This document shows positions 1-64,000 of a stretch of 64,000 bases of DNA, in pieces (positions within the stretch are counted from its first letter, which is position 1; each line of letters opens with the position of its first letter). The stretch spans positions 1,836 through 65,835 of the forward strand of contig CAZZGX010000027.1 of assembly GCA_964653715.1 (NCBI GenBank). Reading direction: 5' to 3'. The notes beneath the pieces are model-generated. The model did no database searches. It was not told the DNA's origin and saw only the letters and a program-made list of their open reading frames with translations. This DNA comes from an uncultured Candidatus Saccharibacteria bacterium (GTDB lineage: Bacteria > Patescibacteriota > Minisyncoccia > Ryanbacterales > GWA2-47-10b). The translations under genes were made by a program, and so were the position numbers.

Positions 1-673
1 TGTTATGGGCCTCATCGAGAACATGTATACTGCTGTATGTGAATTGCTCGGTTATACTATATACAAGAAACCCTTCCCCGTTTTTTCATATGAAGAGGCG
101 CTCAAGCATTTTGCTGCTGACAAGTTTGATATGCGCCCCCCAAAAGAGCAAAAACATAACACACTTGCTTTCGCATGGGTTGTCGATTTTCCTCTTTTTG
201 AAAAAACGAATACTGGCGCATGGACTTATAGTCACAATCCATTTACAGGTCCTCGACCTTTGGATGAAGAAAAACTTCGCGACAAAAAAGATATAGGTAA
301 CATTATGTCGCTCCAATATGACCTCGTTTGTAATGGCCATGAAGTTGGCGGGGGAGGAATCCGTATTCGCAACGCTGAACTTCTGCAAAAAGTCTTTGAA
401 ATTATCGGACATACACCTGAAACAATCGAAAGGGATTTTGGACATATGCTGAAAGCGTTCCGCTACGGCGCGCCGCTCGAGGGGGGTATTGCACTAGGCA
501 TCGACCGAATAATCGCAATTCTAGCGGGCGAGACATCTGTTCGTGAAGTGCAGGCTTTCCCTATGACAGCCGGCGGAAGAACCTCCGCGATGGACGCACC
601 GTCAGAAGTTTCGAAAGAACAACTTGCCGAACTCGGGCTTCTGGTCAAAAAACAAAAAAAACATGACCTATAG
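1..673 (+). CDS. aspS: Aspartyl-tRNA synthetase, C-terminal part (gene starts upstream of window)
   Basis: Class II aaRS motif 3 region (GGGGIRIRN, GxGxDR-like GIDRIIAIL) and a bacterial GAD-insertion signature (FPLFEKTNTGAWTYSHNPFTGP) are present. ORF is open to the window edge. Confidence 0.85.
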   Translation, partial: VMGLIENMYTAVCELLGYTIYKKPFPVFSYEEALKHFAADKFDMRPPKEQKHNTLAFAWVVDFPLFEKTNTGAWTYSHNPFTGPRPLDEEKLRDKKDIGNIMSLQYDLVCNGHEVGGGGIRIRNAELLQKVFEIIGHTPETIERDFGHMLKAFRYGAPLEGGIALGIDRIIAILAGETSVREVQAFPMTAGGRTSAMDAPSEVSKEQLAELGLLVKKQKKHDL

Positions 674-1394
674 CGTTCGCACCAAAGAATTCGAAGGACC
701 GCTCGAGTTATTGCTTAGCTTGATCGAAACAAAAAAACTTTCTATCAGTGAGGTCTCACTTGGAAGTGTTACGGAAGAATATCTGGAGCACTTGGGCAAA
801 ATGAAGGAGGATAATCCAGAGAACTATCACGAGGATATCGCCGTGTTTCTTGTAGTAGCCGCGACCTTGATGGTTGTGAAATCACGATCATTATTGCCTG
901 GGTTTTACATTTCGGCTGAGGAAAAAACCGATATACGCGAACTTGAAGATCGACTCAAAGCGTATCAGTGTGTTAAAGAAATGGCCGCCGAACTTGGCAA
1001 AATTATTCTTAAAAAAGAACATATTTATACGCATCCGGCGTATATCGCGGTAGCGCCTTCTTTTTTGCCTCCAGAGCGCCCGATTGGGATTCCTACCCTG
1101 CTCATATTTCTTAAAAATATGCTTATTGCCATACCCAAAAAGCACGAGCTGCCGCAGAAAATTATAAAAAAAATAATGTCGATTGAGGAAAAAATATTGG
1201 AATTGAAAAAAAGGATAGAGGATGGAATGGCCCAGACATTCAATGATTTTGTGACCAATAAGAAAGAGAAATTAGAAGTTATTGTGAGTTTTATTGCGAT
1301 GCTCGAGCTTATCAAACTCGGCATTATTACCGTTCAGCAGTCCGCTCCCTTTGAATTAATCCACATCAACCATGGAAACCGAAAAAGTTCTTGA
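663..1394 (+). CDS. scpA: Segregation and condensation protein A (kleisin)
   Basis: ScpA-type N-terminus (EGPLELLLSLIETKKLSISEVSL) and a C-terminal winged helix are present. Start moved from 624 to the in-frame ATG at 663, just past the aspS stop. Confidence 0.8.
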   Translation: MTYSVRTKEFEGPLELLLSLIETKKLSISEVSLGSVTEEYLEHLGKMKEDNPENYHEDIAVFLVVAATLMVVKSRSLLPGFYISAEEKTDIRELEDRLKAYQCVKEMAAELGKIILKKEHIYTHPAYIAVAPSFLPPERPIGIPTLLIFLKNMLIAIPKKHELPQKIIKKIMSIEEKILELKKRIEDGMAQTFNDFVTNKKEKLEVIVSFIAMLELIKLGIITVQQSAPFELIHINHGNRKSS

Positions 1395-1890
1395 AGCGCT
1401 CCTTTTTGTTTCAGGTGAGCCGCTTTCAATGAAAGATTTGGCGCGGCTTTCTGAAACAAATGCCAAAGAAGTGGTGGCAGCGCTCCATTCTCTTGAGGAG
1501 CGCTTGCAAGAACGGGGGATTTGTCTTCTCAGGCACGAAGATACTGTCTCATTGGGGACTGCTCCCGCGGCGACAAAAGCCACAGAGCGCCTTGTCAAAG
1601 AGCGGCTTGAGAGCGATCTTTCGCGCTTCTCACTCGAGACGCTCGCGATTATTCTTTGGAAAGGAAGGGTATCGCGCGCGAGTATTGATTATATTCGCGG
1701 TGTTAATTCGACGTTCTCTCTTCGAACACTTCTTATTCGTGGGCTTATCCAGCGAGAACAAGACTCGCGGGACGCGCGGGTATATCTCTATTCTCCAACC
1801 ATGGATCTTTTGAGGCATCTCGGAGTTTCCTCACTCAAAGATCTTCCTGAATTCGAGAGTATGCAGAATGAATTAAAAGATCATGATTAA
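1372..1890 (+). CDS. scpB: Segregation and condensation protein B
   Basis: ScpB N-terminus LEALLFVSGEPLSMKDLARL. It overlaps the scpA stop, the usual scpAB arrangement. Confidence 0.85.
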   Translation: METEKVLEALLFVSGEPLSMKDLARLSETNAKEVVAALHSLEERLQERGICLLRHEDTVSLGTAPAATKATERLVKERLESDLSRFSLETLAIILWKGRVSRASIDYIRGVNSTFSLRTLLIRGLIQREQDSRDARVYLYSPTMDLLRHLGVSSLKDLPEFESMQNELKDHD

Positions 1891-2806
1891 CGGGCTTGGA
1901 CAATTTATGCTTTCACTTTTGGCGTTTTTCCAAATTGAAACATCGCAATTTGCGCTTTCAAATCCAGCCCCGTTTCCTCCGCCACCTCGCGTTCAGGAAC
2001 AGGTATCTCTGCCCGGTATCTTAATACCAGAAACTCTCACGGCAAAAGCAATTATTGTCGCCAATTTAGACCGAGGGGAATCATTGGCAGAGAAAAATCT
2101 AGATATGCTTTTGCCGATCGCGAGCCTTAGTAAAATTATGACGAGTTTTGTTGCAGAAAAGTACCTCGAGCCTGAAACGAAACTTACTGTCTCGAGAGAT
2201 GCCGTCACAACGCCCGGAGCTGCTGGGGATTTCGAATTTGGCGAGCAGTTTCAATTTGAAGATTTGCTGACCGCCATGATGATGTATTCTTCCAACGACG
2301 CGGCGATGGTTGTCGCGGAACATGTGGGAGAAATCCTCGGAGGCGCCGCGTATGAAGAAAAAATAAGCCGCTTCGTCAGTGCCATGAATGAAAATGCGAA
2401 AGTATTAGGCATGGATCATACAATATTTCAAAACCCGACCGGTCTGGATGTGCGCCCAAGTGAGCCAAGCAACTACTCAACCGCTCGTGATCTCCAGCGT
2501 CTCGTTGTCGAAGTTCGTAACAATGGTAACCACGCGTGGGAACTTTCACGAAATGCAGAAAAGAACATCCGCTCTTCTGCAGGAAAAATCCATCATCTCA
2601 TAAATATCAATGAACTTTTGGATAAAGTCCCGCATGCTCTCGGCGGTAAAACTGGTAGCACAGATGCTGCCGGCGAATCAGTTATCGTGCTCTATGAATA
2701 TCCCCTTGGCAAACCCGGGGTACTTATTCTTCTTGGTGCCCAAACAGGTCAAAGATTTAAAGAAGGGGAAGAACTGCTCAAGCAAATTATGCCTCTCATT
2801 CAATAA
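1883..2806 (+). CDS. D-alanyl-D-alanine carboxypeptidase (S11 / PBP5-like serine peptidase)
   Basis: SxxK (ASLSKIMT), SxN (SSNDAA) and KTG (GKTGST) active-site motifs occur in the correct order. Confidence 0.8.
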   Translation: MINGLGQFMLSLLAFFQIETSQFALSNPAPFPPPPRVQEQVSLPGILIPETLTAKAIIVANLDRGESLAEKNLDMLLPIASLSKIMTSFVAEKYLEPETKLTVSRDAVTTPGAAGDFEFGEQFQFEDLLTAMMMYSSNDAAMVVAEHVGEILGGAAYEEKISRFVSAMNENAKVLGMDHTIFQNPTGLDVRPSEPSNYSTARDLQRLVVEVRNNGNHAWELSRNAEKNIRSSAGKIHHLININELLDKVPHALGGKTGSTDAAGESVIVLYEYPLGKPGVLILLGAQTGQRFKEGEELLKQIMPLIQ

Positions 2807-3880
2807 ATGGAAAATTCTCATACCGTTCTCGACGTGCTCAAAGTATTCGGTCTTGCCGGGTTTTCATTTTTTGTCGCGTTTTTCTTAACGCCGCTTTTGA
2901 CCTATTATCTCTATCGATATAAACTGTGGCCAAAAAAAAATGATCGCGAAGCGCTTTCAGGCGGTCATGCGACTGTTATTTCCAGCTTAGTCAAAGAGCG
3001 TTCAAATCAAGAGACTCCTCGAATGGGGGGAATCATTATTTGGGGAACGACGCTTGTTGTCACTCTCCTTTTTTGGGTACTTGGGAAAATTATTCCTGAT
3101 CCATTATTCGTAAAGCTAAATTTTCTCTCACGCGAGCAAACATGGCTTCCGTTCTTTGCGTTTATGACGGCGGCATGTATCGGACTTCTTGATGACTGGA
3201 TGCTTATTCGTGGGCAAGGCAAATACATAGGTGGAGGGATGGCGCTTACCATGCGCATTCTTCTTGTGGTAGGTATTGGAACAATTGGGGGATTTTGGTT
3301 CTATGGTCCGCTCGGCAGGGGAGATATCTCTATTCCGTTCTTAGGAGCGCTGCATCTTCAGTATTTTATTATTCCATTTTTTGCGCTTGTCATGCTCGCC
3401 GTTTTTAGCTCTGGCGTTATAGACGGACTTGATGGCCTTGCGGGCGGAGTGTTCGGCGCGATTATTGCCGCCTACGCCGGGATCGCTTTTTTCCAGCAAC
3501 AACTTAATCTTGCCGCGTTTCTTGCCGTTATTGGAGGGGCATTGCTTGCTTTTTTATGGTACAACATCCCTCCCGCGCGTTTTTATATGGGGGAATCAGG
3601 AATTCTGGGGCTTACTTCTATGATCACGGTTATCGCATTTTTAACCGATGCCGTAGCTGTTTTACCAATTATTGCTTTTCCGCTCGTCATCGAAACAGGA
3701 TCTGTTATCATACAGGTAGCCTCAAGAAAATTGCGTGGCAAAAAGGTCTTTATCGCGGCCCCTCTCCATCACCACTTTGAAGCAAAGGGCTGGCCCCACT
3801 ATAAAGTCACTATGCGGTTCTGGATTGTAGGCCTTGTTTCAGCACTCATCGGTATGGTCGTGCATTTGATTGGCAAATAA
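2807..3880 (+). CDS. mraY: Phospho-N-acetylmuramoyl-pentapeptide transferase
   Basis: Polytopic membrane protein with MraY signatures GLLDDW and APLHHHFE. Confidence 0.9.
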   Translation: MENSHTVLDVLKVFGLAGFSFFVAFFLTPLLTYYLYRYKLWPKKNDREALSGGHATVISSLVKERSNQETPRMGGIIIWGTTLVVTLLFWVLGKIIPDPLFVKLNFLSREQTWLPFFAFMTAACIGLLDDWMLIRGQGKYIGGGMALTMRILLVVGIGTIGGFWFYGPLGRGDISIPFLGALHLQYFIIPFFALVMLAVFSSGVIDGLDGLAGGVFGAIIAAYAGIAFFQQQLNLAAFLAVIGGALLAFLWYNIPPARFYMGESGILGLTSMITVIAFLTDAVAVLPIIAFPLVIETGSVIIQVASRKLRGKKVFIAAPLHHHFEAKGWPHYKVTMRFWIVGLVSALIGMVVHLIGK

Positions 3881-3882
3881 CT

Positions 3883-5472
3883 ATGGCTTCGATTTCATAT
3901 CTTATAAAAGGGGGAACACTGATCGATGGATCTGGGTTTCCGATGACCCAGGATAATGTTGCTATTTCTGGAGAGACGATCAAAACCGTTGGTGCGGGAA
4001 GTGCTTCTGGCGCTACGCGCGTGATCGATGCTACTGGGAAATACGTAATTCCTGGTATTATTGATATTACGAATCACTCTGACACGCATTGGTCATTGTT
4101 TCTCTCTCCTTCGCAAGAAAGCCTTTTGCGTCAGGGGATAACTACTATTGTGGGTGGAGTATGTGGCTCCTCTCTTGCTCCTCTTGCTGATGCCCAAGCA
4201 ATACGCGCTATCCAAAAATGGACGGATCTTTCTAAAGTAAACATCAACTGGCAAACCCAGGAAGAATTTTTTATGGAGATTGAACGACATGCCCTCGGCG
4301 TTAATTTTGGGACACTCGTGGGGCATGGAACACTGCGCCGCGGAATCGCAAATGATAGAATTGATCAACTTACACCCAGCGAGCTTGAATCCATGAAACT
4401 ATTGCTTCGCAGGTCGCTTGATGAGGGCGCGTTAGGACTCTCGATCGGGCTTACCACAAGCCATGGATCGGTAGCGTCACAAGAAGAAATAATCGGGCTC
4501 GCAAAGGTTGTAACGGAGGCGAGAAAATTTGTCAGTATTCACCTTCGAAATGAGGGGCGTCGCATCCTTTCTTCAGTTGTGGAGGCAGTCAATATTGCGC
4601 GACAGAGCGGCTCACCCGTTCACATAGTGCATTTGAAAGGTATTGGCCGAAAAGCATGGAATGATTTTCGGAAAGCACTCGCGATTATTCGTAAAGCAAC
4701 AAAAGACGAACATCTCCCGATCACGGTTGATTTTTTCCCGTACTTACGAACGGGTTCGCTACTCTACACACTTCTTCCCGAATGGATGCGCGAAGGTGGT
4801 AAAGAAAAAATCTTAAAAGTCTTAGCAAATAAGGAACGACATCCCGAGGTTATCGAGAGTATCCAATCTCTCACGTTACATTATGAAAACATTATCGTTT
4901 CCGAGGCGCATAAAGACAAGCATGCGATAGGAAAATCAATAGCTCGCATTGCCTCTGAATCAGGCCTCACGCCCGAAGAGACGCTTGCGCAACTTCTGAT
5001 TGTGAATGAACTCGGAGTGAGTATTTTTGGGCGGACGTTGCGCGGGAAAAACATTGTTTCGCTCGCAAAGGAATCGTACAGCATGTTCGGCTCGGACGGC
5101 GTTGGCGAAAGCGATTTTGATACAAAAAAGAAAGGCAATCTTACGCATCCCCGTTCATACGGGGCGGCTCCGCGGTTTTTAAATCGTCTTGTGAAACGAG
5201 GCAAGGTTCTCAGCTGGGAAGAAGCGGTACGAAAGATGACTTCCATGCCCGCCGAGCTCCTTGGGCTTAAAGAATCCCACGGGCTCATTAAAAAAGGATA
5301 TGCTGCGGATCTTGTCATTTTTGATCCTGAAGAGCTCACCGATACTGCCACGTATCGTGATCCGTTTCAATATCCGAAAGGCATCGACTATGTTTTTATC
5401 AATGGACGCCTTGCACTTGAAAAAGGAGTTTTTACAGGAGCGCTTGCGGGAAAGATTCTCCGTCAAAGCTAG
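3883..5472 (+). CDS. Amidohydrolase family protein (N-acyl-D-amino-acid deacylase-like, Amidohydro_3)
   Basis: N-terminus GGTLIDGSG...IPGIIDITNHSD and length around 530 aa match D-aminoacylase-like amidohydrolases. The canonical HxH metal motif is degenerate (NHS). Confidence 0.6.
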   Translation: MASISYLIKGGTLIDGSGFPMTQDNVAISGETIKTVGAGSASGATRVIDATGKYVIPGIIDITNHSDTHWSLFLSPSQESLLRQGITTIVGGVCGSSLAPLADAQAIRAIQKWTDLSKVNINWQTQEEFFMEIERHALGVNFGTLVGHGTLRRGIANDRIDQLTPSELESMKLLLRRSLDEGALGLSIGLTTSHGSVASQEEIIGLAKVVTEARKFVSIHLRNEGRRILSSVVEAVNIARQSGSPVHIVHLKGIGRKAWNDFRKALAIIRKATKDEHLPITVDFFPYLRTGSLLYTLLPEWMREGGKEKILKVLANKERHPEVIESIQSLTLHYENIIVSEAHKDKHAIGKSIARIASESGLTPEETLAQLLIVNELGVSIFGRTLRGKNIVSLAKESYSMFGSDGVGESDFDTKKKGNLTHPRSYGAAPRFLNRLVKRGKVLSWEEAVRKMTSMPAELLGLKESHGLIKKGYAADLVIFDPEELTDTATYRDPFQYPKGIDYVFINGRLALEKGVFTGALAGKILRQS

Positions 5473-6745
5473 AAGCCCCGTTCTTATCCTCGGGTTGGGT
5501 CTTCATGGCGGCGGAGTCGGAGCGGCGAGTTTTTTTGCGCGTCTTGGATACTCGGTAACCGTTACGGATCTTAAAGCAAAAAAGGAGCTCTTGATATCGT
5601 TAAAAAAATTGCGCGGTTTACCAATCAAATACATTCTCGGCAAACACCGGATGGAAGATATTAAACGAAGCAAACTTATCGTTAAAAATCCGGGTATCCC
5701 AGCGAGTTCCCCGTATGTAATAGCCGCTCAAAAATATCATATTCCTGTGACAAATGACGGAGAGCTTTTTATGGAACTCGCCCCTCGCAAAAAAGTAATA
5801 GGGATCACCGGTACAAAAGGCAAAACAACCACTGCGATGCTCGTAGGCCGTCTTCTCGGAAAAGAAGCGTTTGTCGTCGGAGTTCCGGGTGTTTCGTTTT
5901 TTGATTACTTTGACCGCGTACGCGAACCGAAATGGATTGTTGCTGAATTCTCAAGTTTTGATCTCGAATTTGTTAAAAAAAGTCCCCACATAGCCGTCTT
6001 CACGTCACTTTTCCCAGATCATCTTGACCGTTACCCCACCTTTAAAAAATACGCTTCTGCAAAAATGAACATCGTCCGCCATCAAACGAGCGGGGATGTA
6101 GCGATTTTTGCTTCATCTCCCAACACGCGTTCTCAAAGAGTAGAGTCTAAAAGTAAAGTAATTTGGGTAGACCTCGGGTCAAAAAAATACCGAGCTCCGT
6201 GGCCGACATCACACAATTCCGTGGCGCTTGCCGCCCGAGTAGGAGAAATATTAGGCTTTACTCAAAAAACAATCCAAGGGCGGTTTCATTCTTTCCGCCC
6301 GCCAAAAGGTAGGCTCGAAATAATATATCGCACAAAAAATCAGATATATATAAATGATACAACCTCTACGAATCCGGGGGCCGCGATGCATTCAATAAAA
6401 CTCATCGAGGAGCGTTTTGGCAAACAAAAACCTATTATTGTGATCACGGGAGGGGAGGATAAATCATTCCCAGCCGAAGAATTGAAAACATACGCGGAGT
6501 TTCTTCAAAATCATGCTATACGTGCTGTTTTTCTTAAAGGCTCAATGACTGAAAAATTGAAAAAGTACCTGCCCCATTTCGAGAAAACCTATACCTCCAT
6601 GCAAAATGCGGTCCGCGCGGCTCAATCATTCGAAGGAATTATCGTACTCCTTCCGGCAGCTGCTAGTTTTAATATGTTTCGCGACGAGTTTGATCGTGGA
6701 GAAAAATTTCTACGAGCTATACATCACAATGCGCGTGCAAAATAA
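5402..6745 (+). CDS. murD: UDP-N-acetylmuramoylalanine--D-glutamate ligase
   Basis: Rossmann start VLILGLGLHGGG, Mur ligase P-loop GITGTKGKTTT, and position between mraY and ftsW. Start is uncertain: ATG 5390 or 5402, or TTG 5444. All overlap the amidohydrolase 3' end. Confidence 0.8.
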   Translation: MDALHLKKEFLQERLRERFSVKARSPVLILGLGLHGGGVGAASFFARLGYSVTVTDLKAKKELLISLKKLRGLPIKYILGKHRMEDIKRSKLIVKNPGIPASSPYVIAAQKYHIPVTNDGELFMELAPRKKVIGITGTKGKTTTAMLVGRLLGKEAFVVGVPGVSFFDYFDRVREPKWIVAEFSSFDLEFVKKSPHIAVFTSLFPDHLDRYPTFKKYASAKMNIVRHQTSGDVAIFASSPNTRSQRVESKSKVIWVDLGSKKYRAPWPTSHNSVALAARVGEILGFTQKTIQGRFHSFRPPKGRLEIIYRTKNQIYINDTTSTNPGAAMHSIKLIEERFGKQKPIIVITGGEDKSFPAEELKTYAEFLQNHAIRAVFLKGSMTEKLKKYLPHFEKTYTSMQNAVRAAQSFEGIIVLLPAAASFNMFRDEFDRGEKFLRAIHHNARAK

Positions 6746-7835
6746 AAATTCTATAGATAAGACGTTCTTAGGAATTGTCGCGGCTCTTACTCTTCTTGGG
6801 CTCGCGACACTTCTCTCGGCTTCATTCTCTCTTGCCCAGCGTAATTTTGGCAACCCATACTATTTTTTTGTACGCCAGATTTTTCTTGGTGTCGGATTCG
6901 GGAGTATTCTTTTTTGGCTCGGTCTCAAGATAAAAATCTCTTTTTATAAGCGCTGGGCGCCGCTCATACTTTTGGGAAGTGTATTTCTTGTCATACTTGT
7001 TTTGTTGCCGGGCATCGGTGTTTCTATCGGAGGAGCGAGGCGCTGGCTTCGCTTAGGACCCTTGTCATTTCAGCCTTCTGAACTTTTAAAATTGGGTTTC
7101 ATTATTTACCTTTCCTCGTGGCTTACGTCAAAAAAGAAAGAAGTTTCTGGATATCTTTCAGGCTTTCTTCCATTTATGTTCATTACGATTTTTGTCGGCG
7201 CTTTTTTGATTTTTGAACCTGATATTGGGACACTTGGTGTTGTCGCATTTTCTTCGCTGCCGCTTTTTTTCTTGGGAGGTGGAAAGGGAACACAGATTTT
7301 AATTGCGATAGGACTTGGAATAGCGGCGCTTCTCTTCCTTATTTACTTGGCGCCCTACCGCCAGTCGCGTTTATTTGTATTTTTGTATCCTGATAGGGAA
7401 CAGCAGGGAGACGCGTACCATATAAACCAAGCACTCATTGCTATCGGTTCGGGAGGAATGTTTGGCCGTGGATGGGGGCTCTCGCGACAAAAATTTCAAT
7501 ATTTGCCTGAACCCGCGGGTGACGCTATTTTTGCTGTTTTCGCTGAAGAGCTGGGATTCGTGGGTATTTTTATTTTATTCGGGCTCTTTTTTGCTTTTTT
7601 AGTCCGTGGTATGATGATTGCATCGCGGTCAAAAGATTATTTTTCCCAATTACTTGCCGCTGGCATCACCTTACTTGTCATCATGCAGGTTATTATTAAT
7701 GTGGCCGCCATATCGGGTGCTTTTCCTCTGACTGGCATCCCGCTTCCGTTTATGTCAAATGGCGGAACTGCAATGGCGATCCTTCTTTTTGAAATGGGCA
7801 TATTGCTTCATATTTCGCGGAGAACGACTTCATGA
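6729..7835 (+). CDS. ftsW: SEDS family peptidoglycan glycosyltransferase FtsW/RodA
   Basis: Ten-TM SEDS protein in dcw order between murD and murG. Start set at ATG 6729, overlapping the murD stop. Confidence 0.85.
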   Translation: MRVQNKNSIDKTFLGIVAALTLLGLATLLSASFSLAQRNFGNPYYFFVRQIFLGVGFGSILFWLGLKIKISFYKRWAPLILLGSVFLVILVLLPGIGVSIGGARRWLRLGPLSFQPSELLKLGFIIYLSSWLTSKKKEVSGYLSGFLPFMFITIFVGAFLIFEPDIGTLGVVAFSSLPLFFLGGGKGTQILIAIGLGIAALLFLIYLAPYRQSRLFVFLYPDREQQGDAYHINQALIAIGSGGMFGRGWGLSRQKFQYLPEPAGDAIFAVFAEELGFVGIFILFGLFFAFLVRGMMIASRSKDYFSQLLAAGITLLVIMQVIINVAAISGAFPLTGIPLPFMSNGGTAMAILLFEMGILLHISRRTTS

Positions 7836-8956
7836 GAATTATATTATTGGGCGGAGGATCGGGTGGACATTTTTATCCGCTCATAGCCGTAGCTCAAGAA
7901 CTCCATTCAATAGCCATCGAGGAGCGGATCGTATCCCTCGAGCTTATTTTGATGGGAGATCAACCCTTTGACGCAAAATTATTGCGTGAGGAAAGGATTC
8001 TTTTTGAAGAAATTCCGTCCGGAAAAGTCAGACGATACTTCTCATTACTCAATCTATTTGATAGCCTCAAAACACTCCACGGTATCTTGCGCGCTATTTG
8101 GAAATTTACTCTCCATCCACCAGATCTCGTTTTTTCAAAAGGAGGGTACGACAGTTTTCCCGTACTGGTTGCTGCTCGGCTCTATCGAATACCAGTTATT
8201 ATTCATGAATCTGATTCTGTGCCCGGCGCGGTAAACGCATGGGCAGCAAAATTTGCCAAACGAATCGGCGTTTCCTTCCCAGAAACGGCGAGTTTCTTTC
8301 CAAAAGAAAAAGTAGCTCTGGTTGGTAATCCAATTCGCCGCGGTGTCTTGGGCGGATCGGAAGATGAAGCGTTTGATATTTTTGAGCTTGAAAGTGGTGT
8401 CCCGATTCTTCTTGTCCTCGGGGGCTCTCAGGGCGCTGAAAAAATTAACGAAGTTATTTTGTCAGCGCTTTCAGAGCTTGTTGATATAGTGGAGATTATT
8501 CATTCCACGGGACCCTCCCATGGAGGCGAGGTACAAGCAGAAGCTGGCGTTATTCTTGAAAAATCTATTCATAAAAAGCGCTACCATTCGTATTCCTATC
8601 TCGCTCCGACTCAATTGAGAAACGCCTCTTTTGTCTCAAGTGTTGTCGTCTCGCGCGCAGGATCTGGCGGTATTTTTGAAATTGCCGCCTGGAAAATGCC
8701 GTCCATTTTAATCCCACTCTCTCACGCCGCTCAAGATCACCAACGGCAAAACGCCTATAACTACGCGCGCACAGGCGCGGCAATTGTTATCGAAGAATCA
8801 AATCTCACCCCTCACGTGCTTATCTCTGAAATCAGGAAGATCATTGAGCGCCCGGAAGAACAAAAAAAGATGCAACTCGCAGCAGGAAGTTTTGCCCGTA
8901 TTGATGCCGCACAAAAAATAGCGCGCGAGATTATCCGTCTCGGTATTCATGAGTAG
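7832..8956 (+). CDS. murG: Undecaprenyldiphospho-muramoylpentapeptide beta-N-acetylglucosaminyltransferase
   Basis: N-terminus MRIILLGGGSGGHFYPLIAVAQEL is the MurG GGTGGH-type motif, in GT28 architecture. Confidence 0.9.
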   Translation: MRIILLGGGSGGHFYPLIAVAQELHSIAIEERIVSLELILMGDQPFDAKLLREERILFEEIPSGKVRRYFSLLNLFDSLKTLHGILRAIWKFTLHPPDLVFSKGGYDSFPVLVAARLYRIPVIIHESDSVPGAVNAWAAKFAKRIGVSFPETASFFPKEKVALVGNPIRRGVLGGSEDEAFDIFELESGVPILLVLGGSQGAEKINEVILSALSELVDIVEIIHSTGPSHGGEVQAEAGVILEKSIHKKRYHSYSYLAPTQLRNASFVSSVVVSRAGSGGIFEIAAWKMPSILIPLSHAAQDHQRQNAYNYARTGAAIVIEESNLTPHVLISEIRKIIERPEEQKKMQLAAGSFARIDAAQKIAREIIRLGIHE

Positions 8957-10337
8957 TATCCGCGTCCGCATCGCGCCTTCGCCTACCGGCAATTTGCATC
9001 TAGGTACCGCCCGTACGGCGCTTTTTAATTGGCTCTGGGCGAAAAAAACGGGCGGAGTCTTTATAGTTCGCATTGAGGATACGGACCGTGAGCGCTCAAG
9101 ACCGGAGTTTGAAAAAAATATTCTTGATGGACTTCATTGGCTCAAACTCGAATATGACGAATTTTACCACCAAAGCGAACGACTTGATCTCTATGAAACA
9201 TATTTAAAAAAACTACTCTATGGAGGAAATGCTTTTTTTTGTACACACTCCACCGAAGAGCTAGGAACAGAAGCAAAAACCCAGCGTGACTTAAAAGAAA
9301 CGCCACGGCACATCTGCAAACATCGCGAGAGCGGGCTCAAAGAGGGGATTATCCGTTTTAAAAACAATGCTCAAGGACCAATCCGTATCTTGGACATCGT
9401 TCGTGGTGAAATTTCATACGATGCCGGCATTTTCGGAGATTTTTCTCTTGCAAAAAATATGCGCGAGCCGCTCTACAATTTTGCAGCCGTTGTAGACGAC
9501 TATGAAATGAAAATATCCCATGTCATGCGCGGCGAGGATCATATTTCAAATACGCCAAAACAAATTTTACTTGAGCGGGCGCTCGAGATCCCGGAACCTA
9601 TCTGGGTACACCTGCCGCTGCTTCTTGGGCAAGATCGTTCAAAGCTTTCAAAGCGGCATGGGGCGCTTTCTCTAAACGAGTACCGTGAAATGGGATATCT
9701 CCCTGAAGCCATGACTAATTTTATGGCACTTTTGGGGTGGCATCCAAAAGATGAAGTGGGAGAGCTCCTTGATAGAGAAGCGCTTGTTCGTGAATTTTCT
9801 CTCGAAAAAATTCAAAAAGGCGGAGCCATTGTTTCGGGTGAAAAGCTTGACTGGTTTAACCGGATGTACATCAAAAAAAATATTCAATTGCTTGCGGATG
9901 CTATCAGTCAGGAGATAAAAAATGCTCTTGGCCAAAGCGCTACTAAAAAAGCACTTGAACTTGCCGCAGAACGGATTACTAAAACAACGGAACTGGAGCC
10001 GCTTCTCGAGGAAATTATTTCTCCGCCACCATATACACGCGATGTACTTCTTTGGAACGGGAAAAATGATCCACGGGAGACGGCAAGCATAATTGACGAA
10101 CTAATAGATTTATTGTCTGCACTAGATGCGCGGCAATTTAACTCGCATGACCTCGAGAAGGCACTTTTACCTTTAATTGAGAAAAATGGCAAAGGAAGGG
10201 TTTTATGGCCTTTTCGAGTGGCTTTATCGGGTAAGACTGCCTCGTTTGGGCCATATGACCTAGCAGAGATTCTCGGCAAAAATCGGACGCTGGAGCGCCT
10301 TGGAATTGCAGAGGAAATTCTTAAGGGAGCTTCGTAA
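8949..10337 (+). CDS. gltX: Glutamyl-tRNA synthetase
   Basis: Class I HIGH motif (PSPTGNLHLGTAR) and KMSKS motif (KLSKRHG) are present. Confidence 0.9.
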   Translation: MSSIRVRIAPSPTGNLHLGTARTALFNWLWAKKTGGVFIVRIEDTDRERSRPEFEKNILDGLHWLKLEYDEFYHQSERLDLYETYLKKLLYGGNAFFCTHSTEELGTEAKTQRDLKETPRHICKHRESGLKEGIIRFKNNAQGPIRILDIVRGEISYDAGIFGDFSLAKNMREPLYNFAAVVDDYEMKISHVMRGEDHISNTPKQILLERALEIPEPIWVHLPLLLGQDRSKLSKRHGALSLNEYREMGYLPEAMTNFMALLGWHPKDEVGELLDREALVREFSLEKIQKGGAIVSGEKLDWFNRMYIKKNIQLLADAISQEIKNALGQSATKKALELAAERITKTTELEPLLEEIISPPPYTRDVLLWNGKNDPRETASIIDELIDLLSALDARQFNSHDLEKALLPLIEKNGKGRVLWPFRVALSGKTASFGPYDLAEILGKNRTLERLGIAEEILKGAS

Positions 10338-10339
10338 AG

Positions 10340-11587
10340 ATGAAGAGAAAAATATTTTTTTGGCTTATATCTCTTCTGGTATTTGTACCAGTCTTTTTTA
10401 CAAAAGGAGCTCTTGTTGATGACCTCCAAAAAAAAATTCAGGACCGAGAGAGCGAGATCAAGACGCTTGAAGCCGAGATTGCCCAGTATCAAGGCGTGCT
10501 GGAGAAACAAACGGGAGTTTCAAAAACTCTCAAGGATGAGATCAGCCGGCTTGAAAATGAAATTAAAAAACTGAACGCGAATATTACGCTCACACAAAAC
10601 CGTATAGCAAAAACCGAGCTCACGATTCAAGAATTATCGCTCATGATCACAGACAAGGAAAAAAATATCGAGAGGGATACCGATTCGCTTCGCGAGCTCT
10701 TGCGTTCAATGAATGAGAGCGATGAACTATCAATTATCGAAGTTCTTCTTTCGCGCCCCGTTGTTTCAGATTTTTTGGGGGATATCCAGTCCTATGAAAC
10801 TATCAGCTCAAGCGTAGAAGACAAATTGGTCCTGTTACAAAATGAGAAAAAAGAGTTGCTCGCTGAGCGAAGTATAAAAGAAAACGAACAGACAAACCTT
10901 ACGGTATTAAAAGAAGACCTTTTGGGTCGCAAGACCGCGGAAGTCTCCTTGGGCGGAACGAAGAAAAAACTTTTGAAAGACAGTAAAAACCAAGAAACTG
11001 TATATTCAAAAATGCTTCGCGAGCGTGAAGCACGGCGGGCACTTGTACAGAAAGAAACGCAAGATATCGAAAGTCAGTTGAAGCTTCTGATTGATCCAAG
11101 TTCTTTGCCGCAAAAAAGGCCTGGAGTTCTTTCAGCTCCGGTTCTTGATCTCTTTATAACCCAACAGTTTGGCTTTACTGATTTTGCCTTAACGTATGGC
11201 TCCGACGTGTATCGCGGCAAGGGCCATAATGGAATTGATGTGCGGGCTCCAATTGGAACACGCGTACTTGCAGCCGCAGACGGAGTTGTCAAACATATCG
11301 GCAATACAGACGCTATTTGCCCGGGAGGATCCTATGGTAAATATATAGTTATTGAGCATCCAAACAATCTTTCAACGCTCTACGGACACCTTGCCTTAAT
11401 GAGCGTGACTCAAGGTCAAAAGATCACGCGTGGAGAGGGGATCGGGTATTCCGGAAATACCGGGTATTCAACGGGGCCGCATCTGCATTTTACGGTATAT
11501 GCCTCCAATACCTACCGGCTCGCGAAAACCGTTCATTGTGGGCTTATCCCTGCCGGTGGGTATCTTAATCCAACAGATTATTTATAA
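10340..11587 (+). CDS. M23 family metallopeptidase with N-terminal coiled coil (EnvC-like murein hydrolase activator/peptidase)
   Basis: Signal/TM, a long coiled coil, then an M23 domain carrying HxxxD and HLHF motifs (GHNGIDV, PHLHFTVY). Confidence 0.8.
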   Translation: MKRKIFFWLISLLVFVPVFFTKGALVDDLQKKIQDRESEIKTLEAEIAQYQGVLEKQTGVSKTLKDEISRLENEIKKLNANITLTQNRIAKTELTIQELSLMITDKEKNIERDTDSLRELLRSMNESDELSIIEVLLSRPVVSDFLGDIQSYETISSSVEDKLVLLQNEKKELLAERSIKENEQTNLTVLKEDLLGRKTAEVSLGGTKKKLLKDSKNQETVYSKMLREREARRALVQKETQDIESQLKLLIDPSSLPQKRPGVLSAPVLDLFITQQFGFTDFALTYGSDVYRGKGHNGIDVRAPIGTRVLAAADGVVKHIGNTDAICPGGSYGKYIVIEHPNNLSTLYGHLALMSVTQGQKITRGEGIGYSGNTGYSTGPHLHFTVYASNTYRLAKTVHCGLIPAGGYLNPTDYL

Positions 11588-11594
11588 TAGAACA

Positions 11595-11804
11595 ATGAAT
11601 CGCGGTTTTATCCAACTCATTATCATTGTTATAATGGCAGTCGTCATTCTAAGTCTGCTCGGAGTATCGATCAGCGCGTTTGTCAATAACTCAACACTGC
11701 GCGACAATTTTGCCTACCTGTGGAGTTGGCTTACTTCGCTTTGGAATAATTTTGCTGGCCAGTACTTCTGGCAATTCTTTAATTTTGTTAGGTCGAAAGT
11801 TTAG
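11595..11804 (+). CDS. Small hydrophobic protein (hypothetical)
   Basis: 69-aa ORF with one TM segment directly after the M23 gene. No SD. Confidence 0.25.
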   Translation: MNRGFIQLIIIVIMAVVILSLLGVSISAFVNNSTLRDNFAYLWSWLTSLWNNFAGQYFWQFFNFVRSKV

Positions 11805-12212
11805 ATTGAGCGCTGCTTCGCATGAGGGCCCCGTCATGCTTCGGAAATGAAGACATGTATTTATAATTATTGATAAATATAGTTGAGGTCTTTTCTCGAG
11901 CAATGTTGGATAGCGCATAAGCGCCAACCGGTCCGATAAAAGACTATTAAATTATTTTTACCGGGAACATGAGGCCCTCGTGCCAAACAACGCATATCAT
12001 TAATGAAAAGAGCTTTTGCTACCAGTCTATCATAGGTAACGCCTAGTATCTTCGTTGAGTTTCAAGAATTTGGGTTATTTTAGTGCAAGAGTTGTGTAAA
12101 AAATGTGCAAAAGGAGAGTATAAAAAGGCTCGAATGCTAAACACGTCGCAAAAGGTATATTGTGCGACCTATTCTCATAGTGAACAAATGACTAGTAAGA
12201 TACACTATCTCT

Positions 12213-13376
12213 ATGCGCGTCAGCTATTCGGCACTTGATACCTACAAAAAGTGCCCGCAAAAGTATAAATTTCAAGAAATAGAAAGGCGAAAAGCCCCAA
12301 AATCCAAAGAGGCCCTTTTTGGGACCGCGGTTCACGAGGCGCTCAAATACATGTTTTCGCGAGATCCCCTCTTTCCGACGCTCGAGGAAGTTCTTGCCAG
12401 TTTTAGGGAAATGTTGGCGGGTTCAAAAATCGCGGATATCGAAAAAAAACGTTACGAGGCATCTGGCGAGAAAATGATTCGGACTTTTTTCGTCAAAAAT
12501 CCGCCGTGGAATTTTACCGTCATTGACCTCGAATCTTGCTTTGAAGTAGCGCTCAATGACGCGCGTACCGGGCGTAATCACGTGCTTGTAGGTAAAATCG
12601 ACCGGATTGACAAGCCGGACGAGCAAACCTACGAAATTATCGATTATAAAACATCTTCCAAGCTTCCTTCCCAGGAAACGGTTGACGAAAACCTCCAGCT
12701 CTCGCTTTATCACCTTGGGATCAAGAAACGCTGGCCACATATCGAGCCCAAAAACGTCATCCTCTCGCTCTATTTCTTGAAAGCGGGAGAGAAGCTCTCG
12801 ACTCACCGTGAGGAAGCGGCACTTCGCGAAACGGAAGAAAAAATCCTTGCCGATATCCGCACCATTGAACAAAAAATGGGAAAGGACGAATTTCCTCCCA
12901 CTCCTTCGGCGCTTTGCAACTGGTGCGGCTACCGCCCCATTTGCCCCGCGTGGCGACATCTTTATGAAAAAGACGCGGCACCGCTCCCTCAAAAAATGGA
13001 GGTTGAGAAGATGATCGGCGATTATGCCCAACTCAAATCAGAGATTGCCGAGCGCGAAGGAGAGCTTAAAAAGATTTCTAGCGCGATTCATGAGTACTTA
13101 AACGAAACTGGTCTCGAGCGGCTTTTTGGCAACTCTCTGGTTCTCGCGCGAAAAATTCAGGAACGCTCCTCGGTGGATCTTGAAAAACTGCAAACCATAC
13201 TTGAGCCCGCCGGACTCTGGCAGCAAGTCCTCGCCCCCGATCCGAAACTTCTCAAAAAACTTCTCCCTACCCTATCGGAAGATATTCAAGAAAAAGTAAA
13301 AGAAGCAATTTTCATCAAAAAATTCACCGTGCTTTCCTTAAGCAAAAAGAAACCAAATGAAAAAGAGCGGCCATAA
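12213..13376 (+). CDS. PD-(D/E)XK nuclease family protein, RecB/Cas4-like with Fe-S cysteine set and C-terminal coiled-coil extension
   Basis: N-terminal Cys (CPQKY) plus a C-terminal CNWCGYRPICPAW triad form a Cas4/AddB-type 4Fe-4S arrangement. Nuclease core GKIDRID ... YEIIDYKTS matches D...(D/E)xK. Confidence 0.7.
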   Translation: MRVSYSALDTYKKCPQKYKFQEIERRKAPKSKEALFGTAVHEALKYMFSRDPLFPTLEEVLASFREMLAGSKIADIEKKRYEASGEKMIRTFFVKNPPWNFTVIDLESCFEVALNDARTGRNHVLVGKIDRIDKPDEQTYEIIDYKTSSKLPSQETVDENLQLSLYHLGIKKRWPHIEPKNVILSLYFLKAGEKLSTHREEAALRETEEKILADIRTIEQKMGKDEFPPTPSALCNWCGYRPICPAWRHLYEKDAAPLPQKMEVEKMIGDYAQLKSEIAEREGELKKISSAIHEYLNETGLERLFGNSLVLARKIQERSSVDLEKLQTILEPAGLWQQVLAPDPKLLKKLLPTLSEDIQEKVKEAIFIKKFTVLSLSKKKPNEKERP

Positions 13377-13401
13377 TCCTTGTCTTGGCGTCAAACGGAT
13401 T

Positions 13402-13740
13402 TCAGAGGCAGGTTTTGGAGCGGTCGAAGCCGGCTTTTTGGGCCTCTAGTTCTGACGAAAAGTAGATTTTGTTTTCGTCTTTGATGTTGGTCTTGCAATC
13501 AATTGGATAGTATTTCTGTCCGGTGCGGCTTGCCATATAGAGCATATCCTCTACGGGACTCCCTGCGTCCTTATTTGGAATTTCAAAGGCACGCTCGTTA
13601 TATCGAATCGGGAATCTTTTTGTAGAAATCGTATAAAGGCGAAGCCCACCCGCGATGCAAAGGACCAAAAGAAAAACCGCGAGAAATGTAAAGAGCGGCT
13701 CTTGCCAGCCCTTGATTTTTTCTTTCAGGTCGGGTATCAT
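13402..13740 (-). CDS. Membrane-anchored protein with Ada-like (Ada_Zn_binding-fold) domain, Cys set degenerate
   Basis: N-terminal TM, then YYPIDCKTNIKDENKIYFSSELEAQKAGFDRSKTC. This resembles the Ada N-terminal pattern Y..C......EN..F.S..EA..AGFRPCK.C, but only two of four Cys are present. Start moved to the internal ATG (13740) so the rpmA promoter region stays free. Confidence 0.4.
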   Translation of the reverse strand: MIPDLKEKIKGWQEPLFTFLAVFLLVLCIAGGLRLYTISTKRFPIRYNERAFEIPNKDAGSPVEDMLYMASRTGQKYYPIDCKTNIKDENKIYFSSELEAQKAGFDRSKTCL

Positions 13741-13778
13741 ACGAAACAACGTTAGCAAATATAATAATTTAGGCAATT

Positions 13779-14051
13779 ATGGCGCATACTAAAGCCGGAG
13801 GGTCTACACAAAACCTTCGCGACTCACAACCAAAATTCCTCGGTGTAAAGCTCTTTGCAGGTGAAAAAGCTCAACCCGGGTCTATTATCATCCGCCAGCG
13901 CGGCACGCGATTTATGGCAGGATCAAACGTCCGAACGGGCAAAGATCATACGCTCTATGCCATCAAAGAGGGTGTCGTGAAATTCTCTCGAAAGCGCAAA
14001 ATACGTTTCGATGGCAATACTGTGCATCGCAACGTAGTCAGCGTCGGATAA
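13779..14051 (+). CDS. rpmA: 50S ribosomal protein L27
   Basis: [24 protein letters not shown]... is a canonical L27 N-terminus. Confidence 0.95.
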
Positions 14052-14077
14052 AAAAAAAGAGGACAGAGTCCTCTATC
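14051..14077. terminator. Bidirectional intrinsic terminator (A8 - AGAGGAC/GTCCTCT hairpin)
   Basis: Perfect 7-bp stem flanked by an A-run on plus and a T-run on minus. It ends the rpmA transcript and the pyrG-side minus transcript. Confidence 0.6.
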
Positions 14078-14249
14078 TTGGCGACTTTTGCAAGGAGCCA
14101 CATTTGGAGCAGGTATATAAAATTCCGGCGCCGTGTGTAGCCATTATTTGAGCATCACAACAATCACTTCTTTCGGCAACTTTGCCTTTTGAAGTTTCTG
14201 TAACGCCTCGAGACTTTGCATTTTCGATCTCGATAATCTTTGACTTCAT
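14073..14249 (-). CDS. Small (58 aa) putative zinc-ribbon protein, not in ORF track
   Basis: Hand translation: MKSKIIEIENAKSRGVTETSKGKVAERSDCCDAQIMATHGAGILYTCSKCGSLQKSPR. GGAGGTGGG lies immediately 5' of the ATG. The stop is embedded in an intrinsic terminator hairpin (AGAGGAC-AGA-GTCCTCT) followed by T8 on the minus strand. Confidence 0.4.
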   Translation of the reverse strand: MKSKIIEIENAKSRGVTETSKGKVAERSDCCDAQIMATHGAGILYTCSKCGSLQKSPR

Positions 14250-14273
14250 CCCACCTCCGAAAGAACTCTTTTG

Positions 14274-15947
14274 TTATATTTTACGTTTTATCTTGGCTCG
14301 TGGCAATGACGTATCTTTCGCGCGCTTATTTTTAATCGCGGCCTTGATAAATTCGCGAAAAAGTGGGTGTGGAACAAGCGGCCGTGATAAAAATTCGGGG
14401 TGAAATTGAACACCAAGAAAAAATGGGTGCTCTTTGATCTCTGCGATTTCGACTAATTTTTGCTGGGGATTGATGCCTGAGATGATAAGGCCCTTTTTTT
14501 CAAGTCGCCCAAGTAGTTTCGAGTTGACTTCATAGCGATGGCGATGGCGCTCTTTGATTTTTGGAAGGCTATACGCGCGCTCAGCGATTGTGCCTTTTAT
14601 AATCCTGCAATCATAGAGCCCAAGACGCATCGAGCCCCCGTAATGTTTTTGAGAAATAAGCGCTTCTTGCTCAGGAAGGATATCAATAACGGGATAAGGC
14701 GTTTTTTTGTCGATCTCGGTTGTATGCGCGTGGGCCATTCGGGCAACATTTCGCGCGAACTCAACCACCATAAGCTGCATCCCATAGCAAAGGCCAAAAT
14801 AGGGTATTTTTTCGTGCCGGCAAAATTCTATAACTTTAATTTTACCCTCAATCCCCCGTCCCCCGAAACCACCAGGAACTACAATGCCGTCATAAAGTTT
14901 TAGATCCTTGAGCGCGCGGGGATTTTTTTCATACTCTTCGGCATCGAGCCAGTGAAGCTCTGGTTCGCGCTTAAAAAACCATGTAGCATGCTTGAGCGCC
15001 TCTATAACGGAAATGTATGAGTCGGCAAGCGAAAAGGAGCCTGTCGAGAAGTATTTCCCGACGATGCCAATCTTTACGGTAGACTTTCCCGGCTTGCGGA
15101 TCACCGTTACCAAGCGGCGCCACTCTTTGAGGTCAGTCTTTTTTTTCTTGAGGCCTAACTTTTTGAGGACAAGGCCCCCGAGGTTATCTTTTTCAAAATT
15201 AAGCGGTACCTCATAGATTGAATCGATGTCGGGTGCTGAGATAATATCCTCTTCGTTGAGATTTGAGGCGACCGAAAGTTTGCGCTTTCGCGGAAGATCA
15301 AGTGGTTCGGAGGCGCGCGCTAAAATGATGTCAGGCTGGATTCCGGCAGCGTTGAGTGTCCGGACGGCGTATTGTGTGGGTTTGGTTTTCATCTCGCCAA
15401 TTTTGTCCGGAATCGGCAAGTAGCTGACCATGACAAAAAGAACGTCTTTTGGATGGCGGAGTTTCATCATGCGCGCCGCTTCCAGAAAAAGAAGATTTTG
15501 GTACTCCCCTACCGTGCCGCCGATTTCGATTAAAAGAATATCAGCGTGATCTTTTTTCTGCGCGCGCTCGATCCTAGAGATTATCTCTTCGGGGATGTGG
15601 GGTACCACCTCAACGCATTTTCCGTCGTATTCAAGACTGCGTTCTTTTTCAATCACCGACTGATACACCATCCCAGTCGTCATGTAATTGACACGAAAGA
15701 GCGACCGATTTAAAAAACGTTCGTAATTGCCGATATCCTGATCGCACTCGAGCCCGTCGCTCGTCACGAACACCTCTCCGTGCTCAGTAGGATTCATCGT
15801 TCCCGCGTCAACGTTAATATAGGGGTCAATTTTCATCGCCGAAACACGAAAACCGTAGGACTGAAGAATTTTTCCAAGCGATGAGGTGGCAATTCCCTTG
15901 CCAATCCCCGACATCACTCCACCCGTTACAAAAATAAACTTGTTCAT
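14274..15947 (-). CDS. pyrG: CTP synthase
   Basis: N-terminus MNKFIFVTGGVMSGIGKGI and a C-terminal glutamine amidotransferase domain (GLCYGMQ). Confidence 0.95.
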   Translation of the reverse strand: MNKFIFVTGGVMSGIGKGIATSSLGKILQSYGFRVSAMKIDPYINVDAGTMNPTEHGEVFVTSDGLECDQDIGNYERFLNRSLFRVNYMTTGMVYQSVIEKERSLEYDGKCVEVVPHIPEEIISRIERAQKKDHADILLIEIGGTVGEYQNLLFLEAARMMKLRHPKDVLFVMVSYLPIPDKIGEMKTKPTQYAVRTLNAAGIQPDIILARASEPLDLPRKRKLSVASNLNEEDIISAPDIDSIYEVPLNFEKDNLGGLVLKKLGLKKKKTDLKEWRRLVTVIRKPGKSTVKIGIVGKYFSTGSFSLADSYISVIEALKHATWFFKREPELHWLDAEEYEKNPRALKDLKLYDGIVVPGGFGGRGIEGKIKVIEFCRHEKIPYFGLCYGMQLMVVEFARNVARMAHAHTTEIDKKTPYPVIDILPEQEALISQKHYGGSMRLGLYDCRIIKGTIAERAYSLPKIKERHRHRYEVNSKLLGRLEKKGLIISGINPQQKLVEIAEIKEHPFFLGVQFHPEFLSRPLVPHPLFREFIKAAIKNKRAKDTSLPRAKIKRKI

Positions 15948-16384
15948 ACTGGGTTTATTCTTACACGAATAGGAATTTTTTTCTTCCCAAGCCGGATCGT
16001 GATCATGTGTTCGCCAGCCGTTTTAAGCGGTAACCCCTCAATTTCTTCATCTTTAATAAAAGAAAAGCCGGAGCGGTGAAGCAGTAGTGCCGCTTCCTCC
16101 TTGGTAAACGCCGCGAATAAATGCCCTTTTTCGTTCACCTTTTTATGTACTTCGAGAGTAACATCTGAAAGGCGTGTTTCATATTCATAGCGCGCCTCGA
16201 GCTTTTTTTCCTTATTTTTTGCAATAGACTCTCGACGCGTTGCCGCGTCATGAATTGAGGATGCGTCAGCTAACCGTGCCAGCCCTTCTCGGATTAAATA
16301 GTTTCTGCCGTAGCCGTCCTTAACCTCGACTACCTCGCCTTTTTGCCCAACCCGGGCGATATCTTTGAGGAGAAGGACTCTCAT
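15944..16384 (-). CDS. rplI: 50S ribosomal protein L9
   Basis: MRVLLLKDIARVGQKGEVVEVKDGYGRNYLI matches the L9 N-domain. Confidence 0.9.
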   Translation of the reverse strand: MRVLLLKDIARVGQKGEVVEVKDGYGRNYLIREGLARLADASSIHDAATRRESIAKNKEKKLEARYEYETRLSDVTLEVHKKVNEKGHLFAAFTKEEAALLLHRSGFSFIKDEEIEGLPLKTAGEHMITIRLGKKKIPIRVRINPV

Positions 16385-16385
16385 G

Positions 16386-17588
16386 TTAACGAGATCGCAA
16401 GTACACTATGGCTTTCTCGAGTACTGGATCCTCGCCGGGCTTTACGTCGTCAGGAACTTTTACTTCAATGTCAGGCGTAAGTCCTTCTTTAGAAATCGAT
16501 TTGCCCTTGGGCGTCAGCCACTTGGCGATGGTAATTTTAAGCGATGTATTAGGAGTGATGTCTTCGAGCTGCTGAACGGAACCTTTGCCAAACGTTTTTT
16601 CGCCCATTAAGATGGCCTTTCCGTGCTCCTGCAAGGCACCTGATAAAATTTCGGCAGCCGATGCCGTACCGCGATCTATGAGTACAACCGTAGGTATGTG
16701 CTCAAGCGCACGGTATCCCACACTTCGAAAAATATCAGGTTTTCCCTCGCGATACACTTCCTGTGCGACCACGTCTCCTTCCGGTAAAAACCAGCTCGCG
16801 ATATCAACAGCCGAGCTGAAAAATCCTCCTGGATTGTTGCGAAGATCAATGATGAGCTTTTTCGCACCCGAATTAAGAAACGTTCGCACCGCATCTCCAA
16901 ACTCGGGACCCGACTTCTCCGAGAAACTCGCTACGTGAATAATAAATATCCCCTCTTTGGTTTCAGTAGTAATAATCGGCACTTTAATAACATCACGCAT
17001 CACCTCCACAACCCGCGGCTTGTCTTCATTGACGCGAAGAATAGTCAATGTAACTTTCGTGCCGCGTTCTCCCCGGATTTTATGCACCGCCTCATCCAAA
17101 GAAAGATCGTTTGTAAATGTATCATCTATTTTTAAAATTTTATCCCCCGCTTTGAGCCCGGCTTTCTCCGCGGGCGAACCTTTAATCGGGGCAATTACCG
17201 TTAGAATTTCCTTACGGACACCGATCTCGGCTCCGATGCCAGAAAATTCACCTTTTATCTCGCTTTGAAAATCCTGCAGATCAGCGGGTGGAAAAAATGT
17301 TGAGTAGGGATCACCAAAGCTTTTCACCATTCCCTCGATAGCTCCCCATACGAGGGCCTGCCGGTTCACGGGCTCGTCCCCCACATGCTTGGCCTCCATA
17401 AGCCTCCAGGCCTTCCAGAATGGCTCGAAATCGACAGAATCGGCCTCTGGCGCGTTTTTGTTGAGCACGCCTAGAATGTGAGCCACTTCGGGACGCGTCT
17501 GATACCCATACAAGGCCCCAAAACTAAAAGAAGCGCCAACGATAACGAACGCAAGCACTATAACAAAGATAGATTTTCCTCTCGCCAT
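16386..17588 (-). CDS. ctpA: Carboxyl-terminal processing protease (S41)
   Basis: N-terminal TM, PDZ domain, S41 catalytic region (GxSxSAAE-like TASAAEIL) and a lysine dyad. Confidence 0.85.
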   Translation of the reverse strand: MARGKSIFVIVLAFVIVGASFSFGALYGYQTRPEVAHILGVLNKNAPEADSVDFEPFWKAWRLMEAKHVGDEPVNRQALVWGAIEGMVKSFGDPYSTFFPPADLQDFQSEIKGEFSGIGAEIGVRKEILTVIAPIKGSPAEKAGLKAGDKILKIDDTFTNDLSLDEAVHKIRGERGTKVTLTILRVNEDKPRVVEVMRDVIKVPIITTETKEGIFIIHVASFSEKSGPEFGDAVRTFLNSGAKKLIIDLRNNPGGFFSSAVDIASWFLPEGDVVAQEVYREGKPDIFRSVGYRALEHIPTVVLIDRGTASAAEILSGALQEHGKAILMGEKTFGKGSVQQLEDITPNTSLKITIAKWLTPKGKSISKEGLTPDIEVKVPDDVKPGEDPVLEKAIVYLRSR

Positions 17589-17652
17589 GTACGAATACTA
17601 GTATCTCAAATAATTTTATCTGAAGCAAGAAGTCGTGGTATGATTACGGTAT

Positions 17653-18561
17653 ATGGAAAAAGTTGCCTCGCGGCACGTGACATGGGTGGATGTCGAAAAT
17701 CCCACGGAAGCTGAAATCAAGATGCTTTCGCTCAAACATATGATCCATCCGCTTGCCGCCCGTGAAATGCAGATTACCACCTACCGTCCCAAACTAGAGC
17801 GCTATGAAGAGCATCTCTATCTTGTCCTTCACTTTCCCGTATTTGAACCAAAAGCAAGCTCGAGTCAAAGCCGCGAAATTGATTTTTTAATTTTTCCCTA
17901 CACACTTGTAACCGTCCACTACGAACCAATCCCGCAGCTCGATGATTATCAAAAACTTCTCGCCGAACATGAAGCAATTCGGGAACGGACGTTTGGCTCC
18001 TCAAGCGGCCACCTGCTCTACAACATCATCAGCCAGCTCTTCGCGGTTTCACGCAAAGATCTCGACTTCATAGAATCCAAAATCAAAAATATCGAGGAAC
18101 GCGTGTTTAATGGAGACGGGCGGGTGCTACGTGAAATTGCCCTCTTGCGCAGAGACATCCTCAATTTTCAGAAAGCGTTGAAACCGCAACAAACCGTACT
18201 CGATTCGCTTGAAGAGCACGGCAAACAGTTTTTTGGTCAAGACATGAAACCTTATTTCAGCGATATTAAGGGCGCCTACATACAGATCTGGAACTCGGTT
18301 GAAAATTTGAGGGAAACGCTGGACACGCTTTATGAAACCATTACTTCACTTATCGCCTCAAATACCAATGAAATTATTAAAACGCTCACCGTTTTTACTC
18401 TTGTCGTCATGCCAATCTCGCTGATTGCGTTTATTTTTTCTATGGATATTCCCGGCGTCCCGCTCAAAAATAACCCTAATGCTTTCTGGATTGTAACGAG
18501 CAGTATGATTGGGCTCTCATTGATCATCTATAACATTTTCAAACAAAAGAAATGGCTCTAG
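17653..18561 (+). CDS. corA: CorA family divalent cation transporter (GMN motif replaced by SMD)
   Basis: CorA-like cytoplasmic N-domain and two C-terminal TM helices. The signature position reads FIFSMDIP rather than YGMNF. An extended -10 (TGGTATGAT) sits about 11 nt upstream of the ATG, suggesting a near-leaderless transcript. Confidence 0.65.
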   Translation: MEKVASRHVTWVDVENPTEAEIKMLSLKHMIHPLAAREMQITTYRPKLERYEEHLYLVLHFPVFEPKASSSQSREIDFLIFPYTLVTVHYEPIPQLDDYQKLLAEHEAIRERTFGSSSGHLLYNIISQLFAVSRKDLDFIESKIKNIEERVFNGDGRVLREIALLRRDILNFQKALKPQQTVLDSLEEHGKQFFGQDMKPYFSDIKGAYIQIWNSVENLRETLDTLYETITSLIASNTNEIIKTLTVFTLVVMPISLIAFIFSMDIPGVPLKNNPNAFWIVTSSMIGLSLIIYNIFKQKKWL

Positions 18562-19922
18562 TGTTGTTCAACACTCTTTCAAGAAAGAAAGAGAAATTTA
18601 ATGTTCCCAAATTCCGTTCTGTCAAGCTCTATACCTGCGGGCCGACCGTATATCGTTCGCAACATATCGGAAATTATCGTACCTATATTTTTGAAGATAT
18701 TCTCAAACGGACCCTACTGCTCAACGGATACCGCGTACATCACATTACAAACGTCACTGATGTCGGGCACTTAACGTCTGATGATGACACGGGAAAGGAT
18801 AAAATCGAAAATGAAGCGCGCCGTATCCATAAAAATGCTTGGGACATTGCGAGACAATTCGAAAACGAATTTAAAAGCGACTCACGGGCGCTCAATATCC
18901 TCCCCCCTCAAAAATATGTCCGCGCCACCGATCACATCGTCGAACAGATTGCACTTATTAAAAAATTGGAGTCAAAAGGATATGTATACACAACAGGAGA
19001 CGGTTTATACTTTGATACTTCAAAAGTGAAAAATTATGGGGCACTCGCTGGGCGAGCTGCCGCGAGCACACGCGAGGGCTCTCGAGTAGAGATACGAAAA
19101 AAACGTCATGCGATGGATTTTGCGCTCTGGAAATTCTCTCCTGCTAGCGAGAAAAAACAAATGGAATGGTCCTCTCCGTGGGGCATCGGCTTTCCGGGGT
19201 GGCATATCGAGTGTTCCGCGATGAGCATGAAATATCTCGGCCCGACGCTCGATATCCACGCGGGAGGTACCGACCACATACAAATTCACCATCCCAATGA
19301 AATCGCGCAATCAGAAGCCGTAACTGGTAAAATATTTTCCCGTTTTTGGATGCACGGCGCGTTTCTTACGATCAAGGGAAGTAAAATGGCAAAATCCTCG
19401 CCCGAAACAAACCTGACGCTTGAGATGCTCCGGGAACACGCTTTTGATCCTCTTGATTTTCGATATCTCACGCTCGGAACACATTATCGTAAACCCCTAT
19501 CATTTAGCTGGGAAGCGCTGCGAGGGGCTCGTAATTCGCGGCTTAAACTCTTGGCTTCGTATAAAAATTTAAAAAAGCAAAAAGGCGCAAAAGACTCGAT
19601 ATTGAAAAAGGTCGTCCTCAAAGAACTCTCGGACGATTTGAATGCGCCAAAAGCACTCTCTTCTCTTTGGAAATACCACGAAAACATTTCGCAACACGCG
19701 GTTCTCTCTATAGACCATGCGTTTGGACTTGGTTTCAAAAAAGAATCAGAGAAAATCCGAAATCGAGTAATTCCTAATACAATAACAATCCTAGTTCAGG
19801 AACGAGAACGGTATCGCAAGGGAAAAAAATGGCAGAAGGCTGATCGCATCCGCCAAAAAATTGTAAAGGAGGGTTATACCATTGAGGATACCCCGTCCGG
19901 ACCGTTCGTACACAAGATATAA
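18552..19922 (+). CDS. cysS: Cysteinyl-tRNA synthetase
   Basis: YTCGPTVY...HIGN (HIGH-type) and KMAKS motifs, plus zinc-binding Cys residues. Confidence 0.9.
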   Translation: MALVLFNTLSRKKEKFNVPKFRSVKLYTCGPTVYRSQHIGNYRTYIFEDILKRTLLLNGYRVHHITNVTDVGHLTSDDDTGKDKIENEARRIHKNAWDIARQFENEFKSDSRALNILPPQKYVRATDHIVEQIALIKKLESKGYVYTTGDGLYFDTSKVKNYGALAGRAAASTREGSRVEIRKKRHAMDFALWKFSPASEKKQMEWSSPWGIGFPGWHIECSAMSMKYLGPTLDIHAGGTDHIQIHHPNEIAQSEAVTGKIFSRFWMHGAFLTIKGSKMAKSSPETNLTLEMLREHAFDPLDFRYLTLGTHYRKPLSFSWEALRGARNSRLKLLASYKNLKKQKGAKDSILKKVVLKELSDDLNAPKALSSLWKYHENISQHAVLSIDHAFGLGFKKESEKIRNRVIPNTITILVQERERYRKGKKWQKADRIRQKIVKEGYTIEDTPSGPFVHKI

Positions 19923-19980
19923 AGCTTTTCTAAACAAAAATTGGTTGCTACACCTTTGCACGTTCGGGTAGCATAGTACT

Positions 19981-21318
19981 ATGCCCGATCCGCTAAAAAT
20001 TCCTCCTCATTCCAAAGAAGCAGAAATGGCCGTCTTGGGATCAGTGATGATCGACCGAAACGCGATTACGCGCGTGGTCGATATTTTGCTGCCGGATGAT
20101 TTTTATCACAATGAACACGGCATCATTTGGACGACTATGATGAATCTATTCGATAAAAGCGCTCCGCTTGATATTCTTGCTGTTCAAGGACATCTCACCG
20201 AGCGCGGACTTCTTGAACGCGCAGGCAACGCGAGCTATCTCGCAACCCTCGTCAATTCAGTCGCGAGCGCTGGAAGTATCACTCACTACGCTGAAATCGT
20301 GAAAAAAAAGCGGGTGTTGAGGGATCTTATTACATCCGCGCACCACATTGGCGATCTTGGTTATCAGGAAGGAGAAGATATTGAACTCTTGCTCGACGAA
20401 GCGGAACGAAAAATATTTTCAATTTCCCAGCATTCCCTTCGTCAACGCTTCGCGCCTGTTCGCGACGCGCTCACGGAAGCATGGGAACGAATCGACATGC
20501 TTCACAAAGGCAAAGGAACGCTCCGCGGTGTGCCGACCGGATTTGAAAAACTAGATAATATTTTATCGGGACTTCAAAAATCAGACCTCGTCGTGCTTGC
20601 CGCGCGTCCATCGCTCGGGAAAACCGCGTTGGCGCTTGATATCGTGCGCAACGCCGCCGTCAATCACAAAATTCCGGTTGCTATTTTTTCGCTTGAAATG
20701 TCAACCCAGCAACTCGTTGATCGTTTCATCGCGGCAGAAGCCCATGTGGATCTCTGGAAACTCCGCACGGGAAACCTCTCGGAAACCTCAAATGATTTCC
20801 AGAGAATCAACGACGCGCTTTCGCGCCTTGCCGAGGCCCCAATCTATATTGATGACGCAGCTACGAGCTCGGTTCTTCAGATGCGTGCGATGGCGCGACG
20901 GCTACAAGCTGAAGTCCCGCTCGGTCTTATTGTCGTCGATTATCTGCAGCTCATGCAGCCCCGACAGATTTCTGACAGTATGGTCCAGCAAATCACTGAG
21001 ATCTCGCGCTCGCTCAAGCAACTAGCACGCGAGCTTGATGTGCCCGTGCTTGCGCTTTCGCAGCTTTCGCGCGCGGTTGAGCAACGTCATCCTCCCATTC
21101 CAAGGCTGTCGGATCTTCGAGAATCCGGATCTATTGAGCAGGACGCTGACGTGGTCATGTTTATTTATCGGGAAGATAAAGTAAAACGAGATTCAAATCG
21201 TCCGAATATCGCGGAGATTTTAGTAGAAAAACACCGCAACGGGCCTACCGGACGAACAGAGCTCTATTTCAACGCCGAGAAAGTTAGTTTTTCCTCGCTT
21301 GATGAAACCTTTATATAA
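19981..21318 (+). CDS. dnaB: Replicative DNA helicase
   Basis: DnaB N-domain (KEAEMAVLGSVMID) and RecA-like P-loop (ARPSLGKTALALDI). Confidence 0.95.
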   Translation: MPDPLKIPPHSKEAEMAVLGSVMIDRNAITRVVDILLPDDFYHNEHGIIWTTMMNLFDKSAPLDILAVQGHLTERGLLERAGNASYLATLVNSVASAGSITHYAEIVKKKRVLRDLITSAHHIGDLGYQEGEDIELLLDEAERKIFSISQHSLRQRFAPVRDALTEAWERIDMLHKGKGTLRGVPTGFEKLDNILSGLQKSDLVVLAARPSLGKTALALDIVRNAAVNHKIPVAIFSLEMSTQQLVDRFIAAEAHVDLWKLRTGNLSETSNDFQRINDALSRLAEAPIYIDDAATSSVLQMRAMARRLQAEVPLGLIVVDYLQLMQPRQISDSMVQQITEISRSLKQLARELDVPVLALSQLSRAVEQRHPPIPRLSDLRESGSIEQDADVVMFIYREDKVKRDSNRPNIAEILVEKHRNGPTGRTELYFNAEKVSFSSLDETFI

Positions 21319-21319
21319 C

Positions 21320-21937
21320 ATGCACCCCGATCCAATACAAAAAATCATAGAATACTTCATGCGGCTCCCGGGCATTGGCCCGCGCCAAGCGTCTCGCTTT
21401 GCCTATACGTTGCTCGATGAGGATAAAAGGACAATCGAGGGCTTTGGAAACGCGCTTAAGGATCTTGAAAAACACGTCGGTCGCTGTAGCGAGTGTTTCC
21501 GAAGTATTACGAAAAAAAATGGCGAAGAAATATGCGCCGCGTGTAGTGTCGAATCGCTCACCGCCATTTTAGTGGTCGAAAAAGATCAGGATCTCGAAAC
21601 AATTGCCAAGAGCGGCATTTGGGAGGGCGCGTATCATGTACTTGGCGGCACTATCTCGCTTCTTAACGAAAAAACACGTGTTACCGAACGAATTCGAACT
21701 CTCTATGAACGCCTTGAAAGGCGACTTAAGAAAAAAAATTCCATAGAGATTGTACTCGCGACATCGGCAACGACAGAGGGTGATTCGACGGCACTCTACA
21801 TAGAGCGGGTGCTTGAGCCTTTCACGAAGGAGAAGAAAATAACCTTGTCGCGTCTCGGAAGAGGCATCTCCACGGGGACTGAGATGGAGTACGCTGACCC
21901 GCAAACCTTAAAAAATGCCTTTAAAAACAGAAAATAA
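21320..21937 (+). CDS. recR: Recombination protein RecR
   Basis: HhH (RLPGIGPRQASRFAY), C4 zinc finger (CSEC...C..C) and Toprim region. Start set at ATG 21320, immediately after the dnaB stop. Confidence 0.9.
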   Translation: MHPDPIQKIIEYFMRLPGIGPRQASRFAYTLLDEDKRTIEGFGNALKDLEKHVGRCSECFRSITKKNGEEICAACSVESLTAILVVEKDQDLETIAKSGIWEGAYHVLGGTISLLNEKTRVTERIRTLYERLERRLKKKNSIEIVLATSATTEGDSTALYIERVLEPFTKEKKITLSRLGRGISTGTEMEYADPQTLKNAFKNRK

Positions 21938-21944
21938 AAACATC

Positions 21945-21975
21945 TTTACATTCTTTTTTTACGGTGTAGAAATAA
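21945..21975 (+). promoter_or_regulatory. Putative sigma70 promoter (TTTACA - 16 nt - TAGAAAT) for the orphan toxin gene
   Basis: Hexamer spacing read directly from the sequence. It is followed by a GGAGGGAGGA SD. Confidence 0.4.
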
Positions 21976-21994
21976 ATAAGACGTGGAGGGAGGA

Positions 21995-22270
21995 ATGACA
22001 AAGCTCGACATTACGTTGAGTGCAGACAAAGAACTCCAATCCATATGCTGTAAAAGACAAGTAGATCAAGTGAGTCGTACGATCCTTGATATCGCGAGTG
22101 ACCCATTTATGCGTGAGACACGGGATCTCGAAAATAATCCGGGAGTGCGGTATATCGCGGTTGAGAACTTTTATATATTATATTATGTAGCCGAATCTGC
22201 GGGAGAGGACAAGCCCCGCCTAGTCAGTATTATGGGAGTTCTCAACGGCCCCTATCATCCACTTCACTAA
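21995..22270 (+). CDS. RelE/ParE-family toxin-like protein (orphan, no cognate antitoxin ORF adjacent)
   Basis: A 91-aa protein with the ParE/RelE pattern ...NNPGVRYIAVENFYILYYVAE...RLVSIMGV. It has its own SD and promoter. Start corrected from 21983 to ATG 21995, because MEGG is the SD. Confidence 0.55.
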   Translation: MTKLDITLSADKELQSICCKRQVDQVSRTILDIASDPFMRETRDLENNPGVRYIAVENFYILYYVAESAGEDKPRLVSIMGVLNGPYHPLH

Positions 22271-22294
22271 AGACCGGACCACGGTCTTTTTTTT
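22271..22294 (+). terminator. Intrinsic terminator (AGACCG-GACCA-CGGTCT + T8)
   Basis: Hairpin plus U-run directly after the toxin stop codon. Confidence 0.7.
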
Positions 22295-22358
22295 CGACAA
22301 AAACCGTAATACGTGTTAGAGTCCTGGATAGAAAACCTACGACAGGAGGACAAACAGA

Positions 22359-22970
22359 ATGACCCGCACGCTTGTCGCCGCACTTGCTCTTTTCATCATC
22401 GCCACCAGTTCACATGCTCTTGTCCTTTGCACATCTTCGCGCGGTACCGAAACAATCCGTATTCGAAATGTATGCTCGAAAAACGAACTACAACTCGACC
22501 CCGTTGCTCTCGGGCTTCAAGGACCAAAAGGTGACCCGGGTATCAACCCGATACCCTGTGCTTCGCAAATTGGCAACGAAGTATACTTCGAAGAATGTAA
22601 CGTAAACATTCGAAACGGGAGTGGTGCTACGGATGGAGTACTGAATGGTTTAGGTAATTTGGTAATTGGCTACAACGAGGACCTAAATAATCATAGTGTT
22701 CGAACGGGTTCTCATAATATTGTTGTGGGGAGTAACCACTCATATTCGAGTTTTGGTGGACTGGTTTCTGGTGCCTGGAACACAGTCAGCGGTCCAGCAA
22801 GCTCAGTTATTGGTGGCTATCAAAATATCGCCAGTGGCTGCGCATCTTCTATCACCGGCGGAAATGGCAATTTAGCCCAAGGATGCTATTCATCTGTCAG
22901 TGGTGGGCATGAACGGTCTGTCTACGAAACTAGCAACTGGGCCGCTGGTAATCTCTTCGAACCAAATTAG
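22359..22970 (+). CDS. Secreted protein with collagen-like G-x-y triplets and YadA-head/tail-fibre-like beta-helical Ser/Gly repeats
   Basis: Signal peptide MTRTLVAALALFIIATSSHA, a GLQGPKGDPG triplet run, then periodic N.a.G..SS..GG..N.asG repeats. Strong SD ACAGGAGGA. Confidence 0.6.
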   Translation: MTRTLVAALALFIIATSSHALVLCTSSRGTETIRIRNVCSKNELQLDPVALGLQGPKGDPGINPIPCASQIGNEVYFEECNVNIRNGSGATDGVLNGLGNLVIGYNEDLNNHSVRTGSHNIVVGSNHSYSSFGGLVSGAWNTVSGPASSVIGGYQNIASGCASSITGGNGNLAQGCYSSVSGGHERSVYETSNWAAGNLFEPN

Positions 22971-23048
22971 TTACACAACTTCACGCCCCTCGCAAACCAG
23001 CGATGGGCTTTTTTTATTCAATTGATTAGTTTTTCTGTCTTAACAAAA

Positions 23049-23072
23049 TAAAAAAACCTCCCTGAGGGGAGG
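23049..23072 (-). terminator. Intrinsic terminator for the minus-strand paralog pair (CCTCCC-TGA-GGGAGG preceded by A7 on plus)
   Basis: Hairpin plus T-run when read on the minus strand, 30 nt past the 23100 stop. Confidence 0.55.
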
Positions 23073-23099
23073 TTCGTTCCGACTTTGTTTTCTTCTGTT

Positions 23100-23450
23100 T
23101 CATTGTTTTTCCGCAAAAGCGGCGCCAGATGTGATACCCAGTCCTTTTCGCAGGTAGCCAGCATCAATCCCAAGCGCGTCGCAAACATTTTCGAATGAGT
23201 ACGGCCACGTTCTATCAACGCTCTCGAACCACTGCCATGCCTCGTGCCAAATTGTACGCCTTTTGACGCTGGGGATACTCTTGTATTCTTGGTAGATCTT
23301 AATGGTACCTTCGAGCAGAGCTAACATAAGTTTTTTCTCGGGCCTGATGTTTACGCGGCTCGTTCGGCGAAAATCATCACACTGAGATGGAAGAAAGTCA
23401 TCCAAGGCGCTTAAGGTCCGCCGAACCCGAGTGCTACGAATATTACTCAT
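23100..23450 (-). CDS. Hypothetical protein, paralog A of a tandem pair (shared C-terminal motif FxNVCDxLGIDAxYLRxGL ... AAFAEK)
   Basis: 116 aa. Clear similarity to the adjacent ORF (LMLALLEGTIKIY / LMLAVLENGIKDY; YSFENVCDALGIDAGYLRKGL / FSFLNICDKLRINADYLRSGL). Confidence 0.55.
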   Translation of the reverse strand: MSNIRSTRVRRTLSALDDFLPSQCDDFRRTSRVNIRPEKKLMLALLEGTIKIYQEYKSIPSVKRRTIWHEAWQWFESVDRTWPYSFENVCDALGIDAGYLRKGLGITSGAAFAEKQ

Positions 23451-23892
23451 TGGCTTCTTCTTTTTCAGCTAAGAAAAAGGCGGATGGAAGCTTCGAAAAA
23501 ACATTGGTTCTGCCTCTATTTATTTTTTTCTTTAGAAGTCCGGAACGCAAATAGTCAGCGTTAATCCGCAATTTGTCGCATATATTCAGAAAAGAAAACA
23601 GCAATTCTGATTCATTAGAAAATATCCAACTTTCAGCTTTCTTTTCTAAACGACGACGACACCTGGAGTCCTGGTAATCATGAAGACCTTGAGCGTTCTT
23701 ACCCAAATAGTCCTTGATACCATTTTCTAGAACCGCAAGCATGAGCGCTTCTTCGCCAGTCCGGAATAGAGTCTTATTCATATCCGCAAGCTGACTAGGC
23801 AGTATGATCGCGGACTCGAACAAGCTATTGATTATTTCCTCTACAGCCTCATCGCGTAGCTCATAGGTATACCTCAATGCCGAACGATTCAT
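23443..23892 (-). CDS. Hypothetical protein, paralog B of the tandem pair
   Basis: 149 aa from ATG 23892, preceded by GGGAGGAGGGGG. The ORF-track N-terminus (to 24111) is antisense read-through of tRNA-Lys and was trimmed. Confidence 0.55.
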   Translation of the reverse strand: MNRSALRYTYELRDEAVEEIINSLFESAIILPSQLADMNKTLFRTGEEALMLAVLENGIKDYLGKNAQGLHDYQDSRCRRRLEKKAESWIFSNESELLFSFLNICDKLRINADYLRSGLLKKKINRGRTNVFSKLPSAFFLAEKEEANE

Positions 23893-23972
23893 ATCCCCCT
23901 CCTCCCAATGACGATGAACTTTCGAAAATACATTACCATAGGTATGTGAAGTTTGTCGAATTCCATCCCAAC

Positions 23973-24045
23973 TCCGCCCGGCAGGAATCGAACCTGCGAC
24001 CATCTCCTTAAAAGGGAGCTGCTCTACCGACTGAGCTACGGGCGG
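23973..24045 (-). tRNA. tRNA-Lys (anticodon UUU), CCA not encoded
   Basis: Hand-folded cloverleaf: D-arm TAGCTCAGTCGGTAGAGCA, anticodon loop CTTTTAA, variable loop TGGTC, T-arm GCAGGTTCGATTCCTGC (near-identical to E. coli tRNA-Lys), acceptor CCGCCCG/CGGGCGG, discriminator A. Confidence 0.85.
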
Positions 24046-24059
24046 AGTTGGGAAACAAT

Positions 24060-24512
24060 TTATCGTGAGCGCGATATCAGAAAAAGGCCTATGAGGGGCA
24101 TGACCATCCAAAAAAGAAACGCGTTGTTGCCGCTAAAAAAGGCTAATGTGAGCGGCGAGAACTTTACTATACCACGGAATGAAAGTAAGTTCAATGTACC
24201 TGCCATAAAAAGTCCGATCGCGAGAAAACTCGCGATAAACGATTGCCACCATTTGTATGAGGCGCGCTCGGCACGCAATATCACGCGATCAAAAAACAAA
24301 AAAAGGACAAGCATAAGCCCAGCGTAGAAAGAAAGGTTACGGTATATATGGTAGTCAATCTTATATTCGTCAAAAAGCTTGAAGAACAGCGGACTTAAAA
24401 AGAGGGAAAGATATGTGGCAAGCATAAAAGAAAGAAGTTTTGTCTTGCCGTTTCCCATCATTCCGCCGATAAGCCCCGCCAGCAAAAAAATAAAACGAGG
24501 AGCGCATCCCAC
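24060..24512 (-). CDS. Hypothetical polytopic membrane protein
   Basis: Four predicted TM segments and no recognisable motif. Start uncertain. Confidence 0.4.
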   Translation of the reverse strand: MGCAPRFIFLLAGLIGGMMGNGKTKLLSFMLATYLSLFLSPLFFKLFDEYKIDYHIYRNLSFYAGLMLVLFLFFDRVILRAERASYKWWQSFIASFLAIGLFMAGTLNLLSFRGIVKFSPLTLAFFSGNNAFLFWMVMPLIGLFLISRSR

Positions 24513-24559
24513 GCCGGATTTCGCAGTACGGCTTCAAATGAGGCAAGGAGCGGCATCTT

Positions 24560-25612
24560 CTACAATCCTTCTCGTCCGAGCTCTTCGGCAAGCGTCTTAA
24601 GCCGAGGAGTCAATTTTTTTGGCATCTTGATTTTCACTTCGATCAAGAGATCTCCTCGAGATCCGTTTTCGCGGAGAACTCCCTTTCCACCCACTTTAAG
24701 AATCTCGCCGTCAACAACTCCTTGCGGAATTTTCAATTTGAGAGAGCCGTCAAGAGTCGAGATAACGTGAGAACCACCGAGCAACGCTTCCGAAAGAGGC
24801 GTATTGAGTTGCATGAGTAAATCATTGCGTGAACGTTTGAACACTGGGTGGGCTAAGACTCGGACTTTGACATACAAGTCCCCAGCCTCCCCATTTCGTT
24901 GCGCCTCACCTTTATGCGGAATTCGCACGACCTCACCGTTTTCAATACCGGGAGGAATCATAATTCGAATTTCTTCACCGCGCGCGACTACTCCCTCACT
25001 ATGACACGAAGCACACTTTTTTTCCGGGATTTTCCCTTCACCATGGCACGTTTGGCATTCAATGACTTGCGTAAAATTTCCAAAAAACGAGCGCCGCGTG
25101 TCGCGAATAGTCCCAGCGCCGTGGCATTTGCTACACGTGGTCTCGCTTGATTCTTTCGCGCGTCCGGATCCTTTGCACGTTTCGCATAAAACGCGCTTTC
25201 GTATAAGCACGCGCCGCTCGGCTCCAAATACCGATTCGGCAAATGGAATATCGATATCAATCGAAATATCACGCCCACGCCTTTTTGTACTTGTCCCTCC
25301 CCCAGCGCCGCCGAAAAAAGACTCAAAAATGTCTCCCATATCAACATCTTCAAATCCGCGAAAAGACCCAAAATCCCAGCCACTAGGCGCTCCTCCGGGA
25401 CTACCATCAGCAACGCGCCCAAATTGATCATACTGCGCGCGTTTTTGATCATTAGATAGTACCTGGTAGGCTTCATTGACCTCTTTGAATTTTTTTTCAT
25501 CCCCTCCAGTTTTATCGGGATGAAACTGGTGCGCCAACTTGCGGTAGGCCTTTTTAATCTCCTCCTTGGAGGCACTTCGCACCACGCCTAGAATTTCATA
25601 ATAGTTTTTCAT
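24560..25612 (-). CDS. dnaJ: Molecular chaperone DnaJ
   Basis: J-domain (YYEILGV...HPD), G/F region and four CxxCxGxG zinc-finger repeats. Confidence 0.95.
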
Positions 25613-26553
25613 GTAAGAGAGTGGGTTCCGAGCTCAACAGTTATTGTTCTCAATTCTACAACTTTATACCGAAGAAGCAATTGGAGAATAAGAAATGCGC
25701 AAAAAACGACAAGCCAGTTTATGAAAAACGCGATGAAACGGAGCAGTACGAAAAGACCTACAGCAAAGGCAACAGGAAAAAGATTCTTATACGAAACCAG
25801 TTGATTTTCAATCATACGAATGCCAATTTGATAAAAAATATAAGAAACGGAATCGTTTGATTGAATGGCAACACCAGTTTTTTTACCAAGACTTGCCACT
25901 CCCTGTTCGATAAGAAGCGACCGCTCCACCGGGCTAAAAGATTCCGGACTTTTTTTGAGATCGGCTGCCGCTACGCGCACAATATATTCTGCAAGCGAAA
26001 TATCTTTTTGAAACCCCGGCATAATCTTTGTAATAGCAGGCTCTCCCCACCCAATCAAACGGATAAAAAGACTCTCCGGCACAATTTTTTTGAAATCCGG
26101 TGATGTGTTGGGGACTGTCACATACGAAGCCATGGCTACAAGAACCGCCAAAAACGTCGTGGTAAGCGGTATAGCCTTACGAAGTGGTCTTGTGATTCCT
26201 GCCTTGATAACCAGTTGCATTTCTCTCCGCGCCCGGAAATAACCGACGACACCAAAGAAAAAAAGAAGAAGAGAGGCCACGAGTAACGAGAAATCTTGGT
26301 ACCAAAAAAATACCGTAAACGAAGAAATTGCCCACGCGATTACAAAAACCCACGAGCGCTCAATGAGAAGAATCGCAAGCGCTAAAACCGTCAACTGGAG
26401 CAATACGGCAATCACGCTACTCCAGAAAACCGCCGTGAACTGCCACTCTGGAAGTAGGAAATAGACTGAAAGTGAAAGCCAAAAAAGTAACGAGGTAGGG
26501 ATGATAAAAAAGACAAGAACGAGTTCCTTATTTTCCGGGCTCATTCGTTTCAT
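25609..26553 (-). CDS. Hypothetical membrane protein encoded between dnaK and dnaJ
   Basis: Several TM helices and no recognisable motif. It overlaps both neighbours, so it is co-transcribed with the heat-shock operon. Confidence 0.5.
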
Positions 26554-28414
26554 TATCGCCCTTTACGTCCTCGTGCTCAACTTCGCGAGGCTGTGTATTC
26601 TCTGGAGCCGCTTGTTTTTGGTACAAGATTTCCCCGATTTTCTGGCTGGCAGCAGCAAAAGCCTGTGTTTTCTGTTTAATAGTCTCAACCAAGTCCCCTT
26701 TCAATGCTTCGGTGAGCTCCTCTTTTTTCTTTTGGATATCGTCAGCCACGTCTTTGGGAATTTTATCACCAGCTTCACGAAGACCTTTTTCAGCCGTATA
26801 GATTAGGGTATCGGCGATATTTTTGCTCTCGGCAAGCTCTTTTTTCTTTTGGTCCTCCGCAGCATACGCCGTAGCATCTTGTTTCATCCGCTCAATCTCG
26901 TCTTTACTCAAACCACTGGAGGCTTCGATCCGAACTGACTGTTCCTTGCTCGTTGCTTTATCTTTTGCTTTTACTGAGAGAATGCCGTTGACATCAATGT
27001 CAAACGTTACCTCAATTTGCGGCGTACCGCGAGATGCCGGCGGAATACCATCGAGCATAAAACGGCCCAACGATTTATTGTGTTCCGCCATCTCTCGCTC
27101 TCCCTGTAAAATATGAATTTCAACGGAAGTTTGCTGATCGGCTGCCGTCGAGAAAGTTTGCGTTTTTGCCGTGGGAATGGTCGTATTTTTTTCGATAAGT
27201 CGCGTAAAAACCCCTCCCATCGTCTCGAGTCCGAGTGAGAGAGGCGTTACGTCGAGAAGAAGGATATCTTTTACGTCTCCCTGCAATATCCCCGCTTGCA
27301 CCGCAGCTCCGAGTGCCACAACTTCATCGGGGTTGATGGAACGATTTGGGTCTTTGCCAAAAATATTTTTAACAGCCTCGACGATTGCGGGCATCCGCGT
27401 CTGGCCTCCTACAAGAATTACTTCGTTGATATTGGTAAGCGCAAATCCCGCGTCTTTGACGACTTGTTTTGTAATCTCAATCGATTTCTCAACATAGGGT
27501 CCCACGAGCTCTTCAAGTTTCGCGCGAGTTAACTTCATCAAAAGATGCTGCGGACCTGACGCGTCTGAGGTAATAAATGGAATATTGATCTCATGTTCAA
27601 CTGTGCTTGAAAGCTCATGCTTCGCCTTTTCGGCAGATTCCTTGAGGCGCTGAAGCGCCATCGTGTCTCTAGAGACATCAACCCCACTCTGTTTTTTAAA
27701 TTCCGCAACGATCCATTCGATGATTTTCTGGTCAAAATCGTCTCCGCCCAAATGCGTATCGCCTCCAGTCGCCCTCACTTCAATCGTATCCTCGGCAATT
27801 TCCAATACAGAAACATCAAAGGTACCCCCACCAAAATCATAGACGACAATTTTTTCATCTTTCTTTGTATTTAAACCGTACGCAAGCGCTGCAGCAGTCG
27901 GCTCGTTTAAAATTCGACGCACGGTAAACCCTGCGATCTCGCCGGCATCTTTCGTCGCTTTTCGTTGAGAATCATCGAAATACGCGGGAACAGTAATAAT
28001 AGCTTCCTTTATTGGTTCTCCGAGCTTTTCTTCCGCATCAGCTTTTAGCTTTTGGAGAATCATGGCCGAGATCTCCTCGGGCCGTTTCCAGCCGTCGCCC
28101 AAATGAACCTCAACGCCCCCATTGGAAGATGAGCGAATATCATACGGAAGTAATGTTTTGTCCCGCGTTATCACGGCATCACTGAATTTCCGTCCGATAA
28201 GCCGTTTTGCGGAAAAAACAGTTCCCTTGGGATTGGTAACGGCCTGACGCTTTGCCAAAAGTCCTACCAAGCGTTCCCCGATTTTTGAGATAGCCACAAT
28301 CGAAGGCATTGTCCGATTGCCTTCTTTGTTTTCAATAATGCGCGGCGTTCCTCCTTCAACAATAGCCATTGCTGAGTTTGTTGTTCCTAAGTCTATTCCT
28401 AATATTTTTGCCAT
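26528..28414 (-). CDS. dnaK: Molecular chaperone DnaK (Hsp70)
   Basis: N-terminus [22 protein letters not shown], Hsp70 signatures ([10 protein letters not shown]), and a C-terminal lid. Confidence 0.97.
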
Positions 28415-28430
28415 ATTGTTTTATAGTAAT

Positions 28431-28976
28431 TTATTTATCTTTCAATTTTGCGACTTTTACTCGTGAAGGTCGGATAACCTCGTCCTGCATTTGATAGCCT
28501 TTCTGAAATTCTTCTACTACTACGCCGTCCTCATTTGGATCTTCTGTTTCTCTTGTTTCAATCGCTTCATGATATTGGGGATTAAATGTTTTTCCTATAG
28601 ATTCCATGGCCGTAATACCGTACTCGTCGAGAAGCTTGAGACATTTATCGTACATTCTCCGGATTCCTTCCGCCCAAGGTATATGCGGCACCTCAAGCAG
28701 AAATGCCTTTTCAAAATTATCGATAATATCGAGAAGATCCTTGACGGCAAGTTTCTTGAGAAAGCGCGCCCGCTCGGCATCCTCGCGTTCATACTGGCGC
28801 TGGCCGTTGATAAAATCTGCTTTCGCTCGCTGCCAACCTTTCAAATACTCATCCTTCTCATCTCTGCATACCGCAAGATCTTTTTTGAGCCTCGCGATCT
28901 TCGCCGCAATCTCATTATCGCCATCCACCAGCTCTATTTCTTCTTCTTGGTCGTCCTTGGGTCTTTTTTCTTCCAT
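28431..28976 (-). CDS. grpE: Nucleotide exchange factor GrpE
   Basis: Coiled-coil N-terminus and GrpE C-terminal beta-domain (GTVVEEFQKGYQMQDEVIRPSRVKVAK). Confidence 0.9.
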   Translation of the reverse strand: MEEKRPKDDQEEEIELVDGDNEIAAKIARLKKDLAVCRDEKDEYLKGWQRAKADFINGQRQYEREDAERARFLKKLAVKDLLDIIDNFEKAFLLEVPHIPWAEGIRRMYDKCLKLLDEYGITAMESIGKTFNPQYHEAIETRETEDPNEDGVVVEEFQKGYQMQDEVIRPSRVKVAKLKDK

Positions 28977-29629
28977 ACCCGCATAAGAGAAATTAATTGG
29001 TCATAATGCATCCGTATAGGACCCGCGATACAAAACATATCGCCATCGGATGTTTTGGTAACAACAACGCTAATATGATGGAGCGGCTGAATTTGGTTTT
29101 CTTCCCCGATAACAACATCGAAAGAATCGGCGGTAATCTGGCTTGAGTATGTCTTTTCAAATCGTTCAAACGTATCAAGAAATGTCCCAAATTCCTGCAT
29201 ATACGGCTTGCTGAAAAATTCCGGTTCTTGAAAGATTTTATCAAAACCGATTGGGCGGGAGCCCGTCGAGTACGACAAAAGATGGAAGTGCTCTGCGATT
29301 TTTTCCTGAAGCGCCCGAAGGCTCACCGCGTCTTCTACAAAAAGAAGGCGTTCGATCGCGTGAGGTAGAAGAGATGAACGCGCCTCGCCCGAAAGAACAC
29401 GGTCAACAAAAAATCGGTAGCCGCGCGTCTGCGGGACTCGTCCGCCGGAAGTATGCGGCTGTTCGATGTATCCTTCGTCTGTCAGATCGGTAAAAATATT
29501 TCTGATTGATGCCGCACTTAAAGTATTCTTCATCCGATGCGCAATTTTTTCACTTGATACGGGCTCGGCCGTTTTAATATACTCCCTGACCAATATTTCA
29601 AGGATATTTTGTTCTCGCTCTCCGATCAT
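28934..29629 (-). CDS. hrcA: Heat-inducible transcription repressor HrcA (short form)
   Basis: N-terminal wHTH (ILEILVREYIKTAEPVSSEKIA...SAASIRNIFTDLTDEGYIEQPHTSGGRVPQTRGYRFFVD), upstream of grpE-dnaK-dnaJ, with CIRCE immediately 5'. Confidence 0.85.
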   Translation of the reverse strand: MIGEREQNILEILVREYIKTAEPVSSEKIAHRMKNTLSAASIRNIFTDLTDEGYIEQPHTSGGRVPQTRGYRFFVDRVLSGEARSSLLPHAIERLLFVEDAVSLRALQEKIAEHFHLLSYSTGSRPIGFDKIFQEPEFFSKPYMQEFGTFLDTFERFEKTYSSQITADSFDVVIGEENQIQPLHHISVVVTKTSDGDMFCIAGPIRMHYDQLISLMRVWKKKDPRTTKKKK

Positions 29630-29645
29630 ACGTCAAGTATACCAA

Positions 29646-29672
29646 TTAGCACTCCCATGTCAAGAGTGCTAA
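29646..29672. promoter_or_regulatory. CIRCE operator (TTAGCACTC-N9-GAGTGCTAA), perfect inverted repeat
   Basis: Exact match to the HrcA-binding consensus, 17 nt upstream of the hrcA start codon. Confidence 0.95.
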
Positions 29673-29738
29673 TTGCCTTACTGCGGAGTTTTACCGGCTT
29701 GCAATAAAATGCTATGCTAATAAATGGAGGAAAACTAT

Positions 29739-30140
29739 ATGCCACAAGCATATCCTAGAAGGTTTGTCTCCCAAAGAAATCGTAACTACGTGTTCTTTCC
29801 AAACTCACAAGAGGAATTGCGCGGTGTGCGTGTACTTGTTGGCGCTGGACCCATCGCATCGGTAGGAACCGTAGGCATCTATTGTATTGTGTCTTCTAAA
29901 CAAGTTAAGGCGCTTGACAAGGCAGCAATTCGATATGAAATTCAGCGCCCGATGAGTAAAAAAGAGCTACGGTACTGGAAAGAGCGAACGACAAAAGTGC
30001 CCATCTCTCCTACTAAGCTTTCTGCAAAAACGATGAAAGCCATTCAAAAAAGCAGAACCGAATTTAGTCGCGGCAAGTACATCACACTGGAAGAATTAGA
30101 AGAAATAGTAGAAGAGAAAAGAAGGAAACGTAGAGCCTAG
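29739..30140 (+). CDS. Hypothetical protein, divergent from hrcA (basic C-terminus)
   Basis: 133 aa from ATG 29739, with SD GGAGG 8 nt upstream. The C-terminal segment KAIQKSRTEFSRGKYITLEELEEI resembles short antitoxin/DNA-binding tails but cannot be classified. Confidence 0.4.
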   Translation: MPQAYPRRFVSQRNRNYVFFPNSQEELRGVRVLVGAGPIASVGTVGIYCIVSSKQVKALDKAAIRYEIQRPMSKKELRYWKERTTKVPISPTKLSAKTMKAIQKSRTEFSRGKYITLEELEEIVEEKRRKRRA

Positions 30141-30200
30141 CAATTCATCTCCAACATCCCGCCAAGATAAGAATCGTGGCGGTTTTTTATTGCTGTCAGA

Positions 30201-30602
30201 TTATCGTTTGGCCCATTGTGGAGCGCGGCGGGCTTTTTTGAGGCCGAATTTGCGGCGTTCTTTGACGCGCGGGTCGCGTTTCAAAAAACCGGCTTTTTTG
30301 AGTTTTTTGCGAAGTTCGGGATCAAAAATGATAAGAGCGCGGCTGATACCGTGACGCAACGCTTCCGATTGCGAATGAATACCCCCGCCATTGACTTTTG
30401 CACTTACCGAAAAGCGCGTCTCGGGACGGGTCTTTCGAAAAGCATCCTCGGCGATTTTTTGCATATCAAGCGTCGGGAAATACTCCTTATAGGATTTGGT
30501 ATTTACGACCATACCATCTCCACCGGGTGTAATACGAACTCGCGCAACGGATGTCTTCCTTCTCCCAACCGCTTCAAAATAATGTGAATCTTTTTTAGGC
30601 AT
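30201..30602 (-). CDS. rpsI: 30S ribosomal protein S9
   Basis: C-terminus ...KKARRAPQWAKR and S9 core. Confidence 0.95.
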   Translation of the reverse strand: MPKKDSHYFEAVGRRKTSVARVRITPGGDGMVVNTKSYKEYFPTLDMQKIAEDAFRKTRPETRFSVSAKVNGGGIHSQSEALRHGISRALIIFDPELRKKLKKAGFLKRDPRVKERRKFGLKKARRAPQWAKR

Positions 30603-30939
30603 GAATGGTGAGATTTTTTAATATATTTTTCTTGAGACGATTTCGAGGGATCATGCCTGAGACAGCTTGGCGGATAAATTCAGCGGGATCTTTTTTGAAA
30701 ACACGCTCATATGGAATTTTTTTGAGCCCGCTTGGATATCCTGAGTAGCGCTCGCGTGCTTCCATTTTCATCTTCTTACCGGTAACCCGCACAGCCGCGG
30801 CGTTTTTAATAATTACTTTCTGCTTGGGCGCTATATACCGCTCATACGCAGGGCTTTTTTTGCCGCGAAGATATAACGCCGCTTCTGAAGCAATGCGCCC
30901 CAATGATTTTCCTTTGGCATCTAATACGATAGGTTCCAT
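30595..30939 (-). CDS. rplM: 50S ribosomal protein L13 (N-terminally short form)
   Basis: GKSLGRIASEAALYLRGKKSPAY matches the L13 core. Start set at ATG 30939 (MEPIVLDAKGK), which abuts the rplQ stop. The longer ORF-track start would overlap rplQ by 95 nt. Confidence 0.8.
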   Translation of the reverse strand: MEPIVLDAKGKSLGRIASEAALYLRGKKSPAYERYIAPKQKVIIKNAAAVRVTGKKMKMEARERYSGYPSGLKKIPYERVFKKDPAEFIRQAVSGMIPRNRLKKNILKNLTIHA

Positions 30940-30940
30940 A

Positions 30941-31291
30941 TTATTCCACAAGGCTAATGTGCACCATCCGTGAAGCGTCGCTACTGCGCTGTCCAATCTT
31001 GGTAATACGCAAATACCCGCTGGTACGTTCTCCAAGCGCGGGAACGATATTTTTTTTCATTCGTATTGCCGCGTCTTTGCCAAGCATGGTGACGACTTCG
31101 CGATGAGCGGCGAGTGTTCCGCGGCGTTCTTTGGTAATAAGGCGCTCAAGATGCGGGCGCACTTCTTTTGCCCGCGCTTCGGTTGTAACAATCGATTTAG
31201 AAAAAACAATCCCGCGCATAAGCGCGCGAAGTAATGCCTTGCGCCCGGCTTTTTCCCGTTTCAAAATTCTACCGCGGCGGCGATGCCTCAT
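30941..31291 (-). CDS. rplQ: 50S ribosomal protein L17
   Basis: MRHRRRGRILKREKAGRKALLRAL... is a canonical L17 N-terminus. Confidence 0.95.
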   Translation of the reverse strand: MRHRRRGRILKREKAGRKALLRALMRGIVFSKSIVTTEARAKEVRPHLERLITKERRGTLAAHREVVTMLGKDAAIRMKKNIVPALGERTSGYLRITKIGQRSSDASRMVHISLVE

Positions 31292-31293
31292 AG

Positions 31294-32250
31294 TTATTCT
31301 CTCTCAAGTGAGAAGTTGTAATTAGTAAGTTCCTTCGCAATTTCATCAACTGCCTTGTCTCCAATCCCGTCAATTAATCGAAGGTCTTTCTCTGTTTTTT
31401 TGGAAAGCTGACCGATGGTTCGAATATCATTTTTTAAGAGCGCGTTTAGAGTGTGGCGCGAAAATTTTACATCTTCGAGCGGAGTCTGGGAGAGTGCCGA
31501 ATCCGCTGGCTCAAGTACAGCTTCTTCTGTGTCTTCTACGCGAATTGGCTCTTCCCCTTTCTGACGAAACATCTTGAGCTCTGAGAGCTGCCCCATCAAG
31601 ATTTCGAGTCCCTTCAAAAATGCTTCCCGCGGCGCAATGGTCCCGTCTGTATCAATATAAAAAATCAAACGATTGTAATCAGTTTCCGTGCCAACGCGCA
31701 TATTTTCAACGTGATAACTGATTTTACGCACTGGAGTAAAAATAGCGTCGAGTACGATTATACCCGCTTCTATACGCTCGGTCTCAAGTGTTTCTTTGGC
31801 GCGGTATCCCACTCCGCGCTCGACGGTAAGCTCAATTAAAAGTTTTGCGTCTTTTTTTGTAAGAGTCGCTATATGTTGATCTTTGTTGACAATTTCAACA
31901 TCGGACGGCGTTTTAATGTTTTTCGCGGTAACTTCAGTTTCACCCTTTGCTTCAAAAGAAATAGTCGTAGGCCCTTCTGTATGAACGCGAAATCGAAGCT
32001 GTTTAATGTTCAATAAAATTGCGAGAACGTCCTCGAGAACGCCCGGGAGCGTCGAGAACTCGTGTGAGGCGCCTTCGATTTTTACCCGAGTCACGGCCGC
32101 CCCGGGTAAAGACGAAAAAAGCACTCGCCGGAGGGCATTGCCAATAGTTACCCCATATCCAGGATGAAGACCCTCGATGACGATGCGGGCTGATGCCTCG
32201 TCCTCTTCTTCAATGTAAGGATACGCGGGAAGAAGAATTGAATAATTCAT
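31294..32250 (-). CDS. rpoA: DNA-directed RNA polymerase subunit alpha
   Basis: N-terminal domain (LRRVLFSSLPGAAVTRVKIEG) and C-terminal domain (LSRHTLNALLKNDIRTIGQL), directly after rpsD. Confidence 0.95.
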   Translation of the reverse strand: MNYSILLPAYPYIEEEDEASARIVIEGLHPGYGVTIGNALRRVLFSSLPGAAVTRVKIEGASHEFSTLPGVLEDVLAILLNIKQLRFRVHTEGPTTISFEAKGETEVTAKNIKTPSDVEIVNKDQHIATLTKKDAKLLIELTVERGVGYRAKETLETERIEAGIIVLDAIFTPVRKISYHVENMRVGTETDYNRLIFYIDTDGTIAPREAFLKGLEILMGQLSELKMFRQKGEEPIRVEDTEEAVLEPADSALSQTPLEDVKFSRHTLNALLKNDIRTIGQLSKKTEKDLRLIDGIGDKAVDEIAKELTNYNFSLERE

Positions 32251-32271
32251 AAAAAAATAAAAATGAGACGA

Positions 32272-32898
32272 TTATCGTGAGTAATACTCAATAATCGATT
32301 TTATATTATATATACGTACCACATCTTCGACTTTTGGTAAAGATGCTACAGTGCCCTCCTTGCTCTCGGGTACGAGCGAAAGCCAGTCAGGCGGCATATG
32401 TTTTTTAAGCGTAATGTCAAGATTTTGAAAAACACCCTTTGATTCAGATCCGGGAGTAATTGAAATTTTCTGACCGGGACGAACGCGGTAGGAGGGCACA
32501 AAAACCTTCCGTCCATCAACAGCAATGTGTCCATGGCCCACGAGCTGCCGAGCAATAGAGCGTGAAACGGCAAACCCAAGCCGGAAGACCACATTGTCAA
32601 GCCGTTGTTCAAGCGACTGAACGAGTTTTTGGACAACATCGCCCGAATGCCCGCCCTGCGCGCGCTCAACATAATTTCGAAACTGTCGCTCGGAAACTCC
32701 ATACAAAAAACGCACTTTTTGCTTTTCATGAAGTTGCGCCGCAAATTCTGATCCGCCTCTACGGCGTTTTTTGTTTCCATGGACACCTGGAGGGTAGGGC
32801 TTTCGCAAAACAGCGCATTTGGGAGAATAGCAACGCTCCCCTTTCAAAAAAAGTTTTTCTCCCTGCCTACGGCAAATTTTACATTTAGAACTTTGCAT
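32272..32898 (-). CDS. rpsD: 30S ribosomal protein S4
   Basis: N-terminal Zn-ribbon-like CKICRRQGEKLFLKGERCYSPKC and an S4 RNA-binding domain. Confidence 0.95.
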   Translation of the reverse strand: MQSSKCKICRRQGEKLFLKGERCYSPKCAVLRKPYPPGVHGNKKRRRGGSEFAAQLHEKQKVRFLYGVSERQFRNYVERAQGGHSGDVVQKLVQSLEQRLDNVVFRLGFAVSRSIARQLVGHGHIAVDGRKVFVPSYRVRPGQKISITPGSESKGVFQNLDITLKKHMPPDWLSLVPESKEGTVASLPKVEDVVRIYNIKSIIEYYSR

Positions 32899-32907
32899 AA
32901 AAATATA

Positions 32908-33339
32908 TTATACGCGTCTGGGTTTTGGCGGACGGATATGTCCATGCGCGATTGGAGTCATATCTTTAATTGAATGGATGACAAAGCCTTTATGTCCAAA
33001 AACACGAATTGCCGACTCACGCCCGGAACCGACGCCTTTGACGCGAATATTCACATCGGTAAGGCCCATGTTGCGTGCTTCATCGGCAAGAATTTCCGCG
33101 GCTCGGGATGCCGCATACGGAGTCCCTTTTTTGGATCCAGAAAAACCGCTCTTACCCGAAGAAGTTGAAAAGATGACATCGCCACGCTCATTGGTCAGCG
33201 TTATCATCGTATTGTTATACGTTGAAAGAACATGAATAATACCGTTCGTAAGTTTTTTCTTTGAAGTTTTAGCCGCCGGAGTATCCTTTGACTCTCCAGC
33301 GCTCTCTGCTGTTTTTTTGATTACGCGTTTTTTACCCAT
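32908..33339 (-). CDS. rpsK: 30S ribosomal protein S11
   Basis: S11 core ...GFSGSKKGTPYAASRAAE... Confidence 0.95.
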   Translation of the reverse strand: MGKKRVIKKTAESAGESKDTPAAKTSKKKLTNGIIHVLSTYNNTMITLTNERGDVIFSTSSGKSGFSGSKKGTPYAASRAAEILADEARNMGLTDVNIRVKGVGSGRESAIRVFGHKGFVIHSIKDMTPIAHGHIRPPKPRRV

Positions 33340-33342
33340 AGG

Positions 33343-33729
33343 TTATTTTTTCTCAACTTTGCGCTTACCCGAACCCATTGTTTTACGGACATTGCCGCGG
33401 CGTGTGCGTGAATTGGTCTTTGTGCGCTGACCTCGAGCCGGGAGACCGCGCGCGTGACGCATACCGCGATAGGTACCCGCGTCCCTTAGCCGCTTAATAT
33501 TGACCATGATCTCCCTCCGCAAAGCGCCTTCCACTGGATATTCTTTTTCAATAACGGCGCGAAGGCGCGCCACTTCTTCGGGCGTGAGCTCTTTGGCGCG
33601 CTTTGAATCAGACACTTTTGTGCGCTCCAAGATTAGCCTGGCGCGCGGCCTTCCAATCCCATATATATATGAAAGGGCAATCTCAATTTTTTTGTTGTCT
33701 GGAATATTTACTCCCGCGATACGCGCCAT
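33343..33729 (-). CDS. rpsM: 30S ribosomal protein S13
   Basis: [26 protein letters not shown] is a canonical S13 start. Confidence 0.95.
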
Positions 33730-33732
33730 ATC

Positions 33733-33846
33733 TTATCCTTGCCGCTGCTTATGTTTTGGATTTTTGCAAATAATATGCAAGCGTCGAGAACGCTTGACGA
33801 CTTTACAGTTGCTACAAATTTTTTTTACGGAAGCTCTTACCTTCAT
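33733..33846 (-). CDS. rpmJ: 50S ribosomal protein L36 (not in ORF track, found by hand translation)
   Basis: Minus-strand translation [37 protein letters not shown], 37 aa, with the C-x2-C-x12-C-x4-H zinc ribbon typical of L36. Located between rpsM and infA as in canonical operons. Confidence 0.9.
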
Positions 33847-33857
33847 TCGGGATCTGA

Positions 33858-34073
33858 TTATAATCGCTGGACAATGCGCCCACGCTCTGAGTCATATTGG
33901 GAAAACTGAACTCGCACGCGGTCACCGACCAGCACTTTAATGTAATGAAGACGCATTTTCCCCGCAAGATACGCAAGCACTTCGCGCTCACCTTCATCGA
34001 GCTTTACCCGGAAGAGTCCCCCCTTGAAGGCTTCCTGCACAATCCCGTCTTTCAGGGTCTTCGCATCTGGCAT
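33858..34073 (-). CDS. infA: Translation initiation factor IF-1
   Basis: S1-like OB fold; [32 protein letters not shown] is near-identical to bacterial IF-1. Confidence 0.95.
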
Positions 34074-34124
34074 AGAAACATGGGCTTTATGATATCGAAA
34101 ATATTTGTCTCTGTCAACAGAGGG

Positions 34125-35438
34125 CTAATCAACATTGAGAACAACTCGCCCCTGATCCCGAGGGATATGTTTCAAAAAGCGCGGCGTAAAGACCGCTTCA
34201 ACCTTAAAAACAGCAGGATACTGGGCAAAAATTGAGTTGAGCTCCTCCTCATTTTTTGCTTTAAGAACCTTACTTTTAAGCTCTTCTTTGTTGAGATTCC
34301 ATTCAAAAATAGCGCGACCGGATACAGCCATAGTCACGGTTTTTGCCTGCCAATCAAAATTTATGTCCCGAAACGTAATGGCTGAACTCTTGTATAACGT
34401 AACCGCTCCTTGCCGATAATCGTCCTTAAAAAGAGTCCGAGCAAGAGTATCTGAATAGACACCGCGATCAATGCCCAACGTCTTTGCTTCTCCGCGAACC
34501 TCGCCGAAAAATTTTTCACCGGGGGAACCTACGGGTGGGTCGGTGAGACGAAGTGTCGTTACATATTGAAACTGCGAAGGAAAGGTCACGTACGCATCCG
34601 AAATCGAAGATTCAAAGTTTTTTTTGAGCTCCGACTGCATAACGGGCTCGAGATCCGCAAGCAGTTTGTCTGCCTCAGTTTTCCCGACAACTTTGCCCTC
34701 TCCCGTGGCCCCACCCTTCATCGGATCCTTCCCGCGCGCAAAAAACTTTTCATATTTTGGTGTTCCTGAAAACCCAGGAATTTTGAAATCAGTCGCATCA
34801 ATATTATATTTTTCGCCCGGCTGATCCGCCGTTACGATAACTTCAATCGATCCCGGTTGGTCAAGCCGCTTTCCCGGCACAATAATCGGAGCCGAAGTCC
34901 GATAGATAAAACCTTGCGGAGACAAAAAGCGAGTCCCTGCGAGCAACGTTTGAAATTCGGCATTATAATTATTGTATACAATAATGGTGCCTGACGCTTT
35001 TTGGCTAAATTTTTTTGTGTCGCGACTCTCGCCTTCCCCGCGCTTTACAAATATTGTTGAAAATTCTTTTGCGGGAAGAGTAATTTTGATACCCGGACCA
35101 AGATCAAAGTTTGTACGCTTGCGTGTTATAGCGAGGGTTAAACTCGATGTCCAATAAACATACGCGCCGATACACGCTCCGACTATAATTATGACTGCAA
35201 TAAAAACGCGCGGCCCTTTTGGTCTTTTCTCCTTAATCCTCAACGGCTCGTTCTGGTCACTTTTTAAAAAAGAGATATCTTCCGTGTCAATAATATTGAG
35301 CGTGCGAGCTTTTGGCAGCGTTTTTTTCTCAACCTGCTCAAATGGACGAGAAATTTTCCCCAATCCAGGACGAATGTCGGAGATAATCTTTCGTTCCGGT
35401 AATACATTATTTTTTTGGGTTATTTTTTTTAAAGCCAT
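34125..35438 (-). CDS. Hypothetical membrane-anchored extracytoplasmic protein
   Basis: Basic cytoplasmic N-terminus, single TM (VFIAVIIIVGACIGAYVYW), and a roughly 330-aa extracytoplasmic domain with no recognisable motif. Confidence 0.45.
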   Translation of the reverse strand: MALKKITQKNNVLPERKIISDIRPGLGKISRPFEQVEKKTLPKARTLNIIDTEDISFLKSDQNEPLRIKEKRPKGPRVFIAVIIIVGACIGAYVYWTSSLTLAITRKRTNFDLGPGIKITLPAKEFSTIFVKRGEGESRDTKKFSQKASGTIIVYNNYNAEFQTLLAGTRFLSPQGFIYRTSAPIIVPGKRLDQPGSIEVIVTADQPGEKYNIDATDFKIPGFSGTPKYEKFFARGKDPMKGGATGEGKVVGKTEADKLLADLEPVMQSELKKNFESSISDAYVTFPSQFQYVTTLRLTDPPVGSPGEKFFGEVRGEAKTLGIDRGVYSDTLARTLFKDDYRQGAVTLYKSSAITFRDINFDWQAKTVTMAVSGRAIFEWNLNKEELKSKVLKAKNEEELNSIFAQYPAVFKVEAVFTPRFLKHIPRDQGRVVLNVD

Positions 35439-35439
35439 G

Positions 35440-36585
35440 CTAGTGCTCTATACTTAACAAGAGCGAAACCAGTCCAAAGTCTCCCGGTCCTTCAAGGCAG
35501 CAAAACTCTTCAAACCGCTCGCGAAAGGCCTCCGGCGTCACAACAGAAACATGCAACTCTTTTGCAATATCCGGATGAAGAAGGGGCGGGGTCAGGATTG
35601 TTTTTACTTCATCAAGAAACGCGCCACCGCCCAAAAAAAACATCCGGGTGCTTGCTATTGATTCTCGTCGAGCGTACTGCCATACGCGCTCAAAAAGTTG
35701 TTCCCATTGTTTAATCTCTTTCCGGATCAACACGCTTAATTTATTTTTGATCTCATCTTCAAGCATGCCTCCCGTATAGTTTTTCAAAAGAGAGAACGCG
35801 TTTTCCAAATCTATACGTTCATGTTCCGAAATACGGAGCACTATGTTCAAAACTCCGAACGGAAGCGCCAAGACTTCCGTAATAATACCATCCATAATAA
35901 ATGTTACCTCGGTAAGTTCCCCTCCGATATCCACCACAATTGCTGAATTTCCACCCGATACCATCTGTCGCATAAGACTCCACGTGGAAACCGGAAATGT
36001 TGAAAAGTGAATCTTTGCTGTGCGGGTAAAACCCTCTATGGTTTGCGTAATCCTGTCATGAAGGTCGCGTGAAGTCGCAGAGAAACGAATCCAAAGATCG
36101 ATCTCATCGGCAAGACGGCCAATCGGTTTTTCTACGGGATATCCGTTGAGAAACGTTTTCATAATAACGCTTTCGAAAACAACAATATCCTCTCGCTTAA
36201 GGTCTTCTAGAAATTTCTTCTTTCCCTCTTCCAGAATGCCCTCGAGTTCTACCACTTTAAGCGCCGCGTTATTGCGCCCACCGCGGTGAAACCGTTCAGT
36301 CTTACCAAGGTAAAAAATCGACGCGAGCCCAATAACATAAAACGTGGGCATCGATCCTTCCGTAAATGCACTTACCTCTTTCATGACATGGGAAAATTGA
36401 GTGATTGTCGAGCGGCTGAAATGCAGGGCGTCTTTTTGAAGAGATACTTTATGAAACTGGCGAAATGTTTTTACAATCCGAGGCTTATGATTTTTATCAG
36501 GCAACTCAAAAAGAGTAGCACTGACTGACGCCGTGCCAATATCGAAAACGATGCCTTTTTGTTTGCGAGTAGGCGTGAATAACAT
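35440..36585 (-). CDS. ASKHA-superfamily (actin-like) ATPase, Ppx/GppA- or FtsA/PilM-like
   Basis: Phosphate-1 motif GIVFDIGTASVSA and phosphate-2/adenosine motif AIVVDIGGELTEV in the order typical of actin-fold ATPases. Subfamily not resolvable by eye. Confidence 0.5.
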   Translation of the reverse strand: MLFTPTRKQKGIVFDIGTASVSATLFELPDKNHKPRIVKTFRQFHKVSLQKDALHFSRSTITQFSHVMKEVSAFTEGSMPTFYVIGLASIFYLGKTERFHRGGRNNAALKVVELEGILEEGKKKFLEDLKREDIVVFESVIMKTFLNGYPVEKPIGRLADEIDLWIRFSATSRDLHDRITQTIEGFTRTAKIHFSTFPVSTWSLMRQMVSGGNSAIVVDIGGELTEVTFIMDGIITEVLALPFGVLNIVLRISEHERIDLENAFSLLKNYTGGMLEDEIKNKLSVLIRKEIKQWEQLFERVWQYARRESIASTRMFFLGGGAFLDEVKTILTPPLLHPDIAKELHVSVVTPEAFRERFEEFCCLEGPGDFGLVSLLLSIEH

Positions 36586-38381
36586 TATGGGACTATTCTA
36601 GCACGAATCCTCCGAATACCATGGCTCGTGGCTTCTTCTTTAAGTATAGTAAATGTTCCGATCATTTGGGTATGCGTAACATGAGGACCTCCGCAAAATT
36701 CCCGCGAGACGACCTCCCCATTTTTATCTACAAATGAATATACGGAAACGCGTGGCGGGTATTTCTCCTTGAAAAAATGGAGCGCCTCAAGCTTGATCGC
36801 CGTCTCGTAATCCATCTCTTCATTTATAACCGCGAGATCACGCGAGATTGCGTCATTGACGAAATCCTCAATTTTTTTAATTTCCTCCCCGTTAAGTTTG
36901 CGAGAGAAACTAAAATCAAAACGTGTTCGAAGTACAGTAATATCTGATCCCATCTGATGAACCTCATCCCCAAGCACCGCGCGAAGAGCCGCCTGCAAAA
37001 GATGCGTAGCGCTATGCAAGCGCGTTACTTTCTCAAGCTCCGCCGTGTCCCGCGCTTTAAGCTCCCCCGTATCAAGGAGAAGCCCGTGTCCGCCGAATTT
37101 TTTCTCCTGCCCAACCCGCGAAATTTCTTGATGCTTTTTAAATTCTTCAAGAAATTGAGGCTCTTTCAGGGTCGCAGATGCTTTTCCTCCAAACTCTTTG
37201 ATAATTTCAAACGGCAGGCCAAAGCTTTGATACAGTCCAAATGCGACCTTCGCGTCAATAACTCCTTTTCGCATTGATTCTTGAAGCGCCTTTATTCCAT
37301 TCTTAAGAGTCTCTCCAAAACGCTCGCGCTCTTTTGCAAATTCTTCACGGATCGCTGTATTTTCTTCCAAAAGTTTTTTATAGAACTCACCGTATTCATG
37401 AACAATATCATGAATCATCGCATCAAAAACGTGATGGGGAATTTTATGGAGATGTTCATACGCTAAAATCCGTCTCAAAAGGCGCCTTAGAATATACCCC
37501 GCGTCTTTGTTTGACGGCCGAACCCCGTCGCCAAGAAGAAATACGGATCCCCTCAAATGATCGGCGATAATACGCTTGGCGCGCTCGTCGAGTTCTTTCG
37601 GCAAAAGTTCAATAACCTGATTAAAAAGATCTGTTTCAAAAATATTTTTTGTTTTTTGAGAAATCATGGCAAGGCGCTCAAGCCCCATACCTGTATCAAC
37701 ACCGGGAGTTTTAAGCGGCTCGAGTTTTTTACCCTCTATTCCTGAAAGCAACTCTTCGCGCGATCCCGGAAAGAAGAACTGGTTAAAAACGATATTCCAT
37801 ACTTCTATGTCCGCGCCATCGGCGTTGCGGCAATAAATCTCCGTCGTGGGACCGCACGGACCTTGTGCGCCGGTAGGCCCCCAAAAAACGTCCTCCATCC
37901 CTTCTTCGCGGATGTCAGAAACGCCAAGCGCCTGCCACAGCGCGCGAGATTCATCGTCTCGCGGAACGCCATCACTTCCTTTAAATATGCTTACGTATGA
38001 AATTTCTAGATTCATCTCATGCCGGATAAAATCATACGCGTACTCAATCGCCTCTTTTTTAAAATATCCTCCAAAGCTAAAATTGCCGAGCATTTCAAAA
38101 AATGTCAGATGTGAAGCATCTCCCACGATATCGATATCCGAAGTTCGAAAACTTTTCTGCGCTGATGCGGCCGAAAATGACCCAAGCGCGCGACCAAGCC
38201 CGGGATGAATTGATTTTTTCGGATCAGCTTCTCCCGTATAGTACGGCTTAAACTGCTGCATGCCTGCGGTCGTCAAAAGTACCGAGGGATCGTCGGGAAC
38301 AAGCGAACTTGAAGGTACAATGGCATGCCCGCTTTTTTCAAAAAATTTAAGAAATGTCTGCCGAATTTCGAGGGACGTCAT
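36585..38381 (-). CDS. alaS: Alanyl-tRNA synthetase, compact form lacking C-terminal C-Ala domain
   Basis: AlaRS N-terminus (LEIRQTFLKFFEKSGHAIVPSSSLVP...LLTTAGMQQFKPYY), editing-domain HxxxH (HSATHLLQAAL) and CGGPHV motif. Only 598 aa. Confidence 0.85.
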   Translation of the reverse strand: MTSLEIRQTFLKFFEKSGHAIVPSSSLVPDDPSVLLTTAGMQQFKPYYTGEADPKKSIHPGLGRALGSFSAASAQKSFRTSDIDIVGDASHLTFFEMLGNFSFGGYFKKEAIEYAYDFIRHEMNLEISYVSIFKGSDGVPRDDESRALWQALGVSDIREEGMEDVFWGPTGAQGPCGPTTEIYCRNADGADIEVWNIVFNQFFFPGSREELLSGIEGKKLEPLKTPGVDTGMGLERLAMISQKTKNIFETDLFNQVIELLPKELDERAKRIIADHLRGSVFLLGDGVRPSNKDAGYILRRLLRRILAYEHLHKIPHHVFDAMIHDIVHEYGEFYKKLLEENTAIREEFAKERERFGETLKNGIKALQESMRKGVIDAKVAFGLYQSFGLPFEIIKEFGGKASATLKEPQFLEEFKKHQEISRVGQEKKFGGHGLLLDTGELKARDTAELEKVTRLHSATHLLQAALRAVLGDEVHQMGSDITVLRTRFDFSFSRKLNGEEIKKIEDFVNDAISRDLAVINEEMDYETAIKLEALHFFKEKYPPRVSVYSFVDKNGEVVSREFCGGPHVTHTQMIGTFTILKEEATSHGIRRIRARIVP

Positions 38382-38412
38382 TATATTTTAGTATAGCAAA
38401 TGTGGAGCGCTC

Positions 38413-39438
38413 TCACGAGATAATTCCACCGCCTAAAAGCTGATCACCTTTGTAAAAAACAATTGATTGGCCGGGGGCGACGGCGCGCTGGGATTCGTCA
38501 AAAATAGCGCGCCCGTCTTCGACGCGACAGTGCGCCAACGGCGCACGATACCGGATGCGCGCCTCACATGCAAACGGAAAAGAAACGGAATCCAGCCAAT
38601 TTGAATTTTTATAGAGAATCTCTTTTTGATAGAGAATTGGGTCATTTTCGGTTTCTGCCACAATAACGGCTGCAGTTTTCAAATCTTTCTCGGCCACATA
38701 ATACGGCTTCTCTCCGCCCAAAACACCGACGCCGTGGCGCTGGCCAATCGTTAGAAACTCAACCCCCACATGCTCTCCAACCCTACGACCCGAGGCGGTT
38801 TTTATCTCGCCCAGCGTGGGCTCCATGTACTCTTTTAAAAACTCGGGCATACTGCCTTTGCCTAAAAAACAAATTCCCTGCGAATCTTTTTTCTCGGCTG
38901 TAGGGAGGCCGAATTCACGCGCAAGTGCGCGAACCTCTGGTTTAGTATAGCTGCCGATCGGAAAAAGTGACTTTTCTATAATCTCAGGCGGAAGCGCCCA
39001 TAAAAAATATGTTTGGTCTTTGTTTGAATCTCTGGCTTTCAAAAGCCGCCATCCCTCTTTTTTTGTGTAGTGTCCCGTTGCGATAAAATCGGCTCCTTGT
39101 GCTACCGCCCAATTGTAAAAAACGCCAAATTTAATTTTTTTGTTGCACATGACATCCGGATTTGGCGTACGCCCAACCTTGTACTCATCGATCAAATACG
39201 TGACAACGTGTTCATAATAGTCACGTGAGACATCAAGAACGCGAAATGGAATGCCTAAATGCGCAGCCACGCGCGCTGCGTCTTTACGATCAGTCTCCCA
39301 TTGGCAGTCAAAGTTTGGATTCGTCCACCCCTGCATAAAAACACCAAATACATCGAACCCTTCTTTTTGCAAAAGTGCCGCCGCAACGGAGGAATCCACT
39401 CCTCCGGACATCGCTACAAATACTTTTTTACGCTGCAT
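38413..39438 (-). CDS. mnmA: tRNA-specific 2-thiouridylase MnmA
   Basis: PP-loop VFVAMSGGVDSSVAA, catalytic Cys residues, and length typical of MnmA. Confidence 0.9.
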   Translation of the reverse strand: MQRKKVFVAMSGGVDSSVAAALLQKEGFDVFGVFMQGWTNPNFDCQWETDRKDAARVAAHLGIPFRVLDVSRDYYEHVVTYLIDEYKVGRTPNPDVMCNKKIKFGVFYNWAVAQGADFIATGHYTKKEGWRLLKARDSNKDQTYFLWALPPEIIEKSLFPIGSYTKPEVRALAREFGLPTAEKKDSQGICFLGKGSMPEFLKEYMEPTLGEIKTASGRRVGEHVGVEFLTIGQRHGVGVLGGEKPYYVAEKDLKTAAVIVAETENDPILYQKEILYKNSNWLDSVSFPFACEARIRYRAPLAHCRVEDGRAIFDESQRAVAPGQSIVFYKGDQLLGGGIIS

Positions 39439-39467
39439 GAAATCTTACCATACCATCTATATCCGTT

Positions 39468-40436
39468 TTATCGCAAATATTTTGCTTTATTTTTTTTATG
39501 CTCTTCAAAGGTTTTCGCGTAATGCATAGCACCCGCTAAATCGGAAAGGTAGTAATAATAGGTGGTTTTTTCGGGAATGAGCGCCGCGCGAATCGCATCA
39601 AGCCCCGGGTTTGATATAGGACCGGGTGGAAGGCCTTTATGCGCGTAGGTATTGTAAAGATTTTTTTCGTTACTCAAATCAGTCACCGTAAGCTCGTGGC
39701 TTTTCTTACCTGTGGTATAGGCAAGGGTCGCGTCAACTTGTAGCGGGATTCCCTCTTCCAGCCGTCGCCATAAAATCCCCGAAATAATTTGCCGATCCTT
39801 ACTTATCGCGGCTTCTTTCTCGAGAATTGATGCCATAGTTATTAATGCATATTCGTCTTTGCCGCTTCGAGCGATATCATTTTTCAAAGATTGTGTCTTT
39901 GACTTAAAATTTGCAAGAAGTGTCTTTATGACTTCATTGGGTGAAGCAAGCTCAAAAAATCGATAGGTATCCGGAAATAAAAAACCCTCAAGGCCTCGCG
40001 GATATACACTAGCAAAATCTCCGCGCGCAATTTTTAAGAAAGATCCTGCGTCACCGAGGCCTTTTTTTTCAAACACCATTGCGATATCCTCAAGCGTAAA
40101 GCCTTCCGGGATGACAATGGTAACTTCTTGCCTACCTCGAATGAGTACCGCAAGCACTTGAAAAATTGACATCGGCTCCTCAAATACAAATCGCCCCGCG
40201 CCAAGTTTGTTTTGAAGTCCTCCAATATAGGCAATCGCCTTAAAAACGCTCGCAAGGCGAATAACGCCATGTTCTTTGAGTAGTGTAGCAATACCATCAG
40301 CACTCATCCCATGCTCAATAAGAACTGGCATATCATGCGGGCGAGGCGGAATAATAACGCCAAGCGAGTACCCAAGCACAAGAAACACGACAAGAATGCC
40401 AACTAGACTCGCTTTAAAAAAAACTTTTTGGATCAT
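39468..40436 (-). CDS. mltG: Endolytic murein transglycosylase MltG (YceG-like)
   Basis: N-terminal TM, then a YceG domain with LPPGPISNPG and the catalytic Glu region. Confidence 0.85.
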   Translation of the reverse strand: MIQKVFFKASLVGILVVFLVLGYSLGVIIPPRPHDMPVLIEHGMSADGIATLLKEHGVIRLASVFKAIAYIGGLQNKLGAGRFVFEEPMSIFQVLAVLIRGRQEVTIVIPEGFTLEDIAMVFEKKGLGDAGSFLKIARGDFASVYPRGLEGFLFPDTYRFFELASPNEVIKTLLANFKSKTQSLKNDIARSGKDEYALITMASILEKEAAISKDRQIISGILWRRLEEGIPLQVDATLAYTTGKKSHELTVTDLSNEKNLYNTYAHKGLPPGPISNPGLDAIRAALIPEKTTYYYYLSDLAGAMHYAKTFEEHKKNKAKYLR

Positions 40437-40789
40437 TACTCGACGCTTATGAGGCCCCCTATTTCGGGATAGAGATGATCATGATAGCGCCATTTACCTG
40501 CTTCCCCGAAGGTAAACGACCAGGACGCGTCTGGTGCAATCGGCCGCTTGGGATCGAATTCTGTGTAAATTTCGTGTGTGGGATGGATATTGGACGCGGG
40601 CCAGTGTTCATTTTTACCATCGTTGCGAAATTCCATGGTCTCGCCCTGTTTAATTGTAATATTAACTGGTTCAAAACCATCGTCTTTCATATTCATAACA
40701 ACGATAGGTCCACCGCCTTTTTTAAAAATAAAAAAAAGAAGAGCAACGATAATCCCTACTAGCAGTATAACAATAATATTTTTTTTCAT
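40436..40789 (-). CDS. Small secreted cupredoxin-fold-like protein (no Cys ligand)
   Basis: Signal/TM, then EPVNITIKQGETMEFRNDGKNEHW...HP, the beta-sandwich pattern seen in cupredoxin/EfeO-N-type domains. A copper site is not evident. Confidence 0.4.
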   Translation of the reverse strand: MKKNIIVILLVGIIVALLFFIFKKGGGPIVVMNMKDDGFEPVNITIKQGETMEFRNDGKNEHWPASNIHPTHEIYTEFDPKRPIAPDASWSFTFGEAGKWRYHDHLYPEIGGLISVE

Positions 40790-40811
40790 AGGAATAGTAA
40801 TAGTGTATCTG

Positions 40812-42542
40812 CTAAGGAACCTCTATGGCAAGTAAGCTGCCGTCGGGTTTGATCGGACGGATCTCGAACGCCGGATAGAGCTCTTTGAATTGATCCCGCC
40901 TTCTCGCCCATAGCGTCTGGTTCATAAATATGGTAAACGGACGCTGATAGTAAGTCAGAACGCTTTCTGGATCAATGACCTCAGCGTTTTGGCCACGCAT
41001 GAGAGAAACTTCCATCCACGTCTTCCATAGATGCGGCGCCCCCCAAGAATAAAAAGGATATACGCTATCCGCAACCAAATAAAAAGTATATGGCTTTTGC
41101 AAAAATCTCTCTTCAATGTAGCGAGCAGTGCCTCCCACGTCATTTCCCTTCACGAATCCTTCAGATACAAAATCATAAAAGATCTGAAAATTAGAGAGCG
41201 CTCCTGCGACAATAATAAGTACAACGAGCGTCCGTCCAAAATAGGGCACAAAACTCTCTAAAAAACTTCCCATTCTTTCGAGCCCCCCGATTATAAGCCC
41301 CGCAACAAAGGGGAGGAGCAAAAGATAGCGGGTATAATTTGGATTTTTTGTAAGAAACAAAGCATAAAAAAAATAGAGAAAAAGGAATGACCCGACAATG
41401 AGCATTTCTTCGGGGCGTTTTTTTAATTTAAAAAGAAAGAATACAAGGCCTATCCACAATAAAATTCCGGAAATAGGATCGACAAACCCGTGCCCATAAT
41501 TTGGATATATGTACCCGTGGTCATGGCTATTTTCATTGAAAACGAGTAAACCCTTTTTTACATTATCGTAAAAAGCTTCGATGATTGTACCACTATTGTT
41601 CCAAGATTTCTGAAGTTTCTGGCCTTCCGAGAAAATCATAATCTGCTCACGGGAATACACGGCGCCAAACCCGGGAGTCTTGAGCGTGGCAATACCAAGA
41701 GGAATTATAACGACGAGAAAGCCGAAAAAAGAGACGCTTCCATTTTTAAAAAGAGTTACAAATGGATACTTCCCGCGAAAAAACATCGCCATAGACAAAA
41801 GAAAAAGGAGCCAGAGGAAAATGACAATCCGTGCTGGAAAATAATTGTAAAAGCCAAGGCCGGCCATCGCGCCACCTAAAAAAGTTTCAAAAAAAGATTT
41901 TTTCTGAAATCCGCGCAATAGCAAAGAAAGGGAAACTACTTCAATGAGTAGCGCCACATTGTCGCGCATCGCCATTCGACTGATCGCAAGAAGCGCGTGG
42001 TTTGAGCCCACAAGTACGGCTCCTGAAATCGCGAGCAATCTCCCCCAAAAAAGCCTGAAGAAAAAATATGAGGCGGCAATGATACAAAGGCCCGAGAGCG
42101 CGTGGAGAATACGAATATGATAGACAGTTACACCCCCAAGCAGGCGCGCGAGCCAGCCCCACAAAGCAAAAATAAACGTTGGAAAATAAAAATAGCTGCT
42201 TAAAGAAAAAATGTCTGTATTTTTGTGCGCAAGTTGTTTTGAGAAATACGTAATCGTGAGCTCGTCGGTATTCATCTGATACGGGACACTTGAGAGTCCT
42301 AAAAAATATATGGGCGCGAATACAAGGATAAGCCCGATACCTATTAAAATATCGCGCGGTGCAATAGATACAAAGTATTTTTCTCTTTTATAAAAAAATG
42401 CCGCGAACAAAATGATTGATGCGATCCAGAAAAAAACTACCCACACGCTATATCCAGAGTGGTTATATATGTACCCGCCCAGCACCGTGGAAATAGTGCC
42501 TGAGGCAAACAATGAAATTATTTTGGAAGGCGCAAAGCGCAT
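40812..42542 (-). CDS. GT-C superfamily membrane glycosyltransferase (ArnT/PMT-like, GT39/GT83-type)
   Basis: About 12 TM helices with an N-terminal loop-rich region similar to dolichyl-phosphate-mannose / undecaprenyl-phosphate-sugar transferases. 576 aa. Confidence 0.55.
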   Translation of the reverse strand: MRFAPSKIISLFASGTISTVLGGYIYNHSGYSVWVVFFWIASIILFAAFFYKREKYFVSIAPRDILIGIGLILVFAPIYFLGLSSVPYQMNTDELTITYFSKQLAHKNTDIFSLSSYFYFPTFIFALWGWLARLLGGVTVYHIRILHALSGLCIIAASYFFFRLFWGRLLAISGAVLVGSNHALLAISRMAMRDNVALLIEVVSLSLLLRGFQKKSFFETFLGGAMAGLGFYNYFPARIVIFLWLLFLLSMAMFFRGKYPFVTLFKNGSVSFFGFLVVIIPLGIATLKTPGFGAVYSREQIMIFSEGQKLQKSWNNSGTIIEAFYDNVKKGLLVFNENSHDHGYIYPNYGHGFVDPISGILLWIGLVFFLFKLKKRPEEMLIVGSFLFLYFFYALFLTKNPNYTRYLLLLPFVAGLIIGGLERMGSFLESFVPYFGRTLVVLIIVAGALSNFQIFYDFVSEGFVKGNDVGGTARYIEERFLQKPYTFYLVADSVYPFYSWGAPHLWKTWMEVSLMRGQNAEVIDPESVLTYYQRPFTIFMNQTLWARRRDQFKELYPAFEIRPIKPDGSLLAIEVP

Positions 42543-43627
42543 TGATCGCGATACTCGGATTCTACGTTAGCGCAGAATTTTTTTAAATCATCCGTCGAGG
42601 TAAGTACCTGCGGCGCGCGGTCAAAAATAACATCATAACAAGCTTTTTTCTCGGCCTTGTCAGTGAGCATCTGGCAGAAATTGAGAGCATCTTTTTGCCC
42701 CGTAGGATCCCAGAAGGTATCCTGTGCCGCGCCGATAAGACAGCCGATGCGCATTGTGCCTGCGGGGGCTGACGTACATGCCTCCTTGGCACCCAAGGGA
42801 TTCGCCCGGAAAACGCCTCCCACGTCGCGCCCCATGCTTTCGAAACAGGTTCTTTGATACAGTTTGGGCACTTTGGAGCACTCGCTTCCAATTTTTTTGA
42901 AATCGCCCGCAAAGAGCTGTATCATCCGGGATGTTTGGAGAAAGTAACAAGATCCTTTATATTTGTCTTCAACATCGGTACAGGGATACTGGGGATCATT
43001 ATTTAAATATTTTGTTTTGTGGCCGTCTTTTTCATCAAGCCCACCGACAATATTTTCCATAAACACGCCGGTCCAACAGGAATCAAACCCTTTTGTCAAA
43101 AGATCGCAACTTTTGAGCGCGTCCGGAAGGGCGTAGTTTGTCCATGCCATAAGGCCATGCCCGACACCATGGAGACATTGATGAGAAAAAAATGGATTGA
43201 GTTCTGAATTGCAGATAACGTTTAAACTTTGAGTGAGGTTTGCTGTTCCATGTTCTTTGAAATAGGCTTCGGTGGCGCCGTGATAACATCCCGAATGACA
43301 TTCGGCGCTACAGAGTTGAAATGCTTTTTCGTTATATATCTCATACGCAAAGCGGCCCGCCTGATGCGCCGTTTGGTGACAATCGCCGAATTGCGGCACA
43401 AGTTCGTTAAGATGTTGTACAGTTTTTGTCGGCCCGAATTTTTTTATATACGAATAGAGATCATCATCGTTTTGAAAAAGATTCGCAGAATCAACGGCAA
43501 TAGATTCATTATAGGGACGAGGCGGCGCGGCTATCCGTGTTTTCGTGAAAATCTTCGGGATTGCCAAAAATGAAAACCCGCCCAAAAGAAAAAGTACTGC
43601 TGCTGTAAGAAAATATTTTACCTTCAT
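42518..43627 (-). CDS. Secreted cysteine/histidine-rich repeat protein (hypothetical)
   Basis: Signal anchor MKVKYFLTAAVLFLLGG. Recurrent C-x2-4-H-x-(G/A) units appear (CHQTAHQAG, CHSGCYHGATEAY, CLHGVGHGLMAW) among about 22 Cys. Start moved to ATG 43627 to abut the upstream gene. Confidence 0.45.
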   Translation of the reverse strand: MKVKYFLTAAVLFLLGGFSFLAIPKIFTKTRIAAPPRPYNESIAVDSANLFQNDDDLYSYIKKFGPTKTVQHLNELVPQFGDCHQTAHQAGRFAYEIYNEKAFQLCSAECHSGCYHGATEAYFKEHGTANLTQSLNVICNSELNPFFSHQCLHGVGHGLMAWTNYALPDALKSCDLLTKGFDSCWTGVFMENIVGGLDEKDGHKTKYLNNDPQYPCTDVEDKYKGSCYFLQTSRMIQLFAGDFKKIGSECSKVPKLYQRTCFESMGRDVGGVFRANPLGAKEACTSAPAGTMRIGCLIGAAQDTFWDPTGQKDALNFCQMLTDKAEKKACYDVIFDRAPQVLTSTDDLKKFCANVESEYRDQCALRLPK

Positions 43628-44424
43628 TTTTTTAAATTTTGAAAAAGATATAGCGCCCCCCAAAGGGCCGCTGCATCGCCAAGCTCCGCTTTTTTAACCG
43701 GCGGATGATCTTTAAAAATAGTAAGCGTTTTTTGGAGCGAGAGCTGAATCTTGTCAACTTGAATATCGTCGCGCTTCATAATAGCGCCGCCCAAAATGAC
43801 AACATCCGGAGACCAAAATACTATCATATTCTGCACCGCTGAAGCGATAAAATGTCTCTCGCGACTCCAAACCGCCGTATCATTAATTTCAAATGACGGC
43901 GTGTGGAATTCGACCCCCAGTGCGCTTCCGGAAATAAAAGATTCGAGCTCGCGATTTGTTGTAGCTTCTATGATTTGATGACCTATCTCGAAGCCATAGG
44001 CATTCTGGTCGATGGCTCCCTTTACAATACGCGCGCCTCCGACACCCGTGCTGATCGTCATATACGCTATAATTTCATATCCCTTCCCCGCGCCCATGGT
44101 GGCCTCCCCTAATCCTGCGAGTGCGGCGTCATTTTCAAGATATACGTCTTTGCCAAAAATCCTCTCAAGGTCTTGTTTTATACTTTTACCGGCCCAGTCT
44201 GCCAAGTGAGGAGCCGCGCGCAATACGGATTTATCTTTATTAAAAGGGCCGGGAAATCCCCCAACCACCGCCTCCGGTGAATATTCTTCTTTTATTTTTG
44301 TAAAAAGCGAAAGACCTTCTTTATAGTTTGGCAAGGTCGGCAAAATGGTAAGCTCACCTATGGTTTTACCATCTGAGAGCGCGTAGCGCGTCTTGGTACC
44401 GCCTATATCGAATACCAGTATCAT
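43624..44424 (-). CDS. ROK family glucokinase
   Basis: N-terminal DIGGTKTR and ROK signature YLENDAALAGLGE. 266 aa. Confidence 0.75.
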   Translation of the reverse strand: MILVFDIGGTKTRYALSDGKTIGELTILPTLPNYKEGLSLFTKIKEEYSPEAVVGGFPGPFNKDKSVLRAAPHLADWAGKSIKQDLERIFGKDVYLENDAALAGLGEATMGAGKGYEIIAYMTISTGVGGARIVKGAIDQNAYGFEIGHQIIEATTNRELESFISGSALGVEFHTPSFEINDTAVWSRERHFIASAVQNMIVFWSPDVVILGGAIMKRDDIQVDKIQLSLQKTLTIFKDHPPVKKAELGDAAALWGALYLFQNLKK

Positions 44425-45365
44425 TGATAAAGTTCTTTTTTGAAACCTTCAATCGCTGAAACTTTTTCCTGACGAACGCCGCCTCGTTCTCCTAAATAGT
44501 ACGCGGCCCAGCACGCGAAGAGTACCGAAGAAAAAATCGATAAAAATCTTTCTCCCCGAAGCTTAATCTCCGTAACGGGAAACCCTCGTTTTTGATACAG
44601 TCTCTGCGTGAGCTTCATACGCCTTGAAATTTGCGGATGATCTTCTGGATCATATATAAAAATAAAATGGAATGGATTCGCCCGTGATACCGTACTAAAA
44701 CCTTCCATTTCGTTATGATTGAGTTCTGGGAAAACATTTGAAAACGCGGGTATTTTTGCGGTCTCATTAAGAGTTATTTTCCAAAAATATGCGACTGCTT
44801 CGTTTTTTGTAGACGTGTATATGACAGGAATTTTTTCAAAGAGACTTTCGGCACATTGTTTCCCTTCTGCCTCGGCCGCCCGCATATCAAGCATACCAGC
44901 AAGTTTCGTCAACTGATCGGCTTCGTTTTCCCTTTGCATCATTGTGAGCACGGCCTTTGCGCTAAAACCTACTGCCATACGAGGCTGAATATCCGTATCG
45001 GGCAAACGTATAAACGGTACACTATTCTCCTCCGCGCGCTTCAAAAGCTCTCCTCCCGTGCTAATAGCGCCCTGCGCATATCCTTTTTTGGCTGCCTCCT
45101 CAAATGCATCGAGTGTTTCTTCCGTATTGCCGGAATACGAGCTCGCTATCACCAACCCTTCACGAAACCAGCTGGGAAGACCGTAGCTTCTATGAGCGAC
45201 GACTGGCAAATCCGCAAAACAAGCTTTCAAAAGCCCCGCGGAAAGCGCCGAGCCGCCCATTCCTGCCAATAAAAAATGATTGGTTGCGGCATACGCCTCC
45301 TTATTTTCTATTTCAAATTCATGGGAAAATTGAGAAGGAAAATTTTCTATAGCCTCTTTCATCAT
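44421..45365 (-). CDS. Bifunctional phosphoglucose/phosphomannose isomerase (SIS domain, archaeal-type PGI/PMI)
   Basis: Signature SYSGNTEET and a second SIS half. About 310 aa. Confidence 0.75.
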   Translation of the reverse strand: MMKEAIENFPSQFSHEFEIENKEAYAATNHFLLAGMGGSALSAGLLKACFADLPVVAHRSYGLPSWFREGLVIASSYSGNTEETLDAFEEAAKKGYAQGAISTGGELLKRAEENSVPFIRLPDTDIQPRMAVGFSAKAVLTMMQRENEADQLTKLAGMLDMRAAEAEGKQCAESLFEKIPVIYTSTKNEAVAYFWKITLNETAKIPAFSNVFPELNHNEMEGFSTVSRANPFHFIFIYDPEDHPQISRRMKLTQRLYQKRGFPVTEIKLRGERFLSIFSSVLFACWAAYYLGERGGVRQEKVSAIEGFKKELYQ

Positions 45366-45377
45366 TTTGAGTATACC

Positions 45378-46526
45378 TTATTTTTCTCTCATTGCCCTAG
45401 CCACAGTTTTAACCAAACGTGTATCAAAAAGAGTTGGCATAATCCGATTGGGTTCGGGATGTGCAACCAACTTTGAAAGGGCGTGAGCCGCGCGAAGCTT
45501 CATACTATCGGTAATGGAGCGCGCCTCGCAGTCGAGTACCCCGCGAAACACGCCCGGAAATACAAGCGCGTTATTAATTTGATTCGGGAAATCGCTCCGC
45601 CCTGTGGCTATGACCCTAGCACCAGCGCGGTGTGCCTCGACCGGCATGATTTCAGGCATGGGATTTGCAAGAGCAAAAACAATAGGATCCTTTTTCATGA
45701 GACGAATATGGTCCTCGCGTAAAATCCCGCCGCGGGAAACTCCTATAAAAACATCGGCGTCTCGTAGCGCCTCATCCATCCCACCCCGCCGGTTCTGCGG
45801 ATTGGTACGATCTCGAAGTTTTTTCTTATACGGCTCGAGATCCGAGCGTCCCGTTGAGATAATCCCATGGCTATCAAGCATAATGATATTTTTTGCGCCA
45901 GCTCTTATGAATAAGTACGCCACCGCAGTCCCTGCGGGACCCGCCCCGCTTACAACAATGCGTACACGAGCGATGTTTTTTTTCACAACCCGAAGCGCGT
46001 TGAGAAGTGCCGCAAGCACGACGATCGCCGTTCCATGCTGATCGTCGTGCATGACGGGGATATCGAGCGCGCGCAAAAGACGCGATTCTATTTCAAAACA
46101 GCGCGGCGCGGAAATATCTTCAAGATTGATTCCGCCGAAGGCAGGAGCGATTGCTTTTACGGTATCAATAATTTTTTCGGTATCTTGTGTTGCGAGCGCA
46201 ATAGGAAACGCATCAATGTTCGCAAATTTTTTAAAAATGACGCATTTACCCTCGAGCACCGGGAGCGCTCCTTCTGGCCCGATATTACCGAGACCCAGAA
46301 CCGCCGATCCATCAGAGACGACGGCAACGCTATTTTTTTTAATGGTAAAATCGCGAAGCTCTTTTTTATGACGCGCTAAATACGAGCTGACTGCTCCCAC
46401 GCCCGGCGTATAGAGAAGAGAAAGATCATTCATAGATTCAAGCTTTCCTTTATTCCGTATTTCGATCTTTCCTGCGAGTTTCCTATGGAGCCGCAACGCT
46501 TCTTTCTGAAAATTATCTCTCGCCAT
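45378..46526 (-). CDS. NAD(P)-dependent malic enzyme (short, MaeB N-domain type)
   Basis: LSLLYTPGVGAVS, NAD-binding GAGPAGTAVA, and the malic enzyme catalytic Lys/Asp context. Confidence 0.85.
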   Translation of the reverse strand: MARDNFQKEALRLHRKLAGKIEIRNKGKLESMNDLSLLYTPGVGAVSSYLARHKKELRDFTIKKNSVAVVSDGSAVLGLGNIGPEGALPVLEGKCVIFKKFANIDAFPIALATQDTEKIIDTVKAIAPAFGGINLEDISAPRCFEIESRLLRALDIPVMHDDQHGTAIVVLAALLNALRVVKKNIARVRIVVSGAGPAGTAVAYLFIRAGAKNIIMLDSHGIISTGRSDLEPYKKKLRDRTNPQNRRGGMDEALRDADVFIGVSRGGILREDHIRLMKKDPIVFALANPMPEIMPVEAHRAGARVIATGRSDFPNQINNALVFPGVFRGVLDCEARSITDSMKLRAAHALSKLVAHPEPNRIMPTLFDTRLVKTVARAMREK

Positions 46527-46528
46527 AC

Positions 46529-47302
46529 TTACGCGATGCTCCGCCCCCCATCGACAGCGAGTACCTCGCCGGTTACAAAATCCGCGTCAAGCAAATAGAG
46601 GATTGCTTTGGCGATCTCATCCGCCCCTCCCCAATGGCCAAGCGGCGTGCCTGAGACAACCTCACGGTTTTCCTCTTCCGTTAAATTCGGTGGCGCGAGT
46701 ATCGGCCCCGGGGCAACCGCGTTGACCAAAATTGTTGGCGCCAACTCTTTTGCGAAAGATTTTGTAAGGCCTACTACCGCCGCCTTTGCGGCATTATATG
46801 GCAAATGGTCTTTGTAGGGGCGTTCAAGGGCAGACCAGTCAGAAATGGTAATAATCTTTCCTTGTACACTGCCGACGTTTTTTCCTTCAACAACGATCGG
46901 CATACCTTTGTTTTTCAAAAATTCATCTCCCATGGCCTTTCCTAAAAGAAACGTGCTCTTGGCGATAATATCCATGTTTTGATTCCAATCGGCCTCAGAA
47001 AGAGTTTCCCACGGAGTGGTGGGATAAATCGCGGCCATATGGATAAGTATGTCGATCTTCCCAAATTCTTTCTTGACCGATTCGACAAGTTGAGCGACGT
47101 CCACGGATCGTGATAAATCCGCCTTGAATAGCGTGACCCGGGCGCCCTGTTTTTCTGCTTCGCGCCTAGCACCCTCAACTTCTTTTTCAGATTCTAAATA
47201 GGTGAGCGCGATGGATGCCCCTCGCATGGCCAAATCCCGTGCAACGCTTACACCAACACGCGCCGCTCCTGTGAGTATGACAACTTTATCTTTAAGATTC
47301 AT
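46529..47302 (-). CDS. SDR family oxidoreductase
   Basis: TGAARVGVSVAR (TGxxxGxG-type) and YNAAK catalytic motif. Confidence 0.8.
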   Translation of the reverse strand: MNLKDKVVILTGAARVGVSVARDLAMRGASIALTYLESEKEVEGARREAEKQGARVTLFKADLSRSVDVAQLVESVKKEFGKIDILIHMAAIYPTTPWETLSEADWNQNMDIIAKSTFLLGKAMGDEFLKNKGMPIVVEGKNVGSVQGKIITISDWSALERPYKDHLPYNAAKAAVVGLTKSFAKELAPTILVNAVAPGPILAPPNLTEEENREVVSGTPLGHWGGADEIAKAILYLLDADFVTGEVLAVDGGRSIA

Positions 47303-47353
47303 AGAATAAAAACAATAGTACCATCATAGCGTTATGCGTAAATTAAATAAAGT

Positions 47354-47389
47354 AAAAAAATCCCCCCGCCCGAGGCGGGGGGATTTTTT
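47354..47389. terminator. Strong bidirectional intrinsic terminator (A7-ATCCCCCCGCC-CGA-GGCGGGGGGAT-T6)
   Basis: Perfect 11-bp GC stem with flanking A/T runs, 12 nt downstream of the major pilin stop. Confidence 0.85.
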
Positions 47390-47400
47390 CATCGAAACAT

Positions 47401-47892
47401 TTAACGAGTTATTACAATAGAAGCAGCGTTGCCTACCTCACATGAACCAACAGTGACAGAGTTATTTGCGTTCTTGATTAAGTAATAACCAGTTTTCCCC
47501 GCATTCCATGTACCTGTTTCAGCAGGACTTATTGGTATAGATCCCAAGTGACCTCCTGTCTGCAGAGCTGTTAGATCAACACAATTAGTACCTGCGACGG
47601 GAACGCATGGAAGATTTGAGGCGGCAGTACAAGCAGCGCCAGTATTTGTCCCTATCATATAGTTTGTACCAGCAGTCAGAAGCGTGATTGAAGGAATATA
47701 ATTTCCTCCGTTATCAACCTGATTGACGCGAACCGCGCTCAAAATTGCAGATACATCCGCAAAGCGGCGTGAGTCACGCGCGTCTCGAAAGCGCTTTAAG
47801 GGATCAAGTGCGACAAATACGATCGCCGCGAGAATCGCGATAATGGCGATAACGATTAAAAGTTCAATTAATGTAAATCCTCGTTTTTTCAT
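47401..47892 (-). CDS. Type IV major pilin (prepilin-type N-terminal cleavage/methylation domain)
   Basis: MKKRGFTLIELLIVIAIIAILAAI is the class III signal G/FTLIE. It has its own strong terminator. Confidence 0.9.
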   Translation of the reverse strand: MKKRGFTLIELLIVIAIIAILAAIVFVALDPLKRFRDARDSRRFADVSAILSAVRVNQVDNGGNYIPSITLLTAGTNYMIGTNTGAACTAASNLPCVPVAGTNCVDLTALQTGGHLGSIPISPAETGTWNAGKTGYYLIKNANNSVTVGSCEVGNAASIVITR

Positions 47893-47975
47893 ATGCTTAA
47901 AAAATATTTCAATAATACCTCTATTATATTTTATCTACGCAATATAACGAATTAAGTTATCCACAGGAGTCCCTT

Positions 47976-49682
47976 TTACTTGATTTTCTCAAGGTATTTC
48001 GCAGCCGCCCAGCCTTCTTTGCCTTCGCTGATCTTAATTTTGAACCAGCCGTTTGACTCGTCCACAAGCATATATTTCTCGCCTGGGTTGACCTTTTGAA
48101 TCAAAGTCCCAGAAACCGATGGTGTCTCGCGCACATTGAGCCAGCCCGTTTCAGTGCTTTTTACAAGAACGTAGGTCCCAGATTGGATCGACTCGTTGTT
48201 ACTAAGAGTAACTTTTCCAACGAGATTCATTACCTTCGGGTCATCTGTTTTCTCAAGAGTCGTGATTTCAATGCTTTCAAGTTGATATTGGATGTGTCGC
48301 GTATTAAGATTTTCTACCATAACCGTGAACAACTGCTTGGCATCGGCATCGGGATAGGCCACCCACACATACGCCTCTTTTGAAGAACTAATCGGCGCAG
48401 GCGCAAGTTTTTCCCCGCTTCGCAATTCTTTTTCCGCCTCAGAAAGAGAAAAAATAATCGCCTCGCTTTCCGAAACGGATTTTTGAGACGTAATTTCAAT
48501 ACTGCGGCCGTGTAAATTTTGATCGGTATAACTTGCGGTTTTAAACGCCAGTGGAATTTTTATATTCAGAATTTCTTTCTTTGAAAATTGCGCGGCTGGT
48601 TGCGACACGATGGTTGCTTGGGGGAGAGGAAAAGTCGGCATTTTTTTTGTGTTCCATCTCAATCCTACTAATAAAAGAAAAACGAGAACACCCATAGCCA
48701 TAACAATATTTTTTCTTGAAAAGTAATTATTCGTGTTTTTTCTCGCGTCGTTCCCAGAAAGGGCGAGGCGCGGCGAATTCATATCCCAAAGGGCCAACGC
48801 CGCTCCGACTGCTTTCATGCACCGCGTTCCACTCGAATAAATACTTACTCCGATCTCGGCAGGAATCGAAAGATTTGTTTCAAAAAAAGACGCTGACCCA
48901 CCGAGACGCGCCAACTCCCCGCCGAGTACAATTTTTTTAATATCATGCCCTGTGGTTTTTTTAAAATAGGAAACGCCGCGAGCAATTTCAGCGGCTATCG
49001 GTTCAAGCGCCTTGATCACGGTGAAAAAGTTTTTGTCGTTTTTACCGCTTAAATTTTCCTTCTCGAGATCAACCTCGCCAATGCCCGGCAGTGCGTATGA
49101 CGAATGAAAAACACCTCGATCAAAAAAAGAAACAAAAACTGCCGTTTTGCCAAGCTCAACGAGCGCCAATGCCAAATCTTCTTTTTGATTGGCAAGACCT
49201 CGGAAGAGTGCCGCGGGCTCTGGATCAAAAAACGCGATTTCAATCCTCAATTTTTGGAAAAATGCCTCCCATTCATTGAGCCACTCCCTGCTTGAAGCGA
49301 TAATGCTGAGACTTGAGCGCGAAAAGACAAGGTCTCTCCGGTCGAGCGGGATATTTTTTTCCGCTTCTTTTCGAAGCGTATCCGTCAAATCTTCACTCTC
49401 TTTTGAAACAAAAAAATGCGAATAGACAAGGTTTTCGGGAAGCGCAAACGTAGCTTTTCTTACCAAAATCGGCCTTGGTTCCGCTTCAAGAAGCGTTTTT
49501 TTGAGAGCGTCAAAAAGCTTTTGTTCGTTCTTGATTCTCCCCTCCTCAACCACGCCCGGCTCGAGCGTCTTTCTGCCAAGATTTTTTATTCTTGGCCTGT
49601 TAAATTGCGCAAGCTCCGCTATTTCTATTGAGTGGTCGTCGATGCTGATGCCAACCGAATGCGAAAAAAATATATTTTTCAT
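47976..49682 (-). CDS. pilM: Type IV pilus assembly protein PilM fused to PilN-like TM segment and C-terminal SH3b domain
   Basis: Actin-like PilM N-domain, mid TM (IVMAMGVLVFLLLVGL), and a C-terminal SH3b-like region (GWLNVRETPSVSGTLIQKVNPGEKYMLVDESNGWFKIK). Confidence 0.75.
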   Translation of the reverse strand: MKNIFFSHSVGISIDDHSIEIAELAQFNRPRIKNLGRKTLEPGVVEEGRIKNEQKLFDALKKTLLEAEPRPILVRKATFALPENLVYSHFFVSKESEDLTDTLRKEAEKNIPLDRRDLVFSRSSLSIIASSREWLNEWEAFFQKLRIEIAFFDPEPAALFRGLANQKEDLALALVELGKTAVFVSFFDRGVFHSSYALPGIGEVDLEKENLSGKNDKNFFTVIKALEPIAAEIARGVSYFKKTTGHDIKKIVLGGELARLGGSASFFETNLSIPAEIGVSIYSSGTRCMKAVGAALALWDMNSPRLALSGNDARKNTNNYFSRKNIVMAMGVLVFLLLVGLRWNTKKMPTFPLPQATIVSQPAAQFSKKEILNIKIPLAFKTASYTDQNLHGRSIEITSQKSVSESEAIIFSLSEAEKELRSGEKLAPAPISSSKEAYVWVAYPDADAKQLFTVMVENLNTRHIQYQLESIEITTLEKTDDPKVMNLVGKVTLSNNESIQSGTYVLVKSTETGWLNVRETPSVSGTLIQKVNPGEKYMLVDESNGWFKIKISEGKEGWAAAKYLEKIK

Positions 49683-49684
49683 TT

Positions 49685-50107
49685 TTAATTGCTTTGTTCA
49701 CTCCAAGATACAATGGATATGACATTATACAGAGCCCCCGACAAAATGACGGCCGCTTGGATTTTTTTGTTGTAGCTCCCGCTTGTTCCCGTAACAGTAA
49801 TGACACGCCCTATGCCAAATGCTGATACTACTTCTATTATACAAGACCCATCGGGAGCTGTGAAACTCATTGGGCCCAGAGTTATCCCATAGAGTGGATC
49901 GATACGGATATGACGATACGTCTCTTCCATACATCCATGCGCAACACCAAGTGCCTTTGCCCCGCCCGCAGCCGATAATCCCATATCGAGCTCTCCGAGC
50001 CCAATGAGTGCCGTGCTGTAAACTTCAAGAAATGTTATTGCCCCTATAAGAATAACGGTAAAAAGCGCCGCGATACCTTTTTGATTTTTATTTTTTAAAG
50101 ATTGCAT
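49685..50107 (-). CDS. PilX-N-like minor pilus protein (no GFxxxE cleavage motif)
   Basis: N-terminus MQSLKNKNQKGIAALFTVILIGAITFL resembles the PilX N-terminal helix. Start moved to ATG 50107 to remove a 125-nt overlap. Confidence 0.5.
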   Translation of the reverse strand: MQSLKNKNQKGIAALFTVILIGAITFLEVYSTALIGLGELDMGLSAAGGAKALGVAHGCMEETYRHIRIDPLYGITLGPMSFTAPDGSCIIEVVSAFGIGRVITVTGTSGSYNKKIQAAVILSGALYNVISIVSWSEQSN

Positions 50108-50108
50108 A

Positions 50109-50618
50109 TTATTGGCGCAGACTGACGGCAGTCTCGAGCGTTTGCGAATACTGATAAATATTGTTTGCGGATGGGTTTTTATACTCAAATGTGGCGACGA
50201 CACGGAGATTGTCTCGTTCTCCCAATTCTGCAAGATTTTTGTAGGAAAGCGCTGTCACGATAACTTCTTTTCCAAGAATTGGTACGGGACTCCCCGCCAA
50301 TTGCGTCATATAGAACATCCCTCCCGCAACGCTGAATGTAATATCTGGATCAGCCCCGGGCATATCGAGCAATAATGGAAAAATCACGCCGTCGAGAGCG
50401 TTCCCTTTCGTAGGACTTGTGATGAGGCGCGCACCTCGGACTTTTTGAGTCAAAATATCAAACGCTAGGCGCGCGTTTGACTCAACTTCTTCTATCGCGT
50501 GCGCTTTAGCGCGATTTGCGGAAATAGAAATCCCAAACATTACAAATCCCGTTACGATAAGGCCGATGACGGCCACGTAGATAAGAGTTTCTATAAATGT
50601 AAATCCTTTTTTCTTCAT
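50109..50618 (-). CDS. Prepilin-type pseudopilin (minor pilin)
   Basis: MKKKGFTFIETLIYVAVIGLIV from ATG 50618. Confidence 0.8.
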   Translation of the reverse strand: MKKKGFTFIETLIYVAVIGLIVTGFVMFGISISANRAKAHAIEEVESNARLAFDILTQKVRGARLITSPTKGNALDGVIFPLLLDMPGADPDITFSVAGGMFYMTQLAGSPVPILGKEVIVTALSYKNLAELGERDNLRVVATFEYKNPSANNIYQYSQTLETAVSLRQ

Positions 50619-50619
50619 C

Positions 50620-53600
50620 CTATTTATAATTAACTCTAACTTCCTTGAGTACCGGCGAGCTCGCGCCGTCTCCACTTAAAAATACTTTGTACTCGACCCA
50701 TCGATTGCCATTGAGCGCGGTCGGCACCAAAGAAGCATTTCTAGCGGTAAAATATGTTCCGGCCCCGCCGGCCCCGTACCACGGTGTCCAAACGCCCGGC
50801 AAACCTGATACATCGGGTGCCGTCCGCAATTGAAATTGAACTGAACACGCGGGAACACATACGGGGATTGATTCATCCCACTCAATAATCTGGACTGGCG
50901 AGGGATCGGACATATTAAAATTTGAAGATGTGAGGAAGCCGCTCCCCACATAGGCGCTTCGCCGCAAAATAACTCCCTGCGCGCCGACAATCCACCCCAC
51001 ACTTTGATTGACCATTTTGACCGCGTTGAGCACGGTGGATACAGGCGACGAGTATACCTGCCACGTTGAGCCGTCCCAATGAAGAATGGTCCCGCCAGCG
51101 CCGACAATCCATCCGTCAGTTGCGGATACCATGTACACGCTATTGAGTGTCGCCGATGTTGGGGATAGAACCGATTGCCACGCGCAGATTGGGGCACAAA
51201 TATAGCGATAAATTCTTCCATTCCCGCCGACAATCCATCCGTCAGTTGCGGATACCATGTACACGCTGTTCCACGCTTGCGTGGAAATCGTTTGAGATGA
51301 CCACGAAGAACCATTCCAATGGAGCACTACCCCGTTATTCCCTACGGCCCAACCGTCACTCGCAGAAATCATGTATATGCTATTGAGTCCCGAACTAGTC
51401 GGAGATGAAACCGCTTGCCACGCGCCACCCGTTTGCCACCCGCCTCCAGTAAAATGCCGGATATTGCCTCCCAAACCCACAACCCACGCATTATCAGGAG
51501 CAAGCGCAAAGAGCGATCGCCACGCGGCAGAACCCTGCTGCAAACTTACGGCGGTAGTACCGTCCCAATGAAAAATTTTTCCCCCGCTTGCCGCAATCCA
51601 GCCATCATTTGCGGAAACCATGGAAATACTATTGAGATCGTTGGTGCTGATATTTGTGGCAAGCGTCCATCCAAAACCATCAAAATGCAGAATGTCTCCG
51701 TTGTTCGTAACGGCCCAAATATTATCCTGCGTGACAATGGAAAGATCGTTGATCGATTGTGTTGTTACAGGATTATATAGAATTGTAATATCCTGAAACT
51801 GTGGTGACACGCTGCCAACGGTGCCACGAGTAAAAGTGACACGGTACTGAAAATATCGGCGAGCGGGCGAACTAATGCTTGAGTTTATATTGTTCGTTTG
51901 TTCAGCTGAAAACGATGACCAGCTTGCATCGGGCGCGGGCGTATTGCCGGTTCTTGTAGAAACTGTCATGGTAGTGCCCACTGGTACCGCTTGAGACCAA
52001 TACATGAGAGCCCAGGTTGTGAGAGGATTGCCGCCATCGAAAATTCTGGAAAAGAGTGTTCCCACGCTCACGTATGATATATCGTAATACGCGATACGCC
52101 CAGAACTTCCAAGAGTCCAGCCGTGCGTTGCATCTTGCATTGTGACTGCATTCCAGCTCATGCCCCCTAAATCAGTAACCTCGGACCACGCGCTTCCCGA
52201 ATAGCGATAGAGTTTTCCGGTTGATCCCGCAATCCAGCCGCTGCTCGGTGATAGCATAAAAACATCATTTAAATTGGTACTCCCCGCAAAACTGCTTACC
52301 GTTTGCCACAAAGTTCCATTATAATGCCGGGCAATGCCATTGTTACCTACAACCCAGCCATCGCTCGCGGAAATCATAAATACCGAATTCCACGCTTCAT
52401 TGCCGGTATCAATTGATTTACTGCCGGTCCAATTGAGCTCATCCCAATGAAGAATTTTACCCGCGAGCCCTACCGCCCACCCATCACTAGATGAAACCAT
52501 ATAGATACTTTTCAAATCTTTGGTTCCAGCGGGCACTGCGTATGCGCCTGACCATGCCGTTCCGTTCCAACGTTTGATTGAGCCATTAGCGCCTACAATC
52601 CAAACATTATCTGCGGCAAGAACAAATACATCATTCCATGTCACGCTATCGCCGGTGCTCAAGAGCGTCCAAGTTGAACCATTCCATCTGTAAGTTCTCC
52701 CACCCGATCCAACCGCCCAACCATCGGTAGTTGTCCGCATATCAATCCCGCGGAGATTTACTGTGGCGCCTAAATTTGCGCTGACTGCCCAATTTGTTCC
52801 ATTGTACCGAAGCACCTGACCGGCATCGGTTACCGCCCAGACATCGCTGGGTCCAATCGCGTCCACATCGGTAATATTTTGAGTAGTCGCAACCGCGCTC
52901 GCCGCGTGCTCTGCCCACTGTTGCGCCTGTGCAAGCGCTACGCTTGCTCCAGCTCCCGTGCCATTTACCGCGGTACCGGACAAAGATCCCGCGTTAAAAT
53001 CAGAATCAGTAGTGTCGAAAAAACTATTTGCGTATGCAGGAACCCAGACACCGTTTGGCAACGCGCGAAGCGTAATTTGTCCTGGGGTTGTAGAGTTGTC
53101 AATATTCCCGTCGTCGCTGTTGTATTGTGTTGCGTTCGACCAGTTTGTCTGCCCCGCGCCTCCCGACCAATCAGTCTGGGTCCATTCACGAGAATCCCAA
53201 TTTGTAAGATACTCATTACGGTCAACATAACTAGAATTTCCCCACGACACGCGCACGCGGACATATTTTGAATGAATATCTTTGTAATTACCGCCAGTAG
53301 GGGGACAAGAAGCGATATTCCCAGCAGGATCGCGACATACCTCATCAAATTGGATGGTCCGCGTATATTTGCCGTTGATCAACTGCGATAACCCGGAAGT
53401 GAGCACCCAGCGATTGCCAACTTCCGAGACAACGGCCGGGCTCGGCACAATCTCATTCCACGCACCATCGCGTACCGAACGAACCGCCTCCATCCCCTCC
53501 TCGGCAAAATGGAACGCTTCTGTTTCTTCGCCTCCTTTGAGAAGTGCTGAAAAATTGCCCGCAGCTAGTGAGGCGATCGAAACCGAGAGAAGCAGGAAAA

Positions 53601-53661
53601 TCGCCATAGCGATAAGAATCTCCATGAGCGATTGGCCTTTTTTATAATCAAGCCGCTTCAT
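50620..53661 (-). CDS. Giant (1013 aa) pseudopilin with about 14 Ycf48/BNR-like beta-propeller blade repeats
   Basis: N-terminus MKRLDYKKGQSLMEILIAMAIFLL (G-x4-E prepilin motif), followed by about 14 repeats of the form (S/T)xxDGW(A/I)VG..G.I..W.G..W. Confidence 0.8.
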   Translation of the reverse strand: MKRLDYKKGQSLMEILIAMAIFLLLSVSIASLAAGNFSALLKGGEETEAFHFAEEGMEAVRSVRDGAWNEIVPSPAVVSEVGNRWVLTSGLSQLINGKYTRTIQFDEVCRDPAGNIASCPPTGGNYKDIHSKYVRVRVSWGNSSYVDRNEYLTNWDSREWTQTDWSGGAGQTNWSNATQYNSDDGNIDNSTTPGQITLRALPNGVWVPAYANSFFDTTDSDFNAGSLSGTAVNGTGAGASVALAQAQQWAEHAASAVATTQNITDVDAIGPSDVWAVTDAGQVLRYNGTNWAVSANLGATVNLRGIDMRTTTDGWAVGSGGRTYRWNGSTWTLLSTGDSVTWNDVFVLAADNVWIVGANGSIKRWNGTAWSGAYAVPAGTKDLKSIYMVSSSDGWAVGLAGKILHWDELNWTGSKSIDTGNEAWNSVFMISASDGWVVGNNGIARHYNGTLWQTVSSFAGSTNLNDVFMLSPSSGWIAGSTGKLYRYSGSAWSEVTDLGGMSWNAVTMQDATHGWTLGSSGRIAYYDISYVSVGTLFSRIFDGGNPLTTWALMYWSQAVPVGTTMTVSTRTGNTPAPDASWSSFSAEQTNNINSSISSPARRYFQYRVTFTRGTVGSVSPQFQDITILYNPVTTQSINDLSIVTQDNIWAVTNNGDILHFDGFGWTLATNISTNDLNSISMVSANDGWIAASGGKIFHWDGTTAVSLQQGSAAWRSLFALAPDNAWVVGLGGNIRHFTGGGWQTGGAWQAVSSPTSSGLNSIYMISASDGWAVGNNGVVLHWNGSSWSSQTISTQAWNSVYMVSATDGWIVGGNGRIYRYICAPICAWQSVLSPTSATLNSVYMVSATDGWIVGAGGTILHWDGSTWQVYSSPVSTVLNAVKMVNQSVGWIVGAQGVILRRSAYVGSGFLTSSNFNMSDPSPVQIIEWDESIPVCVPACSVQFQLRTAPDVSGLPGVWTPWYGAGGAGTYFTARNASLVPTALNGNRWVEYKVFLSGDGASSPVLKEVRVNYK

Positions 53662-54141
53662 CTATTGAATTTGAACAACCCCAAGAACGTTGACGCTGAC
53701 GGCAAGCGTGCCCCCCGTAGAATGCGCGAGTGTCACAAGACCTGCCGCCTGCGGCACGCCGAGACCCTTTGAAAAATAAACATCGCCCAGAGAAAAATTT
53801 GAACTTTGGGTTAGGGCCGAAGGCAAAACGGTTATCTGATCAATACTTGGGTCACGATTGGCAAAAGCAGGACTCGCGCTTGGCGATCCCCACAACGTAA
53901 AACGATTTGTATCAAAATGGACGCCGTATGTCATTCCTCCCGCGCGCGCGGCCGAACGCTCGCGCGCCTGTCTAAGAGTTGCCGCCAACTGATCGGCATA
54001 TTCGTCGAGTTGGGCGCCCCGATAAACATTGCTATAAAGTGGGGTCGCTAAAACCGCGAGTAAAAGGGTGATCGCGAGAACAATAACAAACTCAAAAGCG
54101 GTAAACCCTTTTTTAGCGCTGGATATTGCCCGTAAGCTCAT
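53662..54141 (-). CDS. Prepilin-type pseudopilin (minor pilin)
   Basis: MSLRAISSAKKGFTAFEFVIVLAITLLLA from ATG 54141, overlapping the pilC 3' end by 29 nt. Confidence 0.7.
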   Translation of the reverse strand: MSLRAISSAKKGFTAFEFVIVLAITLLLAVLATPLYSNVYRGAQLDEYADQLAATLRQARERSAARAGGMTYGVHFDTNRFTLWGSPSASPAFANRDPSIDQITVLPSALTQSSNFSLGDVYFSKGLGVPQAAGLVTLAHSTGGTLAVSVNVLGVVQIQ

Positions 54142-55198
54142 AGATGGGCGTAATGATGGCGAGCGCGAATATGACAACTATAATACCTATAATAAGCAAA
54201 AGCATGGGTTCTATAATAGTAGAAAGTGATTTTGCGGTCGTATCGACTCCTTCCTCATAAAAATTAGCAAGATATAAAAGTGTCTCCTCAAAGCGCCCGG
54301 ACTCTTCCCCAACCTGCACCATGCGCGTAACTATTTTAGGAAAAAGTTTTTTGTGCGACTCGAGACTTTCGGCAAGTTTTCCTCCTTTACTGATGTGTAC
54401 CGACACGTCTTCAAGGGCGCGGCGATAATAAAAATTGCCGGTGCTTGAAGCGGTAATATCGAGCGCCTCATCGATATTGATTCCACTTTTAAGCAGCGTC
54501 CCCAGTGTTCTTGAAAAACGCGCGAGATTCGCGCCCATCACAAGGCGCTTGATAAGAGGCGTGTGCAAAAAAATCCAATGGGTCACGGGCTTTATAAAAT
54601 TTTGACGGATAAGCCATACAAAGAAAAAAATAAAAAATACGAGACCAAGAAGCAGCCAAACGCCATCATTTTGAATAAGGTGCGCGAACCAAATAAGAGC
54701 GCGCGTGCTCATTGGTAAGTCTATCTTAAGTCCCTCAAAAAGAGGTATGATCTTTGGAAGCACAACAAAGGACATAAAAATACCGAGGATAAATGTGGCA
54801 ACAAGAATGAACCCGGGATACACCAAGGCGCCTGTCACTTTTGCCGTAAGCTCTTTTTCCTTTTCAAGCTCTTGGGCAACGCTCTCAAGATTTTCGGCGA
54901 GCTGCCCCGAGGCCTCCCCTGCACGCACCGATTCCGTAAAAAGGCCCGAAAATACTCGAGGATAATCTGAAAATGACGAGGAAAGGGAACGCCCCGTCTC
55001 AACCGCTTTGAGGACTCCTCCGAGCGTCGGCTTCAGTCTGCCTTCAGCCGCGTCTGCCGCGATTGAAAGCGCCTCAATGATTGTAAGACCAGACCGCAAC
55101 ATCACTGCCAAGTGCTTGGCAAGCAATGCTCGTTGGGTAAGGCTTACCCCACCAAAAGAAATAGAACGATTTAATTTTTTTACGCTACTTGTTTTCAT
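54113..55198 (-). CDS. pilC: Type IV pilus platform protein PilC (GspF family)
   Basis: Two T2SSF repeats and three TM helices. 361 aa. Confidence 0.85.
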   Translation of the reverse strand: MKTSSVKKLNRSISFGGVSLTQRALLAKHLAVMLRSGLTIIEALSIAADAAEGRLKPTLGGVLKAVETGRSLSSSFSDYPRVFSGLFTESVRAGEASGQLAENLESVAQELEKEKELTAKVTGALVYPGFILVATFILGIFMSFVVLPKIIPLFEGLKIDLPMSTRALIWFAHLIQNDGVWLLLGLVFFIFFFVWLIRQNFIKPVTHWIFLHTPLIKRLVMGANLARFSRTLGTLLKSGINIDEALDITASSTGNFYYRRALEDVSVHISKGGKLAESLESHKKLFPKIVTRMVQVGEESGRFEETLLYLANFYEEGVDTTAKSLSTIIEPMLLLIIGIIVVIFALAIITPIYELTGNIQR

Positions 55199-55581
55199 TT
55201 TTTTCGCTTTGCCAAATGCGTCCGAACCAGCTCCGGCAATTTATTTATTGAAAAATCGGTTTTAACAAGATAGTCGGCGGCACCCAGTTCAAGCCCTGTT
55301 TTGATGTCCGACTCTTGCCCGAGATTAGTGAGAATAATAACCGGAATATGTTTTGTTTCTTTATTAAGCTTAATCTCACTTAAAATATCAAAACCGTTTT
55401 TTTGCGGCAAAATAATATCAAGGAGCACCAAATCCGGTTTCTCCTGCACTACCTTCCCAAGCCCTTCCTCACCTGAAATCGCCATACTGACTTCAAATCC
55501 TTCGCGCTTGAGCTTATCGCTATAGAGCTTTAGAAGAAACTTGTCGTCCTCGATAATAAGAATGTTTTTTTTGTCGTCCAT
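55195..55581 (-). CDS. Single-domain response regulator (CheY-like receiver)
   Basis: ILIIEDDKFLLKLY...LVLLDIILPQKNG has the phospho-acceptor Asp context. 128 aa with no output domain. Confidence 0.85.
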   Translation of the reverse strand: MDDKKNILIIEDDKFLLKLYSDKLKREGFEVSMAISGEEGLGKVVQEKPDLVLLDIILPQKNGFDILSEIKLNKETKHIPVIILTNLGQESDIKTGLELGAADYLVKTDFSINKLPELVRTHLAKRKK

Positions 55582-55584
55582 TGT

Positions 55585-56304
55585 TTAACGCAAGGGTAAT
55601 GTGAAATAAAAAGTGGTTCCTTTCTCTGGCACACTCTCAAACCATATAGTGCCGCCGCTTGCCATAATGATCGCCTTCGAAATGAAAAGCCCGAGCCCCG
55701 AGCCTTCGGCGGCGAGCGCTACCACGCGCGGACTCCGATAAAATTTACTGAATATTTTCTTGCGGTCTGTGGTCGTGATGCCAACACCGCTATCGGCACA
55801 GGCAAAAAGGACCTCTTTTGTATTTTTTGTAACGGCAACCTTAATATTTCCCTTTCCTTTATTATAGCGTATTGCGTTGTAAATAATATTGGTCACGACT
55901 TCTTGGATTTTAGTTGCATCTATCGAAATAAGAGCCACGGGGGAAGGCACATCCAGCGAAATAGTGGTGTTTTTGGCGCTGGCAAACGCGGTAAGATCTT
56001 TAATCACAGTTCGTACGATCTCAACAAAATCAGAAGGACTTTTTTCAAGCGTCATGCGGCTCTCGTCAATCCGAGAAGCATCAAGCAAATTTTTGACAAG
56101 CTGAATCATCTTATCCGTGCCTCCATAGGCTAGGCGCAAATATTCTTCCTGTTCGGGAGAAAGTTTTCCCAAATCGCCGGAAAGAAGCACCTCTATCGAA
56201 GACTTTATGCCCGCGAGCGGAGTTTTCAATTGATGCGCGATAACCGACGTAACTTCGGTAATTCTTTTTTCGCTTTTAAGTGAAAGTGTTTTTTTTGATC
56301 TCAT
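55585..56304 (-). CDS. Sensor-less histidine kinase (DHp + HATPase_c only)
   Basis: H-box IAHQLKTPLAGI and N/G1/G2 boxes (NAIRYN, DSGVGI, GSGLGL). No TM or sensor domain. 239 aa. Confidence 0.85.
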   Translation of the reverse strand: MRSKKTLSLKSEKRITEVTSVIAHQLKTPLAGIKSSIEVLLSGDLGKLSPEQEEYLRLAYGGTDKMIQLVKNLLDASRIDESRMTLEKSPSDFVEIVRTVIKDLTAFASAKNTTISLDVPSPVALISIDATKIQEVVTNIIYNAIRYNKGKGNIKVAVTKNTKEVLFACADSGVGITTTDRKKIFSKFYRSPRVVALAAEGSGLGLFISKAIIMASGGTIWFESVPEKGTTFYFTLPLR

Positions 56305-56306
56305 TG

Positions 56307-58094
56307 TTATTCTTTAGTGGCGCGGATAACTTCTTCAAGCGTGGTAATGCCTACAATAACTTTCTGAATCCCGTCCTCGAGCATCGTGGTCATGCCGCTA
56401 CTCTCTGCCACTTTCATAATTTCGATAGAGGCCGCCCGTTTGGTAATTAAATCTTTAATTTCATCGTTCATCAAAAGCACTTCAAAAATTCCAACCCGCC
56501 CGAGGTATCCCGTGCTAGAGCAAACAGGACATCCCCCGCCCTTGTAAAAACGAATTTTCGCAAACGACGATTTATTCTTTATCTTTAAAAGCTTTTTTAA
56601 GTGCGGGTCCTCTTCGATCATTGCCTTTTCCTCCGGAAGAAGTTTATACGAGACGCGGCACTTCTCACAAATGCGGCGCACGAGTCGCTGGGCGATGATA
56701 CAATTGACGGTTGAGGCCACAAGAAATGGCTCGACCTTCATATCCAAAAGGCGCGGCAGAGTGGTCGCCGCGTCATTTGCGTGGAGCGTTGAGAGGACGA
56801 GGTGGCCGGTCATGGCTGAGTTTACGGCGATATCAGCGGTTTCCTCATCGCGGATCTCGCCGACCATAATCATGTCCGGGTCCTGCCGGACGATCGCGCG
56901 AAGTCCTTTTGCGAACGTCAGATTGGTTCTTGAGTTTACCTGAATTTGGCTGACTCCTTCAATTTCATATTCAACAGGATCCTCAATGGTTGAGATATGA
57001 ACGTCGCGGGTGTTTAAAATTTTGAGCATGCCGTAGACCGTCGTCGTCTTCCCGGATCCCGTAGGGCCTGTTACAAGAATCATCCCGTGCGGATTGTCGA
57101 TCGAGCGGCGGACTTTTTTAAAATCAGCCTCACCCAACCCCAAATCCGTAAGGCCAAATTGCCGGCTCCGAGCCGAGAGGATACGCATGACGACATTTTC
57201 GCCTTCGGTCACCGGCACAATGGAAATACGAACGTCCACTTTTTCATCATCGGCCTCAAAAGCAAGCTTACCATCCTGTGCCGCGCGGTGCTCGTCAGTA
57301 CGCATTTTCGATAATATTTTTATGCGCGTCAAAATCAAATCCATGAGCGCTTTGGGCACGTCAAGAACATCGTGCATAACGCCGTCAACTCGAAAGCGAA
57401 CCATTACCTTGCCGGGGTGCGGCTCCACATGAATATCGGATGCCTTTGAATCATATCCGTAGTGGAGCAGCATATCGACAACCTCAACGATAGTCTCGTC
57501 GCGCTCCTCTTTTGAAAGAAGAGTGTCGTTGAGCTTGCCAAGAATTTTTTTAAATTCATCGTGAATATTGGCTTTGTAGCGCGCGAGTACATCATCAAAA
57601 CTCCGGCGTGTCATGTAAAACGGCATGACTTTAGCGCCGAGCCGTTTTTCAAGAAGATGCGTTGCCTCAAAATCATCGGGATCGCGCATGCCTACCTTGA
57701 CGCCCGCACCCCTGCGCGAGAAGGCAACCACACCGCGCGCGCGCGCAACTGCTTCGGGAATTTCGTGAAGTAGCGCCTCATCAATTTTTTCTTCCTTAAG
57801 ATCGACGAAGGAAACTCCCAGCTCCTCTGCTATGATCTTACCTAGCTGGTCGTCATTGATAAGGTCCTTATCAATCAAAAGCTCGTCGAGTGCTTTCCCC
57901 TGCTCACCTGCTTCTTTTTTGGCAAGCTCAAAATCCGCCTCCGAGACAAGACCGGGCTTTACCAGCAACTCCTTTATTTTTTCATCGGTAAGGTCCACAG
58001 CTAAATTTAATTGTATTATAACTGAAAGCGGTAGATGGAGACAGTGCTTTGTTTTAAAGTATATATTGGTGGTCTTTGGAGGGATCAATGACAA
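56307..58094 (-). CDS. pilB: Type IV pilus assembly ATPase PilB (GspE family)
   Basis: N-terminal GSPII_E_N domain, Walker A GPTGSGKTTT, and a tetra-Cys motif (CEKC...CPVC). 595 aa. The N-terminus overlaps the divergent XRE gene; the true start may be the downstream GTG at 57998. Confidence 0.9.
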   Translation of the reverse strand: MSLIPPKTTNIYFKTKHCLHLPLSVIIQLNLAVDLTDEKIKELLVKPGLVSEADFELAKKEAGEQGKALDELLIDKDLINDDQLGKIIAEELGVSFVDLKEEKIDEALLHEIPEAVARARGVVAFSRRGAGVKVGMRDPDDFEATHLLEKRLGAKVMPFYMTRRSFDDVLARYKANIHDEFKKILGKLNDTLLSKEERDETIVEVVDMLLHYGYDSKASDIHVEPHPGKVMVRFRVDGVMHDVLDVPKALMDLILTRIKILSKMRTDEHRAAQDGKLAFEADDEKVDVRISIVPVTEGENVVMRILSARSRQFGLTDLGLGEADFKKVRRSIDNPHGMILVTGPTGSGKTTTVYGMLKILNTRDVHISTIEDPVEYEIEGVSQIQVNSRTNLTFAKGLRAIVRQDPDMIMVGEIRDEETADIAVNSAMTGHLVLSTLHANDAATTLPRLLDMKVEPFLVASTVNCIIAQRLVRRICEKCRVSYKLLPEEKAMIEEDPHLKKLLKIKNKSSFAKIRFYKGGGCPVCSSTGYLGRVGIFEVLLMNDEIKDLITKRAASIEIMKVAESSGMTTMLEDGIQKVIVGITTLEEVIRATKE

Positions 58095-58342
58095 AGGACG
58101 GTATTAATCAGAAGTTCGTGGCACGACGGATTCGAGAAGCGATAGATATGCATGCCGAAGGCGATATCCAGCTATTTGCGCATTACGTCGGGCTCTCTGC
58201 TTCAGCAATGTACAACTATATCCATACCGAAAGAACCCCTTCAACCAGAGCGCTTTGGAAAATATCTAGATTCACGAACTTGCCAATGGAATGGTTTCTC
58301 ACAGAACCCAAACGGCAAATCACGAACCTTTCAGACAATTAA
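58076..58342 (+). CDS. XRE-family helix-turn-helix transcriptional regulator
   Basis: Cro/C1-type HTH (FAHYVGLSASAMYNYIHTERTPSTRALWKISRFTNLPMEWF). 88 aa. Confidence 0.65.
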   Translation: MEGSMTKDGINQKFVARRIREAIDMHAEGDIQLFAHYVGLSASAMYNYIHTERTPSTRALWKISRFTNLPMEWFLTEPKRQITNLSDN

Positions 58343-58346
58343 AAAA

Positions 58347-58371
58347 ACCGCCCACGGGCGGTCTTTTTTTT
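58347..58371 (+). terminator. Intrinsic terminator (A7-ACCGCCC-ACG-GGCGGT-T9)
   Basis: GC hairpin plus U-run 5 nt after the XRE stop. Confidence 0.8.
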
Positions 58372-58387
58372 ATTAAACACGTCTGCA

Positions 58388-58417
58388 TTGACAAAAGAAC
58401 AGTTTTAGTGTAAGAAT
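58388..58417 (+). promoter_or_regulatory. Consensus-like sigma70 promoter TTGACA-17 nt-TAAGAAT
   Basis: Perfect -35 hexamer, 17-nt spacer and a good -10. About 20 nt downstream lie AAGGAGG and an ATG at 58448. Confidence 0.6.
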
Positions 58418-58447
58418 AAGTTAGACAAATTTGCCAAGGAGGTTTCA

Positions 58448-58909
58448 ATGCGGCGAATCAGGCGATTCTTTCAAAAAATAACTCTCATCGAACTCATCGC
58501 GATTTGTGCAGTGGGAGGTATTACAGGCAAAATGTACCTTCTCGTGCGAGAGCGACAAGATCTGCGAATGCAGATCGGTGTCGTACTGCTCGAGCATAAG
58601 CTCGTGTATCGTTACGAAGAGCGCGGGTTTGGCACTCTTGCGCGTCTTTGCAAAAGTACACCGCGCAAATGGCGCGAGTTTTACTTTACCTGCAAAGCAA
58701 CGAAAAGACCAAGTGCGCCAGCCTCGCTTGTAACCACGATATACCGCAATCGATTCGCGGCCAATCATAAATACGCCGCTTTCAAGCGGCGCTGGCAATC
58801 ATCTGAATGGATCCCCATTCGGCGCTCACCCGGACTTGTCTCGCGACAAGTCCGTTTTTTTATTTATCCGGAAATTCTTTTTAAAATTGTTCTTTCAATA
58901 AAAAAATGA
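58448..58909 (+). CDS. Hypothetical highly basic small protein, OR an untranslated about 440-nt RNA (ORF runs through its own terminator)
   Basis: The best promoter and SD in the window sit upstream. The 153-aa ORF (MRRIRRFFQKITLIELIAICAVGG...) continues about 50 nt past an intrinsic terminator at 58831-58862. Confidence 0.3.
   Translation: MRRIRRFFQKITLIELIAICAVGGITGKMYLLVRERQDLRMQIGVVLLEHKLVYRYEERGFGTLARLCKSTPRKWREFYFTCKATKRPSAPASLVTTIYRNRFAANHKYAAFKRRWQSSEWIPIRRSPGLVSRQVRFFIYPEILFKIVLSIKK
58831..58862 (+). terminator. Intrinsic terminator (CGGACTTGTC-TCGC-GACAAGTCCG + T8)
   Basis: Perfect 10-bp stem plus U-run. It lies inside the 58448 ORF. Confidence 0.75.
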
Positions 58910-58938
58910 GGGTGTCCGGCACCTAGCAGGACACCCTC
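58901..58938 (-). terminator. Intrinsic terminator for minus-strand gene 58978..59580 (GAGGGTGTCC-N11-GGACACCCTC, T7 on minus)
   Basis: 10-bp stem preceded by A7 on plus. Convergent with the plus-strand terminator 40 nt away. Confidence 0.7.
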
Positions 58939-58977
58939 TTAGTCGCAGACACCTGATCAACTTGCTTTAGCCATCGC

Positions 58978-59580
58978 TTACTCGTAAACCACGAGCTTGT
59001 TGTCTCGGTGGTCAAGCGCGATTCGCGGTGGAAGACTCCACTCCTCTGCAAGTTTCTCGACCAGCTGGTCTGACGGCTTGGCAAGTTTGCAACTTTCGTC
59101 GCTAAGCTGGACCCAATTGCCGAACTTGCGCGCGTAGTAGCCATCATCACGCTTTTCTACACGGAACGCGTAGAAACTCGCTTGGTCCTTCGCCTGTGCC
59201 TTATACGCGCCTTTCTGTCCATGCTTGTCTGCGGCGCGTTCGCGGCAAACCGGGCAAGCGCGGTGAAGCTTCAAGAAATCAGAGAAACTGTAATAGGCAT
59301 TCCCGTAGCCGTGGGAATACTCCTCCCTCCCTTCGACGAGCAGGAGTTCTGCTCTACCCGTGGGAACAATTTCGGAGCAATAGGTGCACCAAGTCATTCC
59401 GCGAGCATGGAGTTCCTGCTGGAGAAGCTCGACGCGTTTCGCGCCGTATTCGCTAACTACCTGCCGGAGTGTCTGTTGCTTGGCGGAAAGTTTGAGTGAA
59501 ATCTGGTCGATGTTCTGTGCTGTACGCTCGGCCCGCTTACGCATGGCCAAAAGCTCTGTCGCCATCGCTTCTTGTGCCAT
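58978..59580 (-). CDS. Hypothetical coiled-coil protein with CxxC...CxxC zinc ribbon
   Basis: 200 aa. N-terminal heptad region, then CTYCSE-x27-CPVCRE. SD AAAGGAGAG 7 nt upstream. Local GC is above the window background. Confidence 0.55.
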   Translation of the reverse strand: MAQEAMATELLAMRKRAERTAQNIDQISLKLSAKQQTLRQVVSEYGAKRVELLQQELHARGMTWCTYCSEIVPTGRAELLLVEGREEYSHGYGNAYYSFSDFLKLHRACPVCRERAADKHGQKGAYKAQAKDQASFYAFRVEKRDDGYYARKFGNWVQLSDESCKLAKPSDQLVEKLAEEWSLPPRIALDHRDNKLVVYE

Positions 59581-59654
59581 AAAAAGCTCTCCTTTTTATG
59601 TTTGATTGTTGGAGTTCCATAAACAAGCTACCAAAAACAGCAATAAAAATCAAA

Positions 59655-59688
59655 CGAAAACAGAAACCATTTCAAATTTCTGTTTTCG
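59655..59688 (-). terminator. Terminator hairpin (CGAAAACAGAAA-N10-TTTCTGTTTTCG), T-rich on minus side
   Basis: Perfect 12-bp stem 30 nt downstream of the 59717 stop. Confidence 0.55.
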
Positions 59689-59716
59689 AAAAATCTTTAT
59701 GAAAAAAATTCTTTTG

Positions 59717-60001
59717 CTATTTGATTTTCCTCTCAAGACGAGCAACGCGGGTTTCGAGAAATTTAAACTCATCACGAGTTATTTGATTGTGGCGGATAAG
59801 CGCAAGTTCCGATTTCATAATATCAATATCGCCTTCGACTTTCATGAGCTTCTCGTCAATTTTATCTAATCTTCTCGTATGTTGTTTTGTCTCATCGCGG
59901 ACAAAATCCAAACTTTCTCCAAATACTCTAAAATCAGAGTGGATATTCTCTAAAACAATAGTATAAGCGTCTTTTTCTCTTATCTGCTTTCTCTTGGCCA
60001 T
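59717..60001 (-). CDS. Hypothetical coiled-coil protein (94 aa)
   Basis: Heptad-rich (…LDKIDEKLMKVEGDIDIMKSELALIRHNQITRDEFKFLETRVARLERKIK), AT-rich, with its own terminator. Confidence 0.45.
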   Translation of the reverse strand: MAKRKQIREKDAYTIVLENIHSDFRVFGESLDFVRDETKQHTRRLDKIDEKLMKVEGDIDIMKSELALIRHNQITRDEFKFLETRVARLERKIK

Positions 60002-60063
60002 AAATTTATCTTATCCCCAGAATCTACAAAAGTCAAAATAAGAATCTACAACTCCGTCTCAAA

Positions 60064-60150
60064 GCGGAGAGGGTGAGATTCGAACTCACGAGAGGATTGC
60101 TCCTCTGGCGGTTTTCAAGACCGCTGCCTTCAACCACTCAGCCACCTCTC
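60064..60150 (-). tRNA. tRNA-Ser (anticodon UGA), class II with long variable arm, CCA not encoded
   Basis: Hand fold: GGAGAGG-TG-GCT-GAGTGGTTGAA-GGC-A-GCGGT-CTTGAAA-ACCGC-CAGAGGAGCAATCCTCTC-GTGAG-TTCGAAT-CTCAC-CCTCTCC-G. Confidence 0.85.
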
Positions 60151-60195
60151 CGCTCTACTACGGAATCATTTCAAATTTTTAAGACCGCCGCCTTG

Positions 60196-60405
60196 TCGCG
60201 CTTATCACGCGGTTAAACATGACACGAGTCATGTTTAACGGGCTTCCCGCCTCGCCTCGATGGTGAGTCGAGGCGGGCGCCCGTCAAAAGCAACCCCATT
60301 GCTTTTGACCCACCCAGCCACCCCACCAGTGCAAATAGAATATCAAAATTGGGGCGAATTTCAACTTGAAAATAAATTCGGGGACGTTCCTTTTGGAACG
60401 TCCCC
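60196..60405. repeat. Cluster of four unrelated perfect/near-perfect GC-rich palindromes (stems 11-12 bp) plus minor AT palindromes
   Basis: 60212-60239 GTTAAACATGAC/GTCATGTTTAAC. About 60249-60279 CGCCTCGA/TCGAGGCG. 60283-60309 GTCAAAAGCAA/TTGCTTTTGAC. 60378-60405 CGGGGACGTTCC/GGAACGTCCCCG; the last also acts as terminator for the 60427 gene. Confidence 0.8.
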
Positions 60406-60426
60406 GACTCTTTGTTCGGCCAGCAA

Positions 60427-60735
60427 CTAGACCGGACGGATCTCGTGCACTTTGCGCTGCAACACGACGACCTTGCCATTGAGCGGCGTGGCCACCTGGA
60501 TGCGTTTGCCCACACGGCGGCGCACTTTGCCTGTGAACTCTCGCCTCCCATGCGTAAGCCTTACCTGGTCGCCCGGCGTAATCTTCACAGTGACGCCTTC
60601 GACGATGGTCCCATCTGGAAGGATCAGATCCCGTGGCTCCAGATGCTCGAGGCTCACCGGGGGTACAAACTCTTTGACCCCAGGCCGCAGGTATAGTAGA
60701 GCAGCAACTCCGATGAAAATCAGCAAAATGCTCAT
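60427..60735 (-). CDS. Hypothetical small membrane-anchored protein encoded in a 60+% GC segment
   Basis: 102 aa. SD GGAAGGAGG 6 nt upstream. N-terminal TM (MSILLIFIGVAALLYL) then a beta-rich domain (ILPDGTIVEGVTVKITPGDQVRL...). Hand-counted GC about 63% over 120 nt versus about 33-45% elsewhere. Confidence 0.55.
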   Translation of the reverse strand: MSILLIFIGVAALLYLRPGVKEFVPPVSLEHLEPRDLILPDGTIVEGVTVKITPGDQVRLTHGRREFTGKVRRRVGKRIQVATPLNGKVVVLQRKVHEIRPV

Positions 60736-60874
60736 TTCTGCCTCCTTCCTTCATTGTAAAACAGTTTCATGAACCCAAAAACATTATATCATAATTATAT
60801 TGATTGTCAATATTCGTATAAATCTATTGTTATGCGCGATACTTCGTGCTAGGGATAAGCAGTAATTTATACCA

Positions 60875-62092
60875 ATGAATACCACCAAGGTAGTACAAGA
60901 ACTTGCCCAAGGACCAACACTTTCCATTATCGCGCTTATTGACGCCCTCATAGAAGAAGCGCACGGCCTCCGCGCATCGGACATTCATATTGACCCCAAT
61001 GAAAAAGAAGTTAAAGTGCGCGTGCGCATCGACGGTGTACTGCAAGACACCTATTCCATTCCTAAAGAAATCCAATCTGAAGTTATAACGAGAATTAAAG
61101 TCCTCTCTGGACTCCGCACGGACGAGCACCAAGCGCCGCAGGACGGGCGTTTTAGAATCGTACTTGCAGAGCAAAGTCCAATTGATATTCGCGTATCCAT
61201 CGCGCCTTCTTATTACGGAGAAAATGCGGTTTTGCGTCTTCTTTCCGAACGATCAGAAAAATTCGCGCTTGAGATGCTTGGCTTCAGCGAAGAAAACCAA
61301 GAAAAAATCGCGCGCGCCATCAGAAACCCATATGGAATGATACTGGCAACGGGACCAACGGGATCAGGCAAAACCACGACGCTCTACACCATTTTAAAAC
61401 AGCTCAATACAAAAGAGGTTTCCATTATAACGATCGAAGATCCGATAGAATACGCGCTCGACGGAATCAACCAGATGCAGGTCAACGCGCGGAGCGGTCT
61501 CACGTTTGCAAACGGCCTTCGCTCTATTTTGCGTCAAGACCCTGACATCATCATGGTTGGCGAAATCCGCGATTCCGAAACCGCCGGGCTTGCGGTAAAC
61601 ACGGCGCTCACCGGTCACCTCGTTCTATCCACACTTCACACAAACGACGCGGCAACCACACTCCCCCGCATGCTTGATCTGGGTCTCGAGCCGTATCTCA
61701 TCACTGCCACGGTAAATCTAGTTATTGGCCAGCGACTTGTCAGAAAAATATGTAGAGAGTGCAAAAAAGAGCACGAACTTACGCCTGCGGAACAAAAAAG
61801 TCTCGCAACAACAAAAAATATCCCGGCCTCGTTTAGTCAAATGCGCTCGGTGTGGCGAGGAGCTGGCTGTGAAGCATGCAACGGCAGTGGCTATAGAGGA
61901 CGCCTCGGCATTTATGAGATCATCGAGGTCAACGACGAGCTCAGAAACGCCATGCTCGAGCGATGCTCGTCTGAAAATATAAAAAAAGTTGCGATCCAAC
62001 ATGGCATGAGAAGCATGGTCGAGGACGGTTTTAAAAAAGTATTCAGAGGTCTCACCACCTTCGAAGAAGTTCTCCGCGTCATCCATGAATAA
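60875..62092 (+). CDS. GspE/PilB-family secretion ATPase, short form (second copy)
   Basis: Walker A GPTGSGKTTT, Asp/His boxes, and a tetra-Cys motif (CRECKKEH...CEACNGSG) that marks GspE/PilB rather than PilT. 405 aa. Confidence 0.85.
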   Translation: MNTTKVVQELAQGPTLSIIALIDALIEEAHGLRASDIHIDPNEKEVKVRVRIDGVLQDTYSIPKEIQSEVITRIKVLSGLRTDEHQAPQDGRFRIVLAEQSPIDIRVSIAPSYYGENAVLRLLSERSEKFALEMLGFSEENQEKIARAIRNPYGMILATGPTGSGKTTTLYTILKQLNTKEVSIITIEDPIEYALDGINQMQVNARSGLTFANGLRSILRQDPDIIMVGEIRDSETAGLAVNTALTGHLVLSTLHTNDAATTLPRMLDLGLEPYLITATVNLVIGQRLVRKICRECKKEHELTPAEQKSLATTKNIPASFSQMRSVWRGAGCEACNGSGYRGRLGIYEIIEVNDELRNAMLERCSSENIKKVAIQHGMRSMVEDGFKKVFRGLTTFEEVLRVIHE

Positions 62093-63173
62093 GCCAAAAC
62101 TCTCCGCAATGTCTCTTTCTCTCTTCCGCACCCGTCTGTCGCTTCGGGATCAGGCGCTTTTTGCCAAACGCCTTTCGCTCCTCTCACGTGCAGGCGTAAC
62201 GCTGCTTGAATCGATCAACATCATGAACCGCCAGAGTAAGGGCGCTAGAAAAAAAATGTATGAGGAGATTGAGAATGATTTAGCAAACGGACAATATTTA
62301 TCAAAAAGTCTCGCGCGACACCACCATAGCTTTGGCAACTTTGCCATAAATATTATTCGAGTCGGCGAGACAACTGGCACGCTTTCAGATAATTTGCTCT
62401 ACCTCTCGGAAGAAATCGACAAAAAAAGAGAATTGCGAGGAAAAGTCATCGGCGCCCTTATCTACCCGATCATTATCATGGTATCAGCGCTCGCAATTGC
62501 CGGATTTTTAACGATTTACCTTTTTCCAAAACTTATGCCGGTGTTTCAAAGCTTAAACGTAAAGTTACCAATAACGACGCGAGCGCTCATCTGGATAAGC
62601 ACATTTCTCATCGCCTACGGGCCTTGGATAATCGCCGGCCTCGTGGTGGGATTGATCGCGCTTTTCATTGCGTTGCGGGATGAACGTGTTCGGTTCATTT
62701 TTGATCATTTTCTTTTAAAAATTCCTGTCATGGGCGATGTACTTCAGCACTATCATATCAGCAACACCTGCCGCACCATGGGGCTCCTATTAAAAAGCAA
62801 CGTGCGCGTCTTGGAATCTGTTACGGTGGCAGCAGAAACTTCAAGCAATTTGCCCTATAGATACGCGCTCGCGCACCTTAAGACCGCAATCACCAAAGGG
62901 TCAAATATCGCGAAACAACTCGAGAAAAAACCGGGTCTTTTCCCCATCATGCTCACCGAGATGATCGCAATCGGAGAGAAAACCGGTAATCTGTCCGAGA
63001 CGTTTCTCTATTTATCTGGAATCTACGAACAGGAACTTGATGAAAAAACTAAACGACTTTCCTCAACTATTGAACCCGCCATGATGCTGGGAATGGGACT
63101 GCTTGTCGGCTTTATCGCAGTCTCCATCATCACGCCTATTTATGAGGTTACGCAACACTTGCAACCAAGGTAG
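62085..63173 (+). CDS. GspF/PilC-family platform protein (second copy)
   Basis: Two T2SSF repeats and three TMs, translationally coupled to the upstream ATPase (8-nt overlap). Confidence 0.85.
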   Translation: MNKPKLSAMSLSLFRTRLSLRDQALFAKRLSLLSRAGVTLLESINIMNRQSKGARKKMYEEIENDLANGQYLSKSLARHHHSFGNFAINIIRVGETTGTLSDNLLYLSEEIDKKRELRGKVIGALIYPIIIMVSALAIAGFLTIYLFPKLMPVFQSLNVKLPITTRALIWISTFLIAYGPWIIAGLVVGLIALFIALRDERVRFIFDHFLLKIPVMGDVLQHYHISNTCRTMGLLLKSNVRVLESVTVAAETSSNLPYRYALAHLKTAITKGSNIAKQLEKKPGLFPIMLTEMIAIGEKTGNLSETFLYLSGIYEQELDEKTKRLSSTIEPAMMLGMGLLVGFIAVSIITPIYEVTQHLQPR

Positions 63174-63642
63174 GGAAAAAAGCAGCGCGGGAATTACCGT
63201 GACTGAAATTATGCTCGTCTTAGGCATTATGTCCATCGTGTCCGGATTTTCGCTCTTTGCCAACATGGATAGTTACCGTGGATACGCGTTTCGAGGAACC
63301 CGGGACATGTTGGTGGCAGTTTTACAAAAAGCCAGAAGCCAAAGTATTAACAACATGTGTTTTGGAAGCGCGTGTACTGACGGCAAACCACACGGAGTGC
63401 ATTTTACCCCCGGCCAATACGTCATTTTCCAAGGTGCAAGCTGGGCCGCGCGCGACGCCGCACTTGATGAAATTGTAAAAATTGAGAGCGCGAATGTGCA
63501 AGTAAGCGGGCCCGATATTGTTTTCGCGCAACTCTCAGGAAACGCGAGCCCAGCGGGAGGCGTCATCACCGTGGTCGATGATGCAAGCCACTCTTCAGTA
63601 ATCTCAGTTAATGGAGAGGGCCAGATACTTTGGACAAATTAA
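63142..63642 (+). CDS. Prepilin-like protein (atypical long leader, G-ITVTE motif)
   Basis: …KSSAGITVTEIMLVLGIMSIVSGF has G then E at +5. The only in-frame ATG upstream is at 63142, a 17-aa leader overlapping pilC2. Confidence 0.5.
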   Translation: MRLRNTCNQGREKSSAGITVTEIMLVLGIMSIVSGFSLFANMDSYRGYAFRGTRDMLVAVLQKARSQSINNMCFGSACTDGKPHGVHFTPGQYVIFQGASWAARDAALDEIVKIESANVQVSGPDIVFAQLSGNASPAGGVITVVDDASHSSVISVNGEGQILWTN

Positions 63643-63646
63643 TTAT

Positions 63647-64000
63647 ATGAAAAAGAACAACACAAAAACGGCAGGATTTTCAATATTTGAGATTCTCATC
63701 GCGATGACGATAATGATTGTCACCATTTCAGCGGTCGTTCTTGTCGCATTTGGCAACCAATCGGTTCTCATCGATAGCCAGACCAATACAGAGGCGATCG
63801 CAAAAGCGCAAGAACTTTTGGAGAGCGCGCAAGCTGCCGCCCGGAAAGATTTTAAACTGGTCAACCCAGTACCGTTAACGACGGCTACGGACGCGGACGG
63901 ATGGACCTACACAAAAAAAGTTGACATCACGGGATCTGATTTTTTCATGAAAGAGATCAAGGCCACTATTTCATGGCAGGGCGACCACAATAGGTCTCTC
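63647..64000 (+). CDS. Prepilin-type pilin/pseudopilin, 5' part (continues past window end; not in ORF track)
   Basis: Hand translation from ATG 63647: MKKNNTKTAGFSIFEILIAMTIMIVTISAVVLVAFGNQS..., a canonical GFxxxE class III signal. Confidence 0.8.
   Translation, partial: MKKNNTKTAGFSIFEILIAMTIMIVTISAVVLVAFGNQSVLIDSQTNTEAIAKAQELLESAQAAARKDFKLVNPVPLTTATDADGWTYTKKVDITGSDFFMKEIKATISWQGDHNRSL

What the first reader, a model, noticed from the sequence alone, without database searches (positions are those of the whole stretch)
58343..60874. Compositionally mosaic 2.5-kb islet wedged between two divergent type IV pilus modules and anchored on tRNA-Ser
Both flanks are T4P machinery: pilB with XRE on the left, a gspE-like ATPase with pilC2 and pilins on the right. 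The interval holds no pilus gene. Its parts are listed here.
- A consensus promoter and SD driving a questionable ORF.
- Two coiled-coil genes, one with a zinc ribbon, each with a private SD and terminator.
- tRNA-Ser(UGA).
- A 200-nt field of four perfect palindromes.
- A 63%-GC membrane-protein gene, against about 45% window background (hand counts over 60-nt lines).
No integrase, transposase or direct repeat of the tRNA 3' end is visible. It therefore looks like either a decayed integrated element or a dedicated regulatory or accessory module for the pili.
Basis: partly seen in the sequence, partly recalled or inferred. Interest (0 to 1): 0.75.

Follow-up and report, generated by a model that had tools for sequence, protein, structure and literature searches.

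The report
tRNA-Ser-anchored patchwork of small gene cassettes
The 2.5-kb gap between two pilus operons of this Patescibacteria genome is neither a pilus module nor one decayed island, but a patchwork beside a serine tRNA gene: a broken extra copy of the tRNA filled with DNA hairpins, one widely shared gene of unknown function with conserved flanks, and three genes found nowhere else.

Summary
The flanks are type IV pilus (T4P) genes. tRNA-Ser(UGA) lies at 60064-60151(-). The interval holds the highest-GC 300-nt window of the 64 kb and several of the lowest, and 4 of the window's 5 perfect hairpins with stems of at least 10 bp.

Corrections:
- The membrane-protein gene is 58% GC, not 63%.
- At 1.5-kb scale the tetranucleotide signature is ordinary.
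- ORF94 has no usable SD.
- Its "terminator" belongs to the neighbouring gene's conserved upstream region.
- A tRNA repeat does exist. It is a degenerate 5' half of tRNA-Ser (60176-60327) that retains a promoter and is split by the hairpin array.

ORF200 belongs to a Patescibacteria-wide family with no Pfam match and no fold match. Its homologues are GC-richer than their hosts and often tRNA-adjacent. Here a direct repeat flanks it. ORF94, ORF102 and ORF153 are orphans, and ORF153 is probably not coding.

Other Patescibacteria loci show pseudo-tRNA fragments plus palindromes beside intact tRNAs, some with small GIY-YIG nuclease genes.

Best reading: a recombination hot spot assembled from separate events. 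The pilus link is weak: 4 of about 12 ORF200 contexts.

The parts
58341..58368 (+). Terminator hairpin of the XRE gene; left edge of the interval
   Evidence: Inverted repeat I8; terminator-like site 58347-58362 followed by a T run.
58388..58417 (+). Promoter-like site TTGACA-18-AAGAAT with TG, followed by an AAGGAGG SD at 58436-58442
   Evidence: 10 of 12 matches; sequence.
58448..58909 (+). ORF153. Doubtful coding sequence and palindrome-rich, so probably a structured non-coding stretch. The N-terminus 'QKITLIELIAI' resembles a pilin leader but lacks Gly at -1.
   Evidence: Coding score is 0.070, below all 33 training genes (minimum 0.109) and close to its antisense frame (0.053). Only itself is found among 5.8 billion proteins. 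The transcript 58425-58865 folds with z = -5.2. It has the highest density of GC-rich perfect hairpins in the window. No N_methyl Pfam hit.
58831..58881 (-). Junction repeat J2 (AAAAGAATTTCCGGATAAA, 58863-58881) plus perfect 10-bp hairpin 58831-58854.
   Evidence: The pattern AAAAGAATTT-N3-6-ATAAA occurs only twice in 64 kb, both on the - strand, against 0.01 expected. Hairpin.
58908..58938 (-). Terminator of ORF200, conserved at DNA level in other Patescibacteria
   Evidence: Inverted repeat I10; 84-88% identity to L082, L083 and L085 in this block.
58978..59580 (-). ORF200: a 58-residue N-terminal helix plus a CxxC...CxxC zinc-ribbon beta domain. Member of an uncharacterised Patescibacteria-wide family.
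   Evidence: 78 homologues at 42-100% identity. Invariant W64, T66, C68, C109, C112. AF2 pLDDT 92.4. No PDB or BFVD fold match and no Pfam, PHROG, NCBIfam or PADLOC match. Highest GC3 of the 66 ORFs.
59581..59716 (-). Conserved upstream region of ORF200. It contains junction repeat J1 (59696-59715), hairpin 59655-59688 with a T run, -35 TTGATT (59648-59653), an extended -10 TGGTAGCTT, the CA-rich 5' UTR GGAACTCCAACAATCAAACA (59599-59618) and an SD.
   Evidence: 83-91% identity to L085 and L089 here, against about 50% at third codon positions. Alignment and hairpin in 5 genomes. Motif hits across loci.
59717..60001 (-). ORF94: AT-rich orphan coiled-coil gene whose stop codon abuts J1. Promoter-like sites at 60008-60062; the direct repeat AGAATCTACAA occurs twice (60019-60029, 60041-60051).
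   Evidence: Coding score 0.226. GC3 0.37. Singleton cluster. No phage hit. Only sub-threshold coiled-coil Pfam hits. Repeat D9. Promoters.
60064..60151 (-). Intact tRNA-Ser(UGA)
60176..60194 (-). Pseudo-tRNA piece 2, matching tRNA positions 22-40 (D-stem 3' side, anticodon stem 5' side, loop with UAA). Homology ends at the anticodon loop.
   Evidence: 17 of 19 identical (D3). Local score 15 against a shuffle maximum of 14.
60197..60309 (.). Array of four contiguous hairpins with no spacers and no T runs: 60197-60211, 60212-60239, 60240-60282, 60283-60309
   Evidence: (MFE -86.7 kcal/mol, z = -6.0). The arms are unique in the window, the fetched loci, viral contigs and plasmids.
60299..60327 (-). 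Pseudo-tRNA piece 1, matching tRNA positions 1 to about 29 (acceptor 5' strand GGTGGGG plus D arm). No matching 3' acceptor strand exists in the window.
   Evidence: D1. The 18-mer matches only the tRNA, against 0.03 expected. Its acceptor strand is identical to that of the L085 tRNA-Ser.
60337..60364 (-). Promoter-like site TTGAAA-16-TATTCT with TG, ending 10 nt before pseudo-tRNA position 1. It is the only such site upstream of the tRNA.
60378..60407 (-). Terminator of ORF102: perfect 13-bp stem plus a T run
60427..60810 (-). ORF102 (60427-60735): one N-terminal transmembrane helix plus a small beta domain, GC3 0.69, orphan. GGAGG SD. A perfect TTGACA-16-TATAAT promoter with TG lies at 60783-60810.
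   Evidence: Coding score 0.167. No homologue in 5.8 billion proteins or 1.84 billion representatives; the single hit P0080 is an artefact of 23 identical repeats. Not recorded as a called gene. Promoter 12 of 12. AF2 pLDDT 52, unusable.

Best explanation
The interval is a variable region beside tRNA-Ser(UGA), built from several separate events. It is not a single island and not a pilus module.

SHOWN
- It consists of five self-contained transcription units of differing composition.
- Upstream of the intact tRNA lies a degenerate copy of the tRNA's first 40 nt. The copy keeps a promoter at the right distance. A 113-nt array of four contiguous hairpins splits its D arm.
- ORF200 sits in a unit of about 835 nt. 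Its junction motif, upstream hairpin, promoter, 5' UTR and terminator are conserved at DNA level in distant Patescibacteria. In this window a direct repeat flanks the unit.
- The other three ORFs have no relatives anywhere.

INFERRED
- The resident tRNA-Ser gene was broken. A complete replacement copy was laid down next to it by break repair or gene conversion. This is the process that accompanies the hairpin-flanked small GIY-YIG nuclease genes seen beside tRNA genes in other Patescibacteria. Here only an ORF-less scar remains.
- tRNA-Ser is now transcribed with a hairpin-rich leader of about 176 nt and must be released by RNase P.
- ORF200 arrived as a cassette through recombination at the junction motif.
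- ORF94, ORF102 and the ORF153 stretch are lineage-specific insertions at the same hot spot.
- The position between two divergent pilus operons is incidental. It reflects a rearrangement break, since pilB is placed differently here than in relatives.
For: Pseudo-tRNA and its setting
- Pseudo-tRNA pieces.
- Promoter 10 nt upstream of pseudo position 1, with no other promoter-like site before the tRNA.
- Leader fold z = -6.0.
- Hairpin and structure enrichment.

Recurring architecture in other Patescibacteria
- 15 tRNA-fragment repeats were found next to the 96 tRNA genes in the fetched loci.
- Palindromes fill the gaps between fragment and tRNA.
- L045 and L039 carry a pseudo 5' fragment broken in the D loop, then a hairpin module, then a GIY-YIG ORF (Pfam E 7e-17), then an intact tRNA.
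- L045 6110-6260 carries the same hairpin module without an ORF.
- 5 of 8 GIY-YIG ORFs lie 9-80 nt from a tRNA.

ORF200 cassette
- DNA homology runs from 58900 to 59716.
- The upstream 135 nt is 83-91% identical to L085 and L089, while dS is 1.4-2.1.
- J1 and J2 are the only two matches to the junction pattern in 64 kb.
- The same junction motif precedes other cargo genes in L045, L056 (twice), L085 (twice) and L108.
- Homologues exceed their host loci in GC in 14 of 16 loci.
- A tRNA gene lies within 1.2 kb in about 8 of 13 contexts.

Orphans and synteny
- Orphan status.
- Gene order is HK-RR-pilB-pilC in 13 relatives but pilB-HK-RR-pilC here, and those relatives have no islet ORF nearby.
Against: - No GIY-YIG gene, integrase or transposase lies in the 64 kb.
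- The four hairpins are single-copy and match nothing elsewhere. The link to GIY-YIG/hairpin elements is therefore architectural, not sequence homology.
- J2 is a short, degenerate match, and the pattern was partly defined after seeing it.
- The window's J1 keeps only the last 27 nt or so of the longer junction seen elsewhere.
- ORF200's synonymous sites are saturated, so there is no recent transfer. Its flanking conservation could be purely regulatory.
- No close relative of this genome (PilB above 64% identity) was available, so no empty-site comparison exists.
- The fetched loci were chosen through pilB and ORF200, so background rates are rough.
Confidence: 0.55

Rival explanations
1. Native, long-resident intergenic region. 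On this view the small genes are fast-evolving host genes and the hairpins are ordinary terminators or insulators between strong promoters. The GC differences reflect gene-specific constraints. The conserved ORF200 flanks are simply its promoter, UTR and terminator.
For: - ORF200's GC excess is family-wide.
- Purifying selection with saturated dS.
- The tetranucleotide signature is ordinary at 1.5 kb.
- No mobility gene is present.
- Each unit has its own promoter and terminator.
Against: - The pseudo-tRNA 5' half is a rearrangement scar, not a regulatory feature.
- The hairpins at 60197-60309 lack T runs and lie downstream of a promoter.
- The junction motif precedes unrelated cargo genes in other genomes.
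- Three ORFs have no relative among 5.8 billion proteins.
- ORF102 GC3 is 0.69, five sd above the host mean.
Confidence: 0.2
2. Accessory or regulatory module of the type IV pili. On this view ORF200, and perhaps XRE, ORF94 and ORF102, act on pilus assembly or expression and sit between the two operons for co-regulation.
For: - ORF200 homologues lie inside or beside T4P clusters in L083 (pilB-pilC-pilM...tRNA-Arg-ORF200-pilins), L085 (pilM/pilN) and L087 (N_methyl pilin).
- The XRE gene diverges from pilB.
- The ORF153 N-terminus resembles a pilin leader.
Against: - Only 4 of about 12 ORF200 contexts have T4P genes within 5-6 kb. L082, L090/L108, L094/L109, L095, L097, L102, L103 and L110 have none.
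- T4P genes are very common in these genomes.
- L083 and L085 share the tRNA-Arg neighbour, so they are not independent.
- No islet protein hits a pilus Pfam family.
- ORF153 lacks Gly at -1 and has no N_methyl match.
- The other ORFs never co-occur with ORF200.
Confidence: 0.13
3. Single decayed prophage or integrative element that entered at tRNA-Ser and lost its integrase.
For: - tRNA anchoring.
- Orphan genes.
- An XRE-type repressor gene at one edge, with PHROG repressor hits at E 1e-5.
- Strong promoters.
Against: - No repeat of the tRNA 3' end anywhere in 64 kb.
- The duplicated part is the 5' half, and it lies 24 nt from the tRNA.
- The parts have opposite compositional biases.
- No phage or viral-contig relatives exist for any ORF.
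- ORF200 occurs alone in other genomes.
Confidence: 0.08

Closest known systems
Ssn family: single-domain GIY-YIG nucleases flanked by hairpin repeats (NTS/SRM), Nat Commun 2025, PMC11893778
   Same: Other Patescibacteria loci fetched here (L039, L045, L073, L016) hold GIY-YIG-only ORFs of about 80 aa flanked by perfect GC-rich hairpins of 20-50 nt. This matches the hairpin-gene-hairpin layout the paper describes. The window's hairpin array looks like the ORF-less part of such a unit.
   Different: The window has no GIY-YIG gene, and its hairpins are single-copy and unrelated in sequence. The tight link to tRNA genes with partial tRNA duplication is not mentioned in that paper (the word tRNA occurs 0 times). 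Ssn is described as an ssDNA nuclease that modulates transformation, not as a homing enzyme.
Free-standing GIY-YIG homing endonuclease SegB in the phage T4 tRNA gene cluster (PMC2330249)
   Same: A nuclease gene sits among tRNA genes, and cleavage plus repair copies the gene together with flanking tRNA sequence. This would explain a replacement tRNA copy next to a broken resident copy.
   Different: SegB is a phage enzyme with a DNA-binding domain. No partial tRNA duplication or palindrome array is part of that system. No nuclease is present in this window.
tRNA-linked genomic islands with integrase and att repeats
   Same: Variable, compositionally odd DNA lies next to a tRNA gene. In relatives (L056, L045, L073, L008) 17-19-nt repeats of tRNA 3' ends lie 100-250 nt downstream of the tRNA.
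   Different: Here there is no integrase and no 3' repeat. The duplicated piece is the 5' half, immediately upstream. The content is a set of single-gene units, not one element.
REP/BIME clusters and mitochondrial GC clusters (palindromic mobile repeats)
   Same: Back-to-back stable palindromes in non-coding DNA.
   Different: Those are multi-copy families. The four hairpins here differ from each other and are unique in 64 kb and in 110 fetched loci.
Group I introns in Patescibacteria tRNA genes (PMC13011429)
   Same: The same phylum, with tRNA genes as targets of insertions. The pseudo-copy's homology ends at the anticodon loop.
   Different: No intron ribozyme is detected (Rfam). No 3' exon is present. 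The insertion lies in the D arm of a dead copy, not in a spliced gene.

Membership tests
Integrase-type tRNA-linked genomic island | Integrase or recombinase gene next to the tRNA | tested here: not met
   No recombinase domain in any islet ORF (Pfam, PHROG, NCBIfam).
Integrase-type tRNA-linked genomic island | Direct repeat of the tRNA 3' end marking the far boundary | tested here: not met
   No second copy of the 3' 22 nt with up to 3 mismatches in 64 kb. blastn-short finds only chance 10-11-mers.
Integrase-type tRNA-linked genomic island | One coherent atypical composition | tested here: not met
   GC3 values of 0.69, 0.62 and 0.37 lie side by side. At 1.5 kb the tetranucleotide z is -0.7 to +1.0.
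Integrase-type tRNA-linked genomic island | Absent from the same site in related genomes | tested here: inconclusive
   Thirteen relatives (PilB 56-64% identity) lack all islet ORFs within 10 kb of pilB, but gene order differs and no close relative exists.
GIY-YIG (Ssn/Seg-like) hairpin-flanked element at a tRNA gene | GIY-YIG nuclease ORF | tested here: not met
   tblastn with two Patescibacteria GIY-YIG proteins finds nothing in the window. It is met in L039, L045, L073 and L016.
GIY-YIG (Ssn/Seg-like) hairpin-flanked element at a tRNA gene | Perfect hairpin module beside the insertion point | tested here: met
   Four contiguous hairpins at 60197-60309.
GIY-YIG (Ssn/Seg-like) hairpin-flanked element at a tRNA gene | Partial duplicate of the target tRNA next to an intact copy | tested here: met
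   Pseudo positions 1-29 and 22-40 lie upstream of the intact tRNA. The same layout occurs in L045, L039 and L073.
GIY-YIG (Ssn/Seg-like) hairpin-flanked element at a tRNA gene | Hairpin sequence shared with other copies of the element | tested here: not met
   The arms are unique in the window, 107 loci, viral contigs and plasmids. The rest of the genome could not be searched.
Type IV pilus accessory module | Homology of its proteins to known pilus components | tested here: not met
   No pilus Pfam family for ORF153, ORF200, ORF94 or ORF102. No fold match for ORF200.
Type IV pilus accessory module | Conserved co-location with pilus genes across genomes | tested here: inconclusive
   ORF200 lies near T4P genes in 4 of about 12 contexts. 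The other ORFs have no homologues at all.
Type IV pilin (for ORF153) | Class III signal peptide: Gly at -1, hydrophobic +1, Glu at +5, N_methyl HMM match | tested here: not met
   The sequence is QK|ITLIE. Glu at +5 is present, Lys replaces Gly at -1, and there is no PF07963 hit at E<=1.
Integron gene-cassette array | IntI integrase, attC sites, promoterless cassettes | tested here: not met
   No integrase. The units carry their own promoters. The junction motif is a direct repeat, not an attC-type imperfect palindrome.

The most novel reading that the evidence does not exclude
Patescibacteria may possess an undescribed system of single-gene cassettes. Each unit would be led by a conserved junction motif (...ATCGGCTCGAACCATATTTTG-N-GGGCAAAAGAAATTTTTTCATAAG), then a hairpin, then a TTGAYTTTTAT-type promoter. 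The units stack downstream of tRNA genes (Ser, Arg) and carry varied cargo: the ORF200 family, a YdjM-like gene, and other orphans. On this reading the junction is a recombination site. Its use would be coupled to the tRNA-breaking activity of the hairpin-flanked GIY-YIG genes, or to a serine recombinase as in L082. The window would then show a three-slot array (ORF94, ORF200, decayed ORF153 slot) plus the tRNA scar.
Probability: 0.25. Interest if true: 0.8.

Novelty: new variant of a known kind. Interest (0 to 1): 0.5.

Why it matters
- Patescibacteria have tiny genomes, and how they gain and shuffle genes is poorly understood. This interval, read together with the fetched loci, points to tRNA genes as sites that are broken, patched with a replacement copy, and then collect small self-expressing genes.
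- It identifies a well-conserved protein family (ORF200) with a confident predicted structure, no known fold relative, conserved non-coding flanks, and a GC content persistently above that of its hosts. It is a concrete target for functional work.
- It cautions against reading 'between two pilus operons' as functional linkage.
- The essential tRNA-Ser(UGA) probably carries a 176-nt hairpin leader, which is directly testable by RNA-seq.

Tried and rejected
- Known RNA families. Rfam at gathering and at E<=10 finds only the tRNA. The hairpin field and the ORF153 transcript match nothing.
- Group I intron or split tRNA. No 3' half or T-arm copy exists in 64 kb.
- ORF153 region as a tRNA-derived scar. 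There is no similarity above shuffles.
- Phage origin. blastn against phages hits only tRNA-Ser. tblastn of ORF94 and ORF102 finds nothing. ORF200 is absent from IMG/VR. BFVD fold search gives nothing.
- Defence system. There are no PADLOC hits except generic HTH matches for XRE.
- ORF102 homologue P0080 (E 1.6e-45). Rejected: it is 23 identical Calx-beta-like repeats, each matching weakly.
- ORF102 structure. The single-sequence AF2 model has pLDDT 52 and was not used.
- Recent horizontal transfer of ORF200. Rejected by dS of 1.4-2.1.
- att repeats around ORF200 in other loci. None were found.
- Source contig. It could not be retrieved by exact-protein look-up.

Full report
ORGANISM AND FLANKS

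The window comes from a Patescibacteria (CPR) genome. The best PilB matches among 185,579 species genomes are Paceibacteria-type MAGs at 56-64% identity.

Left of the interval lie several T4P genes. These are N_methyl pilins, a 1013-aa pilin-like protein, a PilM-like protein, a GspH-like minor pilin, PilC1, a response regulator, a histidine kinase and PilB. Right of it lie a short GspE-like ATPase, PilC2 and a GspH-like pilin. The statement about the flanks is therefore correct.

In 13 relatives the gene order is HK-RR-pilB-pilC. Here it is pilB-HK-RR-pilC. None of those relatives has an islet ORF or a second ATPase module within 10 kb. The DNA upstream of pilB is thus a synteny break in this lineage. 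No close relative was available for a true empty-site test.

COMPOSITION

Window GC is 0.462. Over 300 nt the sd is 0.039. The single highest 300-nt window (0.60) lies in ORF102, and four of the eight lowest (at or below 0.36) lie in ORF94 and its surroundings.

GC3 values are as follows:
- ORF102: 0.69.
- ORF200: 0.62, the highest of 66 ORFs.
- ORF94: 0.37, the second lowest.
- Host mean: 0.455 +/- 0.046.

The interval as a whole is 47.6% GC. In 1.5-kb windows its tetranucleotide distance is unremarkable, with z from -0.7 to +1.0. The real outlier is the giant pilin gene at 50-54 kb. The mosaic is therefore real at gene scale only. The figure of 63% is an overestimate: the ORF is 58.3% GC.

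SIGNALS AND HAIRPINS

Promoter-like sites number 11 against 3.2 +/- 1.8 expected. Terminator-like sites number 11 against 3.3 +/- 1.8. One promoter-like site is a perfect TTGACA-16-TATAAT with TG in front of ORF102.

Only five perfect hairpins with stems of at least 10 bp exist in the 64 kb, and four are in the interval; shuffles give 0-1. Twelve of the 15 most stable 150-nt windows on the - strand, and six of 15 on the + strand, fall in the interval.

THE tRNA AND ITS BROKEN TWIN

tRNA-Ser(UGA) at 60064-60151(-) is intact.

Upstream of it, on the same strand, two pieces repeat its 5' half:
- 60327-60299 repeats tRNA positions 1 to about 29 (GGTGGGGTGGCTGGGTGGGTCAA...).
- 60194-60176 repeats positions 22-40 (17 of 19 identical, with anticodon UAA).

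The evidence is (0.03 expected by chance).

Between the two pieces sit four hairpins with no spacers and no T runs (60197-60309). The homology ends at the anticodon loop. Twenty-four nt further on, the real tRNA starts.

The pseudo-copy's acceptor strand (GGTGGGG) has no 3' partner in the window, and it equals that of the L085 tRNA-Ser. The intact gene is self-consistent (GGAGAGG...CCTCTCC).

A promoter-like site, TTGAAA-16-TATTCT, ends 10 nt before pseudo position 1. No other promoter-like site precedes the tRNA. I infer two things. The pseudo-copy marks the original gene start. The working tRNA is now made with a leader of about 176 nt (MFE -86.7 kcal/mol, z = -6.0).

THE SAME THEME ELSEWHERE

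In the loci fetched for other reasons, 15 tRNA-fragment repeats lie within 1.5 kb of the 96 tRNA genes found there. They include both 3'-end repeats downstream and 5'-end repeats upstream. The DNA in between is made of long perfect palindromes.

- L045 (tRNA-Ser GCU) and L039 (tRNA-Ile) have this layout: a pseudo 5' fragment broken in the D loop, a hairpin module, a small ORF, and then the intact tRNA. The ORFs are GIY-YIG domains (E 7e-17 and 8e-17).
- L045 6110-6260 has the same hairpin module with no ORF.
- Five of eight GIY-YIG ORFs in the loci lie 9-80 nt from a tRNA gene.

Single-domain GIY-YIG genes flanked by hairpin repeats are the Ssn family (PMC11893778). That paper does not mention a tRNA link. 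T4 SegB shows that a GIY-YIG enzyme in a tRNA cluster can drive copying of neighbouring tRNA sequence (PMC2330249). The known Patescibacteria tRNA introns are group I ribozymes in the anticodon loop (PMC13011429), and nothing of that kind is detected here.

The window has no GIY-YIG gene, and its hairpins match nothing else. The assignment to this class therefore rests on architecture only.

ORF200

ORF200 has 78 relatives at 42-100% identity, of about 210 aa. They come from MAGs labelled Brennerbacteria, Sungbacteria, Zambryskibacteria, Falkowbacteria and Spechtbacteria.

Homologues are GC-richer than their own loci in 14 of 16 cases, by up to 17 points. The GC anomaly here is therefore a family trait. 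Against its homologues, dS is 1.4-2.1 and dN/dS is 0.09-0.17. This indicates old divergence under purifying selection.

DNA homology nevertheless extends beyond the ORF, from about 58900 to 59716. The 135 nt upstream are 83-91% identical to L085 and L089, far above third-position identity of about 50%. That stretch contains the following elements:
- a junction motif;
- a hairpin with a T run;
- -35 TTGATT;
- an extended -10;
- a CA-rich UTR;
- an SD.

ORF94's stop codon abuts the junction motif.

The pattern AAAAGAATTT-N3-6-ATAAA occurs only twice in 64 kb, at 59696-59715 and 58863-58881, both on the - strand. Each copy is followed by a hairpin, and together they bracket ORF200.

The longer junction motif occurs at these places:
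- twice in L085, after tRNA-Arg and before ORF200, bracketing a YdjM gene;
- twice in L056, each copy starting with a tRNA 3' end ...CCGCCA and bracketing a one-gene unit;
- in L045, before an unrelated 119-aa ORF;
- in L108, before yet another gene.

A tRNA gene lies within 1.2 kb of ORF200 in about 8 of 13 contexts. The identities are Ser-UGA (three times), Ser-GCU, Arg-UCU (twice), Ala and one more. T4P genes lie within 5-6 kb in only 4 of about 12 contexts.

THE ORPHANS

- ORF94 has a good coding score (0.226), is a coiled coil, and forms a singleton cluster.
- ORF102 has a coding score of 0.167, a GC1/2/3 pattern of 0.68/0.38/0.69, an SD, a perfect promoter and a terminator. It has no relative in 5.8 billion proteins or 1.84 billion representatives. 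The P0080 hit is a repeat artefact.
- ORF153 has a coding score (0.070) below every training gene and close to its antisense frame. It is made of consecutive palindromes, and its transcript folds with z = -5.2. I think it is probably non-coding. Its 'KITLIELIAI' start resembles a pilin leader but fails the pilin tests.

VERDICT

The best-supported account is a tRNA-Ser-anchored hot spot assembled piecemeal:
- a tRNA break-and-replace scar of the hairpin/GIY-YIG type;
- one junction-flanked, widely shared cassette (ORF200);
- lineage-specific orphan units.

The position between the pilus operons is incidental. The steps from architecture to mechanism are inferred, not shown.

Noticed in passing
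window 54113-58094 compared with L002-L016: The gene order of the main pilus operon differs from 13 relatives. Here it is pilB-HK-RR-pilC1; in the relatives it is HK-RR-pilB-pilC1. No second ATPase/PilC module lies within 10 kb of pilB in the relatives.
   Followed up: partly
window 50200-54000: The 1013-aa pilin-like gene (N_methyl leader plus BNR/YCF48-like domain) is the strongest tetranucleotide outlier of the whole window (z up to 4.3), far more deviant than the flagged interval.
   Followed up: no
L045 6043-6130(-), L047 2770-2858(-): ARAGORN calls tRNA-Ser genes with anticodon ACU (loop UUACUAA) next to ordinary tRNA-Ser genes in two Patescibacteria MAGs. This is an unusual anticodon; they could be variants or pseudogenes.
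   Followed up: no
L039 2970-3600: A resident tRNA-Ile is split by two tandem 38-nt hairpins, a GIY-YIG gene and a second complete tRNA-Ile. A further tRNA-Ile copy carries the same hairpin inside its D loop.
   Followed up: partly
L082 4099-6636: In the Brennerbacteria MAG a large serine recombinase gene (Resolvase, Recombinase, Zn_ribbon_recom) lies between tRNA-Arg(UCU) and the ORF200 unit. An inverted copy of the junction-upstream motif is at 4267-4292.
   Followed up: no
P0076 (346 aa): One ORF200 homologue is fused to an N-terminal YunG domain (PF24585, E 4e-20). This is the only domain fusion seen in the family.
   Followed up: no
L085 10851-11182, L087 2081-2443: In two lineages tRNA-Ser(UGA) follows a DUF5652 gene directly, with RuvX and a tRNA_bind gene next to it. 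This arrangement is absent from the window, where ORF102 and the pseudo-tRNA occupy that side.
   Followed up: partly
window 60783-60876: The 140-nt gap between ORF102 and the GspE-like ATPase holds a perfect consensus promoter facing ORF102, a second promoter-like site, and a 12-nt inverted repeat (60812-60823 / 60865-60876) that overlaps the ATPase start codon.
   Followed up: no
window 47355-47389: The longest perfect palindrome of the window (16-bp stem) lies between a pilin gene and the next gene. It is the only long perfect hairpin outside the flagged interval.
   Followed up: no

Follow-up and report, generated by a model that had tools for sequence, protein, structure and literature searches.

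What does a transcription unit make when the reading frame behind its ribosome-binding site runs on through the unit's own terminator? We examined this question at positions 58388–58861 of a stretch of 64,000 nucleotides (hereafter ‘the window’) from a metagenome-assembled genome. An initial annotation, made from the letters alone, had offered three products for the unit: a shorter peptide in another frame, a non-stop message, or a structured RNA, some 440 nt long, in which the open reading frame (ORF) is incidental. We read the unit, with moderate confidence, as a translated, pilin-derived, uncleavable orphan cassette, lying in a genome-specific islet within a Parcubacteria pilus locus.

Signals of the transcription unit

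The unit opens with a sigma-70-type promoter on the plus strand (58388–58417). On direct reading, TTGACA (58388–58393) and TAAGAAT (58411–58417) are separated by 17 nt, just as first described; hexamer scoring takes the same elements as TTGACA, an 18-nt spacer and AAGAAT with TG upstream (TGn-AAGAAT), a 10/12 match plus an extended −10. Transcription would probably start near 58424. The promoter had been called the best in the window; its elements are indeed present, but it is outscored by one 12/12 site with TG (60810, minus strand) and by three 11/12 sites.

The Shine–Dalgarno sequence AAGGAGG (58436–58442) is followed after 5 nt by ATG 58448 and is predicted to be largely unpaired: the mean unpaired probability is 0.39 over the whole RNA but reaches 0.71 in the Shine–Dalgarno sequence and 0.63 in the AUG. 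Also described as the best of its kind in the window, it does belong to the top tier but shares that rank with GAAGGAGG-5-ATG at 60746 on the minus strand. AGGAGG occurs 24 times in the window, five times upstream of an ORF of at least 100 aa.

The putative intrinsic terminator (58831–58861, plus strand), whose function we take from its match to the consensus, is a perfect 10-bp stem (58831–58840 pairing with 58845–58854) around the loop TCGC (UCGC in the RNA), with a T run at 58855–58861 (U7) and then ATTTAT. The stem is as originally drawn, but the run holds seven T rather than eight and ends at 58861, not 58862. Beyond it the frame continues for 48 nt, close to the 50 nt first estimated, crossing an AT-rich spacer (58862–58899) that supplies codons 139–151 and entering the second, convergent terminator that had been noted (58900–58938, minus strand). 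The latter consists of a hairpin at 58908–58938 with A7 at 58900–58906 before it, which reads as T7 on the minus strand. It belongs to the neighbouring gene, p200, is kept in five relatives, and provides the last two Lys codons and the TGA of the plus-strand frame; in alignments, homology to the p200 module of relatives stops near 58898.

Eleven strong terminator-like sites were found in the 64 kb, and the one at 58831–58861 alone lies within a long sense ORF; the remaining strong sites are intergenic or fall only in ORFs that we read as non-coding (60284..60754 and 60213..60551). Two weak sites with 7-bp stems lie inside real ORFs. Transcripts terminated at 58861 would hold 137–138 codons and no stop codon, so a non-stop message follows from the anatomy if the terminator works. 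As a separate observation, a canonical terminator ahead of the stop codon was never seen in the real genes of the window.

The open frame and its coding statistics

Direct reading bore out the 153-codon frame from ATG 58448 (58448–58909, plus strand), which we call ORF153; its stop, TGA 58907–58909, is the one within the conserved terminator of the convergent neighbour. The predicted 153-aa protein is strongly basic (pI 11.1; Arg 13.7%) and contains one Asp (0.65%). The stretch from ATG to terminator stayed open in 136 of 20,000 dinucleotide shuffles (0.68%), and G is not enriched at codon position 1. Over codons 1–127, the per-codon log-likelihood was 0.124 in frame 0 and −0.05 and −0.09 in the others. 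This frame-0 score exceeds the shuffles by 2 sd (P 0.02), falls 2 sd short of the long genes of the window, in their lowest 2%, and is within the range of nearby accessory genes (p200, 0.145; the major pilin, 0.067). It is uneven along the frame (0.09, 0.25 and 0.02 per 40 codons), and the higher score of the whole ORF (0.20) is raised by the AT-rich tail past the terminator, which alone scores 0.81. A single-sequence AlphaFold2 model, built with no alignment, reached a pLDDT of 42 and was uninformative, also as to an alpha/beta globular domain of the pilin kind at the C-terminus. The tail past the terminator is hydrophobic, and the C-terminus of the shortened product is basic.

The suggested shorter peptide in another frame found no support: the other two plus-strand frames hold two and three stops, and the only ORFs in them, from GTG 58506 and TTG 58648, have no Shine–Dalgarno sequence. 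A minus-strand gene (ORF 58445..58798) was considered separately and rejected, having neither Shine–Dalgarno sequence nor promoter and a codon score that just mirrors the plus frame. The region is matched at 100% identity by a Logan assembly made independently (L001), which makes an assembly error unlikely.

A prepilin-like N-terminus that lacks the cleavage-site glycine

The resemblance to prepilins is the most informative clue to the identity of ORF153. After the basic leader MRRIRRFFQK comes a prepilin-like hydrophobic segment, ITLIELIAICAVGGITGKMYLLV (58478–58546), with Glu at +5 and Gly at +13/+14. The basic leader, Glu +5 and the hydrophobic helix (about 20 residues; ITLIELIAICAVGGITG) are thus all present, as is the hydrophobic residue expected at +1. 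Position −1 is Lys instead of Gly (FFQK followed by ITLIEL), so that the description of an N-terminus mimicking a prepilin helix without the Gly cleavage site was accurate. Prepilin peptidases generally need Gly at −1.

The six-frame translation of the window was searched for a pattern of the prepilin kind, x-[TS]-x-x-E-x-x together with six hydrophobic residues; it turned up four times, against 0.015 expected from composition-matched shuffles. Its bearers are three pilin-like genes, at 47401..47892 (minus strand), 63103..63642 (plus) and about 63674 (plus), and ORF153, in which the motif starts 10 residues past the start, matching real prepilins. The native protein gave no match to PF07963 or TIGR02532 at E-values up to 10 (cut-offs of 21.2 and 16.3 bits), the window's major pilin scoring 38.9 and 37.5 bits with these two profiles. 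Replacing K10 with Gly in silico gave 14.4 bits with PF07963, and inserting a Gly codon after K10 gave 16.9 bits, on a par with two genuine pseudopilins encoded in the window, at 12.6 and 15.9 bits. Because the Gly variants match PF07963, ORF153 is one glycine short of a typical, if weak, prepilin signal. Because the native sequence lacks the defining Gly at −1, we do not class it as a prepilin.

With the type IV prepilins and pseudopilins, whose signal peptide is of class III, ORF153 shares the short basic leader, x-T-L-I-E-L, Glu +5, Ala +11, Gly +14 and the hydrophobic run of about 20 residues, as well as a length of around 140–150 aa, the strong promoter, Shine–Dalgarno sequence and terminator that one would expect of a pilin gene, and its setting, a pilus locus that has four real pilin-like genes. 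It differs from them in having Lys where the near-invariant Gly should stand at −1, in being missed by the profiles in its native form, in its very basic C-terminal part, in which a pilin fold was not detectable with a model of pLDDT 42, and in a stop codon that lies beyond the terminator. A diversity-generating-retroelement (DGR) template, a paralogue and a duplicated pilin 5′ end were each considered and set aside, the unit having no DNA similarity elsewhere in the window.

It is very unlikely that ORF153 is incidental, because three features come together in it: a Shine–Dalgarno sequence and ATG predicted to be accessible, an open frame (P ~0.007), and, directly after a short basic leader, an N-terminus of the prepilin type. 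Against a translated, pilin-derived cassette stand the absence of homologues, and with it of any sign of selection on the protein, the codon score below that of the long genes, the odd composition, a coding region that folds far better than the other genes compared (see below), the terminator ahead of the stop codon, and the missing profile match of the native sequence.

A genome-specific islet in a pilus locus

Around the unit lies a type IV pilus locus that comprises two pilB/pilC pairs and several pilins, along with a response regulator and a histidine kinase. Here a short islet between pilB and tRNA-Ser, absent from 26 of 26 related loci, holds two genes, ORF153 and, upstream of it, a gene for a protein with an XRE/CI-type helix–turn–helix, HTH84 (58088–58342, plus strand; called from L001). 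HTH84 resembles phage repressors in its profile matches (Pfam HTH_3, E 1.8e-4; PHROG repressor families, E 1e-5). Its own intrinsic terminator (58347–58371, plus strand), a 6-bp GC stem followed by C and T8, parts it from the unit. On the other side, p200 (58978–59580, minus strand) encodes a conserved Patescibacteria protein of 200 aa with four invariant Cys, for which we found 78 matches, with conservation across Parcubacteria; it adjoins the unit in no other genome. In 12 related genome loci with p200, only p200's own terminator aligned with the window, and 14 metagenome loci with pilB relatives (57–69% identity) held none of the islet genes.

Searches for relatives of ORF153 returned only ORF153 itself from 5.8 billion clustered proteins (word search), and itself and one further entry, P0080, from 1.84 billion representatives (exhaustive phmmer). 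P0080 was rejected because it translates a tandem repeat of 159 nt that is unrelated, its E-value being inflated by three repeat copies. Viral contigs and JGI metagenomes yielded no relative, phage DNA and protein and plasmid DNA yielded two chance-level matches (E 0.07–0.2), and Pfam, NCBIfam, PHROGs and PADLOC yielded no family. HTH84 likewise matched nothing but itself; in all, about 15 billion proteins and the related loci held no homologue of either protein.

Phage morons and immunity-region genes are typically single genes with their own sigma-70 promoter and terminator, beside a CI/XRE-type repressor. The ORF153 cassette, beside HTH84 and absent from related genomes, is like them; on the other hand, no prophage, integrase or attachment repeats were found around it. 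The case for a phage origin comes solely from the profile matches of HTH84. A tRNA-Ser attachment repeat and inverted repeats flanking the islet were also looked for, and none was found.

A densely structured transcript

The part of the transcript from 58510 to 58830 (plus strand) is predicted to be densely structured, with hairpins at 58514–41, 58553–83, 58592–603, 58646–97 (a 17-bp arm), 58774–91 and 58804–21. Long-range helices join 58453–59 to 58752–58 and 58605–11 to 58737–43. All of these helices have pairing probabilities above 0.9. The partition function gave 14 helices above this value, among them three successive hairpins at the 3′ side and those closing the 5′ and 3′ ends of the unit. 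Folding z-scores were −5.5 for the whole unit and −5.2 for the plus strand of the coding part without the terminator, and no shuffle was equally stable; seven other coding sequences of the window, p200 and three pilins among them, ranged from +1.3 to −1.8. Among 128 sampled tile-strands of 400 nt, the unit was more extreme than 126, and only the hairpin cluster at 60001–60400 surpassed it. The structure starts past the codons of the N-terminal helix: local z was −0.6 at 58424–58543 and then −2.7 to −5.2, falling to −4.1 and −5.2 inside 58510–58830.

Proposed expression of a probably uncleavable product

The unit combines a pilin-derived ORF ready for translation with an exceptionally tight fold, and both are accommodated by a self-contained cassette for a translated, highly structured mRNA. 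From these features we infer the following course of expression for the cassette. A good promoter of the extended −10 kind would set transcription going near 58424, and ribosomes would load at the exposed AAGGAGG and AUG. The product would begin with MRRIRRFFQK and continue into a prepilin-type hydrophobic helix (ITLIELIAICAVGG...). With Gly at −1 absent, prepilin peptidase should not cut it, and the protein would stay anchored in the membrane by its N-terminus, outside the pilus. Past the helix-coding part, ribosomes would meet a message full of stable hairpins and long-range helices. Terminated transcripts would give a non-stop product of 137–138 residues and call for ribosome rescue, and the TGA borrowed from the neighbour's terminator would be reached only on read-through transcripts, giving 153 aa. 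The cassette may be a young, decaying or re-purposed accessory gene of moron-like kind.

The onset of structure right after the helix codons also fits an expressed remnant or chimera, in which promoter, Shine–Dalgarno sequence, leader and N-terminal helix come from a pilin gene and about 58550–58861 is structured, non-coding sequence that is open by chance, yielding a junk product from a decaying unit. This account overlaps with that of an uncleavable cassette, parting from it only in denying present function, and we rate it as unlikely. The lost Gly at −1, the arrival at the terminator without a stop, the uneven codon score, an atypical composition and the orphan state of both islet genes all agree with it, but some 105 further codons would, by scaling, still stay open by chance in only a few percent of cases; promoter, Shine–Dalgarno sequence and terminator are all intact, and the frame contains neither a frameshift nor an in-frame stop.

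Should the unit be decaying or newborn, it would document, in clean form, an orphan ORF with strong expression that was put together from the 5′ end of a pilin gene and sequence rich in hairpins. The layout may fit decay or recent birth as well as deliberate control; in either case the unit, known from one metagenome-assembled genome, is at present less a discovery than a worthwhile candidate for mapping transcripts and ribosomes.

The extreme structure bears equally on the proposal of a structured, non-coding RNA that spans about 440 nt (58424–58861) and in which Shine–Dalgarno sequence, ATG and open frame are incidental. The structural half of that proposal stood, and the z-scores, the rank among tile-strands, the many helices above 0.9 with closure of the 5′ and 3′ ends, the clean promoter and terminator of the unit's own, a terminator ahead of the stop codon and the orphan state of ORF153 would all suit such an RNA. 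The incidental ORF found no support: it needs three independent coincidences, namely a consensus Shine–Dalgarno sequence at ideal spacing, the open frame (P 0.007) and the prepilin N-terminus (0.015 expected per window). The same coding stretch on the minus strand scored −4.2, nearly as good, with no strand-specific G-U signal, and covariation is missing along with the relatives. The Rfam covariance-model search that had been advised for the unit returned no family: within 58424–58861, cmscan with permissive filters found no match on either strand at E-values up to 10, the weak matches falling only on the upstream HTH84 terminator as generic terminator look-alikes, and at gathering scores the entire window gave two tRNAs only. 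We consider a non-coding RNA distinctly improbable.

A terminator inside the frame as a possible device

The ORF153 layout, with an in-frame terminator (58831–58861) at which we expect transcription to end and a stop at 58907–58909, has a known parallel. In arfA of E. coli and brfA of B. subtilis, an intrinsic terminator or cleavage site lies about 10–17 codons before the stop, the natural message has no stop codon, and trans-translation controls the product; in brfA, with 71 sense codons, the rho-independent terminator falls within the ORF, and the product is about 62 aa long (PMC6881298). ORF153 could be non-stop by design, the internal terminator serving as a regulatory device, and its brfA-like architecture, the roughly 15 codons beyond the terminator, the hydrophobic tail and the basic shortened C-terminus speak for such a design. 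We doubt this reading strongly. ORF153 resembles neither ArfA nor BrfA in sequence and matches nothing in Pfam or NCBIfam. Those proteins are 55–62 aa long (family 55–72), soluble, ribosome-binding and conserved, whereas ORF153, with 137–153 aa, is twice the size, has a membrane-type N-terminus with a hydrophobic anchor and occurs in a single genome. Its stop, borrowed from the p200 terminator, looks accidental, and there are no relatives in which a terminator-in-ORF layout has been kept. ARAGORN found no tmRNA gene in the window, a result that speaks for the window only and is uninformative for the whole genome.

A more elaborate form of the cassette reading makes it a functional, phage-derived device: an uncleavable prepilin decoy that would jam the type IV pilus apparatus of the host, for instance as a means of keeping out superinfecting phages, with the in-ORF terminator gating output through translation-coupled read-through or trans-translation capacity and the structured mRNA adding stability or control. 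We regard this as highly speculative and very probably wrong. If the cassette were functional, it would be the first known non-stop-type layout outside ribosome-rescue factors and would exemplify a pilin-like protein whose very design prevents processing. Both would bear on the control of pili by candidate-phyla-radiation bacteria, which rely on them, or by the phages of these bacteria.

A type I toxin-like module or a hidden frameshift as remote possibilities

The 5′–3′ pairing of 58453–59 with 58752–58 is reminiscent of the fold-back of hok mRNA, which likewise pairs its 5′ and 3′ parts. The hok-type mRNAs and dual-function RNAs such as RNAIII are about 400–500 nt long and contain many stable hairpins, end-to-end pairing and an ORF. 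A type I toxin-like module, in which a structured, long-lived mRNA encodes a small membrane-active protein curbed by folding or by an antisense RNA, would match the roughly 440-nt mRNA and the N-terminal hydrophobic helix after a basic leader. We think it extremely unlikely. Type I modules have an ORF of less than 60 aa, a sequestered Shine–Dalgarno sequence and an antisense gene, but ORF153, with 153 aa, exceeds the known type I toxins threefold in length and matches no family; unlike the ORFs of hok and RNAIII, it fills the whole RNA, and its Shine–Dalgarno sequence is exposed (0.71 unpaired). No antisense partner is visible, the minus strand at 58400–58950 holding no promoter.

There is also the barest chance that an ordinary gene is hidden by a 1-nt error or recent frameshift, its true C-terminus lying at TGA 58804–58806 in frame +2, which is open from 58771 and would end 24 nt before the hairpin in a normal layout, but the shift would be confined to 58771–58803, where there is no homopolymer and where the independent assembly of reads is identical.

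Genomic setting of the orphan ORF

Positions 45000-64000 of the window form a large type IV pilus locus with two pilB/pilC pairs (56307..58094(-)/54113..55198(-) and 60875..62092(+)/62085..63173(+)), which flank a response regulator and a histidine kinase. The locus also carries the major pilin (47401..47892, minus strand), several pseudopilins and a protein of 1013 aa (50620..53661, minus strand) whose N-terminus resembles that of a pilin.

Directly upstream of the 153-codon ORF (ORF153), and divergently oriented with respect to pilB, is the helix-turn-helix gene HTH84 (58088-58342, plus strand), an XRE/CI-type, repressor-like orphan with a strong, bidirectional-looking terminator of its own (58341-58371). 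Among the PHROGs its product matched families of transcriptional repressors, and in PADLOC it matched RmrA models at their N-terminus; no homologue was found among 5.8 billion proteins. An exhaustive protein search with ORF153 itself returned a single match, the 187-aa protein P0080 called on a metagenome contig (JGI 3300034101). We rejected P0080 as a relative of ORF153, the match being spurious: the protein is translated from an unrelated, GC-rich tandem repeat (contig positions 1124-1554; 159-nt unit, 2.7 copies, 94% identical).

The convergent neighbour p200

The 200-aa convergent neighbour, p200 (58978-59580, minus strand), is conserved in Patescibacteria, with 78 relatives of ~200-215 aa and four invariant cysteines in the pattern TWCTxC ... 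CxxC, and had no match in Pfam, PHROG or PADLOC. Across the 12 genome loci with p200 homologues (L002-L013), p200 retained its own terminator while its neighbours differed in every genome. At L004 the terminator hairpin is changed on both arms, a change that looks compensatory.

In Candidatus Brennerbacteria (L002, JACPEK010000004.1; region of interest 3523-4858), perfect 100-nt inverted repeats at 3779-3878 and 4759-4858 flank the p200 homologue, which is bracketed by an additional 26-nt repeat pair. Together with the adjoining large serine recombinase (493 aa; 2159..3640, minus strand), the inverted repeats suggest that p200 is carried there on an invertible or mobile segment.

Structured and regulatory elements near tRNA-Ser

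The top structured stretch within the window is a GC-rich hairpin cluster at 60152-60426, between tRNA-Ser (60064-60151, minus strand) and a 102-aa ORF (60427..60735, minus strand). Its long perfect stems (13, 12, 12 and 9+3 bp) are densely packed. The fold z is -7.6 for the 275 nt, and the tile that holds it (60001-60400) reached a fold z of ~ -11 on both strands; the only Rfam match was the tRNA.

A perfect sigma-70 promoter, TTGACA-16-TGnTATAAT (60783-60810, minus strand; 12/12 with extended -10), is followed downstream by GAAGGAGG-5-ATG at the start of the 102-aa ORF, and this predicted promoter drives the uncharacterised small gene. Its promoter and SD are the best such pair in the window.

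Follow-up and report, generated by a model that had tools for sequence, protein, structure and literature searches.

Displaced fragments of tRNA genes (tDNA) are said to mark the ends of genomic islands and integrative elements, a rule reportedly set out by Williams in 2002 as the Islander principle. Other settings in which inverted repeats crowd together have signatures of their own, and attC sites read 5'-RYYYAAC...GTTRRRY-3', form an imperfect stem with extrahelical bases over 57-141 bp and come with cassette ORFs and IntI. Among recorded island configurations, 5' tDNA fragments upstream of the tDNA are found in 159 of 3919 islands, and crossovers centred on the anticodon are likewise on record (PMC4383910), while partial tRNA genes are known to arise when mobile genetic elements integrate (PMC9897764). 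TIGR-Tas stem-loop arrays, reported in phages and parasitic bacteria, are built from units whose hairpin loop carries two spacers of 8-12 nt with box C/D motifs on their flanks, and a Tas gene with a Nop domain is found next to them (PMC12045711). The dense field of hairpins that we describe here lies beside a tRNA-Ser gene and is most probably something that mobile DNA has left behind at that gene in this one lineage, not a new system.

The field is the 275-nt spacer (60152-60426) on the minus strand between an orphan 102-aa ORF and a tRNA-Ser(UGA) gene, on whose 5' side it lies just as the earlier note on this DNA had it. All coordinates refer to the window, by which we mean the whole 64-kb stretch of DNA that was analysed. 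The genes and signals around the field are as follows:

Minus strand: a type IV pilus gene cluster with PilC, a response regulator, a histidine kinase and PilB
58.1-60.8 kb: a stretch of small genes with an HTH_3 repressor-like gene, a 153-aa ORF, a 200-aa protein, a 94-aa coiled-coil protein, the tRNA and the 102-aa ORF
58076-58342: the HTH_3 protein, phage-repressor-like, about 2 kb from the hairpin field
58978-59580, minus strand: the 200-aa gene, member of a conserved CPR family found 3' of tRNA genes, marking the island side of the hot spot described below
60064-60151, minus strand: intact tRNA-Ser(UGA) (ARAGORN; Rfam tRNA, 57.6 bits)
60427-60735, minus strand: the orphan 102-aa ORF (from the ORF list), upstream of the hairpin field
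60783-60810, minus strand: consensus promoter of the 102-aa ORF, TTGACA-16-TGnTATAAT, with 12/12 matches
Plus strand: a second type IV pilus gene cluster with PilB, PilC and pseudopilins

According to Pfam scans, the surroundings of the hairpin field consist of type IV pilus and housekeeping genes, and the stretch of small genes at 58.1-60.8 kb, each of which has a promoter and a terminator of its own, separates the two pilus gene clusters. We count the PF00437 ATPases as members of the type IV pilus because PilC (T2SSF), an MshEN domain and prepilins accompany them. No relaxase, Rep, integrase, recombinase, type IV secretion system (T4SS) or coupling-protein domain was detected in the ORFs scanned over 42.5-64 kb, comprising those of at least about 110 aa over 42.5-57 kb plus small ORFs around the hairpin field; for relaxase, Rep and integrase this negative extends to about 18 kb from the field. 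The neighbouring PilB-like ATPase shares at most 77% identity with any database protein, and its best named relatives are encoded in metagenome-assembled genomes (MAGs) of Paceibacterota, Yanofskybacteria and Zambryskibacteria, so that the host genome belongs to the Patescibacteria (CPR). Relatives with a 74-77% identical ATPase, collected by a GTDB genome scan and a protein search, differ in their upstream genes, which are unrelated, and have no tRNA-Ser, and synteny therefore ends exactly at the hairpin locus. The 102-aa ORF, with a GC content of about 0.6, follows a GGAGG ribosome-binding site before its ATG and encodes a hydrophobic helix at the N-terminus; it has no Pfam or PHROG match, and a search of 5.8 billion proteins gave no homologue. 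For the flanking proteins, exact look-ups returned no record, and no viral relatives of the island proteins were found.

Within the spacer, 5 hairpins can be distinguished, listed here from the tRNA side:

60197-60211, minus strand: H0, a small hairpin (CGCGU-GAUAA-GCGCG) with a stem of 5 bp (minus strand) or 4 bp (plus strand)
60212-60239, minus strand: H1, a 12-bp perfect, AT-rich stem (arms 33% GC) with loop ACGA, -14.8 kcal/mol
60246-60277, minus strand: H2, GC-rich, with 9 bp perfect, a 1x1 internal loop and a 3-bp tip
60240-60282, minus strand: H2 extended, with a 4-bp outer helix added, -31 kcal/mol
60283-60309, minus strand: H3, an 11-bp perfect, AT-rich stem (arms 36% GC) with loop CCCCA, -13.4 kcal/mol
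60378-60407, minus strand: H4, a 13-bp perfect, GC-rich stem with loop TTTT, about -26 kcal/mol

Where the earlier note had seen four perfect GC-rich palindromes of 11-12 bp, the inverted repeats are indeed present, but H1 and H3 are AT-rich, H2 is imperfect and H0 comes in addition as a fifth. On the minus strand H3 reaches 12 bp through an additional U-G pair, and it is on this strand only that U-G pairs lengthen H3 and H0. The four hairpins H3, H2, H1 and H0, with loops of 3-6 nt, follow one another without a single linker nucleotide and make up a continuous 115-nt block (60195-60309), at whose ends sequence inspection revealed neither terminal inverted repeats nor a target-site duplication. 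The arms of H1 to H4 all differ, and at up to 2 mismatches none of them has a further copy in the 64-kb window, which is part of a 65.9-kb contig and corresponds to about 6% of the genome if a size of about 1 Mb is assumed. A CRISPR array had been dismissed before and is rejected here as well, given that every stem is different, the arms are not repeated in the window, and identical direct repeats and regular spacing are both lacking.

The hairpin cluster is real and very unusual for its genome. Perfect hairpins with a stem of at least 9 and a loop of 3-10 occur 9 times in the window, 3 of them inside the hairpin field, compared to a mean of 2.5 per 64 kb in dinucleotide-preserving shuffles of the window (n = 30); 29 of these 30 shuffles had at most 1 such hairpin per 250 nt, and the remaining one had 2. 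The shuffled control thus did not reproduce a similar palindrome density, and the claim that no other interval of the window rivals this one agrees with these counts and with the folding scores. By RNAfold, the 275-nt spacer is strongly structured relative to shuffled sequences on both strands (z-scores of -7.6 for the minus and -7.9 for the plus strand), and a GC-corrected sliding scan found that the most structured 150-nt segment of the entire 64 kb starts at 60176 on the minus strand (z -5.5). Folding energies of the minus and plus strands were -80.2 versus -66.6 kcal/mol for this 150-nt segment and, computed separately, -84.7 versus -70.9 kcal/mol, so that the minus (transcribed) strand folds better by about 14 kcal/mol. 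Clusters of at least 3 such hairpins within 250 nt were encountered only twice in 1.35 Mb of fetched prokaryotic loci, and among 101 other, similar tRNA-Ser genes none had more than 1 such hairpin upstream.

H4 differs from the rest of the field in what it can be assigned to. Its stem, in which 9 of 13 pairs are GC, carries a 4-nt loop, starts 20 nt past the 102-aa ORF's stop codon and has the U-rich tail AUUUAUUUUC after it on the minus strand. Because it sits just past a stop codon and runs into this tail, H4 has the layout of a textbook intrinsic terminator, and judged by its sequence it is the canonical intrinsic terminator of the 102-aa ORF, a role that the earlier note had rightly kept for this palindrome alone. 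H4 looks terminator-like on the plus strand too, and other terminators in the window are likewise perfect palindromes (47355-47389). The observation that the other palindromes have no U-run was confirmed: for H1, H2, H3 and H0 there is no U-tract or terminator call on either strand, with tails reading GGGC..., CGCG... and CCAC.... Since they lack a U-tract on both strands and lie downstream of a promoter, we do not regard these four hairpins as terminators. This promoter and two partial copies of the tRNA gene are found between H4 and the intact tRNA-Ser:

60337-60364, minus strand: sigma-70-like promoter with an extended -10 element, TTGAAA-16-TGaTATTCT
60310-60327, minus strand: block A, a pseudo-copy of tRNA-Ser positions 1-18, 15/18 identical (12/13 over positions 6-18)
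60176-60194, minus strand: block B, a pseudo-copy of tRNA-Ser positions 22-40, 17/19 identical

The promoter directly follows H4 and is the sole promoter-like site between H4 and tRNA-Ser. No terminator lies between it and the tRNA gene, and the predicted transcription start, at about 60330, precedes position 1 of the tRNA-like fragment by 3 nt.

Blocks A and B are located upstream of tRNA-Ser, on the same strand and collinear with it, and the gap between them is exactly the 115-nt hairpin block, which stands in for tRNA-Ser positions 19-21 (UUG). The new finding of this study is that the hairpin block fills the gap between two collinear fragments of the tRNA-Ser 5' half. The chained score of A and B is 23, and the maximum in 1000 dinucleotide shuffles of the leader was 19; the single score of block B was, like the chained score, reached by 0 of 1000 shuffles, and the score of block A with block B held fixed was reached by 11 of 5000. 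Across the whole window and both strands, only block A and tRNA-Ser itself attain the score of block A. In block B the anticodon has changed from UGA to UAA, and the fragment ends 2 nt beyond the anticodon loop, an endpoint that coincides with the "anticodon-centred" crossover subsite. From there it is 24 nt to the intact tRNA-Ser.

Since A and B are the flanks of the 115-nt block, we conclude that the block occupies the D-loop position of a decayed tRNA-Ser 5' half. The predicted start at about 60330 is where a tRNA promoter would place it, which suggests that this pseudo-half is the original tRNA-Ser 5' half and has kept its native promoter. Taken together, A and B are a significant partial copy in the same orientation with the 5' fragment upstream, which is how displaced tDNA fragments are recognized. 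An integrase-bearing island between fragment and intact tDNA is absent, with a gap of 24 nt and no integrase in the ORFs scanned over 42.5-64 kb, and a displaced 3' fragment of tRNA-Ser is found nowhere in the window. In the minimum-free-energy fold of the leader plus the tRNA, block A pairs with the 3' acceptor strand of the tRNA.

The tRNA-Ser locus is a recombination or integration hot spot, as can be seen from an orthologous locus and from the family of the 200-aa gene. All long contigs that were inspected have the family member a few hundred nt 3' of a gene for tRNA-Ser(UGA), tRNA-Ser(GCU) or tRNA-Arg(UCU), and in one of them it is also next to a large serine recombinase. The 200-aa protein is a coiled-coil with a confident structure model, and neither its sequence nor its fold finds a match in the PDB, the fold not being Tas-like; as a lead at this locus it may hold more promise than the hairpins. 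The orthologous locus (L209; Logan SRR6488693) shares with ours a pilB-like ATPase gene (a 404-aa T2SSE gene at the equivalent position), tRNA-Ser(UGA), the same terminator and the 200-aa gene, with a blastn identity of 71% over 877 nt. On the 5' side of its tRNA-Ser, a LAGLIDADG-type ORF, ending 1 nt short of the tRNA, takes the slot of the hairpins, and on the 3' side there is a 1.7-kb mini-island bounded by a displaced 23-nt 3' fragment of tRNA-Ser (21/23). The hairpin block is thus absent from L209, which is essentially the one true orthologous locus compared, and the hairpins are not kept in homologous sequence as far as this locus tells.

Searches for relatives of the hairpin block gave the same picture. 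At the gathering threshold as well as at permissive thresholds, Rfam 15 returned only the tRNA, with the next best candidates far below and overlapping the tRNA or H4. Comparison by blastn to 72,556 plasmids (PLSDB) and 50,697 phage records (INPHARED) produced chance-level matches only, the best ones in PLSDB having E-values of about 0.8 and covering 10-15% of the query. Exact pattern scans yielded 0 matches for the H2/H3 junction in metagenomes and 0 matches for H1, H3 and H4 in IMG/VR, and a scan with the H2 stem pattern gave 9 matches that were GC-rich and unrelated. A tRNA-based metagenome scan returned 120 loci, of which none had a similar upstream region and none a hairpin field; the closest tRNA-Ser genes (L204 and L179) are preceded by a coding gene and a promoter region that is short and AT-rich. 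A covariance model of the block, run against 0.4 Mb of related loci, matched only itself.

The explanation that we favor, and for which we see about an even chance, is that the field consists of a lineage-specific, non-conserved pre-tRNA-Ser leader on a tRNA-fragment scar, plus the ordinary terminator H4. Followed 5' to 3' along the minus strand, H4 would terminate the orphan 102-aa ORF, and the sigma-70-like promoter would then start transcription 3 nt ahead of the decayed 5' half of tRNA-Ser, which is probably the original 5' half, still joined to its promoter and moved away by recombination with an endpoint at the anticodon loop. At the D-loop position, this pseudo-half would have been split by a 115-nt insertion made solely of H3, H2, H1 and H0, with the recombination events in this presumed order, and the intact tRNA-Ser would follow 24 nt beyond block B. 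Transcription most likely covers all of these roughly 178 nt, which pre-tRNA-Ser would carry as its 5' leader until RNase P cuts it off, and the hairpins would then be devoid of any conserved sequence-specific function and be tolerated, or at most stabilizing, in a scar of mobile DNA. A long structured leader is not general in this genome because the other tRNA gene in the sequence, tRNA-Lys, sits merely 14 nt behind a coding gene.

A few points weigh on this explanation. The layout of fragment, island and tDNA requires a later deletion of the island because the gap between block B and the tRNA is only 24 nt, and we know of no mechanism of insertion that would set four unrelated and nearly perfect hairpins end to end at the position of a D-loop. 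The lack of an integrase in the 42.5-64 kb scan and of a displaced 3' fragment in the window also speaks against it, and the combination of the top structure of the 64 kb with the advantage of the minus strand could mean that selection has acted on RNA structure.

A structured RNA had already been considered in the earlier note, and we think it unlikely that the field is a functional, lineage-specific RNA, be it the leader of about 180 nt or the 115-nt core, which would act as an sRNA released by RNase P or in cis on the maturation of tRNA-Ser. The cis action is proposed because base pairing is possible between the pseudo-acceptor strand and the 3' acceptor strand of the real tRNA, as seen for block A in the predicted fold. 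A promoter directly upstream, the lack of any terminator before tRNA-Ser, the position of the field in the top-structured 150-nt segment of the 64 kb with the minus strand favored, and the U-G pairs that extend H3 and H0 on the minus strand alone are all consistent with an RNA. However, there is no Rfam family for it, and the block is missing from L209 and from every other locus that was fetched. The strand asymmetry is also small, as expected for stems that are perfect Watson-Crick palindromes, and stems mainly from flanking G-rich sequence. A more elaborate version, which we consider very unlikely, would have the ancestral tRNA-Ser 5' half exapted as a tRNA-derived structured RNA with a four-hairpin module in its D-loop that modulates the maturation of tRNA-Ser(UGA). 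It would have retained its own promoter and be freed by RNase P cleavage at the downstream tRNA, and its pseudo-acceptor and pseudo-anticodon strands could pair with the real 3' half of tRNA-Ser, so that it might serve as a modulator in cis or in trans (a folding competitor or a chaperone) in a reduced CPR genome.

Quite unlikely, in our view, is a small non-autonomous palindromic insertion into a dead tRNA fragment (MITE-, REP- or BIME-like, or the product of template switching or fold-back) that recurs elsewhere in the genome. The sharp boundaries of the block, with exactly tRNA positions 19-21 replaced, its composition of hairpins only without any linkers and the perfection of the stems, which suggests a recent origin at the DNA level, would all fit such an element. 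Yet the arms have no second copy at up to 2 mismatches in the 64-kb window, the block ends show neither terminal inverted repeats nor a target-site duplication, and the metagenome and viral scans described above gave no matches.

It is very unlikely that the palindromes are protein sites at the DNA level, whether as operators bound by dimeric regulators, the HTH_3 protein (58076-58342) being one candidate, or as the core sites at which a site-specific recombinase would act on the tRNA-Ser hot spot. Their perfect dyad symmetry with arms of 11-13 bp and centers of 4-5 bp would suit such sites, and so would the recombination scars at the locus, the phage-repressor-like HTH gene 2 kb away and the serine recombinase at the equivalent position in a relative. 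But four unrelated abutting sequences are unlike the organization of operators or att sites, the 42.5-64 kb scan turned up no gene for a recombinase, and the relatives have none of the sites. The center of H1 (CG) is moreover itself palindromic and would therefore give a recombinase no polarity. Of the idea of a recombination site, what stands is that the hairpins lie inside tRNA fragments of the scar type, but nothing shows the palindromes to be substrates of a recombinase. A dif/Xer site was also considered for the 28-bp H1 and rejected on inspection, with weak resemblance to a XerD arm and a location that is not terminus-like.

An assembly or amplification artefact is highly improbable even though the source is a MAG contig and just one independent assembly turned up (L207; Logan ERR3478687), which is 100% identical over 57629-59707 but ends before the tRNA and the hairpins. 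Typical chimeras are long inverted duplications and not four different stems of 11-13 bp, and the flanks are coherent, with an intact tRNA, an intact ORF that has its promoter and terminator, and collinear tRNA fragments.

Chromosomal origins were considered because of the switch in gene orientation and the skew, and oriC was rejected since a single DnaA box with one mismatch lies nearby (60011) without any cluster; GC skew shows no turn at the hairpin field. The earlier note's idea of an oriT/nic region or a single-strand origin, which would here derive from an integrated plasmid, an ICE or a rolling-circle element, is hardly credible, as its case consists of a general resemblance to stacked hairpins within about 200 nt beside a tRNA gene, and it is contradicted by the lack of relaxase, coupling-protein, T4SS, Rep and integrase domains in the ORFs scanned over 42.5-64 kb (the PF00437 ATPases being type IV pilus proteins), by plasmid and phage matches at chance level and by GC-skew and DnaA-box scans without an origin signature at the site. 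A rolling-circle sso or dso likewise lacks support, with no Rep (HUH) domain in the scanned ORFs and blastn matches to plasmids or phages at chance level only.

If our explanation is true, the locus is a clear small case of how tRNA genes in ultra-small CPR genomes gather recombination debris, including a 5' tRNA fragment that retained its promoter and later gained a hairpin block, and a striking density of hairpins is then by itself no sign of an oriT, an sso or an RNA gene. The locus would gain in importance only if the block were expressed as a stable RNA or recurred in relatives, and would then represent either a tRNA-derived RNA or a palindromic mobile unit of a new type.

The comparison with known systems can be made feature by feature. 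With oriT/sso regions and attC sites the field shares several inverted repeats within about 200 nt, and the GTTAAAC...GTTTAAC of H1 superficially recalls the R boxes of attC. We rejected attC, however, because the box order of H1 is inverted (GTTRRRY...RYYYAAC), its stem is short and perfect without extrahelical bases, and no IntI was found; a 55-nt dyad at 60234-60288 ends in GTCAAA instead of GTTRRRY, and there are no cassette ORFs between the hairpins. TIGR arrays are alike in having tandem hairpins with stems that vary from unit to unit and in the kind of organism, but the loops of 3-6 nt are too short, no Nop domain was detected among the neighbors, and the 200-aa neighbor does not have a Tas-like fold. 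REP, BIME and MITE-like elements resemble the field as clustered, stable and often abutting extragenic hairpins that are often found near tRNA genes or terminators, but they are multi-copy families with a shared consensus, whereas the four stems seen here differ from each other and none recurs in the 64 kb. H4 agrees with intrinsic terminators in its GC-rich perfect stem, tetraloop and U-rich tail, unlike H1, H2, H3 and H0.

Displaced tDNA fragments share with our locus a 5' fragment upstream of the tDNA with its endpoint at the anticodon loop, the ORFan cargo and, at the orthologous locus, a classic mini-island bounded by a 3' fragment. The present case differs in having 24 nt instead of an island before the tDNA and no integrase in the ORFs scanned over 42.5-64 kb, and in that the fragment itself is split by the 115-nt hairpin block at the D-loop position, an arrangement of which we know no earlier description. 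The locus most probably belongs to a known kind, the tDNA-fragment scar, which is here unusually split by a block of hairpins.

The gene on the 3' side of tRNA-Ser, which encodes a 200-aa protein, looks like the signature cargo of islets that integrate at tRNA genes. The protein belongs to a family conserved across the CPR (159 cluster representatives at E<=1e-3), and in all long contigs examined a tRNA gene (Ser-UGA, Ser-GCU or Arg-UCU) lies a few hundred nt 5' of the family gene, which in one case is also adjoined by a large serine recombinase. Its architecture combines an N-terminal long helix with a Zn-ribbon beta domain in a confident AlphaFold model (pLDDT 91.5); C68, C109 and C112 are invariant in the family and C65 is nearly so. 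No match to the protein was found in Pfam or PHROG, nor any match in the PDB by sequence or by fold. The features considered here are as follows (window positions unless marked L209, the orthologous locus in Logan SRR6488693):

23972-24060: tRNA-Lys, whose start follows a coding gene's stop codon by 14 nt
58448-58909, plus strand: orphan ORF of 153 aa that has a TTGACA promoter as well as a perfect ribosome-binding site, AAGGAGG
58978-59580, minus strand: gene of the 200-aa protein, with homologues at comparison loci L208, L209, L210, L213 and L215
59655-59688 (L209 4896-4930): terminator hairpin preceding the gene of the 200-aa protein, CGAAAACAGAAA...TTTCTGTTTTCG followed by TTTGATTTTT
60309-60327, minus (transcribed) strand: G-run GGUGGGGUGGCUGGGUGGG, C-rich on the plus strand
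60427-60735, minus strand: 102-aa ORF with a promoter at 60783-60810 and a GGAGG ribosome-binding site
L209 3647-4645: 332-aa ORF with a faint LAGLIDADG_3 match
L209 4646-4730 and 6421-6443: tRNA-Ser(UGA) and a displaced 3' tRNA fragment, the borders of a mini-island

The L209 mini-island spans 1.7 kb and carries the 200-aa homologue, a 94-aa ORF and a HicA toxin as cargo, with no integrase within it; the displaced fragment that closes it is 23 nt long, 21 of which are identical. The terminator hairpin 5' of the 200-aa gene is kept in both the window and L209 despite the differing genes around it. On the other side of tRNA-Ser, the slot that the hairpin field (60152-60426) and the 102-aa ORF occupy in the window is filled in L209 by the 332-aa ORF, which stops 1 nt short of the tRNA 5' end. 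An independent assembly, L207 (Logan ERR3478687), is 100% identical to window positions 57629-59707 and breaks in a poly-T/A stretch directly 3' of the 94-aa gene, so that tRNA-Ser and the hairpin field are without a second assembly.

The 102-aa ORF has a GC content of about 0.6 versus 0.46 for the genome, and its promoter is a perfect consensus of the extended -10 type. A search of 5.8 billion proteins returned zero homologues, and the ORF itself is missing from the protein collection, in which the two neighbours searched (the PilB-like ATPase and the 200-aa protein) are present. The 153-aa ORF contains a perfect 10-bp palindrome (58831-58854) within its coding sequence, and on either strand the interval 58476-58950 is surpassed in degree of structure by only one other part of the window.

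When leader and tRNA are folded as one transcript (60060-60335, minus strand), the minimum-free-energy structure pairs block A, a pseudo-copy of tRNA-Ser positions 1-18, with the 3' acceptor strand of the real tRNA, and the region of block B, a pseudo-copy of positions 22-40, with the real tRNA's 5' half. Through such predicted pairing the leader could compete with the cloverleaf as a misfolded alternative. The G-run, which shares bases with block A, might fold into a G-quadruplex of two tetrads.

Between about 12 kb and about 63 kb the cumulative GC skew declines without interruption, and it rises again only within the window's final kilobase; gene orientation switches at 58-60.8 kb, where no DnaA-box cluster was found. 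The window's tRNA-Lys has neither a promoter of its own nor hairpins, and the long structured spacer 5' of tRNA-Ser is therefore atypical in this genome. Stacked hairpins next to tRNA genes are found elsewhere too: at another locus (L196, 2158-2710), a high-GC array combines a pair of tRNA-Ser-like genes with a third tRNA; directly after one tRNA stand two perfect, abutting GC hairpins, and a further hairpin follows the third tRNA.
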